From Nannocystales bacterium (lineage in GTDB: Bacteria > Myxococcota_A > Polyangia > Nannocystales > Nannocystaceae), in assembly GCA_050633305.1 (NCBI GenBank), contig JBOEGF010000015.1:32001-96000 (forward strand): DNA of 64,000 nucleotides, read 5' to 3'. The notes beneath the pieces were generated by a model. That model was not told the origin of the DNA. It saw only the letters and a program-made list of their open reading frames with translations, and made no database searches. The translations under genes and the position numbers were made by a program. Within the stretch, counting starts at the first letter, position 1; every line of letters starts with the position of its first letter. This document shows positions 1 to 64,000 of this stretch, piece by piece.

Positions 1-1294
1 CGAGAATTCCGAAGTGCAGAATCCCCTCCGCCACGGCGACGAAGACGTTGGCGCCGGCGCCGTAGAGCGCTTGGGCCAGAATCAGACCCACCGACATCAG
101 CGGCAAGGCCAGCGTCACCATGCGCATCGAAGCGGCGGCGGCCTTCGGCACCTCGGGATCGTTGGGCGCGAGCACCGAGATGATTTGCTCGGGGATCACC
201 ATGAAGACGGCCCCGATGACGAGCATTGCGTAGACACCCAAGCGCGCCGACTCCCATCCGTACCGGGCGGCGAGGTTGGGCTTGCCCGCGCCAAGGCTTT
301 GGCTCACGCATGTTGCGGTGGCGGTCCCGAACGCGATGGCCGGCATGAAGCACAGCGCGGAGGTGTCCATGATCGCCTTCGTCGCCGCGGTGTACGTGTT
401 GGCCGTGCCGCCTGACGCCGCGTCGATCTGGCCGACGAAGTACATGAACAGCGCGAAGCCAGCCATGAGAATGACCGTGGCGGTGCCCGAGGGAACCAAC
501 AGCCTGATGATGTTCCACATCACCGAGGTATCGACCTTGCGATGGCGGTAGATCTCGAATCGGCTGCAGTCTCCCGACGCGCTGACGTAGACCATGATCG
601 CCAGCCCAAGGTAGGTGCTGATCACCGATGCGAAACCGGCTCCGGCCAGCTCCATCCGAGGGATGCCCAGCGGCTCGAAGCCGAAGATGAACAGGTAGTT
701 CAGTCCGATGTTGAACACGTTCATCGCCAGCGCGGCCCACAGATGCACGTAGGTGCGCCCGATGCCATCGAAGAAGGCTTTGTAGCTGAACGTGACCACC
801 ATGCCGGCGACACCGATCATACGGATCTGCGTGTACTCGGCACCGAGCGCCGCCTGCAGGGGGCTGGCGCTGGCGAGGGCCTCCACGGCGATCGGGGTTG
901 CGAACCATCCGAAGATGCTGCCGAACGCGCCCGCGAGCACACCAACGCAGAGGCTGTTGAACAACACCTGTCCGGTGGCGACCATGTCGCCTTCGGCAAA
1001 TCGTCGGCCCGTGATCGCCTGGGTGCCCGCGCCGATCGCCGCAAAGAACCCGCCGACGCCCCAGAACACAGGCATGCCCAGCCCGAGCGCGGCTTGCGAT
1101 GCGGTGGCCAACTCGGGCTCGAGACGCCCCACCATGAGCGTGTCGAAGTAGTTCACGAAGAACTGGGTGAGCATCGCGAGGATCACCCACGCGCCCAGCC
1201 GGAACACGCGCCTGACGATCGTCATCTCCAAGCGTAGCGTGAGCAGCTTGGGCGCATCATCGGGGAGCGCGGTGAGGTCTGCTTCCGAGGCCAG
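1..1294 (-). CDS. MATE family efflux transporter (3' end runs off the window)
   Basis: Manual minus-strand translation gives ...MLTQFFVNYFDTLMVGRLEPE...GIGRTYVHLWAALAMNVFNIGLNYLFIFG...ATCVSQSLGAGKP..., which are typical MATE motifs with many TM helices. It is absent from the ORF track because no stop lies in the window. The start is uncertain: CTG at 1294 behind GGAG, or ATG at 1225. Confidence 0.9.
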   Translation of the reverse strand, partial: MASEADLTALPDDAPKLLTLRLEMTIVRRVFRLGAWVILAMLTQFFVNYFDTLMVGRLEPELATASQAALGLGMPVFWGVGGFFAAIGAGTQAITGRRFAEGDMVATGQVLFNSLCVGVLAGAFGSIFGWFATPIAVEALASASPLQAALGAEYTQIRMIGVAGMVVTFSYKAFFDGIGRTYVHLWAALAMNVFNIGLNYLFIFGFEPLGIPRMELAGAGFASVISTYLGLAIMVYVSASGDCSRFEIYRHRKVDTSVMWNIIRLLVPSGTATVILMAGFALFMYFVGQIDAASGGTANTYTAATKAIMDTSALCFMPAIAFGTATATCVSQSLGAGKPNLAARYGWESARLGVYAMLVIGAVFMVIPEQIISVLAPNDPEVPKAAAASMRMVTLALPLMSVGLILAQALYGAGANVFVAVAEGILHFGIL

Positions 1295-1558
1295 AGCCGA
1301 ACTCCAGTACCCCAGCGCGAACCCCACGACAAGGCCGTGGGGGGCCCCGGAACGTGTGTTTGGGGCGCAACGGACGCCCCGTTGCTCAGCGGATTCGAGC
1401 CCGCCGATGGCGTTCGTGACCGCAGAAGGGGCGCCACGGACGATGCGAGCGCACGCGCGGTAGCCGAGCGACTCCGTCTCCGCCACCCCGGATACAAGAG
1501 GGCCCCTCTCGGTATTGGAGATGGGCGGGCACCACCGCGGGTGGAACACCTGGAGTGT

Positions 1559-2644
1559 ATGAACTCCAAACTCTCTTCGGGTTGGCTCTACTGCGTTGCC
1601 GCCGCCCTGCTCTGTCTCGGCTGCGGGGATGACGACTCGAGTCCGGCGAACAGCGCGGGCTCGGCGACGGGGGCGTCGGAAGACACCACCGGGGCCGACC
1701 CATCGACGACCGGCGCGTCCACGGGCGTCGACGGCAGTGACGCACCCGAGGTCGAGCAACTCGTCGCACTCGACCCGGCCGCCATGGAACTCCCCGACGG
1801 GGTCGAGCTCCTCCCCGATGGAACCCTGGTCGCCAGCCTTCCATTCTTGAGCGAGCTGCGGACCTACGACCCGGACAGTGGCGAAGAGCTCGGTCGTCAC
1901 ACCGTGCCCGCACGCTTCGCCAGGCTCTGGTCGACCTCGACGGCGCTGTTCGGCACGACGCCCGAGTCCGTCGCCAACCCCGACTTCGACCCGGTGGAGC
2001 ACGCGGACCTGCAAGGGATCTGGCAGTGGAGCCCCGGCTCAGAGGCGAGCCTGGTCACGCGCCTTCCCGGCGACACGTTCCCTCAAAACGTTGCGGTCCT
2101 GCCCGACGGGACACCCATCGCATCGGACTCGTTTGGCCGTCTGTACGTCCCCGGCAGCACGGTCGAGGAGGCCGAGCTCTGGCTCGAGTCTCCGCTCCTC
2201 GAGGGCGACCCCGCGCTTCCGGGTCCACCCGACCGGTTCCCGGTTCCGATCGGCGCGAACGGGATGGACGTGGTCGGGAACGACCTCTTTGTGACGGTGA
2301 CCGACTATGGGCGAGTCGTGCGAATCCCCCTCGACGGCGGACAGCCAGGCACCCCAGAGGTCTTCGTGGAGAACGACGACCTGTTTGGCATCGCCTCAGT
2401 CGACTTCGACGACGCGGGAAACTTCTATGCCGCCTCCCCTTTCCAAAACACGGTCCTGCGCTATGTGTCGGCGTCCCAAGACGTGGAGGTGCTCGCCAAC
2501 GCAGACGACGGACTCTCCGGCCCATCGCACGCGACGCTTTCGGAGGATGAGCAAACGCTATGGGTCGCCAACTTCGCGTTTGTCCCTTCCGCCGACGGAA
2601 CCCAGAACCCAGGCGTCATTCGAATCACCGGGTTCGCTCCGTGA
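1559..2644 (+). CDS. SMP-30/gluconolactonase-like beta-propeller lipoprotein
   Basis: Lipobox LLCLGC, Ser/Thr-rich linker, and propeller motifs (GANGMDV, FDDAGNFYAA, LWVANF). Start re-called to ATG 1559 behind GGAG. Confidence 0.75.
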   Translation: MNSKLSSGWLYCVAAALLCLGCGDDDSSPANSAGSATGASEDTTGADPSTTGASTGVDGSDAPEVEQLVALDPAAMELPDGVELLPDGTLVASLPFLSELRTYDPDSGEELGRHTVPARFARLWSTSTALFGTTPESVANPDFDPVEHADLQGIWQWSPGSEASLVTRLPGDTFPQNVAVLPDGTPIASDSFGRLYVPGSTVEEAELWLESPLLEGDPALPGPPDRFPVPIGANGMDVVGNDLFVTVTDYGRVVRIPLDGGQPGTPEVFVENDDLFGIASVDFDDAGNFYAASPFQNTVLRYVSASQDVEVLANADDGLSGPSHATLSEDEQTLWVANFAFVPSADGTQNPGVIRITGFAP

Positions 2645-2665
2645 AGGAGCGCGCCTGCAGCGGTT

Positions 2666-3565
2666 TCAGGTTGTCGGGCGTTCCGCCGTTCTGAATGCGT
2701 CTGCGTCGGACTCGACGAAGCGCTTGTCCTCGCGCATCCGCTCGAACAGGAAGTCCAGGAACACGCGGACCCTGGCCGTCCGACGCAGCCCCTCATGCGT
2801 GAGGAGCCAGATCCAACGCTCGAAGTGCGCGCCGTCGATCCGCTCGAGCGCCGGGTCGGCATCGCCGAGGTAACACTCCAGCCGCGCGACCCCCAAGCCC
2901 TCCCGGACCGACGACAACGCTGCACCCGCGGTGGAGACTCGGTGATGAACCGGGAGGTCCTCGAAGGGTCCCTGCTTCCATTCTTTCTCGTGCGCTCGAT
3001 CGGTCCACCCGACCCACCGGTCCCTGCGCGCGCCAGGCTTGCTTGAGGCGTAGGTCGCATAGGCCAACCTCGCGACGCGCCGACCCACCAGGCCTCCGTC
3101 GGGAGCATCACAGACCCGCAGCGCGACGTCGGCCGCACGCTGGTAGAGGTTCTCGAGCGTATTCGACTCGCGAACCTCGACCGCAATCTCGGGGAACTCC
3201 ACACAGAAATCCGCAACGATCGCCGCCAGCCATGCGTCGTAGATCGGACCGGTCGTCGTCAGAACGATCGTTCCGGTCAGTGACTGGTCCGCCCCCTCCA
3301 CGGCACGGCGGAAGTCCGACACGTTCTGTGCAACACGAGCCGCGATACGAAGCGCGGCCTCCCCAACTTCGGTTGGCGTGTGACCGCCTGTGCTTCGGTC
3401 GAACAGGCGAGCACCCAACGCAGCTTCCATCGACAAAACGCGGCGCGAGACGGTTGCCTCACTCACCGAGAGTTCGTGCGCGGCCTTTGCCAAGGACCCT
3501 GCTCGAGCCACGGCGAGACAGTAGTTGATGTCGTCCCACCGAAAGGGGTCGTTGGCCGCGCGCAC
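2666..3565 (-). CDS. LysR family transcriptional regulator
   Basis: N-terminal HTH (WDDINYCLAVARAGSLAKAAHELSVSEATVSRR) followed by a LysR substrate-binding domain. Confidence 0.92.
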   Translation of the reverse strand: MRAANDPFRWDDINYCLAVARAGSLAKAAHELSVSEATVSRRVLSMEAALGARLFDRSTGGHTPTEVGEAALRIAARVAQNVSDFRRAVEGADQSLTGTIVLTTTGPIYDAWLAAIVADFCVEFPEIAVEVRESNTLENLYQRAADVALRVCDAPDGGLVGRRVARLAYATYASSKPGARRDRWVGWTDRAHEKEWKQGPFEDLPVHHRVSTAGAALSSVREGLGVARLECYLGDADPALERIDGAHFERWIWLLTHEGLRRTARVRVFLDFLFERMREDKRFVESDADAFRTAERPTT

Positions 3566-3602
3566 AGCCTACCCCCGACGCACAGACGGCGCGCGGTTGG
3601 GC

Positions 3603-4505
3603 TCACTCGGGTCCATCGGCGAGTTCCCCCGCTGCGACACTGCGGAGTTTCGCGAACGACTCGGCCAGCAGCGTCATCGCAGCCCGCACACGCGGATTGT
3701 TGCGGAGGTCGGCGTGCGTCAGGACCCACCCGGTTCGAGGCTCGCAAGCCGTTGCACCCGGCACCCGAACCAAGCCGGCGTGCGCGTCGCCCAGGATGCA
3801 AGGCAGCATCGCCATTCCAAGACCCGCGGCTGCAGCTTCCGCCTGCGATAGCGGGTCGCCGAAATCCGCCACGACCGAGCAGTCGGGGAACTCCGAGCGC
3901 AGGACCCAACCGGGTCGTGCCTCACCTTCGCCCCAACCCAGCCATCCGGCGGTCGCCGACGGCCCCACCACGGTGTTCTCGGCAAGGTAGTCGGGACTGG
4001 CGTAGGTACACGACCAGAACTCGGGCAGGCGGCGACCGACGAGGTGCGGCTCAGGCTCGGACTGGAACCGTATTGCAATGTCCGCCTCCCGTCGGTTGAG
4101 GTTCACGAAGCTGTCGGTCGTCACCACCGTGAGACGGACGTCCGGGTACTCGGTGCGCAGTTGGGCGAGGACGGGCATCACAACGGACTGCGCGATGATC
4201 GGCGGCATCGTGACGCGAAGAGGTCCAGTGAGCTCCGCGTCGCGACCGAAAACGACGCGCTCCATCTCCAACACCTCGGACTCGACGCGCTCCGCGTGCT
4301 GGAGGATCGATCGACCAACCTCGGTGAGCGCCAGTCCAGCTTGCTCTCTCGTGAAGACTCTCGACCCAGTCGCGGTTTCGAGGTTGGCCAGACGGCGCGA
4401 GATCGTCGAATGACTCAACCCGGTTTCCCGCGCCGCCCCCCGGACCGAGCGCTTGCGCTCGAGCGCGAGAAAGACCCTCAGATCGTCCCAATCCAGCTTG
4501 CCCAT
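3603..4505 (-). CDS. LysR family transcriptional regulator
   Basis: MGKLDWDDLRVFLAL...HSTISRRL HTH; divergent from the 4652-5842 gene pair. Confidence 0.93.
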   Translation of the reverse strand: MGKLDWDDLRVFLALERKRSVRGAARETGLSHSTISRRLANLETATGSRVFTREQAGLALTEVGRSILQHAERVESEVLEMERVVFGRDAELTGPLRVTMPPIIAQSVVMPVLAQLRTEYPDVRLTVVTTDSFVNLNRREADIAIRFQSEPEPHLVGRRLPEFWSCTYASPDYLAENTVVGPSATAGWLGWGEGEARPGWVLRSEFPDCSVVADFGDPLSQAEAAAAGLGMAMLPCILGDAHAGLVRVPGATACEPRTGWVLTHADLRNNPRVRAAMTLLAESFAKLRSVAAGELADGPE

Positions 4506-4651
4506 GACCCGTGCGCCTGAAGCGTCCGCTCTATGCAGAGTTGGACGATTCCTGCACCACCGCAAGGCATTTTCCGCGCCTTACCGCGACCCGCAGCCGG
4601 CCCTACGTTGCTCGGTGCCGCGAATGCACGCGGACACACCAGGAGAAACCC

Positions 4652-5179
4652 ATGAAGATCTCACTGTCTCAAGGTCAGCGACTCGAGCTTGCGGTTGCGC
4701 GCCTCATCGAAGGACGCGAGGACCAGCTGTTCGGCAAGTACTTCCCCACAGTCGGTCCCGTCCTGTCCAGGTACGACGCACGTCCAGCCGGCTCGTTCAC
4801 GGTCGTCTCGTCGGAAGGTCTCGAGGAGCCAGGGTTTGGCGCGCTCTTCATCTGGCCATCGTCTGCGACCTTTGCCCAGTTCCACCAAGACCCCGAGTTC
4901 AGGGCTCTGGCCCCTCTGCGAGACGAAGCCCTTTCTCTCCTGTCCAACGGCCATTTCTTCGCCGCGAAAGACCTCGCGGTCGAAGTGCCCGACGAGGACC
5001 TCGCGCTGCAGTTGGTCGACGTCGGCACCGAGATCCCAGGGACGCTCCTCTCCCTTCGCGCAGCCGACGACAGCCCGAACGACCGCTACGCGGGGAAAGC
5101 CCTGGTGCTCTGCACGTGGTCCGACGCTGCGACCGCCGCGAAGAGCGTGGCGTCGTGCCGTATCCGCTTTAACACCTGA
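4652..5179 (+). CDS. DUF1330-like (dimeric alpha-beta barrel) protein
   Basis: AGGAG RBS before ATG 4652. The pattern YFPTVGPVLSRY...WPSSATFAQFHQDPEF...LRDEAL resembles DUF1330/NIPSNAP-type barrels. Confidence 0.55.
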   Translation: MKISLSQGQRLELAVARLIEGREDQLFGKYFPTVGPVLSRYDARPAGSFTVVSSEGLEEPGFGALFIWPSSATFAQFHQDPEFRALAPLRDEALSLLSNGHFFAAKDLAVEVPDEDLALQLVDVGTEIPGTLLSLRAADDSPNDRYAGKALVLCTWSDAATAAKSVASCRIRFNT

Positions 5180-5194
5180 CCGAAAGCAACCCCA

Positions 5195-5842
5195 ATGAAG
5201 CTCTACTCTGATGTCCGCTCCGGCAGCTGCCGCCGGGTTTTGACCGTCATCGAACACCTTGGCATCGACCTCGAGATCGTCGACGTCGACATTCTCGCAG
5301 GCGCCACCAAGGCCCCCGACTTCCTCGCGCTCAACCCCAACGGCCTGCTCCCCGTCCTCCAAGACGGCGACACGATCCTGTGGGAGGCCGCGGCGATCAT
5401 GCTCTACCTGTGCGAGAGCGTCGGGGACACCACCCTCGTCCCCGTGGGTCCGGCGCGCTTCGACATGTTCCGTTGGATGTTCTGGGCCGCCGAGCACTTC
5501 CGTATCCCCGCGCCGATCTACTTTGAGGAGAACGTCGTGGCGCCAATCATGGGAGGACAACCCGATGCCACCCGGATCGCCGAAGCGGATCGACGCATCG
5601 AGCATGATGCCCCGATCCTGGACACCCACCTCGCGACGCGGCGATTCGTGCTTGGGGACCGGCCAACCTTGGCAGACATCGACCTCGCGGCGCCGTTGAG
5701 CCAAATGCCCCGCAGCCGTGTCCCCTACCAGAAGTTCCCCAACATCATGCGTTGGTACGAGGAACTCGGGGTCGCGCTTCCGGCCTGGGGAACGACCGGG
5801 AAACAGCTGCACGACTCGATGGAGCAGGCCCTCGCGGGCTGA
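5195..5842 (+). CDS. Glutathione S-transferase family protein
   Basis: LNPNGLLPVLQDGD..LWEAAAIMLYL N-domain and PTLADI C-domain motif. Confidence 0.93.
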   Translation: MKLYSDVRSGSCRRVLTVIEHLGIDLEIVDVDILAGATKAPDFLALNPNGLLPVLQDGDTILWEAAAIMLYLCESVGDTTLVPVGPARFDMFRWMFWAAEHFRIPAPIYFEENVVAPIMGGQPDATRIAEADRRIEHDAPILDTHLATRRFVLGDRPTLADIDLAAPLSQMPRSRVPYQKFPNIMRWYEELGVALPAWGTTGKQLHDSMEQALAG

Positions 5843-5886
5843 CGACAGCGCGGCGTTCCCCGAGCGGCTGGTAGCATTCGCGCTCC

Positions 5887-8001
5887 ATGACAGGAGTCAG
5901 GAACAAGCGTCGCTCGGCTTCGACTCACCTCAGACGAGGGTGCAGCGCACTCGGGGGCCTGGGCGCCATGGCCCTGACTTCGGCCTGCGCGATGCACCCG
6001 TGCCCGACGGCAGAACCCCTGCCATGGGAGCAAGCGTACGAGACCGTCTCGTTGACCGCCGCCGATGCTGCCACGAACGAGCCACTCGACAATCGCATGG
6101 CTGCCGTCATGAGCTGTCGCGTCGACCCTTGCTACGACTTCTACACCTACGCCTGCGGAGGATGGCAAGAGGCGCTCGAACAAGAACAGGCCTATCGAGG
6201 GGTCGGCTTGCGGCAGCTCAGCACCCTCAACCAGATGTGGATTCGCGACATCATCAAGGTCGCCGCAACCAACCCTGGGGCAAGCGAGGACCGCCGCCGC
6301 ATCACGGAGTTCTCCCGCGCCTGCCAGGACCACGCCCCCCGGGAGCGCGGCCTGAAGTTGGTGAAAAACATCCTCGCGCCGCTCGACCAAGTCAAAGACA
6401 TGCCCGGCTTCGCCAAGGTCGTTGGGGAGCTGCAATACTTCGGAGGAGCGCCGGCCCGGCTCACGGTCGGCGACCACCCGAGGACCGGACGTCGCAACCT
6501 GTGGCTCTCCCTCCCGGTCACGGGTATGCACGCGTTCCGCTACTCCGACCCGAGAGTCATGCGACGCTACCGCGCATTCATCCGCGCCAGTTTCGTCGCG
6601 CTCGGGATGCCCTTGGCGCGTGCGCGGTCCGAAGCGACGCTGGTGGTGGAGTTGGAGGCCAAGCTCGCGCGACTCGAGCTCGCCTCGCAAAGGAGGCTCT
6701 CCTCCGCCATGGTCCCCGAGATCGTCGAGATTCAGGACACGGGTTTCGGCGGGTTCTCATGGCCAGCGGTGCTCACGGCGATGGGCCTGGACGCGTCCAG
6801 CCGCATTCTGGCGGTCGACCCGGTCCTGGTCCGCAACGTGCTCGCGCTGTGGTCGCAGCCGGAAAACCTCGACGCGGTCCTCGCCTATACCCGCTGGCAA
6901 GTCCTGCACCTCAACACCGACTCGCTCGGGGGCGAGTTCGAACGCCTCAACGACGACTTTCATATTCGCTTCCTCGCGGGCCTCGAGTACTACGACCCCC
7001 CGTCTGAGCTTCGCTGCTCAGAGACCACCTACACCTGGATGCGCGACCCGATCGATCGCATCTACACCGAGGTCACGTACTCCGCTGCGCAACACGAACT
7101 TGCACGCAGGGTGGCTCAAGACGTCGCCGGCGCACTCGATCGCCGACTCGCCGCCAACACCTGGCTCGACCCCTCCACCCGAGCAACGGCCCGCAAGAAG
7201 TTGCACGCCTTGGACGCCAGGATTGGCGCGCCCTCGGGGTGGCGACCGTTCCCCGCAGACGTCAACCTTGGGTCCGACCACGCCGTCAACGTGCTGCGAC
7301 TTCGGCGTGCCAGCGCCATCGAGAGCTACCGCGAGCTGCACGAAACACTCGTCCCACGCTGGGCGCCCTTGGCCGAGGCCAATGCTTTCTACGAGCCTCC
7401 CCACAACAGGATCACCCTGCCCGCCGGCGTCTTGCAGCCGCCCTACTTCGGACCCGGGCTTCCCTACGTGGTCAACCTGGCTCGAATCGGAAACGGCGTT
7501 GGGCACGAACTCTCCCATGCCTTCGACAACGTTGGTCGTCTCTTCGATGAACAGGGCCGCCTCTCACCGTGGTTCACCCCGGCCGACAACCAAGCATTCG
7601 CCCAGCGAGCGCAGTGCCTGGTCGACGCGTTCGACGGCCAGCGGGTGGCCAACGGCGCGCGCCTCGACGGACACCGAACACTCGCGGAGAACATCGCCGA
7701 CTTGGGGGGCATGCATGCGTCCTGGTCCGCGTATCAGACCTGGTTGAGGCGACACCCCGACCAGGCAGGACCTCACGTCGACGGTCTCACCGATGCCCAG
7801 CTGTTCTTCCTCGCGTACGGCCAGACCTGGTGCAGTGACGAGACCGGAGCCCAAGCCGCGGCCGCTGCCGAAGTCGACACGCACAGCAGCAACAAACACC
7901 GCGTCAACATCATGCTCGCCAACTTCCCCCCGTTCCAGGAGGCGTTCACGTGCGAGCCGGGCGATGTCATGGTTGCGGAGAACGCCTGCGTGGTCTGGTG
8001 A
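5887..8001 (+). CDS. M13 family (neprilysin/ECE-like) metallopeptidase
   Basis: VDPCYDFYTYACGGW, NAFY, HELSH zinc motif, ENIAD. Possible lipoprotein signal; the start may be slightly downstream. Confidence 0.93.
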   Translation: MTGVRNKRRSASTHLRRGCSALGGLGAMALTSACAMHPCPTAEPLPWEQAYETVSLTAADAATNEPLDNRMAAVMSCRVDPCYDFYTYACGGWQEALEQEQAYRGVGLRQLSTLNQMWIRDIIKVAATNPGASEDRRRITEFSRACQDHAPRERGLKLVKNILAPLDQVKDMPGFAKVVGELQYFGGAPARLTVGDHPRTGRRNLWLSLPVTGMHAFRYSDPRVMRRYRAFIRASFVALGMPLARARSEATLVVELEAKLARLELASQRRLSSAMVPEIVEIQDTGFGGFSWPAVLTAMGLDASSRILAVDPVLVRNVLALWSQPENLDAVLAYTRWQVLHLNTDSLGGEFERLNDDFHIRFLAGLEYYDPPSELRCSETTYTWMRDPIDRIYTEVTYSAAQHELARRVAQDVAGALDRRLAANTWLDPSTRATARKKLHALDARIGAPSGWRPFPADVNLGSDHAVNVLRLRRASAIESYRELHETLVPRWAPLAEANAFYEPPHNRITLPAGVLQPPYFGPGLPYVVNLARIGNGVGHELSHAFDNVGRLFDEQGRLSPWFTPADNQAFAQRAQCLVDAFDGQRVANGARLDGHRTLAENIADLGGMHASWSAYQTWLRRHPDQAGPHVDGLTDAQLFFLAYGQTWCSDETGAQAAAAAEVDTHSSNKHRVNIMLANFPPFQEAFTCEPGDVMVAENACVVW

Positions 8002-8031
8002 ACCGCGGTGGCTTGTGTGGGGCTCGCCGAC

Positions 8032-9234
8032 TCAAGCCTGCGGGTCGAGGCGAGCGAGACGGCCGACCCGAAACGCCGCCTCCATGAGCATGTCTCCAGC
8101 AATCGCAGCGCGAAGCATGAAGTGACCCGTCAGGGACCAAGCCGCGTCCTCAGGCAGCGTTTCTGCGGCCATGCAGGCGTGTAGGAATCGTCGCCGAATT
8201 GCCGGCCAGGCGTTGTAGACGAGCAGCTCCAGGAACATGACGACCAACACGGCGAGGGCCGTAAGACCCATGCGAGCGACGATTCCCCACGCACTCGAGA
8301 TGGACCCAGCCAACGAGATGTACGTCGACAACCCGCAGATGACGGCGAGGGCCATGAACGGAGTCGTCAACGGAGCCAGCACTCGACTCGGGCTCTGCTC
8401 GACCTGCAAGGGCAGCTCCTGCGTTCCCTCCTCCACGAGTTCCTCGTACCGCTGAAGGAGTTCGGCGAGATACGACGCCAGCGCCCGCCGACGCGACAAC
8501 GTCGCGGAGAGGAACCGCCAGGCCTCCGTGGGCTCGCTCCAGTACCAGGCCGCCAACGCACGGCCGAGCTCGATAGCCCGTGTTTCGTCCGCCAGCCCAG
8601 CCGAATGCACCACGAAGTCGCTGAACGCGGGAGGAACGTCCTCATGCGCCTCGAGATGCTCCCAGTCCGGACTCACCAACAGCAACAAGGCGACCTCCTC
8701 ATCCATCCAGCTGTGAACGAGTTCGGGATAGCGTGTCGTCAGGGCGTCGTAACCCGAACGGTTCGAGAGCACCGACACCTTCGACACCTGATGAGTGAGC
8801 CACCCCAACCGCCCATCCTCGTCGTCGATCATCGCGTTGGCCCATCGCTCCTCCATGACAAGGGCGAGGGCAGCCTCGACATCGCCCTGCACCAATGCAT
8901 GCTCTACCGCGTCGGGGTCCACGTCATGCTGGACGATGGTTTCGGGTCCACGGTCGGCGTCTGGCGGTTCCGTGTGGGGCAAGTCCAACGCCGGGGACCC
9001 TCGCTCCGGCGACTCGGCGGGGCCGGTTGCACGCCCCTCCTCGATCGACGCCAAGAAATCTCGCAGGCGAAGGTGCTCGCTCACCTCGGCGAACGCCTCA
9101 CGCAGCTGCTGAAACCCCTCGGGGTCCGAGTCGGGTTTGTGACGCTTGAGGAGCTTGTGATAGGCGCGCTTGATCGCCTTGGCATCCGCGTCCTCGGCCA
9201 CCCCGAGGAGCTCGACCGCTTCACTCAGTTTCAT
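8032..9234 (-). CDS. J-domain membrane protein (DjlB/DjlC-like HscC co-chaperone)
   Basis: N-terminal J-like domain IKRAYHKLLKRHKPDSDPEGFQQLREAF and a C-terminal TM pair. Its ATG overlaps the upstream stop (ATGA). Confidence 0.8.
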   Translation of the reverse strand: MKLSEAVELLGVAEDADAKAIKRAYHKLLKRHKPDSDPEGFQQLREAFAEVSEHLRLRDFLASIEEGRATGPAESPERGSPALDLPHTEPPDADRGPETIVQHDVDPDAVEHALVQGDVEAALALVMEERWANAMIDDEDGRLGWLTHQVSKVSVLSNRSGYDALTTRYPELVHSWMDEEVALLLLVSPDWEHLEAHEDVPPAFSDFVVHSAGLADETRAIELGRALAAWYWSEPTEAWRFLSATLSRRRALASYLAELLQRYEELVEEGTQELPLQVEQSPSRVLAPLTTPFMALAVICGLSTYISLAGSISSAWGIVARMGLTALAVLVVMFLELLVYNAWPAIRRRFLHACMAAETLPEDAAWSLTGHFMLRAAIAGDMLMEAAFRVGRLARLDPQA

Positions 9235-10382
9235 GATCCACGTCCAAGCTGTGCGAGCCGCCCGATGTGGAATCCCAGCTCGAGTCCCTCGTCCTGTTCG
9301 ACTGTCCGGCGCAGGTAGAGGTGAACGCCAAACCCAGCAGCCGCGCGCGACGGTTCCAGCCCGGCCTCGATGCACGCCAACAGAAAGCGTCGGCGCAGGG
9401 ACGGCAACGCTTCATATACGGCGCCCTCTCCGTAGATGAAACCGAGGACGCCACCCACCCCAAGCATCCGCAAGATCGCCCAGATGCCTCCTCCAAACCT
9501 GCCAGCGAGGAGGAGGACAAGCGGGACTACGACGGCCAAGACCGTGGTCGGCCAAGTGAGCACACGGAGGGCTTTCGCTGGAGCGTCGCCAGTGGCGTGA
9601 GCCGCGAGTTCGGCGTCGAACTCGAGGGCCAGCTCGCACAAAAAAGGCGCCACGTCATCGCTGTAGAGCGCGACCGAGTCCATCAGACGAATGCCTCGGG
9701 CAACATCTCGCTCGAACCACTCTCCGAGTGCTCGAGCCAACACCCGGCGCTCCTCGGGAGCGTCCACCACAGGAGCACGTGTGGCAAACGCGACCAGGGC
9801 TGGCGGCAACTCGACCCGTCCCGCCAGCTTCAGCCACTCCCCGCTGACCCGCAGGAGGTAGACGAGCTGCTCGTCGCCACTGTCGAAAGCCTCCGGGTAT
9901 TTCGATGCCAACAGATCGAACGTCGGGCGGTGCTGCAGCACGAGAAGAAGCCCCAGTCGGCGTGTCGCCCAACGCAGCGCTTCATCGTGGTCCCCAAGCA
10001 TCGCGGCGCCCCAACGGTCGTCCATCACCAGCTCGAACGCCCATCGAAGCTCGTCACGATCGAGGGCGTCATGCACCACCGCCGGGTCCACGTTGGACCC
10101 CGGATCCTCGTCCGAGACTGGCGACGCTTGCTCGTCATAGCCGTGCTGCGCCCTCACCTCGCCGTCCCCCGAAGGCGGCATCGACTCTTCGAATCGGTCC
10201 TCGAAGGCTTGCAGCGCCGCCGCCTCACTCGCCGCCTCGAACGCGTCCCTCAGACGCCGAAACCCTTCGGGGTCGGAGTCCGGTTTGTGGTGCTTGAGCA
10301 GCTTGTGATACGCGCGCTTGACCGTTCGGGCATCTGCCCCCGGTGCGACCCGCAGGATTTCGAAAGCTTCGGACGCAGTCAT
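9231..10382 (-). CDS. J-domain membrane protein (paralog of 8032-9234)
   Basis: VKRAYHKLLKHHKPDSDPEGFRRLRDAF and a C-terminal TM pair; lies 1 nt after the hscC stop. Confidence 0.8.
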   Translation of the reverse strand: MTASEAFEILRVAPGADARTVKRAYHKLLKHHKPDSDPEGFRRLRDAFEAASEAAALQAFEDRFEESMPPSGDGEVRAQHGYDEQASPVSDEDPGSNVDPAVVHDALDRDELRWAFELVMDDRWGAAMLGDHDEALRWATRRLGLLLVLQHRPTFDLLASKYPEAFDSGDEQLVYLLRVSGEWLKLAGRVELPPALVAFATRAPVVDAPEERRVLARALGEWFERDVARGIRLMDSVALYSDDVAPFLCELALEFDAELAAHATGDAPAKALRVLTWPTTVLAVVVPLVLLLAGRFGGGIWAILRMLGVGGVLGFIYGEGAVYEALPSLRRRFLLACIEAGLEPSRAAAGFGVHLYLRRTVEQDEGLELGFHIGRLAQLGRGS

Positions 10383-10383
10383 C

Positions 10384-12114
10384 TCAGTGCTGCTGAAGGC
10401 GCTCGATGATGACCAAGAGCTGTTCGCGGCGCTCTCGGATCAAGGTGGGGTCCTGCGCTTCGAGGCACGACTTGAACGAGCCGATCTGGTCCCCGAGCAA
10501 GGCGCGGCGCTCTCCGGTGAGGGTCGTGAACAGCGCCTCCGCTCGCTCGAGTGCGGCGACGTTCGGCAGGGCCTCGCGGGGGTGAAACTTCAGCGACTGC
10601 AGCAGAGTCTGAGCCCGGGACACTTCGGTCTGGGACATGCCGCGGCCAGATCGGTCCAGGACGAGCGTGTGCTTCTTGCCAGTCGAGAGGACGGTGTTTT
10701 CGACCTCCAACAGTCCGTTGAGGTCGTAGGAGAAGCGCACCTCGATCTGTTCGGTTCCCGCGGGACCCGAAGGGATCCCCTTGATCTTGTACTCGCCGAT
10801 CTTGGTGTTGTGCTCACACAGAGCGTGCTCGCCCTGGTAGACGCCAAACTCGACTGTCCGCTGGTTGTCGTCCATCGTGCTGAAGACGTGAGATCGGCTG
10901 GCGGGCAAGACCGTGCCGCGCTCCACAATCGCGGCGAACATCCCATTGACCCGGTGTCGTCCATGCTCAGTGCTGTGGTCCACACCAAGGCTGAACGGAG
11001 CGATGTCAGTGACCACCAAGTCTTCGACCTGTGCGTCGTCGGCTTTCAGCGCGGCTTGTACCGCCGCTCCCATGGCGACGGCCTCGTCGGGGGAAAGCAC
11101 GCGAGTCCCTTCCTTGTTGAACACAGTCGCGACCAACTCATCGATGAGCGGCATCCGGGTTGCGCCGCCGACCAGCAGCACCTGATCAACCGCGCTTCGC
11201 ATCCAGCCGGCGTCCTTGAGCGCCTGCCGAATCGGAGTCTGCATCCGGCTCACCAGCGGTGCCCACCACTGATGGACCTGCTCCCGCGTCACGTCGACCG
11301 TGTATGTCTTGGCCGAGGGGCCTACACCGGCGACCACAACCGACGCTCGTTCGGCGGAGGACAGTGCGCGCTTGGCACGTTCGCAGGCCACACGAAGTTT
11401 TGCAGAGAGGTCCGCAGCGCGGCTCAAGTCAACGCCCTCGATTTCGAGAATCCGCGCGCCGCAGTGCGTCATCATCACCTCGACGAAGTCCTCTCCTCCC
11501 AACCGAGCATCGCCCGCTGAGGACAGGATCTCGATCACACCATCGGTGACCTCCAGCACGGAGACGTCAAAGGTGCCTCCACCGAGATCAAGCACCACGA
11601 GCTTGGCCTCGCTCTGTGGGTTCCCGAACCCGTAGGCCAGCGCTGCGGCCGTGGGCTCGTTGATGATTCGCTCGACGTGCAGGCCGGCGATCTCACACGC
11701 GGCCTGGGTGGCGCGGCGTTGGTCCTCCCCGAAGTAGGCGGGCACCGTCACCACGGCCTCGAGTACGGATAGCCCAAGGTGGTCCTCGACCCCCTGTCGT
11801 AGATCGGCGAGCACCAGCGCGGACAGAGCCTCGGAGCGCATCGACTTGTTCGCGAGCGTCCAACTCCTCTCCGTTCCCATGTCCCGCTTGAAGTTGCACA
11901 CGGTCTCACCCGGGTGGGTGAGTTCTCGAGCCTTGGCCGGCGCACCCACGAGAGTGCGTCCCTCGTGGTCCACCGAGACCGCGCTTGGCGTGAGCCGCTC
12001 GCCAAGCAGGTTGGGAATGATGATGGCTTGTCCGTCCATCAACACCGCCGCGAGCGAGTGCGTCGTGCCCAGATCGATACCAATGCGAACGCCCGCATCC
12101 TTGCGTCGTGTCAC
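10384..12114 (-). CDS. hscC: Hsp70 family chaperone HscC (Hsc62)
   Basis: GIDLGTT, TVPAYF, INEPTAAALAYG, DLGGGTFDVS, LVGGATRMP; the short C-terminus LKFHPRE..PN is typical of HscC. Confidence 0.88.
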   Translation of the reverse strand: MTRRKDAGVRIGIDLGTTHSLAAVLMDGQAIIIPNLLGERLTPSAVSVDHEGRTLVGAPAKARELTHPGETVCNFKRDMGTERSWTLANKSMRSEALSALVLADLRQGVEDHLGLSVLEAVVTVPAYFGEDQRRATQAACEIAGLHVERIINEPTAAALAYGFGNPQSEAKLVVLDLGGGTFDVSVLEVTDGVIEILSSAGDARLGGEDFVEVMMTHCGARILEIEGVDLSRAADLSAKLRVACERAKRALSSAERASVVVAGVGPSAKTYTVDVTREQVHQWWAPLVSRMQTPIRQALKDAGWMRSAVDQVLLVGGATRMPLIDELVATVFNKEGTRVLSPDEAVAMGAAVQAALKADDAQVEDLVVTDIAPFSLGVDHSTEHGRHRVNGMFAAIVERGTVLPASRSHVFSTMDDNQRTVEFGVYQGEHALCEHNTKIGEYKIKGIPSGPAGTEQIEVRFSYDLNGLLEVENTVLSTGKKHTLVLDRSGRGMSQTEVSRAQTLLQSLKFHPREALPNVAALERAEALFTTLTGERRALLGDQIGSFKSCLEAQDPTLIRERREQLLVIIERLQQH

Positions 12115-12215
12115 CTGGAGAGTATAGGCGGTGTCGGAGTCATGTGCCGGCGGCCTTTGGGCTGGCGGGCAGTCGACGCTCGGAAGGCAACGAGCAATGG
12201 GCTACGCTCGAACGC

Positions 12216-12471
12216 ATGAGGCTCCGCGGGCTCTTGATGGCGTTCCTGTTTGTCGTCGCCGTCGGCGTGCTGGCGTGGCTCACCGGCGACGCCGGCCCGT
12301 GGGGATAGGCGGCGGTGCCTGGGGCGAATCAAGGCTGCTCGGGCGTCGTACGAACAGGCCGTCCGGGTCCTCGAACAGTCGGGCAATCCGAAAGAGGAGG
12401 GTTTGGTTCGGGCTCGAGCGAACCTTGCCCGACTCGCGGAAGACGACCGCTCGACCCCCACGCCCGAGTAG
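12216..12471 (+). pseudogene. Possible gene remnant (TM anchor fragment plus TPR-like helix fragment in another frame)
   Basis: MRLRGLLMAFLFVVAVGVLAWL stops at 12308. A second frame gives ARASYEQAVRVLEQSGNPKEEGLVRARANLARL, which looks TPR-like. Confidence 0.35.
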
Positions 12472-12500
12472 GGCTGCCAAACGCTTGGCGGTCGCGGGCC

Positions 12501-13400
12501 CTACGACTCGCCCAGGGCTCGCCCCATCTTGAGGTAGGTCTCAATCCCCATCTCGGTGTTCTCCACGATCGCCGGATCGATGCTCCAGCGTCCCTTCTCT
12601 CCGATGACGATCACCGTCGATCCACCGAAGAGGAACATGCCCTTCTCGTCGCCACGCGAGAACTGCTTGCCCTGGTACGTCTGCTTGATCTTGCCGACAC
12701 AGGTGGCTCCGACCTCGATGAACGCGAGCTTGCCGAACCGTTTCGTCTCCAAGATCGTCACCTCGCGCTCATTGAGCATGAAGATGTCTTGGCGAAACGC
12801 GAGCGCCCAAGGGTTGACGGAGTGGAGCGCTCCGGGGATCCGCCACGACGCCAGCACCTCCCCATCGTCGGGGAAATGGAAACGGTGGTAGTCGACCGGG
12901 CACAGCCGCGCGATGAAGCCCGGGCCGTCTTCGAAGTGGGACTGCCACTCTTCGTTTCGCAGCAACGCGCTCGCTTTGAAGAACGCCCCCTTCACCGGGA
13001 TGCTCACCGCATCGTTGAGCTCGTTGTAGGCGAAGTAGCGCGCGTCACAAGGTGCTGGGAAGCGTGCTCCATCCGCGAACGGACGAGCCGCATCGGTGAC
13101 TCGCCGGGTAAAGAACTGGTTGAACGTGGAGTACGGCGACGCGGCGGTCCGGCCCTCTTCAGGAAGGAAGTCGTCCATCTGGATATCGAACTGCTTGACG
13201 AATGGACCGACCTTGCGGCTGGAGGCCGGCCTGTCTTGGAGCCACCCATAGAACCGACTGACGGGAGGCGCCGCGACGAGCGTGGAGAACAGCCGTCCGA
13301 GCCAGGTCCCGTAGAGCAGCTTGACCCAGAATCCGCCGTAGACCGCCTCCTCGTGCACGGCGCCCGTATCGAGATCTGTGTATCGGATCGGTTCGACCAC
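12501..13400 (-). CDS. psd: Phosphatidylserine decarboxylase
   Basis: FNQFFTR, APCDAR, RLCPVDYHRFHFP, EVGATCVGKI, and the GMFLFGGST autocleavage motif. Confidence 0.93.
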   Translation of the reverse strand: MVEPIRYTDLDTGAVHEEAVYGGFWVKLLYGTWLGRLFSTLVAAPPVSRFYGWLQDRPASSRKVGPFVKQFDIQMDDFLPEEGRTAASPYSTFNQFFTRRVTDAARPFADGARFPAPCDARYFAYNELNDAVSIPVKGAFFKASALLRNEEWQSHFEDGPGFIARLCPVDYHRFHFPDDGEVLASWRIPGALHSVNPWALAFRQDIFMLNEREVTILETKRFGKLAFIEVGATCVGKIKQTYQGKQFSRGDEKGMFLFGGSTVIVIGEKGRWSIDPAIVENTEMGIETYLKMGRALGES

Positions 13401-13595
13401 GCGCGCACGATGCCAGCTGCACAGCGCACGTCAAGAACGGCAAGACGGTGCCGCGCGAGTGCCCAGCCCCGTGCTTCACCGCCTGTTCTTCGGTGGGTGC
13501 CGGGTGCGCGACCGGGTTTCGCGGAGCACCGGACGAACCCCGCGCTTCCGAACCGGTCCTCGCGGGTCGGCGCCCATCTCTCGCGGAGGGCCCTG

Positions 13596-14072
13596 CTAGA
13601 GGCTGGGCCTTGGGGGGCTCGAGGCCAAGGTCTTACGCTTGAGCCGTATGTACGGGTCGAGCGTCCATACGCCGTCGTCGAGCGACCATCCATCCGGGTT
13701 CGAGATCGCGTTCGAAGACCCGTCGAGCTTCGCCTGGACGATGAACTGGACATCTTGTTGTTTGCAGAACTCTTCGAAGTCGATCAGAGGCGATGTCGCC
13801 GTCGTGTTGCCATTCGAAAGGTCCCATTTGACCGACGCACTGTAGACAGACACGATCTCGATACCGTCATACGCGGTGAGCGTAGCCTGGTAGGTACCGC
13901 CGTCGGTGACCTGGTCTTCCACAACGTCATAGCCGCCCTTCTTGATACTGTTATCGCGATCGTCTCGGAGCTGCGGCTGGACATACGAGCCGCCGGAACC
14001 AGAGTCATACACAGTCACCTTATGCAGAGTGAGCTGAGGGGCATTGGTGGTGTTTCTGTTCGGTGTTGTCAT
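13596..14072 (-). CDS. Hypothetical beta-rich protein (158 aa)
   Basis: AAAGGA RBS before ATG 14072; globular-looking sequence with visibly more A/T-ending codons than its neighbours. Confidence 0.6.
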   Translation of the reverse strand: MTTPNRNTTNAPQLTLHKVTVYDSGSGGSYVQPQLRDDRDNSIKKGGYDVVEDQVTDGGTYQATLTAYDGIEIVSVYSASVKWDLSNGNTTATSPLIDFEEFCKQQDVQFIVQAKLDGSSNAISNPDGWSLDDGVWTLDPYIRLKRKTLASSPPRPSL

Positions 14073-14480
14073 CGCATTGTTTCCTTTCATGCCGGGGCTG
14101 ACGCGTTCTTCAGAGGGGTCCCCTTCGCGGCCAAGACCACGAGTTCGCTCCGAGCGGCAGCTGACTGGGGCTGCGGAGCCCCACCACGGGGTCAGTCCAC
14201 CGGTCTCGCGACATTCCCCGGGGCGAGGCACCGAGTCCGGGGGACCGTCCTGGGCGCGAGCACAACCCCGAAGCCCGGCGGCAGCTCGCAGAGATCACCG
14301 CGAAGGCGGTTTTTCTTCGTCACTGCTGTGCCCGTCCGGGCGGCGCGCCGAGCAGAACGAGCACAGCGACGCAGAATCCACGGCCACCGCGGCCACGTGC
14401 CCTTGCGAAGGCACGCTCGGTCCTGTCACCTTCTCCCACGAGTTCCGCCGCCCGGATGGTTCTCGCGACCCCCGACGCCG

Positions 14481-16850
14481 ATGAATCTGGTACTCACCGA
14501 AAAGCCCTCCGTGGCTCGCGAGCTCGCCGCGTACCTCGGCGCCACCTCCCGGCGGGACGGCTACTTCGAAGGCAAGGGCTACCAAGTCACCTGGGCGCTC
14601 GGTCACCTCGTCGGCTTGTGCGAGCCCCACGAGTACGACCCTGCTCTTCGGCGCTGGACCCTCCAGACGCTGCCGATTGTCCCCAAGCCGTTCAAGCTCG
14701 CGCTCACCGGAGATGCCCGCTCCAAGGCGCAGTACAAGATTGTCGCCTCCCTCTTGCGCAAGTCGACCGCGGTCATCTGCGCGACAGATGCTGGACGGGA
14801 GGGAGAGCTGATCTTCCGCAACATCGCCCAGAAGAGTCGCTGCACCAGCAAGCCCACCCAGCGCCTGTGGCTCAGCTCGCTGACGCCCTCCGCGATCGCC
14901 TCCGCGTTCTCCAACCTCAGGCCAGCCAAAGCCTACGAACACCTGGCAGCCGCGGCACGGTGTCGGAGCCAGGCGGACTGGCTCGTCGGCCTCAACGCGA
15001 CGCGTAACTACACCGTGCGGCACGGAGAGGCCGGACTGCTGTGGAGTGTGGGACGGGTCCAGACCCCGGTCCTCGCTCTCATCGCGGAACGTGACGACGA
15101 GATCATCGAGTTCGTCCCGGTCCCATGGTTCGAGCTGCGCACCCAGTACCGCGAGGCGTTGTTCATCAGCACCGGCAAACGGTTCGAGACCCAAGCGGCC
15201 GCGGATGAGGTCGCAAAGCGCATCGCCACCGAGCCGCTAGTCATCGATGATGTCAAGACGCGAACGCAGCACGTCAAGCCGCCGCAGCTCTACGACCTCA
15301 CCACGCTGCAACGGGACATGAACGTGCGCTACGGGATGTCGGCCGCTCAGACGCTGAGCCAGGTGCAGAAGCTCTACGAGAGCAAGTCCATCACCTACCC
15401 TCGCACCGACTCTCGCCATCTTCCGGTGAGCATGAAGAAGGAGATGCCTGGACTGCTGACGGCCCTGGGCAAGACCTACGCCGAGGCCGTGGGCGGACTG
15501 GACCGATCTCGGCTTCGGATGACGTCGCGGAGCTTCGACGACTCGAAGATCACCGATCACCACGCGATCATTCCCACCACGCGGCCGGGTCCGGGCAACA
15601 GCCGGGTCTACGACGCGATCGCGCTGCGAACCATCGCCTCGTTCTACCCCGACTGCGAGAAGGCACTCACCACGGTCGAGGCCCACGCAGCAGACGTCCG
15701 GTTGCGCGCCAAGGGCGTTCGCGTGGTGAAGCCGGGGTTCACGGCGGTCCTGCCCGGCCCCAAATCCAAGACCGAGCAGCTCCTCCCCGCGTTCGTCCGC
15801 GGTGAGCAGGGGCCGCACAAGCCCGAGGTTCACGCGGGGAAGACCCAGCCTCCAAAGCACTTCACCGACAACTCGCTACTCGGCGCGATGGAAACCGCGG
15901 GCAAGCTGGTCGACGACGAGCAACTCAAGGAAGCACTCAAGGCCCGGGGTCTGGGAACTCCGGCGACACGGGCATCGATCATCGAAACCCTCCTACGGCG
16001 CGACTACATTCGCCGAGAGGACAAGGCCCTGCGGGCGACGGATCTGGGCCGGTACCTCGTCGCGCTGTTGCGGGACCCGATCCTCAAGTCTGCCGAGCTC
16101 ACGGGCGATTGGGAGGCGAAGCTCAAAGAGATCGAACTCGGCCGGCTCAAGCCCGACACGTTCATGGCCGAGATCGAGGCCTTCACCCGGTCGTTGGTCA
16201 GCGCGAGTGACTCCCGCCCCGTTCTTGCCGACCGCCTCGGCCCTTGCCCACGATGCTCTGCTCCAGTCATCGAGGGGAAACGCGGCTTCGGGTGCAGCCG
16301 ATGGCAGGCGGGTTGTCGGTATGTGTTGTGGAAGGCATTCGAAGGCACCGTGATCGAGCCGGACATGGCCCGAGAGCTGCTGCAACACCGAATGCTCGCG
16401 TCGCCGGTCGAGGTCGGCGGAGAACGCAAGCAGCTTTGCCTCACCCGGGCGGGCACAGTCCGAGCGCTGGCGGTTCCCACCGCGGGGTCGCAGACCGGTC
16501 GACCCAAACGAGGGACAGCTGGGGACCGGGGCAAGCAACGCAGCAGCAGCCAACGCAAGAGGTCTGGCCCGGGCAGGCAGGCGCCGTCAGGGGAGTCCCA
16601 AGGAGCTTGTCCGACCTGTGGCAAGCCCGTCATCGAAAAGCCCAAGTCATACTCCTGCAGCGGCTGGCGCGAAGGCTGTACCTTCGTGATCTGGAAGACC
16701 ATGTCGGGCAAGCGGATCTCCCCGGCGATGGTCGCGAAGCTCCTCAAGAGCGGCCGCACGCAGGTGCTCAAGGGCTTCGTGTCCAAGGCCAAAAAGAAGT
16801 TCGACGCTCGGCTGCGAGTGCAGGACGGAAAGGTGGGTTTCGAATTCTGA
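14481..16850 (+). CDS. topB: DNA topoisomerase III
   Basis: LVLTEKPSVA TOPRIM start, ATDAGREGE, SVGRVQTP, ITYPRTDS (catalytic Tyr), GLGTPATRA, and C-terminal Zn-ribbon/topo repeats. Confidence 0.95.
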   Translation: MNLVLTEKPSVARELAAYLGATSRRDGYFEGKGYQVTWALGHLVGLCEPHEYDPALRRWTLQTLPIVPKPFKLALTGDARSKAQYKIVASLLRKSTAVICATDAGREGELIFRNIAQKSRCTSKPTQRLWLSSLTPSAIASAFSNLRPAKAYEHLAAAARCRSQADWLVGLNATRNYTVRHGEAGLLWSVGRVQTPVLALIAERDDEIIEFVPVPWFELRTQYREALFISTGKRFETQAAADEVAKRIATEPLVIDDVKTRTQHVKPPQLYDLTTLQRDMNVRYGMSAAQTLSQVQKLYESKSITYPRTDSRHLPVSMKKEMPGLLTALGKTYAEAVGGLDRSRLRMTSRSFDDSKITDHHAIIPTTRPGPGNSRVYDAIALRTIASFYPDCEKALTTVEAHAADVRLRAKGVRVVKPGFTAVLPGPKSKTEQLLPAFVRGEQGPHKPEVHAGKTQPPKHFTDNSLLGAMETAGKLVDDEQLKEALKARGLGTPATRASIIETLLRRDYIRREDKALRATDLGRYLVALLRDPILKSAELTGDWEAKLKEIELGRLKPDTFMAEIEAFTRSLVSASDSRPVLADRLGPCPRCSAPVIEGKRGFGCSRWQAGCRYVLWKAFEGTVIEPDMARELLQHRMLASPVEVGGERKQLCLTRAGTVRALAVPTAGSQTGRPKRGTAGDRGKQRSSSQRKRSGPGRQAPSGESQGACPTCGKPVIEKPKSYSCSGWREGCTFVIWKTMSGKRISPAMVAKLLKSGRTQVLKGFVSKAKKKFDARLRVQDGKVGFEF

Positions 16851-16931
16851 GTCCGCCACGCGAGTCTGCAGGGTGACGCCCACTCCGGCCGAGAAGTTGA
16901 CCGTTTGGGGCGGCCGGTCTAATTCCGGAGC

Positions 16932-17579
16932 GTGGCCAAGCTTCACACCATCGCCTGCCTCGGTCTGCTCGCGCTCTACGGTTGCGACGACAAGGCCCCC
17001 GCCACGGAAGCCTCCGACGCCACAAAGCCGACTCCGGCCGCGGCCCAAAAGGCAGATGCTCCCAGCGCCACGGTCAAAGCGTCGTTCGACGCAGACAACG
17101 CCTTCGAGAACCCCGGAGGGCAGCTCAGCCTGGGGAAAGCGTCGCTTTCGTTGACGCTGCGCGCCGAACTCAAGGCCCCGATCAAGCTTTCGGCGGCGTA
17201 CCCGAAAGACGAGAAGCACGCGAGCTTCGAGTACAAGGCGAAAGACGGCAAGGTCGTGATCGATGGGCACGAGTTCGAAACCAAGCTCGAGTCCAGCTCG
17301 ATGACACCGAGCCGGGAAGCGTTCGTCATCCCGATCGACGCGCCTGACCTGGATCGTTCCGGGAGCCCAAACGTGCCGAACATCGTGTTTTGGTCGCTCG
17401 AGATCCCCGCGCAAAAAGCCGCGGACCTCAAGGCGAGCTGTGGCAAGCAAGTGGAGGTCAAGGGCACTGCCACGCTCACGTCCCCACATGTCGCGGCGCT
17501 CAGCGACCTCATCGTCTACGACGGCGACAAGGAGATCCCCGTGGAGGTCAGCGCCAAGCTTGACCTCGACTGCGGGTGA
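16932..17579 (+). CDS. Hypothetical lipoprotein
   Basis: Lipobox LALYGC and an Ala/Lys linker. Confidence 0.7.
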   Translation: MAKLHTIACLGLLALYGCDDKAPATEASDATKPTPAAAQKADAPSATVKASFDADNAFENPGGQLSLGKASLSLTLRAELKAPIKLSAAYPKDEKHASFEYKAKDGKVVIDGHEFETKLESSSMTPSREAFVIPIDAPDLDRSGSPNVPNIVFWSLEIPAQKAADLKASCGKQVEVKGTATLTSPHVAALSDLIVYDGDKEIPVEVSAKLDLDCG

Positions 17580-18860
17580 TCACAGCGTCGCGGCAAGCTT
17601 CGACCATCCCGCACGCATGGAGGCGTTCTTCGGGTACGCCCTGTACAGCGCAACGGCGGCCGACATCTTGGCCACCGTTTCGGCGAGCGGCATCGTGAGC
17701 GCGGCACCACTGTGTGCGAGGCCACGGGGGAGACGGGCGAGCAGAGCAGCGCTGGGTCGAGGAAGCACCTGGCTCAGACCCGCGGCCGCGGACGCTTCGT
17801 CCAACAAGCCCGTACGCATCAGCGTCTGAAGCTGGTCCAAGGAGAGCTGTTGCGAGAACCTGCGAAACAGGTCGTAGGCGGCGAACAGCCCGCCTTGCGC
17901 CCTCATCCAACGCACGGCGTAGTCGTCGGGGCCTCCGCCGTCGACCAAGGCATCGGCGAGCATGCGTGCGGCGAGCATTCCGGGGCCAATGCCCGAGCCG
18001 TGCGCCGCGAAGACCTGCCCAGCACAGTCACCAAGCCGAGCGACGCGCCCCTCCGCGAGAATGGGCTGAGGAGCGCCGAGTGGGATCGGCCGGTATCCGC
18101 CAAAGACGAACTCCCCCACCCACGGATGCTCGGCGACAAAGTCCGAGATCAACCGCTTGCCCGATGCGTGCCCCTCGGCGGGAATCGAGCCCGCCAAGAT
18201 TCCCACTTCGCCGTGCGCAACCCTGACGTTGAGGATCGAGTACCCGCCCGCGACGCCACTGAAACAAAGCGTCTCGTCTTCGCCAACCTCGTGCGCGTCG
18301 AGAAAAGCTTGCGCTGCGCCCGGGTCGGAGACTCGATGCACGGACTGTGCTGCGGCGCAGACGTCGGTGGGTCTGACCGGGCGGGACGGCAACGCCGACA
18401 CGCCGCGGATCCCAGCAGCGTCAGCGATGGAGTCCGCCACGACGACACCTTCGGAGGTGTAGACCGCGGTGCCGAGGATGCCCCTCACACGAACGCCGCC
18501 CACGAGCGTCGCTCCGGCCTCGGTCGCTCGTCGCTGCAAGCGCTCGACGAGCCTTCGCATGTCGACCTCGAGTACGCCGTGGTTGCGAATGGTGAGCCGC
18601 TCGGGCCCCTGACCCGCGAACAAGTGGAACGGATTGTCGAGACCTCGAAGTTCAGCGCCTTGCGGAGCCTCGACCCCCGCCGCTTCGAAGTCGCCTCGAC
18701 CGACACCGTTGACCCAGTGTGCCCCTGAACCCCGGAGCGGCTTGCGATCGAGACACAAGACCCGCATGCCACGACGGGCAGCGTTCCCGGCCAGCGCCGC
18801 ACCGGCGGACCCTGCTCCAACCACGCAGAGATCGACTCTCGAGGGTAGTGCTTGTTTCAC
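17580..18860 (-). CDS. FAD-dependent oxidoreductase (geranylgeranyl reductase-like)
   Basis: DLCVVGAGSAG Rossmann motif and GDCAGQVFAAHGSGI motif. Confidence 0.85.
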   Translation of the reverse strand: MKQALPSRVDLCVVGAGSAGAALAGNAARRGMRVLCLDRKPLRGSGAHWVNGVGRGDFEAAGVEAPQGAELRGLDNPFHLFAGQGPERLTIRNHGVLEVDMRRLVERLQRRATEAGATLVGGVRVRGILGTAVYTSEGVVVADSIADAAGIRGVSALPSRPVRPTDVCAAAQSVHRVSDPGAAQAFLDAHEVGEDETLCFSGVAGGYSILNVRVAHGEVGILAGSIPAEGHASGKRLISDFVAEHPWVGEFVFGGYRPIPLGAPQPILAEGRVARLGDCAGQVFAAHGSGIGPGMLAARMLADALVDGGGPDDYAVRWMRAQGGLFAAYDLFRRFSQQLSLDQLQTLMRTGLLDEASAAAGLSQVLPRPSAALLARLPRGLAHSGAALTMPLAETVAKMSAAVALYRAYPKNASMRAGWSKLAATL

Positions 18861-19276
18861 GCTGCGCTTGTCCTCCCCATCGCACGGATACCGGCGACCC
18901 GGAAGGGCCCGCCGACGGACAAGATGTATATCAACGCGCCGGCCGTGCGGCGGGCTTCCCAACCCGGCACCCACAACGACAGCAGCGACGGAACGCGCTT
19001 TCGACAGGCGTCATCCGCGCTACGCAAGACGACGTACCTCCCACGAGCCCATGATCATGTTCGGTACGATGCAGTGGCACGCGGGTCACTCGCGAACCGC
19101 AATGCGGAGGCCGAGGAGCCAGGCCCGCTGAGACCTTCAACGATGACGCCCACGCCGGAAACAACCGGCAGGACGTTGTGCAGCGCATCACCACGCTTGC
19201 GGCGCGCGGGAAAATACGGAGTCCTTCCAATTGTCCCGAGTCGAGTGCCGCGGGATACTCGTCGCAGGGCTTGGCT

Positions 19277-20737
19277 GTGCGGTTGCAAAGGAACACGTGT
19301 CTTCTCGCGATGAGTGCCCTCGGGTTGCTCTCCACCTCACGGGCCCAGGCCCAACCGCATGCGCCCGCGCTGGTCTGCGACACGTATCCGACCATGCCCG
19401 CGTGCGCGGGCTCGACTCCGGATTGCACGCTCTGTCACCAAAGCGCGGGGGAGGCTCCGCGGAACGGGTTCGGTGACCAAATCGAGGCCGCGGGATGGCC
19501 CGGCGATGGCACGGTCTCCATGCAGGAGTTCACCGACGGGCTCGCCGATGCGCTGTTCGCCGTCGAAGATCTCGACGCGGACGAGGACGACTACGCCAAC
19601 TACGAAGAACTCCTCGCGGGCTCCGACCCCGCCGACGCGGACGACATCCCCGGCGGCGCCACCTGCGAAGACACGACAGGCAGCGAAGACTGGCAGTACG
19701 ACGTGTGCAACCCGGATGCGGCCTACACCCTGCGCAAGGTGATGCTCGACGTCTGCGGCCACAGCCCCACCCTCGCCGAGCTCGAGGCTGTCACCACGGA
19801 TGCGGACCCCAGGGTTCGCATCCACGAGGCGCTCGACACCTGCCTCGACACAGAGTTCTGGCGAGGTCGAGGCGGGGTGCTTTGGCAGCTGGCCCACCGC
19901 AAGATCACCCCGCTGCCCGCGATCAAGAGTGGCGCCGGTGAGGGCGGTGTCCCGCTGGCCGACTACGACGACGACTACAACCTGTTCGTCTGGGCCCAGA
20001 CGGATGGACGCGACGCCCGAGACCTGCTGCTTGCGCAGTACGTCGTCGGGCGCAACGACGGAAACACGACCGAGTACTTTGTCATGACCGAGGCCGAGCA
20101 GTTCAGCCGAGGTGCCGAAGTTCGGGTTTTTGCGCCGATCGAGCTTCGAGCCGGCATGGTCACCTCGCGATGGTTTTTCGTGATGAACACGATGTTCACT
20201 GCCATCCCACGAACAACCGCCGCCCAGGCGTATCGGTCCTACTTGGGCACCGACATCGCCAAGCTCGAGGGTTTGGTCGAGCCCCCGGGCTCCGAGACCC
20301 TGGTGGACTACGACGACAAAGGCGTCACCGATGCCACGTGTGCGGGCTGCCACCGCACGCTCGATCCGCTCTCCTATCCCTTCTCGCGCTACAACGGTAT
20401 CGGCGGCGCCGGAGGATCGGGCGACTACGACGCGAACCGGTTGGCTTCATTCGCCGACAGCACCCAGCCGAATGTCGACACCACTCCGGAAGCGGGATGG
20501 ATCCTCGGCGAGCCGGTGGCAAACCTCGTCGAGTGGGCGGAAGTCGCGGCCAACAGTGATGAGTTCGCAAGCGCGACCGTGATGGACTACTGGGTTCAGC
20601 TCGTCGGCGAGCGACCCAGCGCTCTCGAGACGGAGGCCTTCGTCACCCTGGGCGAGGACTTCGCCAGCGTTCACAACCACGACGTCGAAGCCATGTTGCA
20701 CGACCTCATCGATACGGAGGCCTATAGTGTCCCTTGA
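19277..20737 (+). CDS. Secreted di-CxxCH protein (DUF1585/DUF1588-like)
   Basis: Signal peptide (AQA|Q), CTLCH and CAGCH heme-type motifs, and an acidic DADEDDYANYEE..GSDP Ca-binding-like loop. Start uncertain (GTG 19277 or ATG 19310). Confidence 0.7.
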   Translation: MRLQRNTCLLAMSALGLLSTSRAQAQPHAPALVCDTYPTMPACAGSTPDCTLCHQSAGEAPRNGFGDQIEAAGWPGDGTVSMQEFTDGLADALFAVEDLDADEDDYANYEELLAGSDPADADDIPGGATCEDTTGSEDWQYDVCNPDAAYTLRKVMLDVCGHSPTLAELEAVTTDADPRVRIHEALDTCLDTEFWRGRGGVLWQLAHRKITPLPAIKSGAGEGGVPLADYDDDYNLFVWAQTDGRDARDLLLAQYVVGRNDGNTTEYFVMTEAEQFSRGAEVRVFAPIELRAGMVTSRWFFVMNTMFTAIPRTTAAQAYRSYLGTDIAKLEGLVEPPGSETLVDYDDKGVTDATCAGCHRTLDPLSYPFSRYNGIGGAGGSGDYDANRLASFADSTQPNVDTTPEAGWILGEPVANLVEWAEVAANSDEFASATVMDYWVQLVGERPSALETEAFVTLGEDFASVHNHDVEAMLHDLIDTEAYSVP

Positions 20738-21446
20738 TCACCGCGCACTTTTGTTGGGTCTGACCTCCGCCTGTCTCTTGGCATGCGGTGGTGGAGGCTC
20801 GAGCTCGAGCAGCAGCTCCGGTTCGACCGGCGGCACCGACACGCAAACATCCGGACCGACAACGGGCCCCTCAGGGACTGAGGGCGAGACAGAGGACTCC
20901 GTCGACGAGTCCGGCGGGCCACAACCGGGCGACCAGGCCCCTTCAGCTCGGCCCCGCGTCAAGTTCAAGACAGCCGAGCGCTACGCCTCCGACCTCTCGA
21001 ACGCGCTGTCGCTACCCCGCGAAGCGCTGTGTTCCGAACTCGATGCCTTCGACTGCGTCAACGTCCACCGTATCGCGCTTGGCGAGGTCGACGCCTTTGG
21101 TCTGCGGCTGTTCGAACCGCTGGAGACCATGCCGATCACCGCACCGATCGCCGTGGACCGCATCGCCCTGTCGGCCTGCGGGGAGCGGGCGGCCCAGGAC
21201 TTCTCCGATTCGGGCAACGCCGCTTCGTTCCAGGAAGTCGCAGGCGGAGATGCTTCGGACGCCTCCGGCCGCGACGCGGTCGTGGAACGCTTGTACCGAC
21301 AGCTGCTCCTTCGCGAGGCCACCGAGGCCGAGACCGACGCGGTGAGTTCCATGTATGCGGATCTCCCCGAAAGCGATCGCGCCCAAACCTGGGCTCAGAT
21401 GGCGTGCTTCGTCATCGCAACTTCCACCGAGGCGTTGTTCTACTAA
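20727..21446 (+). CDS. Hypothetical lipoprotein of the CxxCH operon
   Basis: Lipobox CLLAC and a Ser/Thr/Gly linker; overlaps the upstream gene. Confidence 0.75.
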   Translation: MSLDHRALLLGLTSACLLACGGGGSSSSSSSGSTGGTDTQTSGPTTGPSGTEGETEDSVDESGGPQPGDQAPSARPRVKFKTAERYASDLSNALSLPREALCSELDAFDCVNVHRIALGEVDAFGLRLFEPLETMPITAPIAVDRIALSACGERAAQDFSDSGNAASFQEVAGGDASDASGRDAVVERLYRQLLLREATEAETDAVSSMYADLPESDRAQTWAQMACFVIATSTEALFY

Positions 21447-22957
21447 TGTCACACTCCAAGATCACCAGGCGTCGTGCATTGCAGGGCCTCACCGCGGGAG
21501 CGGCGGGGGGGTTTGCGGGGCTGTCCGGGATTCGCCCCGGACGTGCAGGAGGCTCGCAAGATCCTCGGTTCCTCATCGTCATGTGCGCCTCAGGCGGGGC
21601 GTCGATCATCGACGGTCCGCTTGCCATCAGCACGACCGAGGCTGGGGTCGCCGCACCCACGCTCAACTGCTTTCCAGACTTCGTCATGGGGGACTTCGAT
21701 CCTTCGATCCCCTTCTCGGCCGTCGACGCTTCGCTCGGCTCGGTCGGGCCGATTCCAGTCCCGTTCACCACCGGCCAGGCGCAGTTCGTCAACGCGCACC
21801 ACGACGACATGCTCGTCTCGACGCTGACCACCACCAGCGTCAACCATCAGGTCGCACAGGCGCGCGCTGTGACGGGTAACGGGGCGTGGCGAGGCCGCAC
21901 CATTCAGGAGGCGGTGGCCAACCAATATGGCGCAGCCTTCCCCCTGCCCAACGTCCATCTCACAACGGGCACCGACTTCACCCAACGCGGTGGCGACGAG
22001 TCTTTGCCCGCGTGGGCCTACGGTGAGCAGGTTGCCAACCCGGCGCTGTGGCCCCTCGCGCTGGACGGCTCGCGCGGCACCTCGCACCCGGTCGACCCGG
22101 CCGTGCTCGCCACAGCGCGAACGCTCCGCAACGATGTCCTCGACGTAAACTCCCGCTTCAACCAGGCGTTCGCGGGAAGTAACGGCGTCCGGACCTGGAC
22201 AGGACTGCGGGGCTCCAACCAAGCCTCGATCGAACAAGCGTCTCTCATCGACCAGCTCTTGTTCGTGCCCGACGAGGCTCCGTACAACCTCAGCGCACGT
22301 GGGCTGCAGCCCTCGCCCGACGCCGCCCTCGTACGAAACGCGTTCCCCAACTACGACTGGGACCCCCTCCATGCCCAGGCTGCGCTCGCATTCTTGCTGA
22401 TCAAGAACCGCGTCAGCGTCACTGTCACCATCGGGCCGAGCTTCGACCTCGTGCTCGAGGACGGCACCTCCCTCGGCGGCGGCGGCTTGCCCGAGGGCTC
22501 GATGGCCAACCCTCCGATCGCCTTCGACTTTTCACACCAGGCCCACCGCGCCACACAAGCGTTCATGTGGAGCCGCCTGTACGAGGTCGCCAACGGGCTG
22601 ATCACCTTGTTGCAGGGCGAGGAGTGGGAGGGCGGACAGAGCCTTTGGGACCGGACCATGATCCATGTGGCGACCGACTTCGGCCGCTCAAAAAACCGGG
22701 TCGCGAATGCCGGCGAGTTCGGCACCGGGCACGACCTCAACAATGGCCTCCTGACCATCTCGCCGATGGTGGCAGGCAACACCGTGCTCGGTGGGCGCGA
22801 CCCTTCCACCGGGATGACGTATGGGTTCGACCCCGGAACCGGAACGCCGGACACGGGACGGAACATGACCGAGGAGGAGATCTTCGGAGGCCTGCTCGGC
22901 GTGCTCGGCGTCGACACGGACGGCGAGACCGACTCGGTCCCCGCGATGGAAGCCTGA
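21446..22957 (+). CDS. Tat-exported DUF1501/DUF1552-like protein
   Basis: ITRRRALQGL Tat signal, FDFSH, DRTMIHVATDFGRS, GTGH. TAATG coupling to the upstream gene. Confidence 0.75.
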   Translation: MSHSKITRRRALQGLTAGAAGGFAGLSGIRPGRAGGSQDPRFLIVMCASGGASIIDGPLAISTTEAGVAAPTLNCFPDFVMGDFDPSIPFSAVDASLGSVGPIPVPFTTGQAQFVNAHHDDMLVSTLTTTSVNHQVAQARAVTGNGAWRGRTIQEAVANQYGAAFPLPNVHLTTGTDFTQRGGDESLPAWAYGEQVANPALWPLALDGSRGTSHPVDPAVLATARTLRNDVLDVNSRFNQAFAGSNGVRTWTGLRGSNQASIEQASLIDQLLFVPDEAPYNLSARGLQPSPDAALVRNAFPNYDWDPLHAQAALAFLLIKNRVSVTVTIGPSFDLVLEDGTSLGGGGLPEGSMANPPIAFDFSHQAHRATQAFMWSRLYEVANGLITLLQGEEWEGGQSLWDRTMIHVATDFGRSKNRVANAGEFGTGHDLNNGLLTISPMVAGNTVLGGRDPSTGMTYGFDPGTGTPDTGRNMTEEEIFGGLLGVLGVDTDGETDSVPAMEA

Positions 22958-23119
22958 GCGCCACGCCATCAGGCCTCGGCTCGGTCCTCTCCCGCTGCGG
23001 CGACGAGGACATGAGACGGAGGCCCTGCTGCGGTCCTCCGCGACCTCCATGCTGCTCCAGGGGCTGAACCGGCCCCCGCGCTACGCATCCGGAGGCAACC
23101 ATGAAACCATTGGGTCCGC

Positions 23120-25867
23120 GTGGATTCGACGACCATCGTGACCGGCGGTCGCCCGGCTACGGACGCACCCACTCCCCCGCCCGACCAAGTGGGGCGCTAC
23201 GAGTTGGGGCGGCTCCTGGGTGCGGGAGCCATGGGTTCGGTCTATCTCGGCTACGACCCCCAACTCGACCGAGAGGTCGCGATCAAGCTGCTGCACTCGG
23301 GGGACACCCAACAACGACTGTTGAGAGAGGCGAGAGCGGCAGCCCGAATCCGTCATCCCAACGTGGTCCGGATCTTCGACGTCGGCGAGTTCGAACGGGA
23401 GCCGGGCCAGCCAGGCGTGTTCATGGTGATGGACTTCGTCCCGGGGCGGGACATGGTGGCGTGGCTCGCCGACACCCCAAAGCCCGCGGCGATTGTCGAG
23501 ATGTTCGTGCAGGCTGGAAAGGGGTTGGCTGCCGCCCATGAGGCCGGCGTCCTGCACCGCGACTTCAAGGCCTCGAACGTCTTGATCGACGAAGGGGGAC
23601 GCGCGCTGGTCCTGGACTTCGGGCTCGCGCGCGGCCTCTCGGCCAAAGCTGTCGAGGTCGAGCCCGACTCGACATCACGGGATGAGGGCCTGCCGATCGA
23701 CTTCGATCTCACCGCGGTGGGCGCTGTCGTCGGAACACCGCGTTACATGTCACCCGAACAGCACAGCGGAAAGCCGCTCGACGGTCGCTCCGACCAATAC
23801 AGCTTCTGCGTCGCGCTGTGCGCCGCTCTGGGGCACTACCCCTTCGCGGATAGCGAGGCTCGAGCGATGCTCCTCGACAAACTCGAGGGCAACATCGATC
23901 TGTCCGAAGTCCCGCTGTCAGCTCGGGCGCGTAAGGCCGTGGCGCGTGGACTCTCTTCGAGCCCGCAGGACCGATGGCCGCAGATGTCGGATCTGCTCCA
24001 CGCGATGACAGTGCGCCCGATCTCCCACGTTCTTGTGCCCGGGCTCGCCGCACTCGCCCTCGGTGTCGGAGCGACCGCGGCCACGATGAGCCCGGGTGCC
24101 GCGACAGCCTGCGACGAGGAGGCGTTGCTGAGTGCGGACCACTGGAACGACGAAACTCGCGCAGCGATCCTGGCGGCTGAGACGACCCCGCGAGACACGA
24201 CCGCCGAGTTCGTCCACACCCAGCTCGACCGCGCAGCGACGAGGCTCGATGATGCCCTGCGAAGCTTGTGCCGAGCCGAAGCGTCTGGCGCGTTGTCCTC
24301 GGCCGAGGTTTCCCGACGGCAAGCGTGCCTTGAAGGCCAAGCCCTCCAACTGGGATCGGTCGTCTCCAGGCTCACCGACCCCAGTTCCGATGCTCGGCAC
24401 ACCGCAGACATCCTCAGCCTGCTTCCGCCGGTCCGAAGCTGCGAGGATGCCTCGGCCACAGACTCCAAGCCCCTCCGCGAGCGCCTGTTCACGCTGAGGA
24501 TCCAGATCGCCGAGCACGACTTCGACACTGCAGCCGCACAGCTCCCGAGCGTGCTGCACGACGCCCGCGCGACGGAAAACGACGGGCTTGTCGCAGAGGT
24601 TCTGCTCGTCGCTTCGATGCTCCACCAACGCCGCCACGATCTGGATGCGCTGATGGAGACCAGCACCGAGGCGTTGATGCTGGCGGAACGCAGCGGACGC
24701 GAGGAGGTTGCCGTCGATGCTCTGCTCGCTCGCGCCGAAGCCCTGGGCAGTGGCCGCACCGAGCAACTTGCCGAAGCACGGCGAGCGATCGAACTCGCGC
24801 TCGCCAAGGTTCAGCGCAGGGACGGCAGTGCCGCCAACCGCCTCAGCCGAGTGCAGTACCAGGACGCGATCCTGTGCGAGCGCGAGCTTTCGGAGCGCCT
24901 ACCCCGTGCAACACCGGAGGTCTGCCTGGACGCGGCGAGGGCCGCGGTCAGCTCGAGCGAGGACGGCCCGCTTCCCGATCGCGCCCGGGCGCTCAACATC
25001 GGCGCCAACCTTGCCGCCCGCGCAGGAGAGCTCGAAGAGGCGAAGGTGATGATCGACGCATCCATGAACGCCCGCGTCGAGCTGTCCGGCGAGAACCACC
25101 CTTCGCTGATCGTCGGGCTTCGGGTACGCGCCCGGGTGGCCGCGGCGAGCGATGACTTGCAGGCGGCCCGGACAGACCTCGAGCGCGCCTTGCAGATCAC
25201 GGCGACCGACCCGGAAGCACTCGCCCAGACGGCCGCGTTCCTCAACGTCGAGCTCGGCGGGACCTTGAAGTCTCAAGGCGACTTCGCAGGTGCGCTCGAG
25301 CGCTACGCTCGCGCCATTCCCGAGCTTCCGCCCCGCTTCGCCGTGCCCGTGCATACCAACATCGGGTTCATGAAGTTCCTCCTCGGCGACTACGAGCAAG
25401 CCCTCACTGCCGTGGACGAGACTCTCGCCCTCGAGAAGACCGCCTCGCCTCGCGCTCCCAGGGTCCGGGCCGAGATGTTCACCTTGCAAGCCGACATTCT
25501 CTTGCGAATGGGCCGAACGGTTGACGCCCTGGAGGCTGCGCGGCGGGGGCACGCGCTGGTCGATGGCGACGCAAACGCCCGAGGTGACCTGCGAGCACAG
25601 GCGCTCATCGTTCTGGCCTCGGCCCAACGCCGGACGGGGGACAAAGCGAGCGCACAGGTTTCCCTTCGCGAGGCCACCGCCGTGCTCGACAGCCTCCCGG
25701 TCGACCGTGTCGACTCCCGAGCGCGTGCCTGGATGGAGGAGGGACTGTTGCTGGACGATCGGAAGCGCTTGGAACAAGCAGCTGCCGCTCTGTCCAGGGA
25801 CCCGGCCAATGCGAGGATCCGCGCTGACCTCGAGACTGCGCTCGCATCCGCTACCATCACTCGATGA
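23120..25867 (+). CDS. Membrane Ser/Thr protein kinase with TPR region
   Basis: LGAGAMG, VAIK, HRDFKASN, DFG, GTPRYMSPE, then a TM segment and TPR-like repeats. Confidence 0.93.
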   Translation: MDSTTIVTGGRPATDAPTPPPDQVGRYELGRLLGAGAMGSVYLGYDPQLDREVAIKLLHSGDTQQRLLREARAAARIRHPNVVRIFDVGEFEREPGQPGVFMVMDFVPGRDMVAWLADTPKPAAIVEMFVQAGKGLAAAHEAGVLHRDFKASNVLIDEGGRALVLDFGLARGLSAKAVEVEPDSTSRDEGLPIDFDLTAVGAVVGTPRYMSPEQHSGKPLDGRSDQYSFCVALCAALGHYPFADSEARAMLLDKLEGNIDLSEVPLSARARKAVARGLSSSPQDRWPQMSDLLHAMTVRPISHVLVPGLAALALGVGATAATMSPGAATACDEEALLSADHWNDETRAAILAAETTPRDTTAEFVHTQLDRAATRLDDALRSLCRAEASGALSSAEVSRRQACLEGQALQLGSVVSRLTDPSSDARHTADILSLLPPVRSCEDASATDSKPLRERLFTLRIQIAEHDFDTAAAQLPSVLHDARATENDGLVAEVLLVASMLHQRRHDLDALMETSTEALMLAERSGREEVAVDALLARAEALGSGRTEQLAEARRAIELALAKVQRRDGSAANRLSRVQYQDAILCERELSERLPRATPEVCLDAARAAVSSSEDGPLPDRARALNIGANLAARAGELEEAKVMIDASMNARVELSGENHPSLIVGLRVRARVAAASDDLQAARTDLERALQITATDPEALAQTAAFLNVELGGTLKSQGDFAGALERYARAIPELPPRFAVPVHTNIGFMKFLLGDYEQALTAVDETLALEKTASPRAPRVRAEMFTLQADILLRMGRTVDALEAARRGHALVDGDANARGDLRAQALIVLASAQRRTGDKASAQVSLREATAVLDSLPVDRVDSRARAWMEEGLLLDDRKRLEQAAAALSRDPANARIRADLETALASATITR

Positions 25868-26478
25868 CGTCGGACGCCACGACGCGACACGGCCCTCGCG
25901 CAGAGCTTGGGGAGACGCGCCCGGTGCTCCTCATCACCCGTGGGCCTGGTCGCGGACGCACGCATGTTCTCGAGCCCCACGCCGTCGTCCTTCTGGGCAA
26001 GTCCGATGCCGCAGACCTGCACCTCCCCTACAGTGGCGTATCCCGGCAACACGCCCGCGTCACCTTCGTGCCTGGGTCTGGCCTCCGAGTGGAAGACCTC
26101 GGCTCAACCAACGGGACCTTCATCGAAACCCGCCGTGTGGCGGAGGGCGGCGTCTTCGTCGAGGCTGGCGCTCGGCTCGTCCTCGGTTCGGAGACAGAGG
26201 TGGTGCTTCGTGTCTATCGACCGGAGGAACTCCAGAGACTCGAGGCTGCACTGACGGCTGCCGACAACCTCGCCCAACTCAGCGAACGCGAGCGGGAGGT
26301 CGCCTATGCCGTGGCTGACGGATTGACATCCGCCGCCGTCGCAAAACGCCTATTCATCAGCCCACGAACCGTCACGACCCACCTCGACCGAATCTACGCG
26401 CGGCTCGACCTTCCCAGCCGCGCAGCGCTGACCCGGCTCGTGATCGAAGCGCGCGCCGTGATGCCCGATCAGCTTTGA
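25864..26478 (+). CDS. FHA domain plus LuxR-type HTH regulator
   Basis: FHA motifs GVSRQHA and DLGSTNGT; LuxR HTH LSEREREV...ISPRTVTTHL; ATGA overlap with the kinase. Confidence 0.9.
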   Translation: MTSDATTRHGPRAELGETRPVLLITRGPGRGRTHVLEPHAVVLLGKSDAADLHLPYSGVSRQHARVTFVPGSGLRVEDLGSTNGTFIETRRVAEGGVFVEAGARLVLGSETEVVLRVYRPEELQRLEAALTAADNLAQLSEREREVAYAVADGLTSAAVAKRLFISPRTVTTHLDRIYARLDLPSRAALTRLVIEARAVMPDQL

Positions 26479-26630
26479 CCGCACTGAGCGGCCCTGCACG
26501 GGACGGACGAGGCATGCGCGGCTGTCCGGTCGCTGAATCCGGTTATGTGACGTACGTCGTGGCGGCCGCACGCTGTGGCTGGTCACCGGGCGACGACCGT
26601 CCGGCAATCCGAGTTACTCTCGGATTCACG

Positions 26631-27449
26631 ATGGTTCGCGTTCAAGCTCTTCTGGGAATGGCGCTCGCAAGCACCGCGTGCACGTCACCTCCGGAAGCTC
26701 GGGGACGGGACCCCCAACCGACCCGAAGCACCGAAACTCCCCCGAGCCCCATTGACGTGGATCTCCGGTTCGCCAGGGTGGCGGAGCGAGACGAGTCCGT
26801 GGAGGACCTTCTGGAATTTGTCGCCATTGATCTCCGGAGTCAGAAGAATCTCGATGGCATCGAGGTGACGATGCAACCGGGGACCACGGAGGAAGGTCGA
26901 GTGCTTCGCGGGCCCAGCCAGAGCGCGCTGTCCGGATACCTGCAATCCGTCCTCGCCCGGAAGCCTGAGCTCGAGCCGCGCTCGAACCTGCAGCTCGCGT
27001 GGGGCCGGGTTGTCGGGCGAACGAGAGACGGACTCGCGACCACAACGGTCCGCGCGTACTGGTTAGAGCAAGAGTCTCAACTCGAGATCGCGCGGGTCCT
27101 TGATGCCGCGGTCAAGCAGGACGAGTTCACGGGACTGGACACCTTCGTCCTGACCCTGGAAGACCACGACAAGCAGGCCTTTGGTCAGCTCACGACGGAT
27201 GCACTCGACCACATGATCGCCGTCGTCGTTGGCGGTGAAGTCATCTCAGCGCCGATCGTTCGCGATCCCATACCCGGCGGCGTCGTCCATGTCACCATGG
27301 GTGCCGCCATGTCTGCCCAGGGTCCTGGCTCTGCGGAAGCTTTTGGCCGAAGCCTGCTCGGTGACGAGTGGGTCCGCGTGCAGGCGGTGAAGCGCGAGGA
27401 CAGCATCGGCGGCCTGCGCTGGGTTTGGGACGAGTGGGGCTCGCCCTAG
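26631..27449 (+). CDS. Lipoprotein with a SecDF P1-head-like domain
   Basis: Lipobox ASTAC; FGQLT...IAVVVGGEVISAPIVRDPIPGG matches the SecD periplasmic head; no TM bundle. Confidence 0.7.
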   Translation: MVRVQALLGMALASTACTSPPEARGRDPQPTRSTETPPSPIDVDLRFARVAERDESVEDLLEFVAIDLRSQKNLDGIEVTMQPGTTEEGRVLRGPSQSALSGYLQSVLARKPELEPRSNLQLAWGRVVGRTRDGLATTTVRAYWLEQESQLEIARVLDAAVKQDEFTGLDTFVLTLEDHDKQAFGQLTTDALDHMIAVVVGGEVISAPIVRDPIPGGVVHVTMGAAMSAQGPGSAEAFGRSLLGDEWVRVQAVKREDSIGGLRWVWDEWGSP

Positions 27450-27472
27450 CGAGAGCCAGGAGGCGGCGTCGC

Positions 27473-28225
27473 TCAGCGTTTCTCGAGCGCCTTTCGAATG
27501 TCGTCCTCGAGCTTGCCCATGCAGTCTTCTTTGTACCCGTGGTACGAGCCGATGATCGTCCCCGTGGTGTCCACCACGTAGGTGAACGGGAAGTTGGGCG
27601 CACCGTACTGTCCGGCGTAGGACTCGCCGCCGAGCAAGACCTTGGCGCGGAGCTTTCGTTTCGCGACGAGTTTCTTGACGGGCTCGGCCTCCTCATCAGT
27701 TGCGATCGCAACCAGCGTCATGCCGGCCTTTCGGTACCGCCGGTAGAGACGGTCGAACTCGGGGAGTTCCTTGAGGCACGGTGCGCACCACGTGCCCCAA
27801 AAGTTCACCAGCATCACGCGCTTGCGATAGCGACCGTTGGTGACCTCCTTGCCCTCGAGATCCTTGAGGCGAAACGACTTGAGCTTGGTGCCGACGCCTG
27901 CGTCCCGGCCACAGCTGGCCTTGACCTTCTTGAACAGAGGCTTGGGAAGCGCGTTCGCAACCTTGGCGGGTGCGGGAGTCTCCGGCGTGGCCGCGGCTGG
28001 TTCCGGTTCCACCGGAGTCTCGGGTTCCGCCGGCTGGTCGGGTGACTCGGGTTCCGCAGGCGCTTCCGGTTCGGCGACGGCTTCGGGCTCCGAGACAGGC
28101 TCGGCCGGAGCAGCCTCGGCCGAGGCCATCGGTGCCGCCTGCTCCGGAGACGTCGGCGTAGGCTCAGCGGGTGCAGGTTTGCAAGCGATCGCAAGGAGCG
28201 CGAAAGGAGCGAGTCGTCGCAGCAT
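27473..28225 (-). CDS. TlpA-family thiol-disulfide oxidoreductase lipoprotein
   Basis: Lipobox LAIAC, Pro/Glu linker, VNFWGTWCAPC, FPFTYVVD. Confidence 0.9.
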   Translation of the reverse strand: MLRRLAPFALLAIACKPAPAEPTPTSPEQAAPMASAEAAPAEPVSEPEAVAEPEAPAEPESPDQPAEPETPVEPEPAAATPETPAPAKVANALPKPLFKKVKASCGRDAGVGTKLKSFRLKDLEGKEVTNGRYRKRVMLVNFWGTWCAPCLKELPEFDRLYRRYRKAGMTLVAIATDEEAEPVKKLVAKRKLRAKVLLGGESYAGQYGAPNFPFTYVVDTTGTIIGSYHGYKEDCMGKLEDDIRKALEKR

Positions 28226-28442
28226 CTCCTCAGACCCTACCCGCTTCGGAGACGAAACGTTACCTGAGGGATATCGAACCGGCCCATGCTCACGGACCAA
28301 AGCTCTGAGGCCGAGAATTGGCCCGGATGCTTCAGCGCGCCGGCGAAGTTGCGCCTGCGAAGCCGGGTCGCCGCGGACCGCTGCGCTCCGCGCGAGACCA
28401 GGCGGCACCTCGATGGTAGCGATGTCAGTTGAACACAGCGCT

Positions 28443-28461
28443 TGTCAGCGGTATGTCAGCT
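28443..28461. promoter_or_regulatory. Putative WYL-regulator operator (autoregulatory)
   Basis: TGTCAGCGGTATGTCAGCT is 16/19 identical to the site at 29783 and lies immediately before the WYL gene ATG. Confidence 0.6.
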
Positions 28462-28463
28462 GA

Positions 28464-29105
28464 ATGAAGCGCACGCAGCGGCTGTTCGCGCTCACCGAGT
28501 ACCTCCGGGGTCGTCGGACCGGCGTCACCGCGGCAGCGCTTGCGGAGCGCTTCGGCGTCACGCTGCGCACCATCTACCGAGACCTCGACTCCCTGCGCGA
28601 CGCCTCCTTGCCGCTCGCGGCTGAGCGTGGGCGGGGAGGTGGCTACGCGCTCGACAAGAGCTACAGCTTGCCGCCAGTCAACTTCACCGCACGTGAAGCG
28701 GCGCTGTTGATCGCGATGGGGCGCCATGCCATCGACACGCGTCTCATGCCCTTTACGGACACACTCCAGTCGGCGCTCGACAAAGTCCGCGCAGCGCTGA
28801 CCGGGTCCGCCCAGCGAGAGCTTCTGGCACGTCTCGGCGAGCTTTCGTTTCTCGGTGTGCCCGCGCTCCCCAGCGAGAAGAAGGTTCGTGCCGCGGTGGA
28901 ACGGGCCTGGTTCGAGCAACGGCCGCTGCGCATCGTTTATGTGGACGGCAACCTCGTCGAGACGACGCGGCGGATACGGATCCACGGCGTCGTGATGGAG
29001 CGCCACGAGACCCGGCTCGACGCCGAAGACCTCGACGCAGAGAAGCGCCGCCACTTTCGGCTCGACCGCATCGTGCGCGCCGTGGTGCTCCGCGCCGAGG
29101 TCTGA
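28464..29105 (+). CDS. YafY-family HTH-WYL transcriptional regulator
   Basis: MKRTQRL..LAERFGVTLRTIYRDL HTH, GRGGGY, and the WYL end RHFRLDRI. Confidence 0.9.
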   Translation: MKRTQRLFALTEYLRGRRTGVTAAALAERFGVTLRTIYRDLDSLRDASLPLAAERGRGGGYALDKSYSLPPVNFTAREAALLIAMGRHAIDTRLMPFTDTLQSALDKVRAALTGSAQRELLARLGELSFLGVPALPSEKKVRAAVERAWFEQRPLRIVYVDGNLVETTRRIRIHGVVMERHETRLDAEDLDAEKRRHFRLDRIVRAVVLRAEV

Positions 29106-29109
29106 CGGC

Positions 29110-29721
29110 TCAGGCCGCAGTCAGCTTCTGATTGGCGGGGCGTGCCGAACAACGCTCGACCCACGCGGCCAAGTTGGGGAACGCGGTGAGGTCGATGCCG
29201 CAGAAGCTCATCCAATGGAAATGCGACACGAGGTGGAAGTCCACCACAGAGACGTTGTCACCGAGCATGTACTGCCGCTCTGCGAGGTTGGATTCGACCA
29301 TCGCGTTGAGCCGATCGATATCCTTGCGAGCCTCAGCCCCCGCGGCGGCGTTGCGCAGGGCCTCTTCGCCCTGGGTGTTGCCGAGCCAACGACCCACGGC
29401 AGCGCTCAACGAGACGTTGGCCCACACCAGCCACTTCAGAGCCTCTCCACGCTCCGGTCCAGGTTTCGGATACAGGCCCTTCTCCACCCCGAACGTCTCG
29501 CCGAGGTAGATCTGGATGGCGGCCGACTCGAAGATGACCGTCCCGTCGTGGACGAGCACGGGCACGGCCATGTTCGGGTTCACGGGGCCAAGTTTTGCTT
29601 TCTTGTCGGCGTCGTCCTTGAGGTCGACCTGGACGCCCTCGTACGGGATCTGGAGTTCCTCGAGGCTCCAGTGAACAGTCGAGGCGGTGGACATGGGGGC
29701 GAAATAGAAGGTGATGCTCAT
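29110..29721 (-). CDS. Glutathione S-transferase family protein
   Basis: VNPNMAVPVL..IFESAAIQIYL and FPNLAAWVERCSARPA. Confidence 0.92.
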   Translation of the reverse strand: MSITFYFAPMSTASTVHWSLEELQIPYEGVQVDLKDDADKKAKLGPVNPNMAVPVLVHDGTVIFESAAIQIYLGETFGVEKGLYPKPGPERGEALKWLVWANVSLSAAVGRWLGNTQGEEALRNAAAGAEARKDIDRLNAMVESNLAERQYMLGDNVSVVDFHLVSHFHWMSFCGIDLTAFPNLAAWVERCSARPANQKLTAA

Positions 29722-29782
29722 GTGATTCCCTGCGGTTGGGCGCGTCGTGGCGCCTGTTCGATGTCCTTCTCCCACACCGGAA

Positions 29783-29801
29783 TGACAGCCTTATGTCAGC
29801 T
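29783..29801. promoter_or_regulatory. Putative WYL-regulator operator TGACA-N6-TGTCA upstream of the GST
   Basis: TGACAGCCTTATGTCAGCT has perfect 5-bp inverted arms and lies about 60 nt upstream of the GST start. Confidence 0.65.
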
Positions 29802-29884
29802 TTGTTTTCTGGAGTCTCGGGAGCTTTCGCGACGCTCGCGCGCGGTGGTCCGGGCGGCCGGGTGCCTGTGTCACCCTTTCGGGT

Positions 29885-30514
29885 GTGAAGGTCATCGGAG
29901 CCGGATTGTCGCGGACGGGGACGATGTCGATGCGAGCTGCCCTCGAACGGTTGCTCGGCGGCCCGTGCCACCACATGGAGGTCGTCGCCAAGGACCGCGT
30001 CCAACTCGACCACTGGCACGGGTGGGCACTGGACGGTCAGCCCCTCAACCTCGCTGCGATGTACGCCGACTACGCCGCCTGTGTCGACGCCCCGTCATGT
30101 TTCGTCTGGCGCGAACTCATGCAGCAGTACCCCGATGCAAAGGTCGTCCTCACCGTGCGGGACCCAGAGCGGTGGTTCACCAGCTTTGAGGGTCTGTACC
30201 GAACCACGCGTTGGGCTCGTCCGCTCGGTCTGGTCTCCAAGCAGATCCGGCGGTTCGTGGAGCTGACCGAGGCGATCATCGAACGGGAGCTAGGGGCAGT
30301 GGACCACGACGCCAACATCGAGACATTCGAACGACACAACGAAGCGGTGCAAGCAGAAGTCCCCGCGGACAATCTGCTCGTCTTCAATGTGGCGGAGGGC
30401 TGGGCACCGCTGTGCGAGTTCCTGGAGATGCCCATTCCTTCGGAGCCCTTCCCACACCTCAATGAGGGGGTCGCGACGATCCGCGAGAAGTTCAAAGAGT
30501 TCGCGCGCTCGTAG
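29885..30514 (+). CDS. Sulfotransferase family (Sulfotransfer_4-like) protein
   Basis: VIGAGLSRTGTMS, YPDAKVVLTVRDPERW, EGWAPLCEFL, PFPHLN. Confidence 0.88.
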   Translation: MKVIGAGLSRTGTMSMRAALERLLGGPCHHMEVVAKDRVQLDHWHGWALDGQPLNLAAMYADYAACVDAPSCFVWRELMQQYPDAKVVLTVRDPERWFTSFEGLYRTTRWARPLGLVSKQIRRFVELTEAIIERELGAVDHDANIETFERHNEAVQAEVPADNLLVFNVAEGWAPLCEFLEMPIPSEPFPHLNEGVATIREKFKEFARS

Positions 30515-30540
30515 ATCGTCCGACAGGGAGCGCCGGGAGG

Positions 30541-31152
30541 CTACTCGGGAGGCCAACCCGGCAGCTGGCTGTACGAGGCACCGGGCTCCACCCGTTCGCC
30601 TGCATCGTTCGCAGACAGCTCGCCCGGACGCACACGGAGCTCCGCGCGGCCAACGTGTGTCCGTTTTGCGTGCAGCCACTTGTTGCGCTCGGAGACCCAA
30701 GCCTCGACCGCCTCTCGAACCTCGCTGGGAATCGGGCGGTTGTCCACGATGTTGGCCATCGAAGCGCCCTGCTGCCATCGAATGACCATCACCGCGCTCG
30801 CTGGCGCTCCGGGCAACGACGACGGATCCGGGGGTGGCTCGGGCGGTGTTTGACCCATCCGTCCTGCGAGGCCTCTAGGGGCGCTCTCCCGTTCGTCCGC
30901 CTCCCGCATCTGAGCCAGCAGGGTCTCCCTCGCCTGCTCTCTCCCGGCGAGTTCCTCCGCGTCGAGGGGACGGGTCGCATCCCGGAGCTCGCGGAAGGCC
31001 GCCTCACCGACAGCTTTGGGGTCGACGACACCGAGCACCTCGACCATCTCGGGCCTCTGTGCCACCCAGGTCTTTGCATCCTCGAGCGATTCGAACTCGG
31101 CGATCAACGACTCTTGCGTGTCGATGCGTTTGATTTTGAGCCCCACCGTCAT
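30541..31152 (-). CDS. Hypothetical protein
   Basis: Codon-plausible ORF downstream of the aminotransferase; no recognised motif. Confidence 0.65.
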   Translation of the reverse strand: MTVGLKIKRIDTQESLIAEFESLEDAKTWVAQRPEMVEVLGVVDPKAVGEAAFRELRDATRPLDAEELAGREQARETLLAQMREADERESAPRGLAGRMGQTPPEPPPDPSSLPGAPASAVMVIRWQQGASMANIVDNRPIPSEVREAVEAWVSERNKWLHAKRTHVGRAELRVRPGELSANDAGERVEPGASYSQLPGWPPE

Positions 31153-31221
31153 GCCCCGATTATCGCCCCGGGACGTCATCCCGTTCCCGGCAAGACTTGC
31201 CGGGAGCGGGCCGGCCGGGTC

Positions 31222-32454
31222 TCAAGTCACCGAAGCGACGGCCTTGCCCAACTTGTCCCAAGCCTCGGCGAGGATGTCTTCCCCCGCCCAGTACGGGAAC
31301 AGCCAGCGCAATGCGATGCCGCCGCTGGCGGTGACCAGCAGTCCCTGCTCTGCAGTGGCGCCGACCAACTTCGAGACCAGCTCCGGGTCGCCGAAGTCCA
31401 TGCCCAGCATCGAGCCCAGGCCCCTGACCTCGCGCACGGCTGAGATCGGCTTCGCTGCGGCGATCGCCTGCAGGGTCGCCAGCTGGGCGCCCGCCCGCGC
31501 GAACAGATCGTCGTCCCGCATGATGTCGAGCGTTTCCATGGCCGCCCGACACGCCAAAGGGTTTCCGCCGAAGGTGCTGCCATGCGTGCCGGGAACCATA
31601 TGGGCCGCGATGTCCCCTCGGGCCACGATCGCCGAGATGGGGAAACCGCCGCCGAGTGCCTTCGCCCACCAGATGATGTCCGGGTACAACTCGGGGTCGT
31701 CACCAACCAGCGTGGTCCAGGCCGAGAAGTCCCCGGTCCGTCCGCTACCAGCTTGGATTTCGTCCAGTCCCAGCAGTGCCCCGTGCTGACGACACAGCCC
31801 GTGAAGTCCGACCAGGAAGTCGCGCTTGGCGGGGTTGATGCCGCCCTCCCCTTGCACAGGCTCCAAGCAGACCATCGCAACGCGGCCCTCATACTGCTCC
31901 AACAGCTTGGCCGTGGCCTCGAGGTCACCGAAGGGAGCCCGCACCACATTCATGTGGGCGAAGCGCTTGCCGTCGTCCTCGGGCGTGGTGAGGAACCCGT
32001 CGCGATACTTCGGGTTGGCGGTCAAGGATAGGGAACCCAAGGAGCGGCCGTGGAACGCCTTTTCGAAACCGATGATCACATCGCGACCCGTGGCCTTGAG
32101 CGCGACCTTGATGCTCGCCTCGGTGACTTCGGTGCCCGTGTTGCCGAAGAAGATCCGGCCGTCGGCCACCGGTGCCATGTCGAGGATCCGTCTGGCGAGG
32201 GCGGTGTTGACCTCGGTCCAAAATGGCCCCGCGGCGCTTACCAGGGTATTCATCTGCTCGGTGAGGGCCGCGACCCACCGCTTCGAGCTGTGTCCCAACG
32301 GGAGGCAACCGATGCCACCCACCGCATCGAGGTAGACCTTGCCGTCCTTCGCCTTCACCCGAACCCCGCCACGGTTGGGGTCGTCGTTCTCGTAGACGAC
32401 CTGCTCGAGGGTGATGTTGCGAGGGCGGTAGGTTGGCCAGCGCCAGTCCTGCAT
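31222..32454 (-). CDS. argD: Class III PLP aminotransferase (acetylornithine aminotransferase-like)
   Basis: GTEVTEASIK, FHGRS, EPVQGEGG, DEIQAG, AKALGGG, HGSTFGGNPLAC. Confidence 0.8.
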   Translation of the reverse strand: MQDWRWPTYRPRNITLEQVVYENDDPNRGGVRVKAKDGKVYLDAVGGIGCLPLGHSSKRWVAALTEQMNTLVSAAGPFWTEVNTALARRILDMAPVADGRIFFGNTGTEVTEASIKVALKATGRDVIIGFEKAFHGRSLGSLSLTANPKYRDGFLTTPEDDGKRFAHMNVVRAPFGDLEATAKLLEQYEGRVAMVCLEPVQGEGGINPAKRDFLVGLHGLCRQHGALLGLDEIQAGSGRTGDFSAWTTLVGDDPELYPDIIWWAKALGGGFPISAIVARGDIAAHMVPGTHGSTFGGNPLACRAAMETLDIMRDDDLFARAGAQLATLQAIAAAKPISAVREVRGLGSMLGMDFGDPELVSKLVGATAEQGLLVTASGGIALRWLFPYWAGEDILAEAWDKLGKAVASVT

Positions 32455-32478
32455 GGCTGGCAGTGTAGCGGGATTTCG

Positions 32479-33651
32479 CTAGAACCGGACTCGAACGCCA
32501 CCGGGTGTTGGGGTCACCCTGGTGACACTGGCTCTTGCCCCTTTGCCTTTCGCCCCAGTGAAGGCGAACAGGCCGAGCACAACCGTGGTGATGCCCAGGC
32601 CGGCCGTCACGCCCACGAGCGCATTGGTCACGGGGCGGAGCTGTTCCACGCGCTCACGGTCTTCCATCGGATAGACGGTGCCGGTGCAGTTGACGCCCTC
32701 GCCACGACAGCGGTCCTTCTGATCCCGGTACGCACGCCACGTCAGCCCACCGACGATCCCGGTCGCAACTCCGGCCACCGCGGTCACGCCCACGCCGCTG
32801 TAGAACGCGACCCTCAGTCGCCGCCTGCGCTCCTCCTCGGTCAGCCGATTGGACGGACGCGACGGTGGGCCCGGGTCGACGACCTCGCTCGACGGCGGCT
32901 TGTCGGAGACACCGAAGTCGACGATCAGCAGGGAGAAGACCTGCCCCGCCTCGACGTCGATCTCTCGGATGCGGACCTCGCTGGGCGCATAACCCCGCTC
33001 GCGAATCTCGTAGTGCCCCGGTGCGAGGATGATCGGAAAATCCTCGACGGGAATGATTCGATCGCCGATCTCGATGCCGAGCAACTCGACTCCGTCGTCG
33101 ACGTCGATCGACAGCTCCGCGACCTTGGCACGAAGCTTGGCCTCGCTCTCGGTAACCTCGCTGCGGTGACCAGCGCAGTGAAGCTCCGGAGCAGGGCAGT
33201 CCGGCAGGTCGAGGTAGCGCCGATACGCCTCCAACGCCTGCACGAGGTCGCCGCCCTTCTCGTAGGACAGACCCGCGGCGTAGAGCGAGCGCCCCGTTGG
33301 AACGGCGGCATACGACCGACGGAACATCGCGGCCGCGTCGAGATAGCGACGTTGCAAGAAAAGCTCCTTGCCCTCGACGTAGCGGTCGTGCGCCTCTTCG
33401 TACAAAGCGTCATCGAGGCTCGGCGTCGGCTCGGGCTCCACGTCGGCTGCCGCGGCGTCCGTCTCGGGCACGGCTGGAACCTCGCTCGACCCCTCGCTCG
33501 ACCCCTCGCTCGCAGGGTCGCCCGACCCCTCGCTCGTGGCCGTCTGCTCGGGAGCCGTTGCACCCGCCTCATCGGGCGACGGGAGCACACCCGGCGCGTA
33601 GCCCAGGGCGACAGAAACGCTCAGGGCTACCGCCGACATCCAAACGCTCAC
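32479..33651 (-). CDS. Myxobacterial TPR/PEGA-like exported protein
   Basis: Signal peptide, TPR (ALEAYRRYL), PEGA-like strand, Gly-rich hydrophobic helices, C-terminal RF; 4-bp overlap with the kinase. Confidence 0.75.
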   Translation of the reverse strand: MSVWMSAVALSVSVALGYAPGVLPSPDEAGATAPEQTATSEGSGDPASEGSSEGSSEVPAVPETDAAAADVEPEPTPSLDDALYEEAHDRYVEGKELFLQRRYLDAAAMFRRSYAAVPTGRSLYAAGLSYEKGGDLVQALEAYRRYLDLPDCPAPELHCAGHRSEVTESEAKLRAKVAELSIDVDDGVELLGIEIGDRIIPVEDFPIILAPGHYEIRERGYAPSEVRIREIDVEAGQVFSLLIVDFGVSDKPPSSEVVDPGPPSRPSNRLTEEERRRRLRVAFYSGVGVTAVAGVATGIVGGLTWRAYRDQKDRCRGEGVNCTGTVYPMEDRERVEQLRPVTNALVGVTAGLGITTVVLGLFAFTGAKGKGARASVTRVTPTPGGVRVRF

Positions 33652-35513
33652 TTCGGCTTCTTCCTTTTGAGGAAGTCAGGCACGTCCTCAGGTCGCCGAG
33701 TGTCCCCGGCTGCAGGCGGCGGCGAAGACGTCGGGGCCGTGTCGGGTTTCGCTCGCAGTTTCTTCGGACGCTTGTGCCGCTTCTTGGGCGGCGTCACGGG
33801 AGCTGCAGGCTCGGCCGGCTTCTCCCCCCCGGGCCCGTCGAACGAGCGGGCACGGAAGGTGGTCTTGTACGCGGGCTCCAGACGGAGCGCGTGGTTCTCA
33901 GAACTCAACGGCGCCATCTCGGCGACGTAGGCCTTGTAGCCGGCAAGCTCCGCTTTCACCTCGATGCGCTCGTCGCTCGCGGGCAGCTGCACCGACGTGG
34001 GCGTGGTCTTCTCGAGCGTCTTGCCATCGATGGTCACCGTCGCCCCCTGGGGATCGGTGTTGATCCACCACGTGACCATCTTCGGTCCCGCCGGTTCGAC
34101 AACTGTGGCCGGCTCGCGCACCACCGGCCGGGAGCTGTCCGCCTCGGACCCCGAGAGTGCTCGGACGGCCAGGGTTCCGAGGACCGCGCCGGCAAGCGGA
34201 AGAATGAGCCACAGGGCCCACGAGCGGGCGGGCGCGGTGACGACGGACGATGTAAGAGTCCCGGTGCGCCCAATCGCCACGCTAGAGGGCGTCAGCGAGC
34301 GCGCACGAGAGACCCCGGTCTTGCTGTCATTGGCCGCGCGGTGCTTGCGATTGCTTCCCTCACGGTCGTCAACCTGGCCGCGGATCGCTGCCTGGATGTA
34401 GCGCATCCGACTCGCGAAGAATCCCTTCATGACCCCGGAAAGGGCTTCGCGTGGGTCTTCCTGATCGGCGTCGAGCAGCTGGCGGAGCGCTGCTCGAAGG
34501 TCTTTGAGCATGTCGTCCGCGGTCTCGTACCGATCGGTACGCGATTCTGCCAGCGCCTTGTCGAGCACCGCGACAACCCCGGGCGGGAGGTCGTCACGGT
34601 AGTCGGCAATATCCTGCCGGCGTCCAAGGCTGACCTGAGCGAGAATCTCGGACTCGGTCTCACCGCGGTAGAAGCGTGCGCCCGCGAGCAGCTCCCACAG
34701 GATGACGCCCATCGCGTAGATGTCACTGCGCCGGTCGACAGGCTCACCCCGAGCCTGCTCGGGCGACATGTACGTCAGCTTTCCGCGCAGCTGGCCAGTC
34801 AGCGTGTTGCTGCGCTTGCCCGCGGCTTTCATGATGCCGAAGTCGACGACCTTGACCCGGCCGTCCATCGTAACGAGCAGGTTGTGCGGGGACACGTCGC
34901 GGTGGACGAGGTTCAACGGTGTCCCGTCGGTGTCCTCGAGCGCATGGGCGGCGCCCAGGCCCCGGCATGCGTCAGCGGTGATCTGCAACGCGCACGGCAC
35001 AGGCAGGCTGTCGTCGCGCTTTCCGAGCTGACGAATCAACGACGAAAGCGTTTCGCCCTCGACGTACTCCATCACCATGAAGAACAGCCCGTCGTCTTCG
35101 CCGAGGTCCAACGTCTCGCAGACGTTGGGGTGGTGGATCTTCGCTGCGATGCGGGCCTCGTCGAGGAACATCTCGACGAACTCGGATTCGTTCGCGAGGT
35201 GAGGATGAATCACCTTGACCGCGACCAGACGCTCGAAACCGGCGGTACCGATCGCGCGCCCAAGATACACGGACGCCATCCCACCGTGACCCAACCGATG
35301 AATGAGCTCGTAGCGACCGACCAAGACGCGGCCGGGCTCCACTTCGGCCACTTTGTCCATGGGCCGCACCGGCCCCACTTCGGGACTGCGATCGGGCTTT
35401 CGCTCGAGGTTGGACGTCGCCTCGACCGCGTCACTCACGGCCGGCGGCAATGGGTCTCCACCCGAAGCCTCCGGCTCCCGGTCGACGACCTTCGTGACAT
35501 CCTCAGCCTGCAT
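33648..35513 (-). CDS. Membrane Ser/Thr protein kinase with PEGA domain
   Basis: LGHGGMASV, VHRDVSPHN, DFG, GKLTYMSPE, a TM segment, then PEGA (TDPQGATVTIDG). Confidence 0.93.
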   Translation of the reverse strand: MQAEDVTKVVDREPEASGGDPLPPAVSDAVEATSNLERKPDRSPEVGPVRPMDKVAEVEPGRVLVGRYELIHRLGHGGMASVYLGRAIGTAGFERLVAVKVIHPHLANESEFVEMFLDEARIAAKIHHPNVCETLDLGEDDGLFFMVMEYVEGETLSSLIRQLGKRDDSLPVPCALQITADACRGLGAAHALEDTDGTPLNLVHRDVSPHNLLVTMDGRVKVVDFGIMKAAGKRSNTLTGQLRGKLTYMSPEQARGEPVDRRSDIYAMGVILWELLAGARFYRGETESEILAQVSLGRRQDIADYRDDLPPGVVAVLDKALAESRTDRYETADDMLKDLRAALRQLLDADQEDPREALSGVMKGFFASRMRYIQAAIRGQVDDREGSNRKHRAANDSKTGVSRARSLTPSSVAIGRTGTLTSSVVTAPARSWALWLILPLAGAVLGTLAVRALSGSEADSSRPVVREPATVVEPAGPKMVTWWINTDPQGATVTIDGKTLEKTTPTSVQLPASDERIEVKAELAGYKAYVAEMAPLSSENHALRLEPAYKTTFRARSFDGPGGEKPAEPAAPVTPPKKRHKRPKKLRAKPDTAPTSSPPPAAGDTRRPEDVPDFLKRKKPK

Positions 35514-35965
35514 TACGAACCATTCGCAGCAGGGTCTCAACGCACGAGACCCTCAGCGGCGCCATCTCACCATACGGCAGTTGTTCCTCACAATCATTTC
35601 GCCCGAATTCGCCTGCGAATCGCTCCAGATCGGCTTCGGCAGCGATGGGAGACTTGCCACCCTGACGAGCTTGGCGCCAGCCCGACAAACGGCCTGGTCA
35701 GTGCTGGGCTCCGATCGGCTGCGGTCACTTTTTTCGGAGGCAATTCCACCCGCGGATTGCGCGTTTCCGGGCTCGGGCATGCGTGCTTCCGCTCACAGAC
35801 GCGCAATGCGCGAGCGGGATCTCCCCGGAGGAGATCTCGGAGATCTTCTCGCCCCTCCTCGATATAGCCCAAGGACCACAAATCCCAGACGCTGATTCAC
35901 AATGGAGATCTCACAGAAAGAAATCCGAGAATCATCAATGGTTTCGATCGTGTAGGTCGAACTGT

Positions 35966-36013
35966 CCACAGCATGTGGTAGCGGCGCGTGTTCCGCACCA
36001 CCAGATGTTGTGG
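35966..36013. promoter_or_regulatory. Tandem NrdR-box-like palindromes
   Basis: CCACAGCATGTGGTAG (35966-81) and CCACCAGATGTTGTGG (35998-36013) start 32 bp apart and resemble the consensus acaCwAtATaTwGtgt. Confidence 0.6.
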
Positions 36014-36021
36014 AATGGGCC

Positions 36022-36050
36022 TTGCGTACACGGTGCTGGTGTTTTAGTTG
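36022..36050 (+). promoter_or_regulatory. Putative sigma70 promoter of the RHH gene
   Basis: TTGCGT-N17-TAGTTG, ending 35 nt upstream of ATG 36086. Confidence 0.4.
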
Positions 36051-36085
36051 CCTAAGTAGCGGCGGACACCGCGAGCGAGACGAAT

Positions 36086-36316
36086 ATGGCGAAGCGACAA
36101 ACCCGGCGAAGCATTTCTGTCAAGGGCATCACCTACCAGCGCCTGAAGAACTACTGCGAGGACCAGAACATGAGCGTGAGCGGCTACCTAGAGTCGATCA
36201 TTGCCGAGCGTCTGGACGCGGCAGCGGTTCCGGTTCCGGAGAAGGTCGAGCCGCGTCCTTCGGCGGCCAAAGAGCCACACCGCGAAGAAATCGTCTCCCA
36301 ACACTTCACGTTCTAG
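36086..36316 (+). CDS. Small ribbon-helix-helix-like DNA-binding protein (76 aa)
   Basis: RRSISVKG beta strand, YQRLKNYCEDQNMSVSGYLESIIAE helix-turn-helix, and GC3-rich codon use. Confidence 0.7.
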   Translation: MAKRQTRRSISVKGITYQRLKNYCEDQNMSVSGYLESIIAERLDAAAVPVPEKVEPRPSAAKEPHREEIVSQHFTF

Positions 36317-36631
36317 ACCCGCGCGCAGGCGCCGGGCCCCCCGTGCGCAGCCGCTCGCAATGAAAGGAGCCGTGTTCGGAGGCTCGCTCGACTCATCGAG
36401 CGGCGGCCTACGAGTGCGGCTTTCGTCGTTTGGAGCGCGAACTTCCGCTCGCGTCGTGCCCGCCCTCGCCCGGGGCGTGGTCCGCCGGCGTCTACGGGCG
36501 GCAATGTTCCGCGGCCGCGACGGGTTCGCGGACGGTCACGAACCGGAGTCGACAAGTCGGCAGACAAGACGCGGCGCGAGGTGTCGCGACGGGCTGCTTG
36601 CGCGACGAGGTCCGTGCTACTCACCGAGACA

Positions 36632-39550
36632 GTGAGCTACGTCGTCCTCGCGAGGAAGCACCGCCCGCTGGTCTTTGACGACATGGTCGGCCAGGAGCAC
36701 GTCGGCCGCACGCTTGGCAACGCGATCCGGCAAGACCGGGTTCACCACGCCTACCTCTTCGCAGGGGCTCGCGGTCTGGGAAAGACAACCACCGCCCGCA
36801 TCTTCGCGAAGGGACTGGTCTGCGAGCAAGGGCCGACCGCGACCCCATGCAACGAGTGCGAGCAGTGCGTCTCGGTCAACGAGGGTCGCTCGGTCGATGT
36901 GATGGAGATCGACGGAGCGAGCAACAACTCGGTCGACAACATTCGCAACCTCCGAGAGCAGGTCCACTACCTGCCCCAGACCGCGCGCCGGAAGGTCTAC
37001 ATCATCGACGAGGTTCACATGCTGACGACCTCAGCGTTCAACGCCTTGCTCAAGACGCTCGAGGAACCGCCGGACCACGTCAACTTCATCTTCGCGACGA
37101 CCGAACCGCAGAAGGTCATTCCAACGATTCTCTCTCGGGTTTCCCGACTCGACTTCCGTCGTGTCTCACCCGAAGAAGCCATCGCGCACCTCGAGAACAT
37201 CCTCGAGAAGGAGGAGCGCTCGGTCGACAAGGGCGGTCTGAGGCTCATTGCGCGGGCGGCCGGCGGCTCGGTCCGCGACTCGCTGACGCTGCTCGACCAG
37301 GTCATCGCTTTCGCCGACGACCCGACCAAGATCACCGAAGAAGAAACTCGGCGAGTCCTCGGACAGGCGGACCGAGCCCGCATCTCGGACCTCGTCGGCG
37401 CAGTCCTCACCCATGACCCCGATGCTGTCATGGCCCAGTTCGACGAGCTGGTCACTGCGGGTCACGACCTCACCGTGCTCAGCCTGCAACTTCTCGAGCA
37501 CATGCGAGATCTGACCCTTGCGGCGGTGTGCAGATCGAACGCGGTCTTCAAGGGGGCGACGGAGGCGGAGGTCGGCACGCTTCGCGAGCAGGCGAAGAAG
37601 GCCGACCCAGTCACGCTCTCCCAGATGTTCGATCGTTTCTCCCGGGTGGTGGACCGCCTCCCGACCTCCCGCGTGCAACGGATGCTGCTGGAGATGGGTC
37701 TGCTCGACCTCGCCCACGACGAGCCCCTGGTGCCCCTAGAGGACATCGTCGCGCGCCTCGAGTCCATGAACGGAAACGGCGGAGGAACCCCGCCCGGCGG
37801 TGGCGGAGGCGGATTCTCGGCGCCTCCAGGCCGCGGGGGCCCGTCGCGCGGGCAGGGCCCCGGACAGGGCCGGCGAGCCGACGGTGCTCCAGCCCAGCCA
37901 GCTTCATTCTCCGCCCCGGCGGCCCCGTCCGCCCCTGCTCCGGCAGCGCCCCCCGCTGCGGAGGCGCCCGCGTTCACGCCGACCTCTATTCCGGACTTTG
38001 GCGCTCGAGCCCAGGCACAAGCCCAAGCCGCCCCGGCTCCCGTTCAAGCCGCGCCCGTTCAAGCTGCGCCCGTTCAAGCTGCGCCCGTTCAAGCTGCGCC
38101 GGCTCCCGTTCAAGCTGCGCCGGCTCCCGTTCAAGCTGCTCCGACTCCCGTTCAAGCCGCTCCGACTCCCGTTCAAGCCGCTCCGACTCCAGAGCCGGCT
38201 CCCGCTCCAGCACCAGCTGCGCCAGCACCGAGCCCGGTAACGCTCAGCCCCGAAGCGACGCCTGCTCCCGCGCCCGCAACCTCGTCCCGGGAGGGTCTCG
38301 CCTTTACGCCGACCTCTGTACCGGACTTCAACGCCGAGCCCGAGCCGCCCGCCGAACCGGCGCCCGAACCCACTCCGACCGAACCCGCCCCTGCGCTGGC
38401 CCCCGCGCCCGAGCCCCTCGCTTTTACGCCGACCTCTGTGCCGGACTTCAGCGCGACCGAGCCACCCGCGGCACCCGAGGATTCCCCCCAGGCCGATTCG
38501 GCGCCCGTCCCAACTCCCTCGTCCGAACCCGCGCCCGCGACTCCTCCCGCGGCCGAACCGCTCGCATTCACGCCGACTTCCGTACCGGACTTTAGCGCCC
38601 AAGCCGACGCGCCCGACGAATCGACCCCGGAAGCGGCCGCGCCCACCGTGCCTGCGTCCCCCACGACCACTGAGGTCGAGGTCCCGCCCCCGGCTCCGGC
38701 CGCACCCGAGCCTCTCGCGTTCACGCCGACTTCCGTACCGGACTTCAGCGCCCAAACCGAGGCGGCCGAAGAGTCCTCACCGACCCCCGCGCAGGAAACC
38801 GAGACGGGCACGACCCCGTCTTCGGACCCCGCGGGTGAGCCCTCCGGCGAATCACCTCAGACCGCCCCCCCGGCTCTCGGATTCGCCGCCCCATCGCCGG
38901 CCGTAGCCGACGAGAAACCGCCAGGGCAGGCACCGGGCGACACCGAGCTGATGAAGGGCTTGTGGGACCTCGCCAAACACGCGGTCGAACCCCCCAGCCC
39001 ACAGCGCCCCCCGCACGAGCCACCTCGGGCAGGCTCCCCCTCCGGTGCGCCGACCAACCCCGCGGCCCAAGGCTCCGGCGAAGCCTCGCGCTGCGGCCCC
39101 TGCTCCGAGCCACCGCCCAACCCCAACGCAATCGACCTCGAGCTCACGCCGGCGTTTGCTGCGTGGGAAGAGTTGGTCAGCCGGGTGCGCGAGCGCGAAG
39201 AGTTCGTTTCCGCGGTGCTCTCTCAGGTCGGCCTCGTTTCGTTCGAAGGAGGCTGCGTCGAGATCTGTGCCAAGAAAGGCAGCTTCCCGCACATCGAGCT
39301 CACCTCGAGCGCCTCGATTCGCTCGACGCTCGAGCAGGCGGCCCGCGATCACATCGGCAAGCCCTTCACCCTCAAGCTGGTCGACGACGAGCCTGACCTC
39401 GAAGGACACCCGAGCATCGTGTTGGTCAACGCCTACCGCAAGGAACAGAAGCAGGCCGAAGTCGAAGCGGCAGCTCTGGGTCACGGCGCCATTCAAAACG
39501 TGCTCAGCACGTTCAACGCCACGCTGATGGCGACCAAGCCGCTGGAGTAG
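36632..39550 (+). CDS. dnaX: DNA polymerase III subunit gamma/tau
   Basis: SYVVLARKHRP, GARGLGKTT, CNECEQC, EIDGAS, IIDEVHML, NALLKTLEEPP, then a very long Pro/Ala linker and a C-terminal domain. Confidence 0.96.
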   Translation: MSYVVLARKHRPLVFDDMVGQEHVGRTLGNAIRQDRVHHAYLFAGARGLGKTTTARIFAKGLVCEQGPTATPCNECEQCVSVNEGRSVDVMEIDGASNNSVDNIRNLREQVHYLPQTARRKVYIIDEVHMLTTSAFNALLKTLEEPPDHVNFIFATTEPQKVIPTILSRVSRLDFRRVSPEEAIAHLENILEKEERSVDKGGLRLIARAAGGSVRDSLTLLDQVIAFADDPTKITEEETRRVLGQADRARISDLVGAVLTHDPDAVMAQFDELVTAGHDLTVLSLQLLEHMRDLTLAAVCRSNAVFKGATEAEVGTLREQAKKADPVTLSQMFDRFSRVVDRLPTSRVQRMLLEMGLLDLAHDEPLVPLEDIVARLESMNGNGGGTPPGGGGGGFSAPPGRGGPSRGQGPGQGRRADGAPAQPASFSAPAAPSAPAPAAPPAAEAPAFTPTSIPDFGARAQAQAQAAPAPVQAAPVQAAPVQAAPVQAAPAPVQAAPAPVQAAPTPVQAAPTPVQAAPTPEPAPAPAPAAPAPSPVTLSPEATPAPAPATSSREGLAFTPTSVPDFNAEPEPPAEPAPEPTPTEPAPALAPAPEPLAFTPTSVPDFSATEPPAAPEDSPQADSAPVPTPSSEPAPATPPAAEPLAFTPTSVPDFSAQADAPDESTPEAAAPTVPASPTTTEVEVPPPAPAAPEPLAFTPTSVPDFSAQTEAAEESSPTPAQETETGTTPSSDPAGEPSGESPQTAPPALGFAAPSPAVADEKPPGQAPGDTELMKGLWDLAKHAVEPPSPQRPPHEPPRAGSPSGAPTNPAAQGSGEASRCGPCSEPPPNPNAIDLELTPAFAAWEELVSRVREREEFVSAVLSQVGLVSFEGGCVEICAKKGSFPHIELTSSASIRSTLEQAARDHIGKPFTLKLVDDEPDLEGHPSIVLVNAYRKEQKQAEVEAAALGHGAIQNVLSTFNATLMATKPLE
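38030..38190 (+). repeat. Intragenic 15/21-bp tandem repeat encoding (AP/PT)PVQAA units
   Basis: CCCGTTCAAGC recurs 8 times. Confidence 0.85.
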
Positions 39551-39562
39551 GACGGCCGCGCA

Positions 39563-40762
39563 TCAACCCCAGGCGATCGCCATGTTGCGGGCATCCTGAG
39601 GGTCGACCTTCACGGGCAGCTGGATACCAGGCTGCAGTTGAGCCAGCCGAATCTGTGGCACCACCTCTCGGTGCAAGACCGCGTACGGAGACTGGCCTGG
39701 CACCTCAACCATCATGCGCAGGTGCAACATCGGCTGGTCGTTGACCTGTGTGCCGCTCTGCTCGACCACCATGAGTTTGGCCAGGCCATCGACGCCCTGG
39801 CGCAGCAGCACCTTGCGCCGCGCAGCCCCCTTGAACATGGTGCCGAACACCACCGTGGCCGAGAACAGCGTCGTGACAATGACCAAGCCGGCGATGAAGA
39901 TCGGTTGCACCTCCGGGCCGATGAAGGTCTCCGACACAAACGCCCCGCCCAAGACCACGGGGAGCACGAGAGACATCGAGCCGATCATTCGCCCGACGTT
40001 GAGCTGCGACCCCGTCGTGATCGTGTCGCGATGCAACTGAGTCACAGCCGCCTTGGCGCGGGGAAGACTCACCGTCACGAGCGGGAGCTGCGGCGTCATG
40101 CGAACCATCGATTCCAGCTGCTCGATCTCCGAAGGGGTCGGTGCGAGTTGCTGCAACTGCTGGACCGCGACCTCGATGTCGCCCAGCGCCTCGTAGGCAT
40201 GCGCTCGATACAAACCGCAAACCCTGTCGTACGCATCCGAGATCGGAACGTCGTCGATCGCGTTCCCCAACGCGAGCAATGCCGCCCGGGCGTCACCCGC
40301 GAGCAGCGCAACGTAGGCCGTAGAGAAACGGTAGTTCGTGTCGACCTGAAGGTCCTCTGAGCTCGCGTCGAGCTGCGCGAGAAACTCGCGCGCGGCCCCC
40401 AGGTTTCCCTGCGCTGCGTAGCTACGCGCGAGCATGCCGCTGGCGGCCTGCGAGAACCTGGATTGCGTGAAGAGAGGGCGGGCTTGCTCGAGAAGTGATG
40501 CCGAGACCTCCCGCCTTCCCTGTTCCGCATGGTGGTTCGCGAGCATGAACGTGGTCCAGAACAGACGCTCTTCCGCGGAGAACGAGGGGGTGGACCCGGC
40601 CTCGGCAAGCGCGGCTTGCCACATCGTCTCCGCCTGTTCACGTCGGTCCGGGTTGAGCCCACCGCCGCCCGCCAAGGCGCGAAGGTTGGGCGGTGGCAGC
40701 ATGGGCTGACCATCCTGTGCCCGGAGCTTCTCGAACCGGACCGCCTCGTGACTGTGCTGCAT
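39563..40762 (-). CDS. Hypothetical TPR-like membrane protein with a C-terminal DUF3592/OB-like domain
   Basis: Helical repeats, two TM segments, and GTQVNDQP...LQPGIQLPVKVDPQD. Confidence 0.65.
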   Translation of the reverse strand: MQHSHEAVRFEKLRAQDGQPMLPPPNLRALAGGGGLNPDRREQAETMWQAALAEAGSTPSFSAEERLFWTTFMLANHHAEQGRREVSASLLEQARPLFTQSRFSQAASGMLARSYAAQGNLGAAREFLAQLDASSEDLQVDTNYRFSTAYVALLAGDARAALLALGNAIDDVPISDAYDRVCGLYRAHAYEALGDIEVAVQQLQQLAPTPSEIEQLESMVRMTPQLPLVTVSLPRAKAAVTQLHRDTITTGSQLNVGRMIGSMSLVLPVVLGGAFVSETFIGPEVQPIFIAGLVIVTTLFSATVVFGTMFKGAARRKVLLRQGVDGLAKLMVVEQSGTQVNDQPMLHLRMMVEVPGQSPYAVLHREVVPQIRLAQLQPGIQLPVKVDPQDARNMAIAWG

Positions 40763-40909
40763 ACGGTGGCAGTACCCGCCGGAGCCGAACCGTTTCGGGA
40801 AGCCCACCGGCCAAGAAGCCGCGCTGACGCAGCCGCCACTTTTTCGCAGAAGGTCGTGATCCAAGGACGGGCTGCAGACTCTACCCGGCTCGTGACGAAC
40901 CCCAGCACA

Positions 40910-42358
40910 ATGCGCAGACCTCACCTCACCGCGGCCCTGTGCCTACTCACCTTGCTCGGAGCTACGGGCGCCTGCGAGACATCGACCGACGCGGACGAAC
41001 TCACGGGCACTCACCGATCACTTGACGCGGAGGAAGTCTTCGGCCCCCTCGCGCCGGGCGAGGTCCTCGAGCTTGTCGACAACGAGGACGGTACCGTCTC
41101 GTACGCCCTCAGCCCCGAGTCGGCTCTCGAACAGGACACGCTGGTGACGGCGGGCTTCGTCACGTGGCGATATGTCGGCCAGGCCCACTTTCCGGCGGAG
41201 CACATGCAGGTGGACGAGATACAGCCATACGAGGTGGTCGAGGAGACGAACACCACGACCGATGAACAGCTCGCCACAATGGTAAGAGTCGACAACCGAG
41301 GCCGCCGTTGGGTGGTCGAACACTACGACGAGCAGGCTCTCGCGGAGGCGGTTGCGGCCTACGACGCCGCTGGGGAGGAAGAGCCGGACCGCCCCGAAGA
41401 GTTCCCCGAGGCGCTCGCTGGCATCCAAAACCCCGACCACACCCCTCCATTGGGTACCTGGGTCGACTTCGAACCGCACACCTGGACTCACTTCACGTGC
41501 CCCGCCGAAGGAGGCGCCCCCGAGATCCGGACCCATATGTGGGAAGGCGAAGACCGCACGACGGTGTTGACCCACACGTTCCAAGAGGAAGCGGCCGTCA
41601 AGATCTTCACGCTGCGCGACGGCGCACGCCCTACCGCCACCACCGCGCGACTCGGGCACTGCAGCGGTGTGATGATCGACGACTCCCACGTGTTGACAGC
41701 GGCACACTGTGTTTCGAACGCTCGCAACTTCGACCTGCAAGCCAACCGCGTGCAGGTTTGCCTGAGCACCAGCGGGTCGTGCACAGACAGCTTCTCGGGA
41801 ACACCGCTCGGAGTTGGGCCACTGCCCCCGTTCTCCGACTCATCTCCCAGCGGCCGGACCGTTGTCGCGATCGACCGGCCCGCGAACTACAATGGGGGCT
41901 CGGATACGACGATGGGTATCGACTGGGATGACGATTGGGCGATCGTCACGCTCAGTGGCCCGTTCTCGAACCGGTCGCTTCGGCTGTCCGGACTCAGCAA
42001 CCGGGGGATCCGGGCACTCACCCGAACCCGGAGCTTCGGATACCCAGCGCAGCGTCGCGACCCAAGCCCCTCGGGGTGCGACGAGACGCTCTCCCGGCTT
42101 CAGCGTGTGACCGAGATCGAGTCGCCCTCGTCCACCACAACCAAGAAGGTACGCCACCGCTCCGACGCCACGGCGGGTCAATCCGGCGCGCCGATGTACT
42201 ACTGTCCTCACAGGGACAACTCGCGATGCAATGAACACCCGCGGGAGACAGGCTTCGTCTATGGCGTCCACTCGGGATGGAACGGCTTCAACCTGCACGT
42301 CGTCGGTCCGAAGGTCCCCAACTTCAGGGCCGCGGCCCTCGCGATGATCGAGGGTTGA
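40910..42358 (+). CDS. Trypsin-like (S1) serine protease lipoprotein
   Basis: Lipobox ATGAC and the catalytic triad motifs LTAAHC, DDWA, GQSGAP. Confidence 0.88.
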   Translation: MRRPHLTAALCLLTLLGATGACETSTDADELTGTHRSLDAEEVFGPLAPGEVLELVDNEDGTVSYALSPESALEQDTLVTAGFVTWRYVGQAHFPAEHMQVDEIQPYEVVEETNTTTDEQLATMVRVDNRGRRWVVEHYDEQALAEAVAAYDAAGEEEPDRPEEFPEALAGIQNPDHTPPLGTWVDFEPHTWTHFTCPAEGGAPEIRTHMWEGEDRTTVLTHTFQEEAAVKIFTLRDGARPTATTARLGHCSGVMIDDSHVLTAAHCVSNARNFDLQANRVQVCLSTSGSCTDSFSGTPLGVGPLPPFSDSSPSGRTVVAIDRPANYNGGSDTTMGIDWDDDWAIVTLSGPFSNRSLRLSGLSNRGIRALTRTRSFGYPAQRRDPSPSGCDETLSRLQRVTEIESPSSTTTKKVRHRSDATAGQSGAPMYYCPHRDNSRCNEHPRETGFVYGVHSGWNGFNLHVVGPKVPNFRAAALAMIEG

Positions 42359-42522
42359 GCCTCGCTGCGGGGGTAAATGGCGGCGTCGGCGAGACAGGCA
42401 CTGCTCGTCGACGCACCACGAGGAACAGTTCCCTGCCGACGATCCTGCGACCCCGACGGCCCAGGACGGCCGGAGCCGACTTCGTATCGCCGACCGCGGC
42501 CGGGGTTGCTATGCTCCGCCGC

Positions 42523-42852
42523 ATGTCGGACTTCGACCTCAACGCGCTGATGCAGCAGGCCCAAGCCATGCAGCAGCAGATGGCGGAAATGCAGAAGAAC
42601 CTCGAGACCGTCGAGGTCACCGGAGCTGCAGGTGGCGGCATGGTCAAGGTCAGAGCCACGGCGGCACAGAAGATCCTCGGCATCGAGATCGACCCCGCGG
42701 TCATGGGCGAAGACAAAGACATGCTGCAGGACTTGATCACTGCGGCGGTCAACAGCGCCCTCGACACGGCCAAGGAAGCGGCGGCCAGCAAGGCATCGTC
42801 CCTGCTGCCTCCGGGCATGACGCCTCCGCCCGGCTTCCCCGGCCTCGGCTAG
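42523..42852 (+). CDS. ybaB: YbaB/EbfC nucleoid-associated protein
   Basis: LMQQAQAMQ, GAAGGGMVKV, MLQDLITAAVNSA; directly upstream of recR. Confidence 0.93.
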   Translation: MSDFDLNALMQQAQAMQQQMAEMQKNLETVEVTGAAGGGMVKVRATAAQKILGIEIDPAVMGEDKDMLQDLITAAVNSALDTAKEAAASKASSLLPPGMTPPPGFPGLG

Positions 42853-42957
42853 CTCGCCGTCCGTGTCTCGTGTCCGCTGCGCCAGGGCTTGCATGCCGTT
42901 GCCTCCTCCTCGACCGCAAGTCCGGAACCAAGCTCCGGGTCACGTTCGGAACACGCT

Positions 42958-43575
42958 GTGAATCCCCACGACCCACCCGCCGATCCTCTGCAGCGACTGT
43001 GTGCGCTGCTCGGCCGCCTGCCTGGCATCGGCGACAAGACAGCGCTTCGACTCGCGCTTGCGATCGTCAAGTCTGACCCCGAGTACGTGCGGGCGCTGTC
43101 CGAGACGCTCGGCACGGTCCACCACACGCTGCAACTGTGCGCCCAGTGTTGCGACCTCACCCCGGACCCGGTGTGTGAACGCTGCTCCGACGGCAAGCGC
43201 GACCGCAGCATCATCTGCGTCGTCGCACAACCCCAAGACCGGATGGCAATCGAGCGGTCGGGCGTTTTTCGCGGCCTCTATCACGTGCTGCACGGCGTGC
43301 TCGACCCGCTCGGCGGCATCGGACCCTCGGACCTCAAAATCGAGCCACTCCTACGGCGGCTCGAACCCAGCGAGGGCCCGGGCGTCGAAGAGCTCATCGT
43401 CGCCACCAGTCCCAACGTGGAGGGGGATGCCACCGCCCTCTACCTCAGCAAGCTCATCGGGCCGCTGGGCGTCAAGGTAAGCCGGATTGCCTCTGGTGTG
43501 GCGGTGGGTGGCGAGCTCGAATATGCGGACGTCACGACGCTGCATCGGGCCCTAGAAGACCGTCGCCGACTGTAG
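42958..43575 (+). CDS. recR: Recombination mediator RecR
   Basis: LPGIGDKTA HhH, C4 zinc finger, YHVLHG, NVEGDATA, GGELEYAD. Confidence 0.96.
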   Translation: MNPHDPPADPLQRLCALLGRLPGIGDKTALRLALAIVKSDPEYVRALSETLGTVHHTLQLCAQCCDLTPDPVCERCSDGKRDRSIICVVAQPQDRMAIERSGVFRGLYHVLHGVLDPLGGIGPSDLKIEPLLRRLEPSEGPGVEELIVATSPNVEGDATALYLSKLIGPLGVKVSRIASGVAVGGELEYADVTTLHRALEDRRRL

Positions 43576-43768
43576 GTGCAAGATTCTTCCGCCTCAACGG
43601 CGGGAAAGATGCTGCCCGACGCTCGAACCGGTCGACTTGCCCCAGTGGTTCTGTTAGCGTCCTCCGACGTCGGGTCATGGCGTTGCTGTGACCCTCCTTC
43701 GCCCCACAGAACTTACGCCCGAGGGTAGCGCCCTCGATGCGATTCTCGAGTAGGAGCCACAACACAAC

Positions 43769-44248
43769 ATGCTCACGCCGCAGCTCGTGATGTACGAGGA
43801 AGAGGTCCGGCAGATCCAGAATGTCGCCGACCGCTTGCAGCAGGACTCCCGGTCCCAAGCCATCCTCGTCGTCGACAAGAACGGACAACTCATCGCGGCC
43901 TCCGGTTCTGCCAGCGAACTGGACACCACTTCACTCAGCTCGCTCGTGGCCGGCAACGTCGCCGCGACCGGGGGCATTGCCCAGCTGATCGAAGAAGAGG
44001 AGTTCACCGGTCAGTTCCACGAGGGCAAGGGAAAGAGCGTTCACATGACGATCGTGGGTCGCAAGATGATCCTCGCCGTCCTCTTCGACAAGTCCACGAC
44101 TCAGGGCTTGGTGAAGTTGCGTGTGAAAAAAGCTTCGATCGAACTCGAGAAGATTCTCGACGAGGTCGACAAAAAGGCCGCCAGCTCGAAGAACGACGTC
44201 TTCTCGGAAATCACCGACGCGGACATCGACAACCTCTTCAACGACTAG
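43769..44248 (+). CDS. mglB: Gliding-motility polarity protein MglB (roadblock, GAP)
   Basis: LVMYEEE, LVVDKNGQLI, LDTTSLSSL.AGNVAATGG, and C-terminal FSEITDADIDNLF. Confidence 0.96.
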   Translation: MLTPQLVMYEEEVRQIQNVADRLQQDSRSQAILVVDKNGQLIAASGSASELDTTSLSSLVAGNVAATGGIAQLIEEEEFTGQFHEGKGKSVHMTIVGRKMILAVLFDKSTTQGLVKLRVKKASIELEKILDEVDKKAASSKNDVFSEITDADIDNLFND

Positions 44249-44272
44249 AACCAGAGGGGGCCCGGGCCGAAA

Positions 44273-44860
44273 ATGTCGTTCATCAACTACAGCTCGCGAG
44301 AGATCAACTGCAAGCTCGTCTACTACGGGCCGGGTCTCTGCGGGAAGACGACCAACCTTCAGTACATCTACAACAAGACCCGCGAGGACGCGAAAGGCAA
44401 GATGATCTCGCTTGCCACCGAGACCGAGCGGACCTTGTTCTTCGACTTCTTGCCGCTTTCGCTCGGCGAGATTCGGGGATTTCGGACGCGCTTCCACCTC
44501 TACACGGTCCCTGGCCAGGTCTTCTACGACGCCAGTCGGAAGCTCATCCTCAAAGGTGTCGATGGTGTTTGTTTCGTCGCCGACTCCCAGCTGGAGCGGA
44601 TGGAAGCCAACATCGAGAGCCTCGAGAACCTTCGAGAGAACCTCACCGAGCAGGGCTACGAACTCGACAAGCTCCCGTACTGCGTCCAGTACAACAAGCG
44701 AGACCTGCCCAGCGCGGTTCCGGTCGAGGAGCTTTCCGAGATGCTCAACCCGACCAAGGTCCCCGAGTACGAGGCGATTGCAACAACCGGCCAGGGTGTC
44801 TTTGACACGCTGAAGGCGCTGGCCAAACAGGTTTTGCAAGAGCTCCGCAAGGGCAGCTGA
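44273..44860 (+). CDS. mglA: Gliding-motility small GTPase MglA
   Basis: MSFINYSSREINCKLVYYGPGLCGKTTNL, TVPGQ, NKRD. Confidence 0.98.
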   Translation: MSFINYSSREINCKLVYYGPGLCGKTTNLQYIYNKTREDAKGKMISLATETERTLFFDFLPLSLGEIRGFRTRFHLYTVPGQVFYDASRKLILKGVDGVCFVADSQLERMEANIESLENLRENLTEQGYELDKLPYCVQYNKRDLPSAVPVEELSEMLNPTKVPEYEAIATTGQGVFDTLKALAKQVLQELRKGS

Positions 44861-44880
44861 CCGCTGGCTCGTGCGATGTG

Positions 44881-44911
44881 AAAGCCGCCCCCTCCGGAGG
44901 GCGGTTTTTTT
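44881..44911 (+). terminator. Rho-independent terminator after mglA
   Basis: AAAGCCGCCC-cctccgga-GGGCGGTTTTTTT hairpin with a U-tract. Confidence 0.85.
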
Positions 44912-45044
44912 GTGCCACCACGGATCGTACCGATAGGGCGGTGGGGAGCCGAGCTACGCGAGATCACCGGGGAAACGAATCAACACCGACCCTGTCGCGT
45001 CTCCGTTGATCTTTGCCCGATCGCGCGTCAGGATTCGGCCTCCG

Positions 45045-46400
45045 ATGAGCGACGCTTCTGGCCAGCCCCCCGCCGATGGTGAGGAGGGCATTGCGAAGGA
45101 CCCCGAGTTCCGCGACGACGCGCTGTCGGAGCTGATGACCGGAGCGTTCGCGGCGACCTCGATGGTTACGATGGGTGGAGAGGGAGGCGAGGGGGACCTC
45201 CCCGCACCTCCCGTCTGGGCACCGAGCGAGGACGCACCTCAGGCCGAGGGTCTAGACGATGCGTTGGGCTCGCCCGCGCCGCTTCCCTCCGGTCCGCACG
45301 ACCATCTCGAACCGGAGCTCGAGATCGATACCGATTTCGAGGAAGACATTCCTGCACTCGCGGTCGCGGACGTCGCAGAGCCACGCCCCAACGAGGCCGT
45401 GACCGTTCCGCTGTCCGGTCCCGATCCTGAGGCGGAGCCTGTTCTGCGGCCTCCGTCGGTCGACATGCCGATCTCGTCCGACGACTACCCCGCTCACCTG
45501 GGGTACGTCGATGACGATGGCGAAGGCGCCGCGTCGATCAGCACCGACTCCGGCGTTGTCGTCACCCCCAAGCATGCCCAGGGTGCCATGCTGACCGGGG
45601 CGTACCCCACAATCTCCCCCCAGCTCCGATCGCCAGCCCCTCGACGCGAGCAAGGCTCAGCCAAGTGGTTGATCGGTGGAGCAGTCCTCGTTGGACTCGT
45701 GGTCATCGGGGCCGTGGTCATGATGAGCGGCGGCACAGCGGGAGGCCAGGCCGCGGGCTCCGCCGACACGTCCGCCGAGCCTTCCACCGCCGCGGTCGTC
45801 CCGAACCCCGCCGCACCTCCTTCGGCACCGGAGACTCCCGGCCCGGCACCCACTCCCGGGACCAAGGCCCCGGAGTCCACGGCCTCGGACTCCGTCGCGC
45901 CCTCAGGTCAGGATGCCCCTGCCGCCGCAGGTGACGACCCGAAGCCCGCCTATGCCGCCGCACTGGCCCGCTACGAGGCCAACCCGGACAATCCGGGCCT
46001 CCTCGAGCTCACACTCACCGCATGTGCGCTCGGCCTCGGCCCCGAGGCACGGACCGCATTTCACAAGCTCGTCGGCGGGAAGGCCAGAAGCAAGGCGGTC
46101 GTGAAGTGTCGTGAGGCGGGAATCGACGTCACGTCGAAAGCTCGCGGATACACCGGACCCGAGATCGCAGCGCAAGCCCGAGAAGCTCTCGATGACGGTC
46201 GAGCAAGCGATGCCCTTGCGCTGGCCAAGCAGAGCAACCGGACCGAGCGCAACCATGCCGCCCTCGAGGTCATGGTGCTCGCCCACTGCGAACTCAAGCA
46301 GAAGAAGTCCGCCAAGAAGCTGCTCCGCCATATCTCCGAGAGACACCGTAAGGTGCTCGTCGACGACTGCGCCAAGCGTGGCGTGAAACTGCGTCGCTAG
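45045..46400 (+). CDS. Bitopic membrane protein with an acidic disordered N-terminus and two Cys-paired helical repeats
   Basis: TM WLIGGAVLVGLVVIGAVVMM, a Pro-rich linker, and two C...C-x3-G[IV] repeats. Confidence 0.7.
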   Translation: MSDASGQPPADGEEGIAKDPEFRDDALSELMTGAFAATSMVTMGGEGGEGDLPAPPVWAPSEDAPQAEGLDDALGSPAPLPSGPHDHLEPELEIDTDFEEDIPALAVADVAEPRPNEAVTVPLSGPDPEAEPVLRPPSVDMPISSDDYPAHLGYVDDDGEGAASISTDSGVVVTPKHAQGAMLTGAYPTISPQLRSPAPRREQGSAKWLIGGAVLVGLVVIGAVVMMSGGTAGGQAAGSADTSAEPSTAAVVPNPAAPPSAPETPGPAPTPGTKAPESTASDSVAPSGQDAPAAAGDDPKPAYAAALARYEANPDNPGLLELTLTACALGLGPEARTAFHKLVGGKARSKAVVKCREAGIDVTSKARGYTGPEIAAQAREALDDGRASDALALAKQSNRTERNHAALEVMVLAHCELKQKKSAKKLLRHISERHRKVLVDDCAKRGVKLRR

Positions 46401-46438
46401 ACCACGGTCGACCGAAACACCGAGCCTAGCGGGCGTCC

Positions 46439-48508
46439 CTAGTCTTCCCCGAAGAGGTCGTCCCAGCCGTCCGTATCGATCGCCGGCTTGTTCCCGGCAG
46501 AGTCAGCAACAGGAGGCGCGGCCACCTTCGGGGGTGCGACTTTCGGGGGCGTGGGCAACTGAGGCGCCACCGGTTTTGTCGCTCCGTTGCGGGGACCGGT
46601 TTCGCTGCCAAACGCCGGGACCGGCGGAGGCACAAACAGGGGCTGGGAGTCGGACCCGAACAGAGGTTTCTCGGGTGCTGCGGCCTCTTTGGCTTTGGCT
46701 TCGGCGCGCTCCCGGGCTCGTTCGGCGGCCGCTTGGGCGGCTGATTCGGCTTCTGCCTTCGCCCTTTTCTGGGAAGCGGCGTCGTCCTCCTCTGCAGACC
46801 GGGCCAACGTCTCCGCCACGACCCGCGCACGAGCTTCGCGCTCTTCCGCAGCTTTGTCCGCCGCCGCCTTCGCAACCGCCTTCTTCTCAGCTGCTTCCTT
46901 CGCGGCGGCTTCCTTCTCGGCCGCCGCCTTTTCAGCTGCTTCCTTTTCGGCCGCCGCCTTTTCAGCTGCTTCCTTTTCAGCTGCTTCCTTTTCAGCTGCT
47001 TCCTTTTCAGCTGCTTCCTTTTCAGCTGCTTCCTTCTCGGCCGCCGCCTTCTCAGCTGCCGCGGCGGCCTCCTTCTCAGCTGCTTCCTTCTCAGCTGCCG
47101 CGGCGGCCTCCTTCTCAGCTGCTTCCTTCTCAGCTGCCGCGGCGGCCTCCTTCTCAGCTGCGTCCTTCGCAGCGGCTTCTTTCTCGGCCGCGGCCTTCTC
47201 AGCTGCCACGGCGGCTTCCTTCTCAGCTGCGTCCTTGTCGGCAGCTTCCTTCTCAGCTGCCGCCTTCTCAGCTGCCGCCTTCTCGGACGCTTCTTTCTCG
47301 GCTGCTTCTTTCTCGGCTGCTTCCTTCTCGGCTGCTTCCTTCTCGGATGCTTCCTTCTCGGATGCTTCTTTCTCGGCCGCGTCCTTCTCAGCTGCAGCCT
47401 TCTCAGCTGCTTCGGTCGCTACAGCTTCTTTCTCGTCTGCGGCCTGCTCTGCGATTCGTGGGGTGGACGCAGGCTCTTCGGCGACCTGTGCAGACGCGGG
47501 CTCCTCTGCCTTTGCAGCGACAGAAGCCTCCTTCGCCTCACGGGCAGCTTCCTCGCGCCGCTCCTTGCGAGACTTCTTTCCGCCCCGGGCCCTCCGCTTC
47601 TCGCGTCGGTCCTTCCGACGGTCGCGCTTCCCTTTCGCCGGCTTGGCGTCGTTCTCGTTCGAGTCCTTCGACCCGGGCTTTCGCTTGCCCTTTGGGCTCT
47701 TGGACTCGGTAGCTTGTCGAAGCGATCGTCGAGCGCGCTTGTGGAGACCCTTGGCCGTGTCGTCGTCCTCGAAGTCCGACTCATCCATCGCCTCGAGCAA
47801 CGCGGATGCCTGCTCCGTCTCGCCGTCCCGGGCGTACGCAAGGGCGAGAGCGGCGTCGGTCCGCGGCGCAGCGCCGAGCTCTTTGCGTGCCAACTCCAAC
47901 AACTCGACGGCGCGCGACGTCTTGCCAGGTTCCTCGACATAGGCGACCCCGAGGTTGAAAGCATCGAGCGAACGCAACTGTTTCCGCTCCTCCATCCCGA
48001 GCAAGAGTTGGCGCGCCCCTTTTGGATCGCCAGAGAGAACCAACGCGTGGGCCTGCGAGCCAACGAGGTCCGGCTGCTGCGCGTTGCCACTCTGGCGCGC
48101 GGCTTCGGCAAACGCCGCCGCTGCCGCTCGCGGGTCTCCCTTGATGACGTTCAGTCGTCCCTTCTGAGCGGACACCCAGACATGCGGCGCGAAGCGAGAA
48201 ACCATCCATCGCTCCTCGAGTCCCGACATCAACTTGCCCGCTTCGCTTCTCGACGCGCCCGCGAGCGTCTTGCCCAACGCTTCGAGGCGACCGTCCACCC
48301 AAGGAAACAGGCCGAAGAACACGAGGGCCGCAACCGCAACCCCGCCGAGCCGGACCGGCATCATCGGGAACGCCAAACCCAGCAGAACGATCGCACTCGC
48401 GATCGTCCAACGAAGCAGCCGCCCCTGAAACGGTCGCGAACCCCGAGACCAGACCTCGCGGGGTAACTCGACCAATGAAGCATCGTTCCCGCGCGCCAAC
48501 GCACCCAT
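46439..48508 (-). CDS. Membrane protein with a TPR-like region and a long TolA-like AEKEA helix
   Basis: N-terminal TM hairpin, TPR-like helices, a basic patch, an (AAEKE)n repeat, and an acidic tail GWDDLFGED. Confidence 0.75.
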   Translation of the reverse strand: MGALARGNDASLVELPREVWSRGSRPFQGRLLRWTIASAIVLLGLAFPMMPVRLGGVAVAALVFFGLFPWVDGRLEALGKTLAGASRSEAGKLMSGLEERWMVSRFAPHVWVSAQKGRLNVIKGDPRAAAAAFAEAARQSGNAQQPDLVGSQAHALVLSGDPKGARQLLLGMEERKQLRSLDAFNLGVAYVEEPGKTSRAVELLELARKELGAAPRTDAALALAYARDGETEQASALLEAMDESDFEDDDTAKGLHKRARRSLRQATESKSPKGKRKPGSKDSNENDAKPAKGKRDRRKDRREKRRARGGKKSRKERREEAAREAKEASVAAKAEEPASAQVAEEPASTPRIAEQAADEKEAVATEAAEKAAAEKDAAEKEASEKEASEKEAAEKEAAEKEAAEKEASEKAAAEKAAAEKEAADKDAAEKEAAVAAEKAAAEKEAAAKDAAEKEAAAAAEKEAAEKEAAAAAEKEAAEKEAAAAAEKAAAEKEAAEKEAAEKEAAEKEAAEKEAAEKAAAEKEAAEKAAAEKEAAAKEAAEKKAVAKAAADKAAEEREARARVVAETLARSAEEDDAASQKRAKAEAESAAQAAAERARERAEAKAKEAAAPEKPLFGSDSQPLFVPPPVPAFGSETGPRNGATKPVAPQLPTPPKVAPPKVAAPPVADSAGNKPAIDTDGWDDLFGED
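46860..47420 (-). repeat. Intragenic ~15-bp degenerate tandem repeat (AAEKE/AAEKA)
   Basis: TTCTCAGCTGCTTCC-type units repeated about 30 times, in frame. Confidence 0.85.
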
Positions 48509-48836
48509 AAGGCGAGGTGGATACCGCGGTTGCGCGTTTCCCCGCAAACTCGCCAGCGTTTTCGCCTCCGAAAGCGCGCAGCGCCCGCGATTGGCAGAGC
48601 ACGAGGAGCCCATCCCGTCGGGTCGGACGGGCCAAGCCCTCGGCTCGGCGTTCGCTGAGGGTCCTGCCAAGATCGGCGCGCGAAACCTGAAACCGGCTCC
48701 GGAGGCCCCATACCGGGAGCTTTTGGGCGCAATCGCAAGCGGACGGGTCCCGACGGACGCGGTGTCTGAACCCATCGACGACCACCCTCGACGAGCCCTT
48801 GCCGGTTTTGCGGTCAGGGCCGCAGTTTCGCGCACT

Positions 48837-49961
48837 ATGCTGACCGTGGTGTCCAAGCCCGCAATCGACCTCGCGCAACTCGTGGGCCGCCGAGAACAGT
48901 TCGCCTACGAGCAGCATCTGGCGCGTTCGACCTACGCCTACGGTGTCGACCTCCGACGCGCCGCATGGCTGGACTCCAGCCGACTCGGCGATCCGCTCAT
49001 GCGTACGGTCGATCGCCGCTGGAATAGTCTGACCACCAACCTCTCGGCGGACGCGTTGCAGCCGGGAGGGACCACCCTGTCGTCAAGGGTCATGGACCAA
49101 CTGCTTGGTCTGGTGCGTCTGCTTCACGCACCGTGGCCGTCGATTAGGGTGCTTCAGCCCGGGGTCGCCGAACGCTGGCCAATCGTGACACCGCTGGGAA
49201 CGACAAAAGGTGGCTCGCATTGGATCATCGTCGACAAAGAACGGCTCGAAGCCCTCAGCGAATCCGAGCGTGCGTTCTTGCTGGGCTCGGCGATCTCGCA
49301 CCTTCAGTGCGACCACGGTCCGCTCTTCACAGCCCACCTCATGGCCCACCGGTCCGGACGAGGCGAAGGCCTTGTCCGCACGCTGCTTCGACCGTGGTCC
49401 CGCGTCTGCGTATTCTCTGCCGACAGGGCGGGACTCCTCGCCGTCGATGAACTGGACCTGGCCCGGGCGTCGCTTCGCGCCCACGCCGACCCTGGCGTCC
49501 CATGGCTTCCGCCGATGCCGGACGTTGCGGAGCGCCTGCGCGCACTCGAAGAGTTCTCCAAGTCGCGTGTTCTCGCGCGCCTCCGCCTCAGCGGCCCCCA
49601 CACCCGATGGAGTCTCGCGCCTCGCCTCGCGCAGCCGGTCGAGGCATCCGCAGATGCGGACCCGGGCAAGACCCCGCCGCAGGCCGACAGCGGGCCCGGA
49701 GCTGCGGCTCCAGCTCAGCCTCCCGAGCCTTCCGCGCCGGCCGAGCCTGAGCCCGAGACCTCCGCTGCAGAGTCCGACTCCGTCGCCGAGGCCGAGGCCG
49801 ACGGCGAGCGACTCGCCGAAGCCCAGGCCGCCGCTGACGAAGCGCGCGAGGCCATGGAAGACGAGCTCGCACAGGCCAAAGCCAAAGACCGGGTCCTCGC
49901 CGAAGCTTGGCCCCTTGCCCGTTGCGACCAACGCCTGACCCGAAGGCTGGGACTGCTGTGA
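48837..49961 (+). CDS. M48 peptidase-like protein lacking zinc ligands (pseudopeptidase)
   Basis: LSESERAFLLGSAISHLQCDH and WSRVCVFSADRAGLL align to M48 ELxFxLGHELxH and WSRxxExSADRAGL, but H, E and E are replaced. Confidence 0.65.
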   Translation: MLTVVSKPAIDLAQLVGRREQFAYEQHLARSTYAYGVDLRRAAWLDSSRLGDPLMRTVDRRWNSLTTNLSADALQPGGTTLSSRVMDQLLGLVRLLHAPWPSIRVLQPGVAERWPIVTPLGTTKGGSHWIIVDKERLEALSESERAFLLGSAISHLQCDHGPLFTAHLMAHRSGRGEGLVRTLLRPWSRVCVFSADRAGLLAVDELDLARASLRAHADPGVPWLPPMPDVAERLRALEEFSKSRVLARLRLSGPHTRWSLAPRLAQPVEASADADPGKTPPQADSGPGAAAPAQPPEPSAPAEPEPETSAAESDSVAEAEADGERLAEAQAAADEAREAMEDELAQAKAKDRVLAEAWPLARCDQRLTRRLGLL

Positions 49962-51766
49962 ACACCTCCGAAGCCCTCACCGAACACGCGACCCGACTTC
50001 AGGCGATCGCCACCGAACTCGGCCTTTCCGACCTAGGCGAGACCATCGTCGAGGACACCGAGCGGCGCCTCTGCGACTCCCGCATTCGCGCGGTGGTGCT
50101 CGGAGAGATCAAGCAAGGCAAGAGCACGCTGATCAACGCGTTGTTGGGGCAAGACGTCCTGCCGACCGGCGTCACTCCCACCACTGGCGCGACCGTGGTC
50201 GTTCGCGAGGGGGATAGCCCCGGCCCCTACCTCCGCCGGGAGGACGACAGCCGGACCGAGCTCGAGCCCGAGCGCTTCAACCGACTCGCCAAGGGTCCAC
50301 TGACCAAGGACGCCGAGGTCGACGACGCGGACGCAGGCACGCTCGAGTACGAGATTGAATCGGGGACTCTGCCCGCCGCGCTGGAGCTGGTGGACACCCC
50401 CGGCATCAACGACATCGCGAAGTTCCGTGCGTCGGTGAGCCGCGGCGAGCTGCCCCGAGCGGACATCCTCATCCTGGCACTCGACGCGACCCAGCTTCTC
50501 AACCGCACCGAGATGGCATTCCTCCGCGATGCCGTCACCGCGGTCGGCGGGCTCGGGGACTCCGGCGCCACGTTGCTCCTCGCCGTCAACCGAATCGATC
50601 TCATCGCCGAACGCGAACGCCCTCGGCTCGTCGAATACATCGAGGACGAGCTCGCGTCGCTGAGCAGCGGCGACAAGAAGCCGTACGAGCTGTTCCTGAC
50701 CGACGCACGGACCGGGTGTCGCGACCCAGACGCGGAAACACCTGGCGCTCAAGGGGTCAAGGACCTTCGCGCGCGGCTGCACGAGCTGGCTGCTCACCGC
50801 GCTCAGGTCCTTCCGCTGCGGGCCCGCGCTGGCCTGGTGCGGCACGCCTCGCTGCTGGGCCACAACGCCTCCGTCGCGGCGCGGGCGCTCACGCTCGAGG
50901 CGAAAGCCCTTCGCCGCGAGGTTGAGCGTTTTGAAGACGACCTCAACAAGTACGGCAACGACATGACAGGCGTGCGCAACACCCTGTCCGCCCTGCGCGA
51001 AGAAGTCCTCGAGGCCAGTGCGGAGCGCCAGGCCGAGTTCCGCGCCGAGCTCGAGAGCTCCACCAAGGAAGCCCTTCGAACGATTTCGATGCGGCACCTC
51101 ACCGGTCCGTTCGCCGGAGCGTTGCACGATGCGTATCTGCAGTTCGCAAGCCGGGAGGCGGACGCTCTACGAAGTGCGCTCGACGAGATGACCCGCAAGG
51201 CCATCCTTGCCCAGTCAGAGCAAGCCCGCAGGCGGCTCTATCACGCGACTCTTCGCCTCGGCTTCCGCGGCCCAACGATCTACGTCGACCCGCCCAGCGC
51301 TGTCCTCGAAGCCAGCCTCGTCGCGGTCGGTGTCGCAGGGACCGCCATCATGTATCTGGGCAGCGCCATGACGGGCCTGGTCATGGCCATCGCCGGTCCG
51401 CTCACCACGCTCGTCCTGCGGGAGAAGGGACTCCGAGACGCGCGTGCGCGTGCCCTCGAGGAGTTGCCGAAGGCTCTTCAGACCGCCGACGATGCCTTTC
51501 GGGGACAGGTTCGCAGCACGGTCGACAAGCACATCGCCGCCCTGGACGAGCACCTCCAACTCGCCAACGTCGCGTTGGGCGATCAGCTTCGCGGTGTTCT
51601 CCATAAGGCGCAGGCCCGACTCGATGCGATCGAGAAGGGCTCCCCCGAGCCCAAGGACGAAAGCGAAGACCCAACCGCTCCCGAGCGCGCCAAGGCGTTG
51701 TCTCAGCTGCACGAACTCGAGCGCGAGATCGGCAGCATCCGCGGCCAGCTCGACGCTATCCGTTGA
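49958..51766 (+). CDS. Bacterial dynamin-like protein (mitofusin-type)
   Basis: G1 GEIKQGKST, G2 LPTGVTPTT, G3 DTPG, G4 NRID, a helical stalk and a hydrophobic paddle hairpin; GTGA overlap with the upstream gene. Confidence 0.9.
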   Translation: MNTSEALTEHATRLQAIATELGLSDLGETIVEDTERRLCDSRIRAVVLGEIKQGKSTLINALLGQDVLPTGVTPTTGATVVVREGDSPGPYLRREDDSRTELEPERFNRLAKGPLTKDAEVDDADAGTLEYEIESGTLPAALELVDTPGINDIAKFRASVSRGELPRADILILALDATQLLNRTEMAFLRDAVTAVGGLGDSGATLLLAVNRIDLIAERERPRLVEYIEDELASLSSGDKKPYELFLTDARTGCRDPDAETPGAQGVKDLRARLHELAAHRAQVLPLRARAGLVRHASLLGHNASVAARALTLEAKALRREVERFEDDLNKYGNDMTGVRNTLSALREEVLEASAERQAEFRAELESSTKEALRTISMRHLTGPFAGALHDAYLQFASREADALRSALDEMTRKAILAQSEQARRRLYHATLRLGFRGPTIYVDPPSAVLEASLVAVGVAGTAIMYLGSAMTGLVMAIAGPLTTLVLREKGLRDARARALEELPKALQTADDAFRGQVRSTVDKHIAALDEHLQLANVALGDQLRGVLHKAQARLDAIEKGSPEPKDESEDPTAPERAKALSQLHELEREIGSIRGQLDAIR

Positions 51767-51845
51767 TCCTCAGCGCTGCGACCACGCGCAGAGGAGCCCA
51801 GCAGCGCCGCGGGCTGGGACATCCTCAGCCTGCTAAGCTCGTCGG

Positions 51846-53993
51846 GTGAGCGACGGCGAAACCTCCCTGCTCCACCGAGCGCGAGAGGTTCTGGCCTCGC
51901 TTCGGGAGCCGCGACCCGACGATGCGTCTCCGTCTGTGCCCGAGGCCGTGGCGCGCCAGGTCGCCGAATCATTGGCGCGTTGGCAAGGGAGTGCATCGGT
52001 CCGTCGTTTCCTTGGTGTCCCCGCCGGACACGATCGAATCGGTGCGGCGGGTGAGCCCGTGTGGCTGGAAGCGCGAGTCGGGCCCGTCGTGCAGCGGGGA
52101 GCCGCCGCGGTCCGGTTCGTGCTCGACGGCCAGCCTCTGGGGACCTCCGGCCTGAGCGAATCCGGGGGCGGGGGTGTCGACGTTCGGGTTCTCGAGCCTG
52201 GTGTTCACTCGGTCCAACTCGAACCGTTGACTGCAACCGGGGCCAGCCTCGGGCCTCCCGGTGTCGCGGGCGAGGTCAGGGTCCATATCGTGTCGACCGG
52301 GCCCGTGGTGGGAGTCGACGCCGAAATGGTGCTCGAGTCTGACCCGGAGTCCATCGACACGATCAGGCGGCTCGCTGTCGAGGGCGTTCAGGTCTTCTAC
52401 TTCGACTTGGACCCCACCGATCGAGCGGTCGCGATCCGGGCAGCGGTCGTCGGTCTTGGACTCCCCGATGGTGCCGTCCTCACGCACCCAGAAGCGGAGG
52501 AGGATATCGAGCCTGGCAACACGGACTTCAGTCGGGTCTTCGGTCTCACGACCGTCCGGCGCCTCCGGGCCAACGGGGTTCCCGTCGTCGCAGGGCTACG
52601 GGCCCAAACCAGCCCTCCTGCGGCTCCCTCAGTTCCGGTTTTCCGCCCTGACGAAGTCACGGCAGAGGTCATCGTCCGACTGCACCAAGACGCGCAGGCC
52701 TTTGAGGAGCGGAAAGTCCGGACCGACCCGCTCACCTGGCGGCTCGACGAAGCGACGAACACCCGACTGGTCGCCGGGAACTCGGTCGCCGCCGAGTTCG
52801 ACAACCGATTGGCGAGAGAGAGGCTGTTCGAGCTGGTAGAGGGCGCCGAACGATCGATCCATCTGCAGACTTACATCTTCAACGAAGGGCAGGTTGCCAA
52901 CGCCTTGGTCGTGCGACTCGTCCAACAAGCCCGCGCGGGCGTGGCCGTCCGGGTGATCGTGGACGCGCTGTATTCGGGCGAACAAGTTCTCGGCCGGAAG
53001 AACCCCCTCCTCGAATCCCTGTCTCTCGAGGACAACGTCGAGGTCGTTGTCGGGTCACCGATCGGTTTTGGGAGGTCTCTCGACAGTGTCACGTTGAAGC
53101 AACGGGACCACCGAAAGCTACTCATCGTCGACGGCCAGACAGGGTTCGTGACCGGCCGCAACATCTCGGACGCGTACTACCGCGGCTTTGACGAGACCCC
53201 GATTCACCACCACACCACCCACGAACACATCCCGTGGCTCGATGCGCACGTCGAGGCGACAGGCCCCGTCGTCGATGCACTGGAGGCGACGTTCACTGAG
53301 GCTTGGCTCAGCTACGGCGGCACCGAGCACCAGGATCTCACACCATGCGCATCTGCGTCGACGGGGTCCTGCGCTGCCCGGCTCGTCGTGCACAACGGCC
53401 TCGTCGATGCCAACGGCATGCTGCAGTACGAGGCGATGCTCGACGGAGCGCGCGACCACGTCTACATCGTCAACGACTTCCCCATCGTGCCCTCTCTCGC
53501 CTCCGCGATGCAACGCGCACTCGCACGAGGCGTGCGTCTGGTCCTTCTCACAGGCAACGCCGTCGCTCGCAGGGCGGACGGCTCCTTCTTTCCAGGCCCG
53601 GTCTACCGAGAGCTGTTCGACCACATGGTCAAGCAGCGCCTCGAGCCTCTGATTCGCAGCGGCGCACAGGTCTTCGAATACGTCGTGCCGCCCGAGCCCA
53701 TGATCGTTCCACAAGGCGGCGTGGTTCGGCCCTACGTGCACGCGAAGGTCATGTCCTGTGATGGCCGCGCGGCAAGCATTGGCTCCGCCAACCTCGACGC
53801 GACGGCGAGCTACTGGGAACACGAAGCCAACCTCGTGGTCCAAGACGAGGGATTCACCAACGATCTCGAGCAACAGATCGAGTCGATGATCACACGGGCT
53901 CACGCCATCGACCTCGACTCGGACTATTGGAAGCGGGATCGTGCGAAGCGAGCGATCGTCGCCAAACTCTGGCCCGCCGTAGTCTACTCGTAG
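51846..53993 (+). CDS. Phospholipase D/cardiolipin synthase-family protein with an extended N-terminal region
   Basis: Two HKD motifs (HRKLLIVD..GRN and HAKVMSCD..GSANLD) after a ~290-aa N-terminal extension without TM helices. Confidence 0.88.
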   Translation: MSDGETSLLHRAREVLASLREPRPDDASPSVPEAVARQVAESLARWQGSASVRRFLGVPAGHDRIGAAGEPVWLEARVGPVVQRGAAAVRFVLDGQPLGTSGLSESGGGGVDVRVLEPGVHSVQLEPLTATGASLGPPGVAGEVRVHIVSTGPVVGVDAEMVLESDPESIDTIRRLAVEGVQVFYFDLDPTDRAVAIRAAVVGLGLPDGAVLTHPEAEEDIEPGNTDFSRVFGLTTVRRLRANGVPVVAGLRAQTSPPAAPSVPVFRPDEVTAEVIVRLHQDAQAFEERKVRTDPLTWRLDEATNTRLVAGNSVAAEFDNRLARERLFELVEGAERSIHLQTYIFNEGQVANALVVRLVQQARAGVAVRVIVDALYSGEQVLGRKNPLLESLSLEDNVEVVVGSPIGFGRSLDSVTLKQRDHRKLLIVDGQTGFVTGRNISDAYYRGFDETPIHHHTTHEHIPWLDAHVEATGPVVDALEATFTEAWLSYGGTEHQDLTPCASASTGSCAARLVVHNGLVDANGMLQYEAMLDGARDHVYIVNDFPIVPSLASAMQRALARGVRLVLLTGNAVARRADGSFFPGPVYRELFDHMVKQRLEPLIRSGAQVFEYVVPPEPMIVPQGGVVRPYVHAKVMSCDGRAASIGSANLDATASYWEHEANLVVQDEGFTNDLEQQIESMITRAHAIDLDSDYWKRDRAKRAIVAKLWPAVVYS

Positions 53994-54056
53994 ACCGCGG
54001 GCTTCGGCGTAGGCCTCCGGCATCCCGGGAGGGTCGGGCCGTGCAACACTTGGTGC

Positions 54057-54458
54057 ATGCGCCTCTGTTGTTGTGTCGCTGCGCAGGTCTTGTTTGCACC
54101 CGCGCTCGGGCACGCACACGAGGGTCACGAGAAAGAGACGTCCGACCCCGAGCAGCGTCGTGCCCGTCGCGGTGGGCTCGGCGACATGCAACTCGGGACA
54201 CCCATCGGACCGGTCGGTGACGTGCAGACATCCCTCAGACCCGCGTCCGCCCTCGGCGGTCAGGCCAGCAGCCGTGGCTTTGGCTACACAATCGGTGGAG
54301 GGGGGCGCGCCCTCGTGCTCGGTCGCCTCGTGCTCGGCGGCCGTGGGTTCGGCGTGTACTCGGCTCACATCGGTAGTGAGCGGGGCTTTGCGAAGATCAC
54401 CGGCGGCGGGGGATGGCCCGCGCCCGGCTCAGCGGTGGTTTTCTGCGCCTCACCCTAG
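54057..54458 (+). pseudogene. Exported Gly-rich beta-strand protein, apparently truncated
   Basis: Signal peptide, then Gly/aromatic beta strands (IGGGGRALVLGRLVLGGRGFG) that end abruptly after GGGG. Confidence 0.35.
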
Positions 54459-54520
54459 GTGGCGGAGGATTCTGGTTCGACTGAGGTGATCGAAAGTTGC
54501 CGTGCTGGCACTGACCAAGC

Positions 54521-55270
54521 ATGGCTTTCCTGCTCGCGGCTTCGGTAACAATGGCCCTTGCCGTCCCGCCACCGTCCCCACCGACGAGCGAGGGCCCGCG
54601 GCGCAAGACCGCGGAACCGCAGCTGGGGCAGGACTCGGCCCGGGGCTTTGTTGTCGCAGGAGCGGTCCTCACAGGCCTCAGTACCTGGTCGTCCGGGATG
54701 ATCGCGTCGCGATACCTCGACTCTCGCAACGCGACCCAACAGGCCAGGGGTCGCGTTCTCCCGATTCCGTTCGCCGGTCCGATCGTGGCGGCGGCCATGG
54801 GAACTCGCACGCAGCAGCCGATCGCGGCGCTCGGCGTGATCCAGGGCGCGGGCCTCAGTTTTCTGACGATCGGCGCCGTCTCGCTTGCCCGCCACCGCCG
54901 GCTCGGCCACCGCCGAGGCCCGTTGATCTTCAACAAGGCGACCGGTGTTCTCGCCCTGACCCAAGGGGTCATGTGGTTGTCCGTGTCCTGGGGGATGACG
55001 TTCGGGTTTTCCCGTACCCGAGCCAAATCGGGGGATGCGTTCGCCCGCCGACTGCAAGTACCGATCATCGGCGGCTTGTGGGCAGCCCCGATCGCACCAA
55101 GCTACACCCGCGGATACCTCGGACTCACGAGCAGCGCGATTCAGATCGCGTCGGCGGCGGGCGTGGTTTTTGGTGCCGTCATGCTTCGCAAACACCACAA
55201 GAACAGGCTCTCGGTGATGCCCATGCCGACACCGGAGGGTCCCCGTCTCGTCGCCTCGATGCGGTTCTAG
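54521..55270 (+). CDS. Hypothetical membrane protein with internal duplication
   Basis: Signal peptide, two repeats of (L/V)PI..G..(V/W)AA, and C-terminal ...PTPEGPRLVASMRF. Confidence 0.7.
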   Translation: MAFLLAASVTMALAVPPPSPPTSEGPRRKTAEPQLGQDSARGFVVAGAVLTGLSTWSSGMIASRYLDSRNATQQARGRVLPIPFAGPIVAAAMGTRTQQPIAALGVIQGAGLSFLTIGAVSLARHRRLGHRRGPLIFNKATGVLALTQGVMWLSVSWGMTFGFSRTRAKSGDAFARRLQVPIIGGLWAAPIAPSYTRGYLGLTSSAIQIASAAGVVFGAVMLRKHHKNRLSVMPMPTPEGPRLVASMRF

Positions 55271-55280
55271 GGACGCCCCC
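55268..55280 (+). repeat. 13-bp direct repeat TAGGGACGCCCCC (copy 1)
   Basis: Identical to 56204-56216; a related inverted copy lies at 46426-46442. Confidence 0.6.
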
Positions 55281-55302
55281 CAGGGTCCATGGGAGCCCAG
55301 GA

Positions 55303-55974
55303 TCAGAAGCTCGCGCTGAACTCGAAGAACACCGCGCCGCCGGTCCTCGTGTTGTACCGAGCCCCTGCGTTGAAGTTGCCGCCCAGTGCCTGCCCGCTCT
55401 GCCCGATCGAGAAGTTCGTCGAGTTGTTCCCCGTGTTGTGACTGACACCCGCATTGAACCGCCCCATGTCGGTCCGCTGGCTGTATCGGGCGGAGAAGTT
55501 CGAGTCGCCCGTATCGAACGCGTTCTCGAACTGGATGCGCAACGTCCCCGGGCCGCGTTGTAGCTTGTAGTCAGCCTCGAACTCCTCGAGGCTCACCCCG
55601 AGCTTGAGCTTGCCGGGCAGACGGACTTTGTCGATGGGGACGGTGAGGGGGACCTTCGCCCGGCGGAGCGCGTCCTGAATCTTCGGCTCGATCTCATCCC
55701 AATTCATGACCCCGTACACCACGGTAGCGGCCGCCCCAGCCAGGATGATGACGGACCGTCCCTCCGGGGTCATCGAAGTGCAGAACTGCTGAACCTCGGC
55801 TGAGAACGCTTGGCCGGCCTGGTTGGCTTGGGTTGAGCTCACCCCCTGCTCTCGCAGCAGGTCTGCGACGAGACCGCGGGTTTGGGAGTCGACCTTCCTG
55901 CAGAGCTTGGGGTCGCCCACGATGTCCATCACCTGCTGATAGATCTCCGTTCCAGTACGCCTCGGATCTGCCAC
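55303..55974 (-). CDS. Hypothetical protein with C-terminal amphipathic beta strands ending in Phe
   Basis: Helical N-terminus, a hydrophobic segment, then repeated F[NS]AG[VA].[YH]N strands; ends FFEFSASF. Start uncertain. Confidence 0.6.
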   Translation of the reverse strand: MADPRRTGTEIYQQVMDIVGDPKLCRKVDSQTRGLVADLLREQGVSSTQANQAGQAFSAEVQQFCTSMTPEGRSVIILAGAAATVVYGVMNWDEIEPKIQDALRRAKVPLTVPIDKVRLPGKLKLGVSLEEFEADYKLQRGPGTLRIQFENAFDTGDSNFSARYSQRTDMGRFNAGVSHNTGNNSTNFSIGQSGQALGGNFNAGARYNTRTGGAVFFEFSASF

Positions 55975-56203
55975 CCAATTGTCGTACAGGAATGTCAGCC
56001 CCCTGTCCAAGCGACAGGTTTTCGGGGCGCCGACGGCAGGCCACACCACCAACCGAGGGGACGTCGTGCAGGGCAGAGGCGGCGCCGCCGCCAGCGGGAG
56101 GGTGCGCCTGTACGAGGGCCCCTTGCGTGATCCATGCGTGCTCGGCCGACGAGGAGCGACGCAATGCCGTTCCGGGGCGATGTTGTACAGGCGACCTGCA
56201 TCT

Positions 56204-56216
56204 TAGGGACGCCCCC
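56204..56216 (+). repeat. 13-bp direct repeat TAGGGACGCCCCC (copy 2)
   Basis: Identical to 55268-55280 and followed by TAG. Confidence 0.6.
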
Positions 56217-56409
56217 TAGAGTGAACCGCTGACCCGCCGACCACGTCACCCGAAGTGCGAGCAGCGTGTTCCTCCGAGCGACCGCGAACCTCGCCGTCCC
56301 GCGTCAGACTCACCGGAGCGACCTGACGCCGCGGGGTTCATCGGTGTCCGCCCCGGTCCGTGAGCGCTCGAACTCCGCTGGCCTGGCGCCGCTGCCCCAC
56401 GGCGGTGAG

Positions 56410-57669
56410 TCACGCGTGGCGCGGGAGCTCGGCCGGCCAGAGGTTGCCCAGTGGGTGGTCGGAAACCCCGGACCCATAGACGACGTCAATGCTCCGAGTG
56501 TTGCGACGGATGAAACCGGCGGCTTCGAGGGACTGAACCACGCAGCTCGAAGCGGTGAGTCCCGGCTCGGCGCTGGGTCCCTCGCCCGACCGACCCACTG
56601 GGCGAAAGACCTCGGTGTACAGCTTGGGAAAGGCTTCTCGGAAGCAGGCGAGGTGATGCTCGTTGATCCAGTAGCTCTCCTTTCCACCGGAAACGTACGC
56701 GCCCATCTGGGCCCGCGTCGCAAACTCTCGACGGCGCAGACCCATCCCGACGACCCGGTCGACCCCCGACGAGTCGGCGTGCGTCGAGAGCTTCATGCGA
56801 GCGTACGCTTCCGCCATGTCGCGGTCGGACGCAACGCCCGAGGCAAGCGGCCTCAGCGTGCTGCCGAAGCGCTTGAGAAACCCGTGGGCGAGGCTGAGCG
56901 AGACAGCGGCGGCCGCTCCGTCAGCCGCACCTCTGGCCATCACCTGTTCATTGTGCTTTCCGGGCATCGGAAGGTACGTGGCCCGGGTCGATCCTCCCAC
57001 AAGCATCCGAGACATGTCCTGCGGCTTGAAGGTCTCGCGACGTTCGTTCTTGGATAGGATCGCGCAGTAGTAGTTCACCGAAGACGGAACCCGACGCATG
57101 TCCATCTTGGTAAGGCCCAGCCCTTTTCCCGCGACCGGGTCGACCGCGAAGATGTTCATGCGGATCGAGCCGCCGAAGACTTCGTGAATTGCATTGGCAA
57201 TACGGATGCACGTGACCCCACCGCGACTCCACCCGACCATGTTCACCGTATGGATGGGAATCCGGTATTCGAACTTGAGCATCTGGAGGATGAACACCGT
57301 CCGGGCGATGTTGTCCCCCATTCCCTTGCCGGATAGTTTTCCCCGCATGGCCGTATGGTGGGCACCGCTTTGACCGGCGAAGTGTTCCGCGAAGGATGTA
57401 CGCCAGAATCCGCTCCGACCGTACTGGACCTGCTCATCCTTCTTGAGGCGCCCCGTGAACGGGTTTGTGTCCGTGGGCAACGGCAGGCCATCGGACTCGC
57501 TCCCCGGTCCTTCATTGATGACGTAGCAACCTCTTTGAAGAGTCCCGTTTCGTATCACAGCCTCCTGGCCCGACATCAGGTCATGAAGCGTCCCCACCAG
57601 CTCGCCGCGCGCACGGGAGTCCTCTCGGTTGAACCCCGTTCCATGGTTGAAAATCGTGAACACCGTCAT
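56410..57669 (-). CDS. Tle1/DUF2235-like alpha/beta hydrolase (putative lipase effector)
   Basis: FTIFNHGT start, EGPGS, G.G..DN, nucleophile elbow GWSRG, FAVDPV (Asp), PGKH (His); AAGGAG RBS; no signal peptide. Confidence 0.7.
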   Translation of the reverse strand: MTVFTIFNHGTGFNREDSRARGELVGTLHDLMSGQEAVIRNGTLQRGCYVINEGPGSESDGLPLPTDTNPFTGRLKKDEQVQYGRSGFWRTSFAEHFAGQSGAHHTAMRGKLSGKGMGDNIARTVFILQMLKFEYRIPIHTVNMVGWSRGGVTCIRIANAIHEVFGGSIRMNIFAVDPVAGKGLGLTKMDMRRVPSSVNYYCAILSKNERRETFKPQDMSRMLVGGSTRATYLPMPGKHNEQVMARGAADGAAAAVSLSLAHGFLKRFGSTLRPLASGVASDRDMAEAYARMKLSTHADSSGVDRVVGMGLRRREFATRAQMGAYVSGGKESYWINEHHLACFREAFPKLYTEVFRPVGRSGEGPSAEPGLTASSCVVQSLEAAGFIRRNTRSIDVVYGSGVSDHPLGNLWPAELPRHA

Positions 57670-57975
57670 CCGTCAAGCTCTCCTTCAAAGCCTCGCCAAC
57701 GTTCGGGGCCCGGCTGAACGGCTCGGCGGACCTTCCAGCAGACACCACGGTTAACCATGGCTCGGTCCTGTTGAATCCTTCAGCTGCGAGCGCCTAATGT
57801 GCTCTCGCGATGCATCAATTCTCCGCAGCCGGCACGTGAAATCGAGATGAAAGCGAGAGCATCTGATTCTCGTGATGGAACCGCGTATATCCGGCCATCA
57901 CGTTCGTCGGTATTGCAATAGCTTCACCTCCCGGCTTACGGAGTAGCGGCGCACGGTGCCACCTGTGACTCGAGC

Positions 57976-59829
57976 TCAGCCCCCGAAGACCACGCCCCAG
58001 GCAGCCTTCACCATCAGACCGAGCTCCAGTTGTGAACGTTCGTCCCGAGGGACTCGTTCTCCGGAGAGGTACGTGTCCACGACCTCGATCTCGTTCCACT
58101 GTCTTGCCGGGACATCGTACGGGCTCGCCGAGAGCACCGTGAAGTCGGCCCGCTTGCCAACGGAGATGCTCCCCACCGAGGCCTCCGCGAAGATTTGCCA
58201 CGCGGCGTCGATCGTGACGGCTCGCAAGGCATCGTCGACGCTGATCCGTTCGTCTGGCCCAAGCACTCTCCCAGAACGTGTTGCTCGGGTCACCGCAGTC
58301 GAAAGAGCTCGGAACACGCCCAGTGGCGACGACGGCGTGTCGGTATGGATCGACGCACGGTGGCCCTCCTCGATCGCCGAGCCGATCGGCATGAACCTCG
58401 CAGCCCTTTGTGAGCCCACGATGTGGTCGTGTAGCGCGTCGCCGTAGTAACCCACATGATCCATGTAGAAGCTGACCGTGACCCCGAGCATCCGCGCACG
58501 ACGAAGTTGGGACCTCGTGATCAGCGCGTTGTGTTCCATTCGGTGCCGATGGTCGGTGCGTGGGAATGAACGCTGCGCGGCGTCGACGGCTCCGAGGAAC
58601 TGGTCGACGGCCCGCTCCCCCTGGGTGTGGGCTGCGACTTGCCACCCGGCACGGTGGTAGCGCTCGACGAGTCCCGCGAGTTCAGCGTCCGTGAAATGCA
58701 GCTCTCCGCGCGAACCCGAGGGGATTCCCAGGACGTCACGATTGAAGGGCCCGTCCACGTAGGACTCCTCCATCGCCATTCCCCCCGCGTACGGTGACCC
58801 GTCAACCCAGAGCTTCGGGCCGAGGACACGAAAACGTTCGTTTCCCTGCCCCGGGAGGAAGCTAGATTCGGCAAGCCGGTCGTGCAGCGGGTACGTGACG
58901 ACGCGAACCGGTGCCGCCCCGTCTTCGGCAGTGACTTGGGCGACGGCCAGATGATGCGGGATGGAAGGCTGCAACCCCGGAGCACACACGGTCGTGTACC
59001 CCGCCTGCGCGTACGCCCTCCATTGCTGGGCGAGCAACATCGCGTAGGCAGCGGTCGGATACTTGGGGACCGCCTCGCGAAGCTTGGCCATCGCCCCGAC
59101 CTCCTTGATCCCCCCGGTGAGCTCACCGTCCTCGTCTCGCTCGAAGTACCCACCCGCCGGGTCGGGACTGTCGCGAGTGATACCCGCAGCCGAGAACGCG
59201 GCCGAGTTGGCGTGTGCGGAGTGTAGTGTTTGCGCGATGATCAGCAGCGGGTTGTTCGGTGCAATCGCATCGAGTTCCGCCAACGTCGGAGGGGAGAGGT
59301 CGGGCACGAGTGCGGGGTCCCAGCCGTACGCAATGACCCACTCGCCGCCACCCGCCTGAGCGACCCCACGGTCGATGACCTCCATGACCTCGGCGCGTGT
59401 GCTGTGGTGAAACCCCGAGATGTCGAGGGTCTGACTCATCATGGCCGACAAAATCGGGTGGCTGTGAGCATCGATCAGCCCAGGAAGAAGGACGGCATCG
59501 CCGAGTTCGACAACCCGGGTCGCGGTCCCCTTGTATGCGAGCACCTCTTCTCGTGACCCGACCACGTGGATTCGTCCATCTCTGACCGCGACCGCTTCGG
59601 CCCTCGGACGTAACTCGTCGACCGTGATGATCTGCCCGAGCACAATGAGATCAGCCCGGTTCGGCTCTTCCTCGAGCGAGGGAACGGAACGCCCCAGGCT
59701 GGCGATCGTTCCCAACAGAGCGACCACGACGAGCGCGAGCGCGATGAACAGCAAGGTACGCCTACGAATGCGAGGCCGGCCGACACCACCCCGGGCCGGC
59801 GAACGCGAGGGGGTCTTCTTTGCGGTCAT
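57976..59829 (-). CDS. Amidohydrolase 3 (YtcJ-like) family protein with N-terminal TM anchor
   Basis: LPGLIDAHSH, KLWVDGS, AHTQGE, RHRMEH, HTDTP, GSISVGKRADF. Confidence 0.9.
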   Translation of the reverse strand: MTAKKTPSRSPARGGVGRPRIRRRTLLFIALALVVVALLGTIASLGRSVPSLEEEPNRADLIVLGQIITVDELRPRAEAVAVRDGRIHVVGSREEVLAYKGTATRVVELGDAVLLPGLIDAHSHPILSAMMSQTLDISGFHHSTRAEVMEVIDRGVAQAGGGEWVIAYGWDPALVPDLSPPTLAELDAIAPNNPLLIIAQTLHSAHANSAAFSAAGITRDSPDPAGGYFERDEDGELTGGIKEVGAMAKLREAVPKYPTAAYAMLLAQQWRAYAQAGYTTVCAPGLQPSIPHHLAVAQVTAEDGAAPVRVVTYPLHDRLAESSFLPGQGNERFRVLGPKLWVDGSPYAGGMAMEESYVDGPFNRDVLGIPSGSRGELHFTDAELAGLVERYHRAGWQVAAHTQGERAVDQFLGAVDAAQRSFPRTDHRHRMEHNALITRSQLRRARMLGVTVSFYMDHVGYYGDALHDHIVGSQRAARFMPIGSAIEEGHRASIHTDTPSSPLGVFRALSTAVTRATRSGRVLGPDERISVDDALRAVTIDAAWQIFAEASVGSISVGKRADFTVLSASPYDVPARQWNEIEVVDTYLSGERVPRDERSQLELGLMVKAAWGVVFGG

Positions 59830-60089
59830 GCGGTTCGTTTTCGGTGGGACCGCCGGCGCGAGGTCGCGGCGGGTCAGGCCTCGAAGCCTACCGCGCTCCC
59901 GAGGCAACGGGTTGGAACCCACGGGGCCTTGACGCTCGAGGTGTCCCGACACGAGCGACCGAACAGTCCACTCAATACAAGCCCTCGAAACGCAGCCTAG
60001 ACAGTAGCGGTTGTGCGTGAGCACAGGGCCGAGCGCCTGGCTCGGAGATTGACACGAGGCGTAGCGGAACGGCGGGAACAACAGCGAGG

Positions 60090-60692
60090 CTAGAGATGAA
60101 GGCGGTCGCGGAGACTGCAGACCCAGTCATCGAACGAGTCGACCGCGCGACCACGTACGGACACGTCCGCTTCCACGCTGTCCCTCAGCTTGGCCTTGGC
60201 ACTGCGTAGTCGGGTGCGCACCGTTCCCTCGGGAAGGTCCAAGGCTTCCGCCAACTCAGGGCCCGTCAAGCCATCCCAGTAGTGCATCTGAAGCAGGAGT
60301 TGGTCCGCCAGCGGAATGGTGCGTAGCGCGAGAAGCAGCCGACGTTCTGCGTCCCGGTGGGCGATCACCGAGGTTGCAGAGGCGCCCAGCGCTTCGAGAC
60401 TCATCGCGCCGACGTCGACCTCCCGCGGGCGTCGCGATCGCGTGCGCCAATACATCAGCACCTTGTTTCGAGCGATGCCCATCAAATAGGCGCCAAAGCT
60501 CGCGTCCGCCCGGAACCGTGCACGCCCCTCGAGCGCTGCGACCAGGGTTTCCTGGACCAAATCCTCTGCCGCACCCGGAGCCGAGAGCTCGAAGAAACGA
60601 AACAGACGATCGAAGTGCCGGGTGAGGAGAGCTTGAGCCGCCCGTTCGTCCCCCAGGTCCCACGCCTCGAGCAACTCCTTCTCGGTGGGCAC
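60090..60692 (-). CDS. ECF RNA polymerase sigma factor
   Basis: ELLEAW..GD, AEDLVQET, YLMGIARN, LPEGTVRTRL. Confidence 0.9.
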   Translation of the reverse strand: MPTEKELLEAWDLGDERAAQALLTRHFDRLFRFFELSAPGAAEDLVQETLVAALEGRARFRADASFGAYLMGIARNKVLMYWRTRSRRPREVDVGAMSLEALGASATSVIAHRDAERRLLLALRTIPLADQLLLQMHYWDGLTGPELAEALDLPEGTVRTRLRSAKAKLRDSVEADVSVRGRAVDSFDDWVCSLRDRLHL

Positions 60693-60751
60693 GGACGCAA
60701 CATACACTCCGGTCACGTGCGTGCCCCTGCGGGTGCGCGCCACTGTCTCCC

Positions 60752-61648
60752 GTGAGCAGCCTTTCCGAAGCAGCCGCGTCTGTGCCCGTGTTCGTCCCGG
60801 TCGAAAAGGCTCGGGTCCGCGCGAATCTGCAAGCGCGGCTTGCTGGCCGAGATCCTGCCCCCACCACCGTCGGTCGTTACACACTGCGAGCCCGTATTGG
60901 CCAGGGGGCACACGGGGTGGTCTACCGGGCCCATGATCCCAAGCTCGATCGGGAGGTCGCACTCAAGCTCGTGCTCTCGCCAGAATCGGACCATGCCGTC
61001 CTCGCGGAAGCGCACGCCCTCGCCAAGCTGACCCACCCGAACGTGGTCGCGGTGTACGACGTCGGCGCGTTGGATCACGCCGTGTACATCGCGATGGAGT
61101 GGGTTCGAGGCATGACCCTTAGGGACTGGTTCGAGTGCGAGCCACGGAGTGAAAGAGAAACAATCCGCGTGATGCTCGATGCTGGAAGGGGACTTCACGC
61201 CGCCCATGTCGCCGGACTCGTGCACCAGGACTTCAAGCCCCACAACGTCATGGTCGGAGACGACGGCAGGGTCAGAATCCTGGACTTCGGGTTGGCCCAG
61301 CCGGCCTCCGCCGCAGGGAGCCCCGTGGCGGGCACGCCCGACTACATGGCCCCCGAACAACGGCGGGGCGTCACACCGAACGCACTCTGCGACCAGTACA
61401 GCTTCTGCGTCACGTTTCACGAGGCACTCACCCGCAGACGCCCGGCGGCTGGCCGACTTGCGCGGGTCTGGCTCGCGCTCGCCAAACCGATCCTCGCCCG
61501 TGGGCTGCGGGAGGACCCCCAAGAGCGCCACACCTCGATCGCGACCCTGATCCAGCGGTTCGAGAGGCGCCGAATTCTCGCCCTTGCGGCCGCTCTCGTG
61601 GTGGCGGGGAGCTTGGGAGCCTTGCTCATGCGGGCTCTCCTGGGCTGA
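60752..61648 (+). CDS. Short Ser/Thr protein kinase with C-terminal TM
   Basis: IGQGAHG, VALK, HQDFKPHN, DFG, GTPDYMAPE; ends in one hydrophobic helix. Start uncertain. Confidence 0.85.
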   Translation: MSSLSEAAASVPVFVPVEKARVRANLQARLAGRDPAPTTVGRYTLRARIGQGAHGVVYRAHDPKLDREVALKLVLSPESDHAVLAEAHALAKLTHPNVVAVYDVGALDHAVYIAMEWVRGMTLRDWFECEPRSERETIRVMLDAGRGLHAAHVAGLVHQDFKPHNVMVGDDGRVRILDFGLAQPASAAGSPVAGTPDYMAPEQRRGVTPNALCDQYSFCVTFHEALTRRRPAAGRLARVWLALAKPILARGLREDPQERHTSIATLIQRFERRRILALAAALVVAGSLGALLMRALLG

Positions 61649-62660
61649 CATCGCGGCCCAGTTCAGCGGCCAGCATCATCATGGCGCCCACGCCATAACT
61701 GAGACCGCGCATCCGAGGAGACCAACGGTAGGCCAGCGCCGGTCCCGGGATGATGGGGGCAGAAATCCCGGCGAGCGTCAGCCCTGCCCGAGACTGAACG
61801 AGCCTCGAGCACAAACCCTCCCAGGCCTTCCAGGCCGCCTGGCGGGCCTGGGAAGGAAGCCAGCCTCGCCGAGCGCCCAACGCCAGCGCGTAGGCCACGA
61901 GCGCGGTTCCGGATGTCTCCACAGGACAGCTCGGCATATCGACAACCGTCGGCCACAGGCCCGACTCCGCCTGCCGTTCGAGCAGGGCCGCCGCCTGCAG
62001 TTCGAAGGCCGCACGGAGGTGGGGCGCCGGAGCGAGCGCCAGCAACTCCGCGAGACAAACCGCCGCCCAGCCGTTGCCCCGCAGCCAATGAACGGGCACC
62101 CGGCGGTCGGGCGAAAGCTTCGCGTGGCGGAACAGCCCGTGTGCACTCTGTAGATGGCGGCAGAACGCCTCGGCGTGTCGAACGGCCATGCGCGTGAGCC
62201 ACGGCTCTTGCGATGCCGCGCCGAGCTGGGCTGCGGTTGCGACGTACATCATCATCGAGTCGACCCAAACTCCCGGTCGGACGAAATGCCGCACCCAAGC
62301 GTGCCGACCGAGGTGCTCCAACACCCCGTGCTCGTTCTCGGGCGCCGTGCGTAGGTATCGGACGACTCGATCGGACGCGAAACGAGCCTCAGTGCTCTCC
62401 GTCCATCCCAACAAACGTACGCTGGTCTGAGCCCCGAGGCACTGGTCGGACAGGGAGATCGACGGCACCGCGAGGTGTCTGGACTGGTAGTCCTCCAACG
62501 CGCCGAGGTGTCGTTCGCGCAGGGAAGGGCTCACGGCCATGAGATGGCCAAGCCCCACCATCGCCGTGCTCGCGTCCCAACGCCAAGGGAGCGTGTGTGA
62601 AGGTCGTCGTCGAAGAAGGCTTTCGGCGAGCGCTCCTCCTATCTCCAGAGGGGCGCTCAA
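61626..62660 (-). CDS. Glycoside hydrolase family 105/88 (unsaturated glycuronyl hydrolase-like)
   Basis: WRWD, WVDSMMM, GLFRH, WLRGNGW, SGLW, ETSGTA, YGVGA. The TTG start overlaps the upstream stop. Confidence 0.8.
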   Translation of the reverse strand: MSAPLEIGGALAESLLRRRPSHTLPWRWDASTAMVGLGHLMAVSPSLRERHLGALEDYQSRHLAVPSISLSDQCLGAQTSVRLLGWTESTEARFASDRVVRYLRTAPENEHGVLEHLGRHAWVRHFVRPGVWVDSMMMYVATAAQLGAASQEPWLTRMAVRHAEAFCRHLQSAHGLFRHAKLSPDRRVPVHWLRGNGWAAVCLAELLALAPAPHLRAAFELQAAALLERQAESGLWPTVVDMPSCPVETSGTALVAYALALGARRGWLPSQARQAAWKAWEGLCSRLVQSRAGLTLAGISAPIIPGPALAYRWSPRMRGLSYGVGAMMMLAAELGRDVSPGEPA

Positions 62661-63142
62661 AACCTGCCACCTACGGACATGCCAGCACCTTCTGGGGAGA
62701 TGTGAGATCGGAAGGACAGAGCGTGCCGACGCTGTACGAGGCGGCGGCGTGCCGCGTCGCCCACGACCGTCAGGGCGACCCCGGAGGCGAGCATGCCAAC
62801 GGGGACGTAGAACCCGAACGCACGAAATATGGCACGCTCCCTCTTTTCGATGCCACGCTCTTTCTTGGAAGGGGGTTCGTCCGTGAAGTCGGTGGGATGC
62901 ATCGAGTCGATGGCCCTGAACACGCCCACCGCGGCCGAGATCGACAGCCAAGTGCCGCCGACGCTCAGACTCACCAGGCCGGGAACCAACAACTTCGCCT
63001 GGCGCCGGTCTCGACGGTACGCAGTGCTCGCAGCCGGGACGGCCACGGACGGCGCCGTGCGTGGCGGGATCAACTCGGGCGGCCCGGGCGGCGTGGCGAG
63101 GGCTGAAAGCAGGGTCGGGCCGACTAAGATCGAGGGAGTCAT
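62657..63142 (-). CDS. Hypothetical membrane protein
   Basis: Signal-like N-terminus, two Gly-rich hydrophobic helices, C-terminal SPEGAGMSVGGRF. Confidence 0.65.
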   Translation of the reverse strand: MTPSILVGPTLLSALATPPGPPELIPPRTAPSVAVPAASTAYRRDRRQAKLLVPGLVSLSVGGTWLSISAAVGVFRAIDSMHPTDFTDEPPSKKERGIEKRERAIFRAFGFYVPVGMLASGVALTVVGDAARRRLVQRRHALSFRSHISPEGAGMSVGGRF

Positions 63143-63247
63143 CACGCTCTGACCCTTCGTTGCCGTCGCCAGAGAATCGATTGCCACTGGATGCGGGTTT
63201 TCTGTGGACCCGCGGAACCCCGCGGGCTGCTACGTTGCCGAGCGCGG

Positions 63248-64000
63248 ATGGCGGACGACGACTCCAAGACTCCCGAGCCCCCTGAAGACACCGAAGCCGA
63301 GGTGAGCAGCGGCGAGGACAGCCCAGACGCCCCCGGTGCGTTCCGCGCCGTCGGCCAAGCGATTGGGGGTTTTGCGCGACGCGTCGGTGCCTTCGCATCC
63401 TCCGCCGCAGGGCGCCCGGTGATCCCCGAAGACTTGCGGGAGCCGCTCGCCGCAGCGCGCGCCCTTCGGTACGAAGGAGACCGGAGCCGGTCCCTTGCCC
63501 GTCTTCGAGCCATCAACGTCGAGCAACCCGGCGAACCCTTCGTCGCGCTCGCGATGGCACTCACCCACCTGCACGACCTGCTCGAGGGCGGTCGACCCAT
63601 CAAGGCGCTGGAGGAGCTGGGCGAGGCGCTTGGTGATGCGCTCGGCCGAGGCGCGCCGTTGCTGGTCTCCGCGGGACCCTTCCTTGGCCAGGACAACCCC
63701 GGTCGGGCGTTGGATCTGATTCGTCGCGCCATGCCCGAGCTTCGACGGTTGCCCGACCCGGTTGAGAGCGAGGCTGTTTGGCTGGCCCATGTGATGGCCG
63801 GCCTCGCTCAACTGCAGCTCGGCAACGAAGAGCGATCGCTTCGTGAGCTTCAAAAAGCCCGCGCCCGTACCCCGTCCGAGGTCGCCGGCGGTCTGCGCAA
63901 GCTGATCCTCAAACACGGGGTCGAGCTCGCCCTGGTCGGCGGCCAGCTCGGCGACGCGGAGTCGTGGGTCCGCGAAGCCCTCCGCGAGAACCCGGACGAC
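63248..64000 (+). CDS. TPR-like helical repeat protein (runs off the window)
   Basis: Manual translation from ATG 63248 (MADDDSKTPEPPED...GLAQLQLGNEERSLRELQKA...AESWVREALRENPDD) is open to the end of the window. Confidence 0.7.
   Translation, partial: MADDDSKTPEPPEDTEAEVSSGEDSPDAPGAFRAVGQAIGGFARRVGAFASSAAGRPVIPEDLREPLAAARALRYEGDRSRSLARLRAINVEQPGEPFVALAMALTHLHDLLEGGRPIKALEELGEALGDALGRGAPLLVSAGPFLGQDNPGRALDLIRRAMPELRRLPDPVESEAVWLAHVMAGLAQLQLGNEERSLRELQKARARTPSEVAGGLRKLILKHGVELALVGGQLGDAESWVREALRENPDD

Follow-up and report, generated by a model that had tools for sequence, protein, structure and literature searches.

The locus occupies part of a 64,000-nucleotide stretch of DNA from a Nannocystales bacterium, referred to here as the window, and its features are collected in Table 1. 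A preliminary description of this DNA had reported three co-oriented genes, encoding an M48-fold protein, a dynamin and a two-HKD phospholipase D (PLD), and open reading frame (ORF) calls confirmed the arrangement: the GTG start of the dynamin gene (DLP-A) overlaps the TGA of the M48 gene as GTGA (4 bp), and 79 nt separate DLP-A from the PLD gene. A second dynamin gene, DLP-B, had been missed; it lies at the edge of the window, 11.4 kb downstream of DLP-A. The PLD gene is the first gene of a lineage-specific insert, outside the conserved unit, and the remainder of this insert contains five ORFs without a Pfam match together with an amidohydrolase, an ECF sigma factor, a Ser/Thr kinase and a GH88 protein. 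Insert content between the two dynamin genes varies among congeners. Comparison of the M48 gene, DLP-A and the PLD gene with those of three congeners gave dN/dS values of 0.06-0.19, which indicate purifying selection on each of the three. An RNase HII-like gene located after DLP-B was considered as a fourth member, but it is the genome's sole RNase HII match and has an intact DEAGRG motif, so it was set aside as a housekeeping neighbour.

Table 1. Position of the features at the locus, in window coordinates, and the analyses on which each assignment is based
Feature	Position	Strand	Basis or remarks
Pseudo-M48 gene, 374 aa	48837..49961	+	ORF calls, Pfam, family profile, motif alignment, hydropathy
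DLP-A, dynamin-like GTPase, 602 aa	49958..51766	+	ORF calls, Pfam, structure-relative matches, motifs, tree
Two-HKD PLD-superfamily enzyme, 715 aa	51846..53993	+	ORF calls, Pfam, NCBIfam, fold search
Remainder of the variable insert separating DLP-A from DLP-B	54057..63187	both strands	nine ORFs
DLP-B, 5' part (TPR-solenoid dynamin, 1017 aa)	63248..64000	+	continues to G000:C15:98301, past the window

The M48-fold protein and the two dynamins

The window M48 protein falls under the curated cut-off of the Pfam Peptidase_M48 model (PF01435; E 0.003, 17.8 bits, cut-off 20.3), while its orthologues score 57-96 bits and a search with the family profile finds HtpX (3cqb) at 4.6e-10, bearing out the M48 fold assigned in the preliminary description. 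That the peptidase is dead, as had also been claimed, agrees with its motifs, since HExxH is replaced by SAISH (residues 151-155) and the third zinc ligand by Val192, leaving neither the HExxH nor the downstream Glu ligand of an active M48 zinc peptidase. HExxH is retained in 81 of 125 M48 loci; every one of the 30 Nannocystaceae-type rows has lost the motif and carries another residue at Glu152, which 79 of the 83 others retain, so that, judged by sequence, the protein is catalytically dead in the Nannocystaceae lineage. The dead version nevertheless remains conserved (dN/dS 0.10-0.16 relative to congeners), and the retention of a gene that has lost its active site would fit the adaptor role suggested for it earlier. 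The window protein also carries a low-complexity insert at about residues 262-350. Its maximum KD19 is 0.99, values above 1.8 occur in only 5 of 113 M48 rows, and by hydropathy the window protein lacks transmembrane helices of the OMA1/HtpX type, indicating that it is soluble. It may be of the PGM48 type. No relatives were found in viral contigs, using the divergent window protein as confirmation query.

DLP-A matches Dynamin_N (PF00350) at E 2.8e-21 (76.7 bits, cut-off 27) and contains the G1-G4 motifs of the G domain of bacterial dynamin-like proteins (GEIKQGKS, PTGVTPTT, DTPG and NRID, the last with Lys replaced by Arg), as previously described. A hydrophobic stretch at about residues 447-490 corresponds to the paddle; family-mean KD19 reaches 1.97 at residue 454 and exceeds 1.8 in 103 of 113 rows, and on hydropathy this region qualifies as a lipid-binding paddle. 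The term "mitofusin-like", used for this protein in the preliminary description, holds loosely, since MFN2 is matched (6.5e-6) but the closest solved structures are those of IniA (5.6e-13) and Nostoc BDLP (9.5e-13). DLP-B also has intact G1-G4 motifs, preceded by an N-terminal TPR solenoid, and lacks a hydrophobic paddle (KD19 above 1.8 in only 3 of 56 rows). Its predicted model (pLDDT 88) consists of helical repeats at residues 32-504 followed by a G domain and trunk, with BDLP, IniA and Cj-DLP as best fold matches.

Conservation of the gene order

To compare loci, duplicates were removed at the DNA level (9 dropped), and L062-L071, which had been fetched around DLP-B or non-orthologous GTPases, were left out. 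DLP-A is immediately preceded by the M48 gene in 119 of 124 distinct loci, a count that overstates the number of separate observations because the loci come from related organisms. Manual checking reduced the five loci without a scored adjacent M48 gene to four (L134, L170, L171 and L183); the remaining one, L094, would be the 120th but comes from a frameshifted assembly, for which reason it was also rejected as an M48-DLP fusion. A second candidate fusion, L313, is without G1 and G2 and was likewise set aside as an apparent deletion or misassembly. Among myxobacteria-type metagenome loci the pair was found in 39 of 41, both misses having less than 300 bp of upstream DNA. Linkage of M48 with other dynamin types recurs in family f42 (L203 and L205) and in the metagenome loci L247 (25% GC), L290 and L300. 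However, M48 was absent from the available flanking DNA of 34 of 37 more distant dynamin loci, and the pair was found in none of five plasmid regions checked, so M48 is not a universal dynamin partner. The module is present in the cultured genera Nannocystis, Plesiocystis, Enhygromyxa, Labilithrix and Bradymonas, the M48 site being intact in Labilithrix and Bradymonas, for example; no Myxococcus or Corallococcus isolate is named among the 80 loci or the 120 matches listed, and MglB comparison of three genomes from families f46 and f67 did not place them near M. xanthus.

In most relatives DLP-B directly follows DLP-A. The two genes lie within about 2 kb of each other in 23 of 30 Nannocystaceae tree rows, the side-by-side arrangement of heterotypic bacterial dynamin pairs, and are split by inserts in 4 of the 30, all from the window's genus. 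They are unlinked in Polyangiaceae-type and Bradymonadia-type genomes, and in 27 of 28 genomes of one order they co-occur without linkage. In family f46, full-length DLP-A was found in none of 13 genomes, and the G motifs of the three TPR-dynamins examined there are decayed. The conserved unit is thus M48 then DLP-A, usually followed by DLP-B. The three-gene system put forward in the preliminary description survives in its tightly conserved M48-DLP-A pair, but its third gene is the TPR-dynamin, not the PLD gene.

The PLD gene and its placement

The PLD protein has HKD motifs at residues 422 (HRKLLIVD) and 632 (HAKVMSCD) and matches PLDc_2 at E 2.8e-27, confirming the two-HKD assignment. ClsA and ClsB likewise have two HKD motifs, but the window protein scores far below the cut-offs of the NCBIfam Cls models (101 bits against 290, and 90 against 281) and is without N-terminal membrane helices. 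Residues 55-280 are predicted to form an Ig-like domain and a dead HAD module resembling lipin and the LNS2 domain of Nir2, with fold matches to Nir2 (9jtz; Z 14.2, rmsd 3.8, 208 residues aligned) and lipin (6tzz; Z 13.0, rmsd 3.9, 212 aligned). The DxDxT motif of active lipin/LNS2 phosphatidate phosphatases is missing from this N-terminus and from 49 of 50 homologues, one of the 50 matching DxDx[TV]. None of the 50 gave a Pfam LNS2 or App1 match, the likeness being visible in the fold search only; a search of the ESM Atlas with the N-terminus returned only unnamed clusters at 0.77, and we found no published account of a PLD fused to a lipin/LNS2-type domain. We regard the protein as a likely phosphatidic-acid-sensing phospholipid enzyme that has a job of its own.

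In the reading offered by the preliminary description, the dynamin is supplied on the spot with cardiolipin or phosphatidic acid made by the PLD, which would either belong to a dedicated system of three parts or be a recent functional recruit at genus level. Its co-orientation and short intergenic gap are consistent with this, as are the lack of a terminator-like site between the genes in a weak scan and the resemblance of its predicted N-terminal fold to the phosphatidic-acid-binding domain of Nir2. Adjacency to DLP-A is kept in G000, G001 and G002 over a dS of about 1, and in G001 the PLD gene sits between DLP-A and DLP-B, across a contig break, with gaps of 71, 80 and 6 bp that make co-transcription likely. 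However, the neighbourhood survey, set beforehand as the test of a conserved triad, did not find one. The PLD subfamily occurs in 35 of 72 family genomes at a search threshold of E <= 1e-60, and 35 of the 70 DLP-A-bearing genomes of the family have no match at that threshold. Where present, it adjoins DLP-A in only 3 of 35 genomes, all close congeners, and lies on a different contig in the other 32; the two are neighbours in 3 of the 117 loci whose downstream sequence is long enough and in none of 79 metagenome loci. The same slot holds different genes in other congeners, one of which has the PLD orthologue on another contig among unrelated genes, and neighbouring genes of the insert have been retained equally long. 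Because the PLD gene is not kept beside DLP-A in relatives, the triad is not a conserved system and the PLD was rejected as a conserved member. MitoPLD is a single-HKD protein, and the window PLD, with two HKD motifs and no co-conservation with the dynamin, differs from the MitoPLD/cardiolipin arm of the mitochondrial comparison. We consider local lipid supply by the PLD highly improbable. More likely its gene was inserted later, and it is probably carried along on the same transcript as a passenger.

Proposed role in membrane remodelling

Most bacterial DLPs work in pairs (PMC6104087, in part), and the nearest described case is Campylobacter jejuni DLP1/DLP2 (5owv/5oxf). According to excerpts of the same paper, their genes are adjacent in one operon and one partner has an extra N-terminal domain, and sequence and fold matches also connect the two systems. 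The extra domain of DLP-B, however, is a TPR solenoid of roughly 470 residues rather than a 119-aa assembly domain; DLP-B is also paddle-less, and an M48 gene heads the operon here. The word "peptidase" is absent from the main text of PMC6104087. Nostoc BDLP1 (2j68/2j69) and Mycobacterium IniA (6j72) share with DLP-A the G domain, helical trunk and hydrophobic paddle (E about 1e-12), although the alignment is confined to the N-terminal half, and excerpts of PMC9950537 and PMC6104087 describe no M48 or TPR partner for them. Mitochondrial OMA1-OPA1, as outlined in part of PMC2806285, also associates an M48-family protein with a dynamin. OMA1 is membrane-bound and active, whereas the window M48 is soluble and dead in its family, so that, together with the two-HKD PLD, the parallel drawn earlier is weaker than proposed and is an analogy only. 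PGM48 and sll1280 are soluble peptidases of the M48 family, to which the window protein also belongs; a cyanobacterial lipid-droplet proteome contains sll1280 and an FZO-like dynamin (sll0804), between which the available text of that study draws no link (PMC12223511). We found no publication on the M48-DLP-A-DLP-B module and no published protease, pseudo-protease or TPR-fused partner of bacterial dynamins, and the word "dynamin" is absent from the main text of PMC7159879 and PMC11237479. On the best reading, DLP-A and DLP-B are a heterotypic pair of bacterial dynamins with a likely role in membrane tethering or repair, and the M48-fold protein would be their dedicated partner.

Two other roles were weighed. 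The module might stabilize membranes against phage in the manner of DynA or Leo proteins, delaying lysis, with the M48 protein sensing or cutting phage proteins. Bacillus subtilis DynA postpones phage lysis (PMC9950537, in part), in L247 the M48-DLP-DLP genes are immediately preceded by one for a TIR-domain protein, and PADLOC returned LeoA (E 1e-11) and LeoBC (8e-9), but these matches are weak (43 and 33 bits). DLP-A, moreover, is a single-copy gene in 70 of 72 family genomes and its tree, built with FastTree, groups by family; the module lies among recR, mglBA, rnhB, fpg, ksgA and tsaD and not within a variable island of defence genes, and purifying selection is strong. Defence is thus unlikely as the main role, although an anti-phage effect is compatible with membrane repair as a side benefit. 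The same near-universal retention fits a constitutive function, such as cell division or septal fusion like that of Streptomyces DynAB, which stabilize FtsZ rings (PMC9950537, in part), or membrane traffic in gliding and polarity, and mglBA lies 4 kb upstream of the module here and in many family members. The mglBA linkage, however, reflects family-level synteny only and does not recur at loci from other families, searches of 31 genomes belonging to another class and of family f46 turned up no orthologue, and, in the part of PMC6104087 concerned, knockout of the C. jejuni pair caused no division defect. Division or polarity rather than damage repair therefore seems quite unlikely.

We favour, with fair though not strong confidence, the reading that the M48 protein, DLP-A and DLP-B make up a housekeeping machine for tethering or resealing the cytoplasmic membrane, the PLD gene being a likely later insertion; the repair role is a likely one by analogy, borrowed from other DLPs. 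The paddle of DLP-A would bind the membrane, and the paddle-less DLP-B would pair with DLP-A in the way known from other heterotypic dynamin pairs of bacteria, its helical-repeat region of roughly 470 residues perhaps serving as an assembly or recruitment scaffold. The M48 protein would then bind DLP-A, in most lineages as a zinc protease that may trim either DLP-A itself or proteins present where the membrane is damaged, and in the window's lineage as a putative non-catalytic holder or adaptor.

The module bears on the question of how bacterial dynamins come to be activated or directed to damaged membrane. A tentative proposal, which we regard as possible but would not call probable, is that a dynamin subfamily is controlled through direct binding by a dedicated M48 protein, by cleavage in most lineages and by capture without catalysis where the protein has repeatedly turned into a pseudo-protease, with the TPR-dynamin as targeting scaffold of a three-protein membrane-remodelling machine. 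The lipid-synthesis triad is removed from this picture, and the PLD with its predicted dead, lipin-type phosphatidic-acid-binding module is flagged separately. Since active and dead M48 versions stand beside the same dynamin in cultured genera, cleavage and binding can be tested directly against each other. If the proposal is true, M48 cleavage of the dynamin would be a prokaryotic counterpart of OMA1-OPA1 control.

The three genes and the M48-DLP-A core

The window sequence bore out the three ORFs that the preliminary description had proposed as one system, together with the GTGA overlap of genes 1 and 2 and the 79-nt gap between genes 2 and 3. The zinc-site residues of gene 1 agree with its reading as a dead M48-fold peptidase, and the predicted dynamin features, G1-G4 and a lipid paddle, were both present in gene 2. 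Two of the labels held only in part. The "mitofusin-like" dynamin does have mitofusins among its relatives, but the nearest solved structures are IniA and Nostoc BDLP, with mitofusins next, and the supposed PLD/cardiolipin synthase belongs to the two-HKD PLD superfamily but scored far under cardiolipin-synthase cut-offs.

Coordinates and diagnostic motifs of the three window genes
Gene	Product	Position	Strand	Features
1	M48-fold protein (M48)	48837-49961	+	HExxH replaced by SAISH; third zinc ligand Val
2	Bacterial dynamin-like GTPase (DLP-A)	49958-51766	+	G1-G4; hydrophobic paddle
3	Two-HKD PLD-superfamily protein (PLD)	51846-53993	+	Two HKD motifs

The conserved core is the pair of M48 and DLP-A. 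M48 was found directly upstream of DLP-A in 119 of the 124 loci with enough upstream DNA; one of the five loci scored without it is a frameshifted assembly that has M48, and four truly lack it. A second, independent metagenome set gave the same arrangement in 39/41 loci, both misses lacking upstream DNA, so the claimed pairing of peptidase and dynamin stands. The M48 active site (a HECGH-type motif plus Glu) was intact in 81/125 loci. Glu152 was lost in all 30 Nannocystaceae-type rows and retained in 79 of 83 others, and eight dead rows outside the family lie at about five places on the DLP-A tree, so that M48 catalysis, judged from sequence, seems to have disappeared several times without loss of the gene itself. 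The window's dead M48 has dN/dS values of 0.10-0.16, and a search for a membrane helix in it found none.

Dead Nannocystaceae M48s have also gained Cys158 (29/30; the position is Asn in 83/83 others), which adjoins the retained His155 and His160; Cys363 is often present too, and these cysteines could form a new metal site or a disulfide. A gene divergent from M48 (window 46439-48500, - strand), in a head-to-head arrangement kept at most family loci, encodes a protein that has a hydrophobic pair at its N-terminus, a TPR-like part and a long repeat of the EKAAAE type.

M48 also goes with other dynamin types. Among more distant dynamin loci it was present in 3 of 37, as intact M48 + DLP pairs (L247, at 25% GC, L290 and L300), and the link is therefore recurrent but not universal. 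A second architecture, in family f42 (L203:5193-10327, L205:5677-10001), consists of a dead M48, a degenerate dynamin-like gene and a BDLP-type dynamin. No M48-dynamin pair was found in five plasmid regions. On the Lysinibacillus plasmid NZ_CP106864.1 (L241), three dynamin genes lie in tandem near fexA, and that stretch has no M48 annotation. At L247:4010-9553 a TIR-domain gene lies immediately 5' of the intact M48 and two DLP genes, which may point to a defence setting for that lineage. The window's own genome has two more tandem GTPase-like ORFs (G000:C6:9676-13000) with weak N-terminal Dynamin_N matches; a Pfam search of the whole proteins gave no match.

A second dynamin and the variable insert

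A second dynamin gene, DLP-B, begins at window 63248 and ends past the window edge. In the predicted structure of this 1017-aa protein (pLDDT 88), a helical-repeat solenoid (32-504) precedes the G domain and a helical trunk; its orthologues give strong TPR matches, its G motifs are intact, and a hydrophobic paddle was looked for and is absent. The kin of the window's genome place it in the Nannocystaceae, and the gene order in relatives is M48, DLP-A, DLP-B, rnhB. Among the 30 Nannocystaceae rows of the DLP-A tree, DLP-B lies within about 2 kb of DLP-A in 23, is split from it by an insert in four, all of the window's genus, and is missing within 4 kb in one, while two could not be judged. Insert content varies among congeners: ten ORFs over 11.4 kb in the window's genome, three ORFs in G002, and other genes, with PLD absent, in G003, G005 and G006.

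PLD beside the dynamin

PLD, the first gene of the insert, is a passenger beside M48-DLP-A. Of the 72 family genomes, 70 gave a DLP-A and 35 a member of the PLD subfamily, yet the two were adjacent on one contig only in the window's genome and two congeners (G001, G002); in the remaining 32 PLD carriers they lie on different contigs, and the G006 PLD (71% identical) is located elsewhere amid unrelated genes. PLD adjoined DLP-A at 3 of 117 loci (those with at least 1.5 kb downstream among 134 distinct DLP-A loci; profile made from two sequences only), and a 50-sequence profile matched at none of 79 metagenome dynamin loci, where flanks were limited. The proposed triad is thus not a conserved system. 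A looser link between PLD and DLP-A would fit an adjacency maintained over dS ~1 and a likely co-transcription with the upstream genes, suggested by the gene spacing, but other insert genes near PLD persisted equally long.

In the predicted PLD structure (pLDDT 88), residues 55-280 form an Ig-like + HAD module, which in a fold search matched the phosphatidic-acid-bound Nir2 C-terminal domain (Z 14.2, rmsd 3.8, 208 aligned) and lipin (Z 13.0). The DxDxT motif was missing in 49 of 50 homologues; longer relatives in the subfamily reach 850-900 aa. From these models we infer a predicted lipid-sensing module on a putative phospholipid-converting enzyme, possibly an undescribed phosphatidic-acid-sensing PLD with a predicted lipin/Nir2-LNS2 fold lacking DxDxT.

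Distribution and possible function

Full-length DLP-A orthologues are widespread in the window's class and in a Bradymonadia-type class. All 28 genomes of one order carried DLP-A, and 27 also had DLP-B, at a separate place. Neither 31 genomes of another class nor 13 of family f46 yielded a full-length DLP-A, and the TPR-dynamins examined in f46 (L210, L211, L214) have decayed G motifs. Across the phylum sample, 97/251 genomes gave any match. No Myxococcaceae were identified among these genomes, so a bearing on vesicles or membrane exchange in M. xanthus is speculative. DLP-A is single copy, its tree groups by family and its neighbours are housekeeping genes, all of which favour a routine function rather than a role as mobile defence. 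Four kilobases upstream (window 42530-44860) lies what we take, by recognition of the translations, to be a ybaB-recR-mglB-mglA cluster; MglB homologues matched PDB MglB.

By sequence tests the module scores as a BDLP, and by analogy it may work like the Cj-DLP1/2 pair. It is not an OMA1-OPA1 homologue, since OMA1 is described as membrane-bound in PMC2806285, whereas the present M48 is soluble and dead. Searches of the open literature, at the level of listings and abstract openings, turned up nothing on an M48-dynamin operon, on a TPR-dynamin or on a pseudo-lipin PLD; the comparison also covered parts of PMC12223511, PMC7159879 and PMC11237479. The genes are real, and M48 plus the dynamin pair is a variant on known dynamin pairs.

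In PMC6104087 most bacterial DLPs are described as tethering membranes in heterotypic pairs, whose assembly can be brought about by an additional N-terminal domain; PMC9950537 lists repair, division and delayed phage lysis among DLP roles. Given the observed anatomy and gene linkage, a mechanism that we consider somewhat probable is that DLP-A would anchor via its paddle and DLP-B would join as a soluble partner, its TPRs assembling or targeting the pair, while M48 would bind DLP-A, as a protease in most lineages and as no more than a holder or adaptor here.
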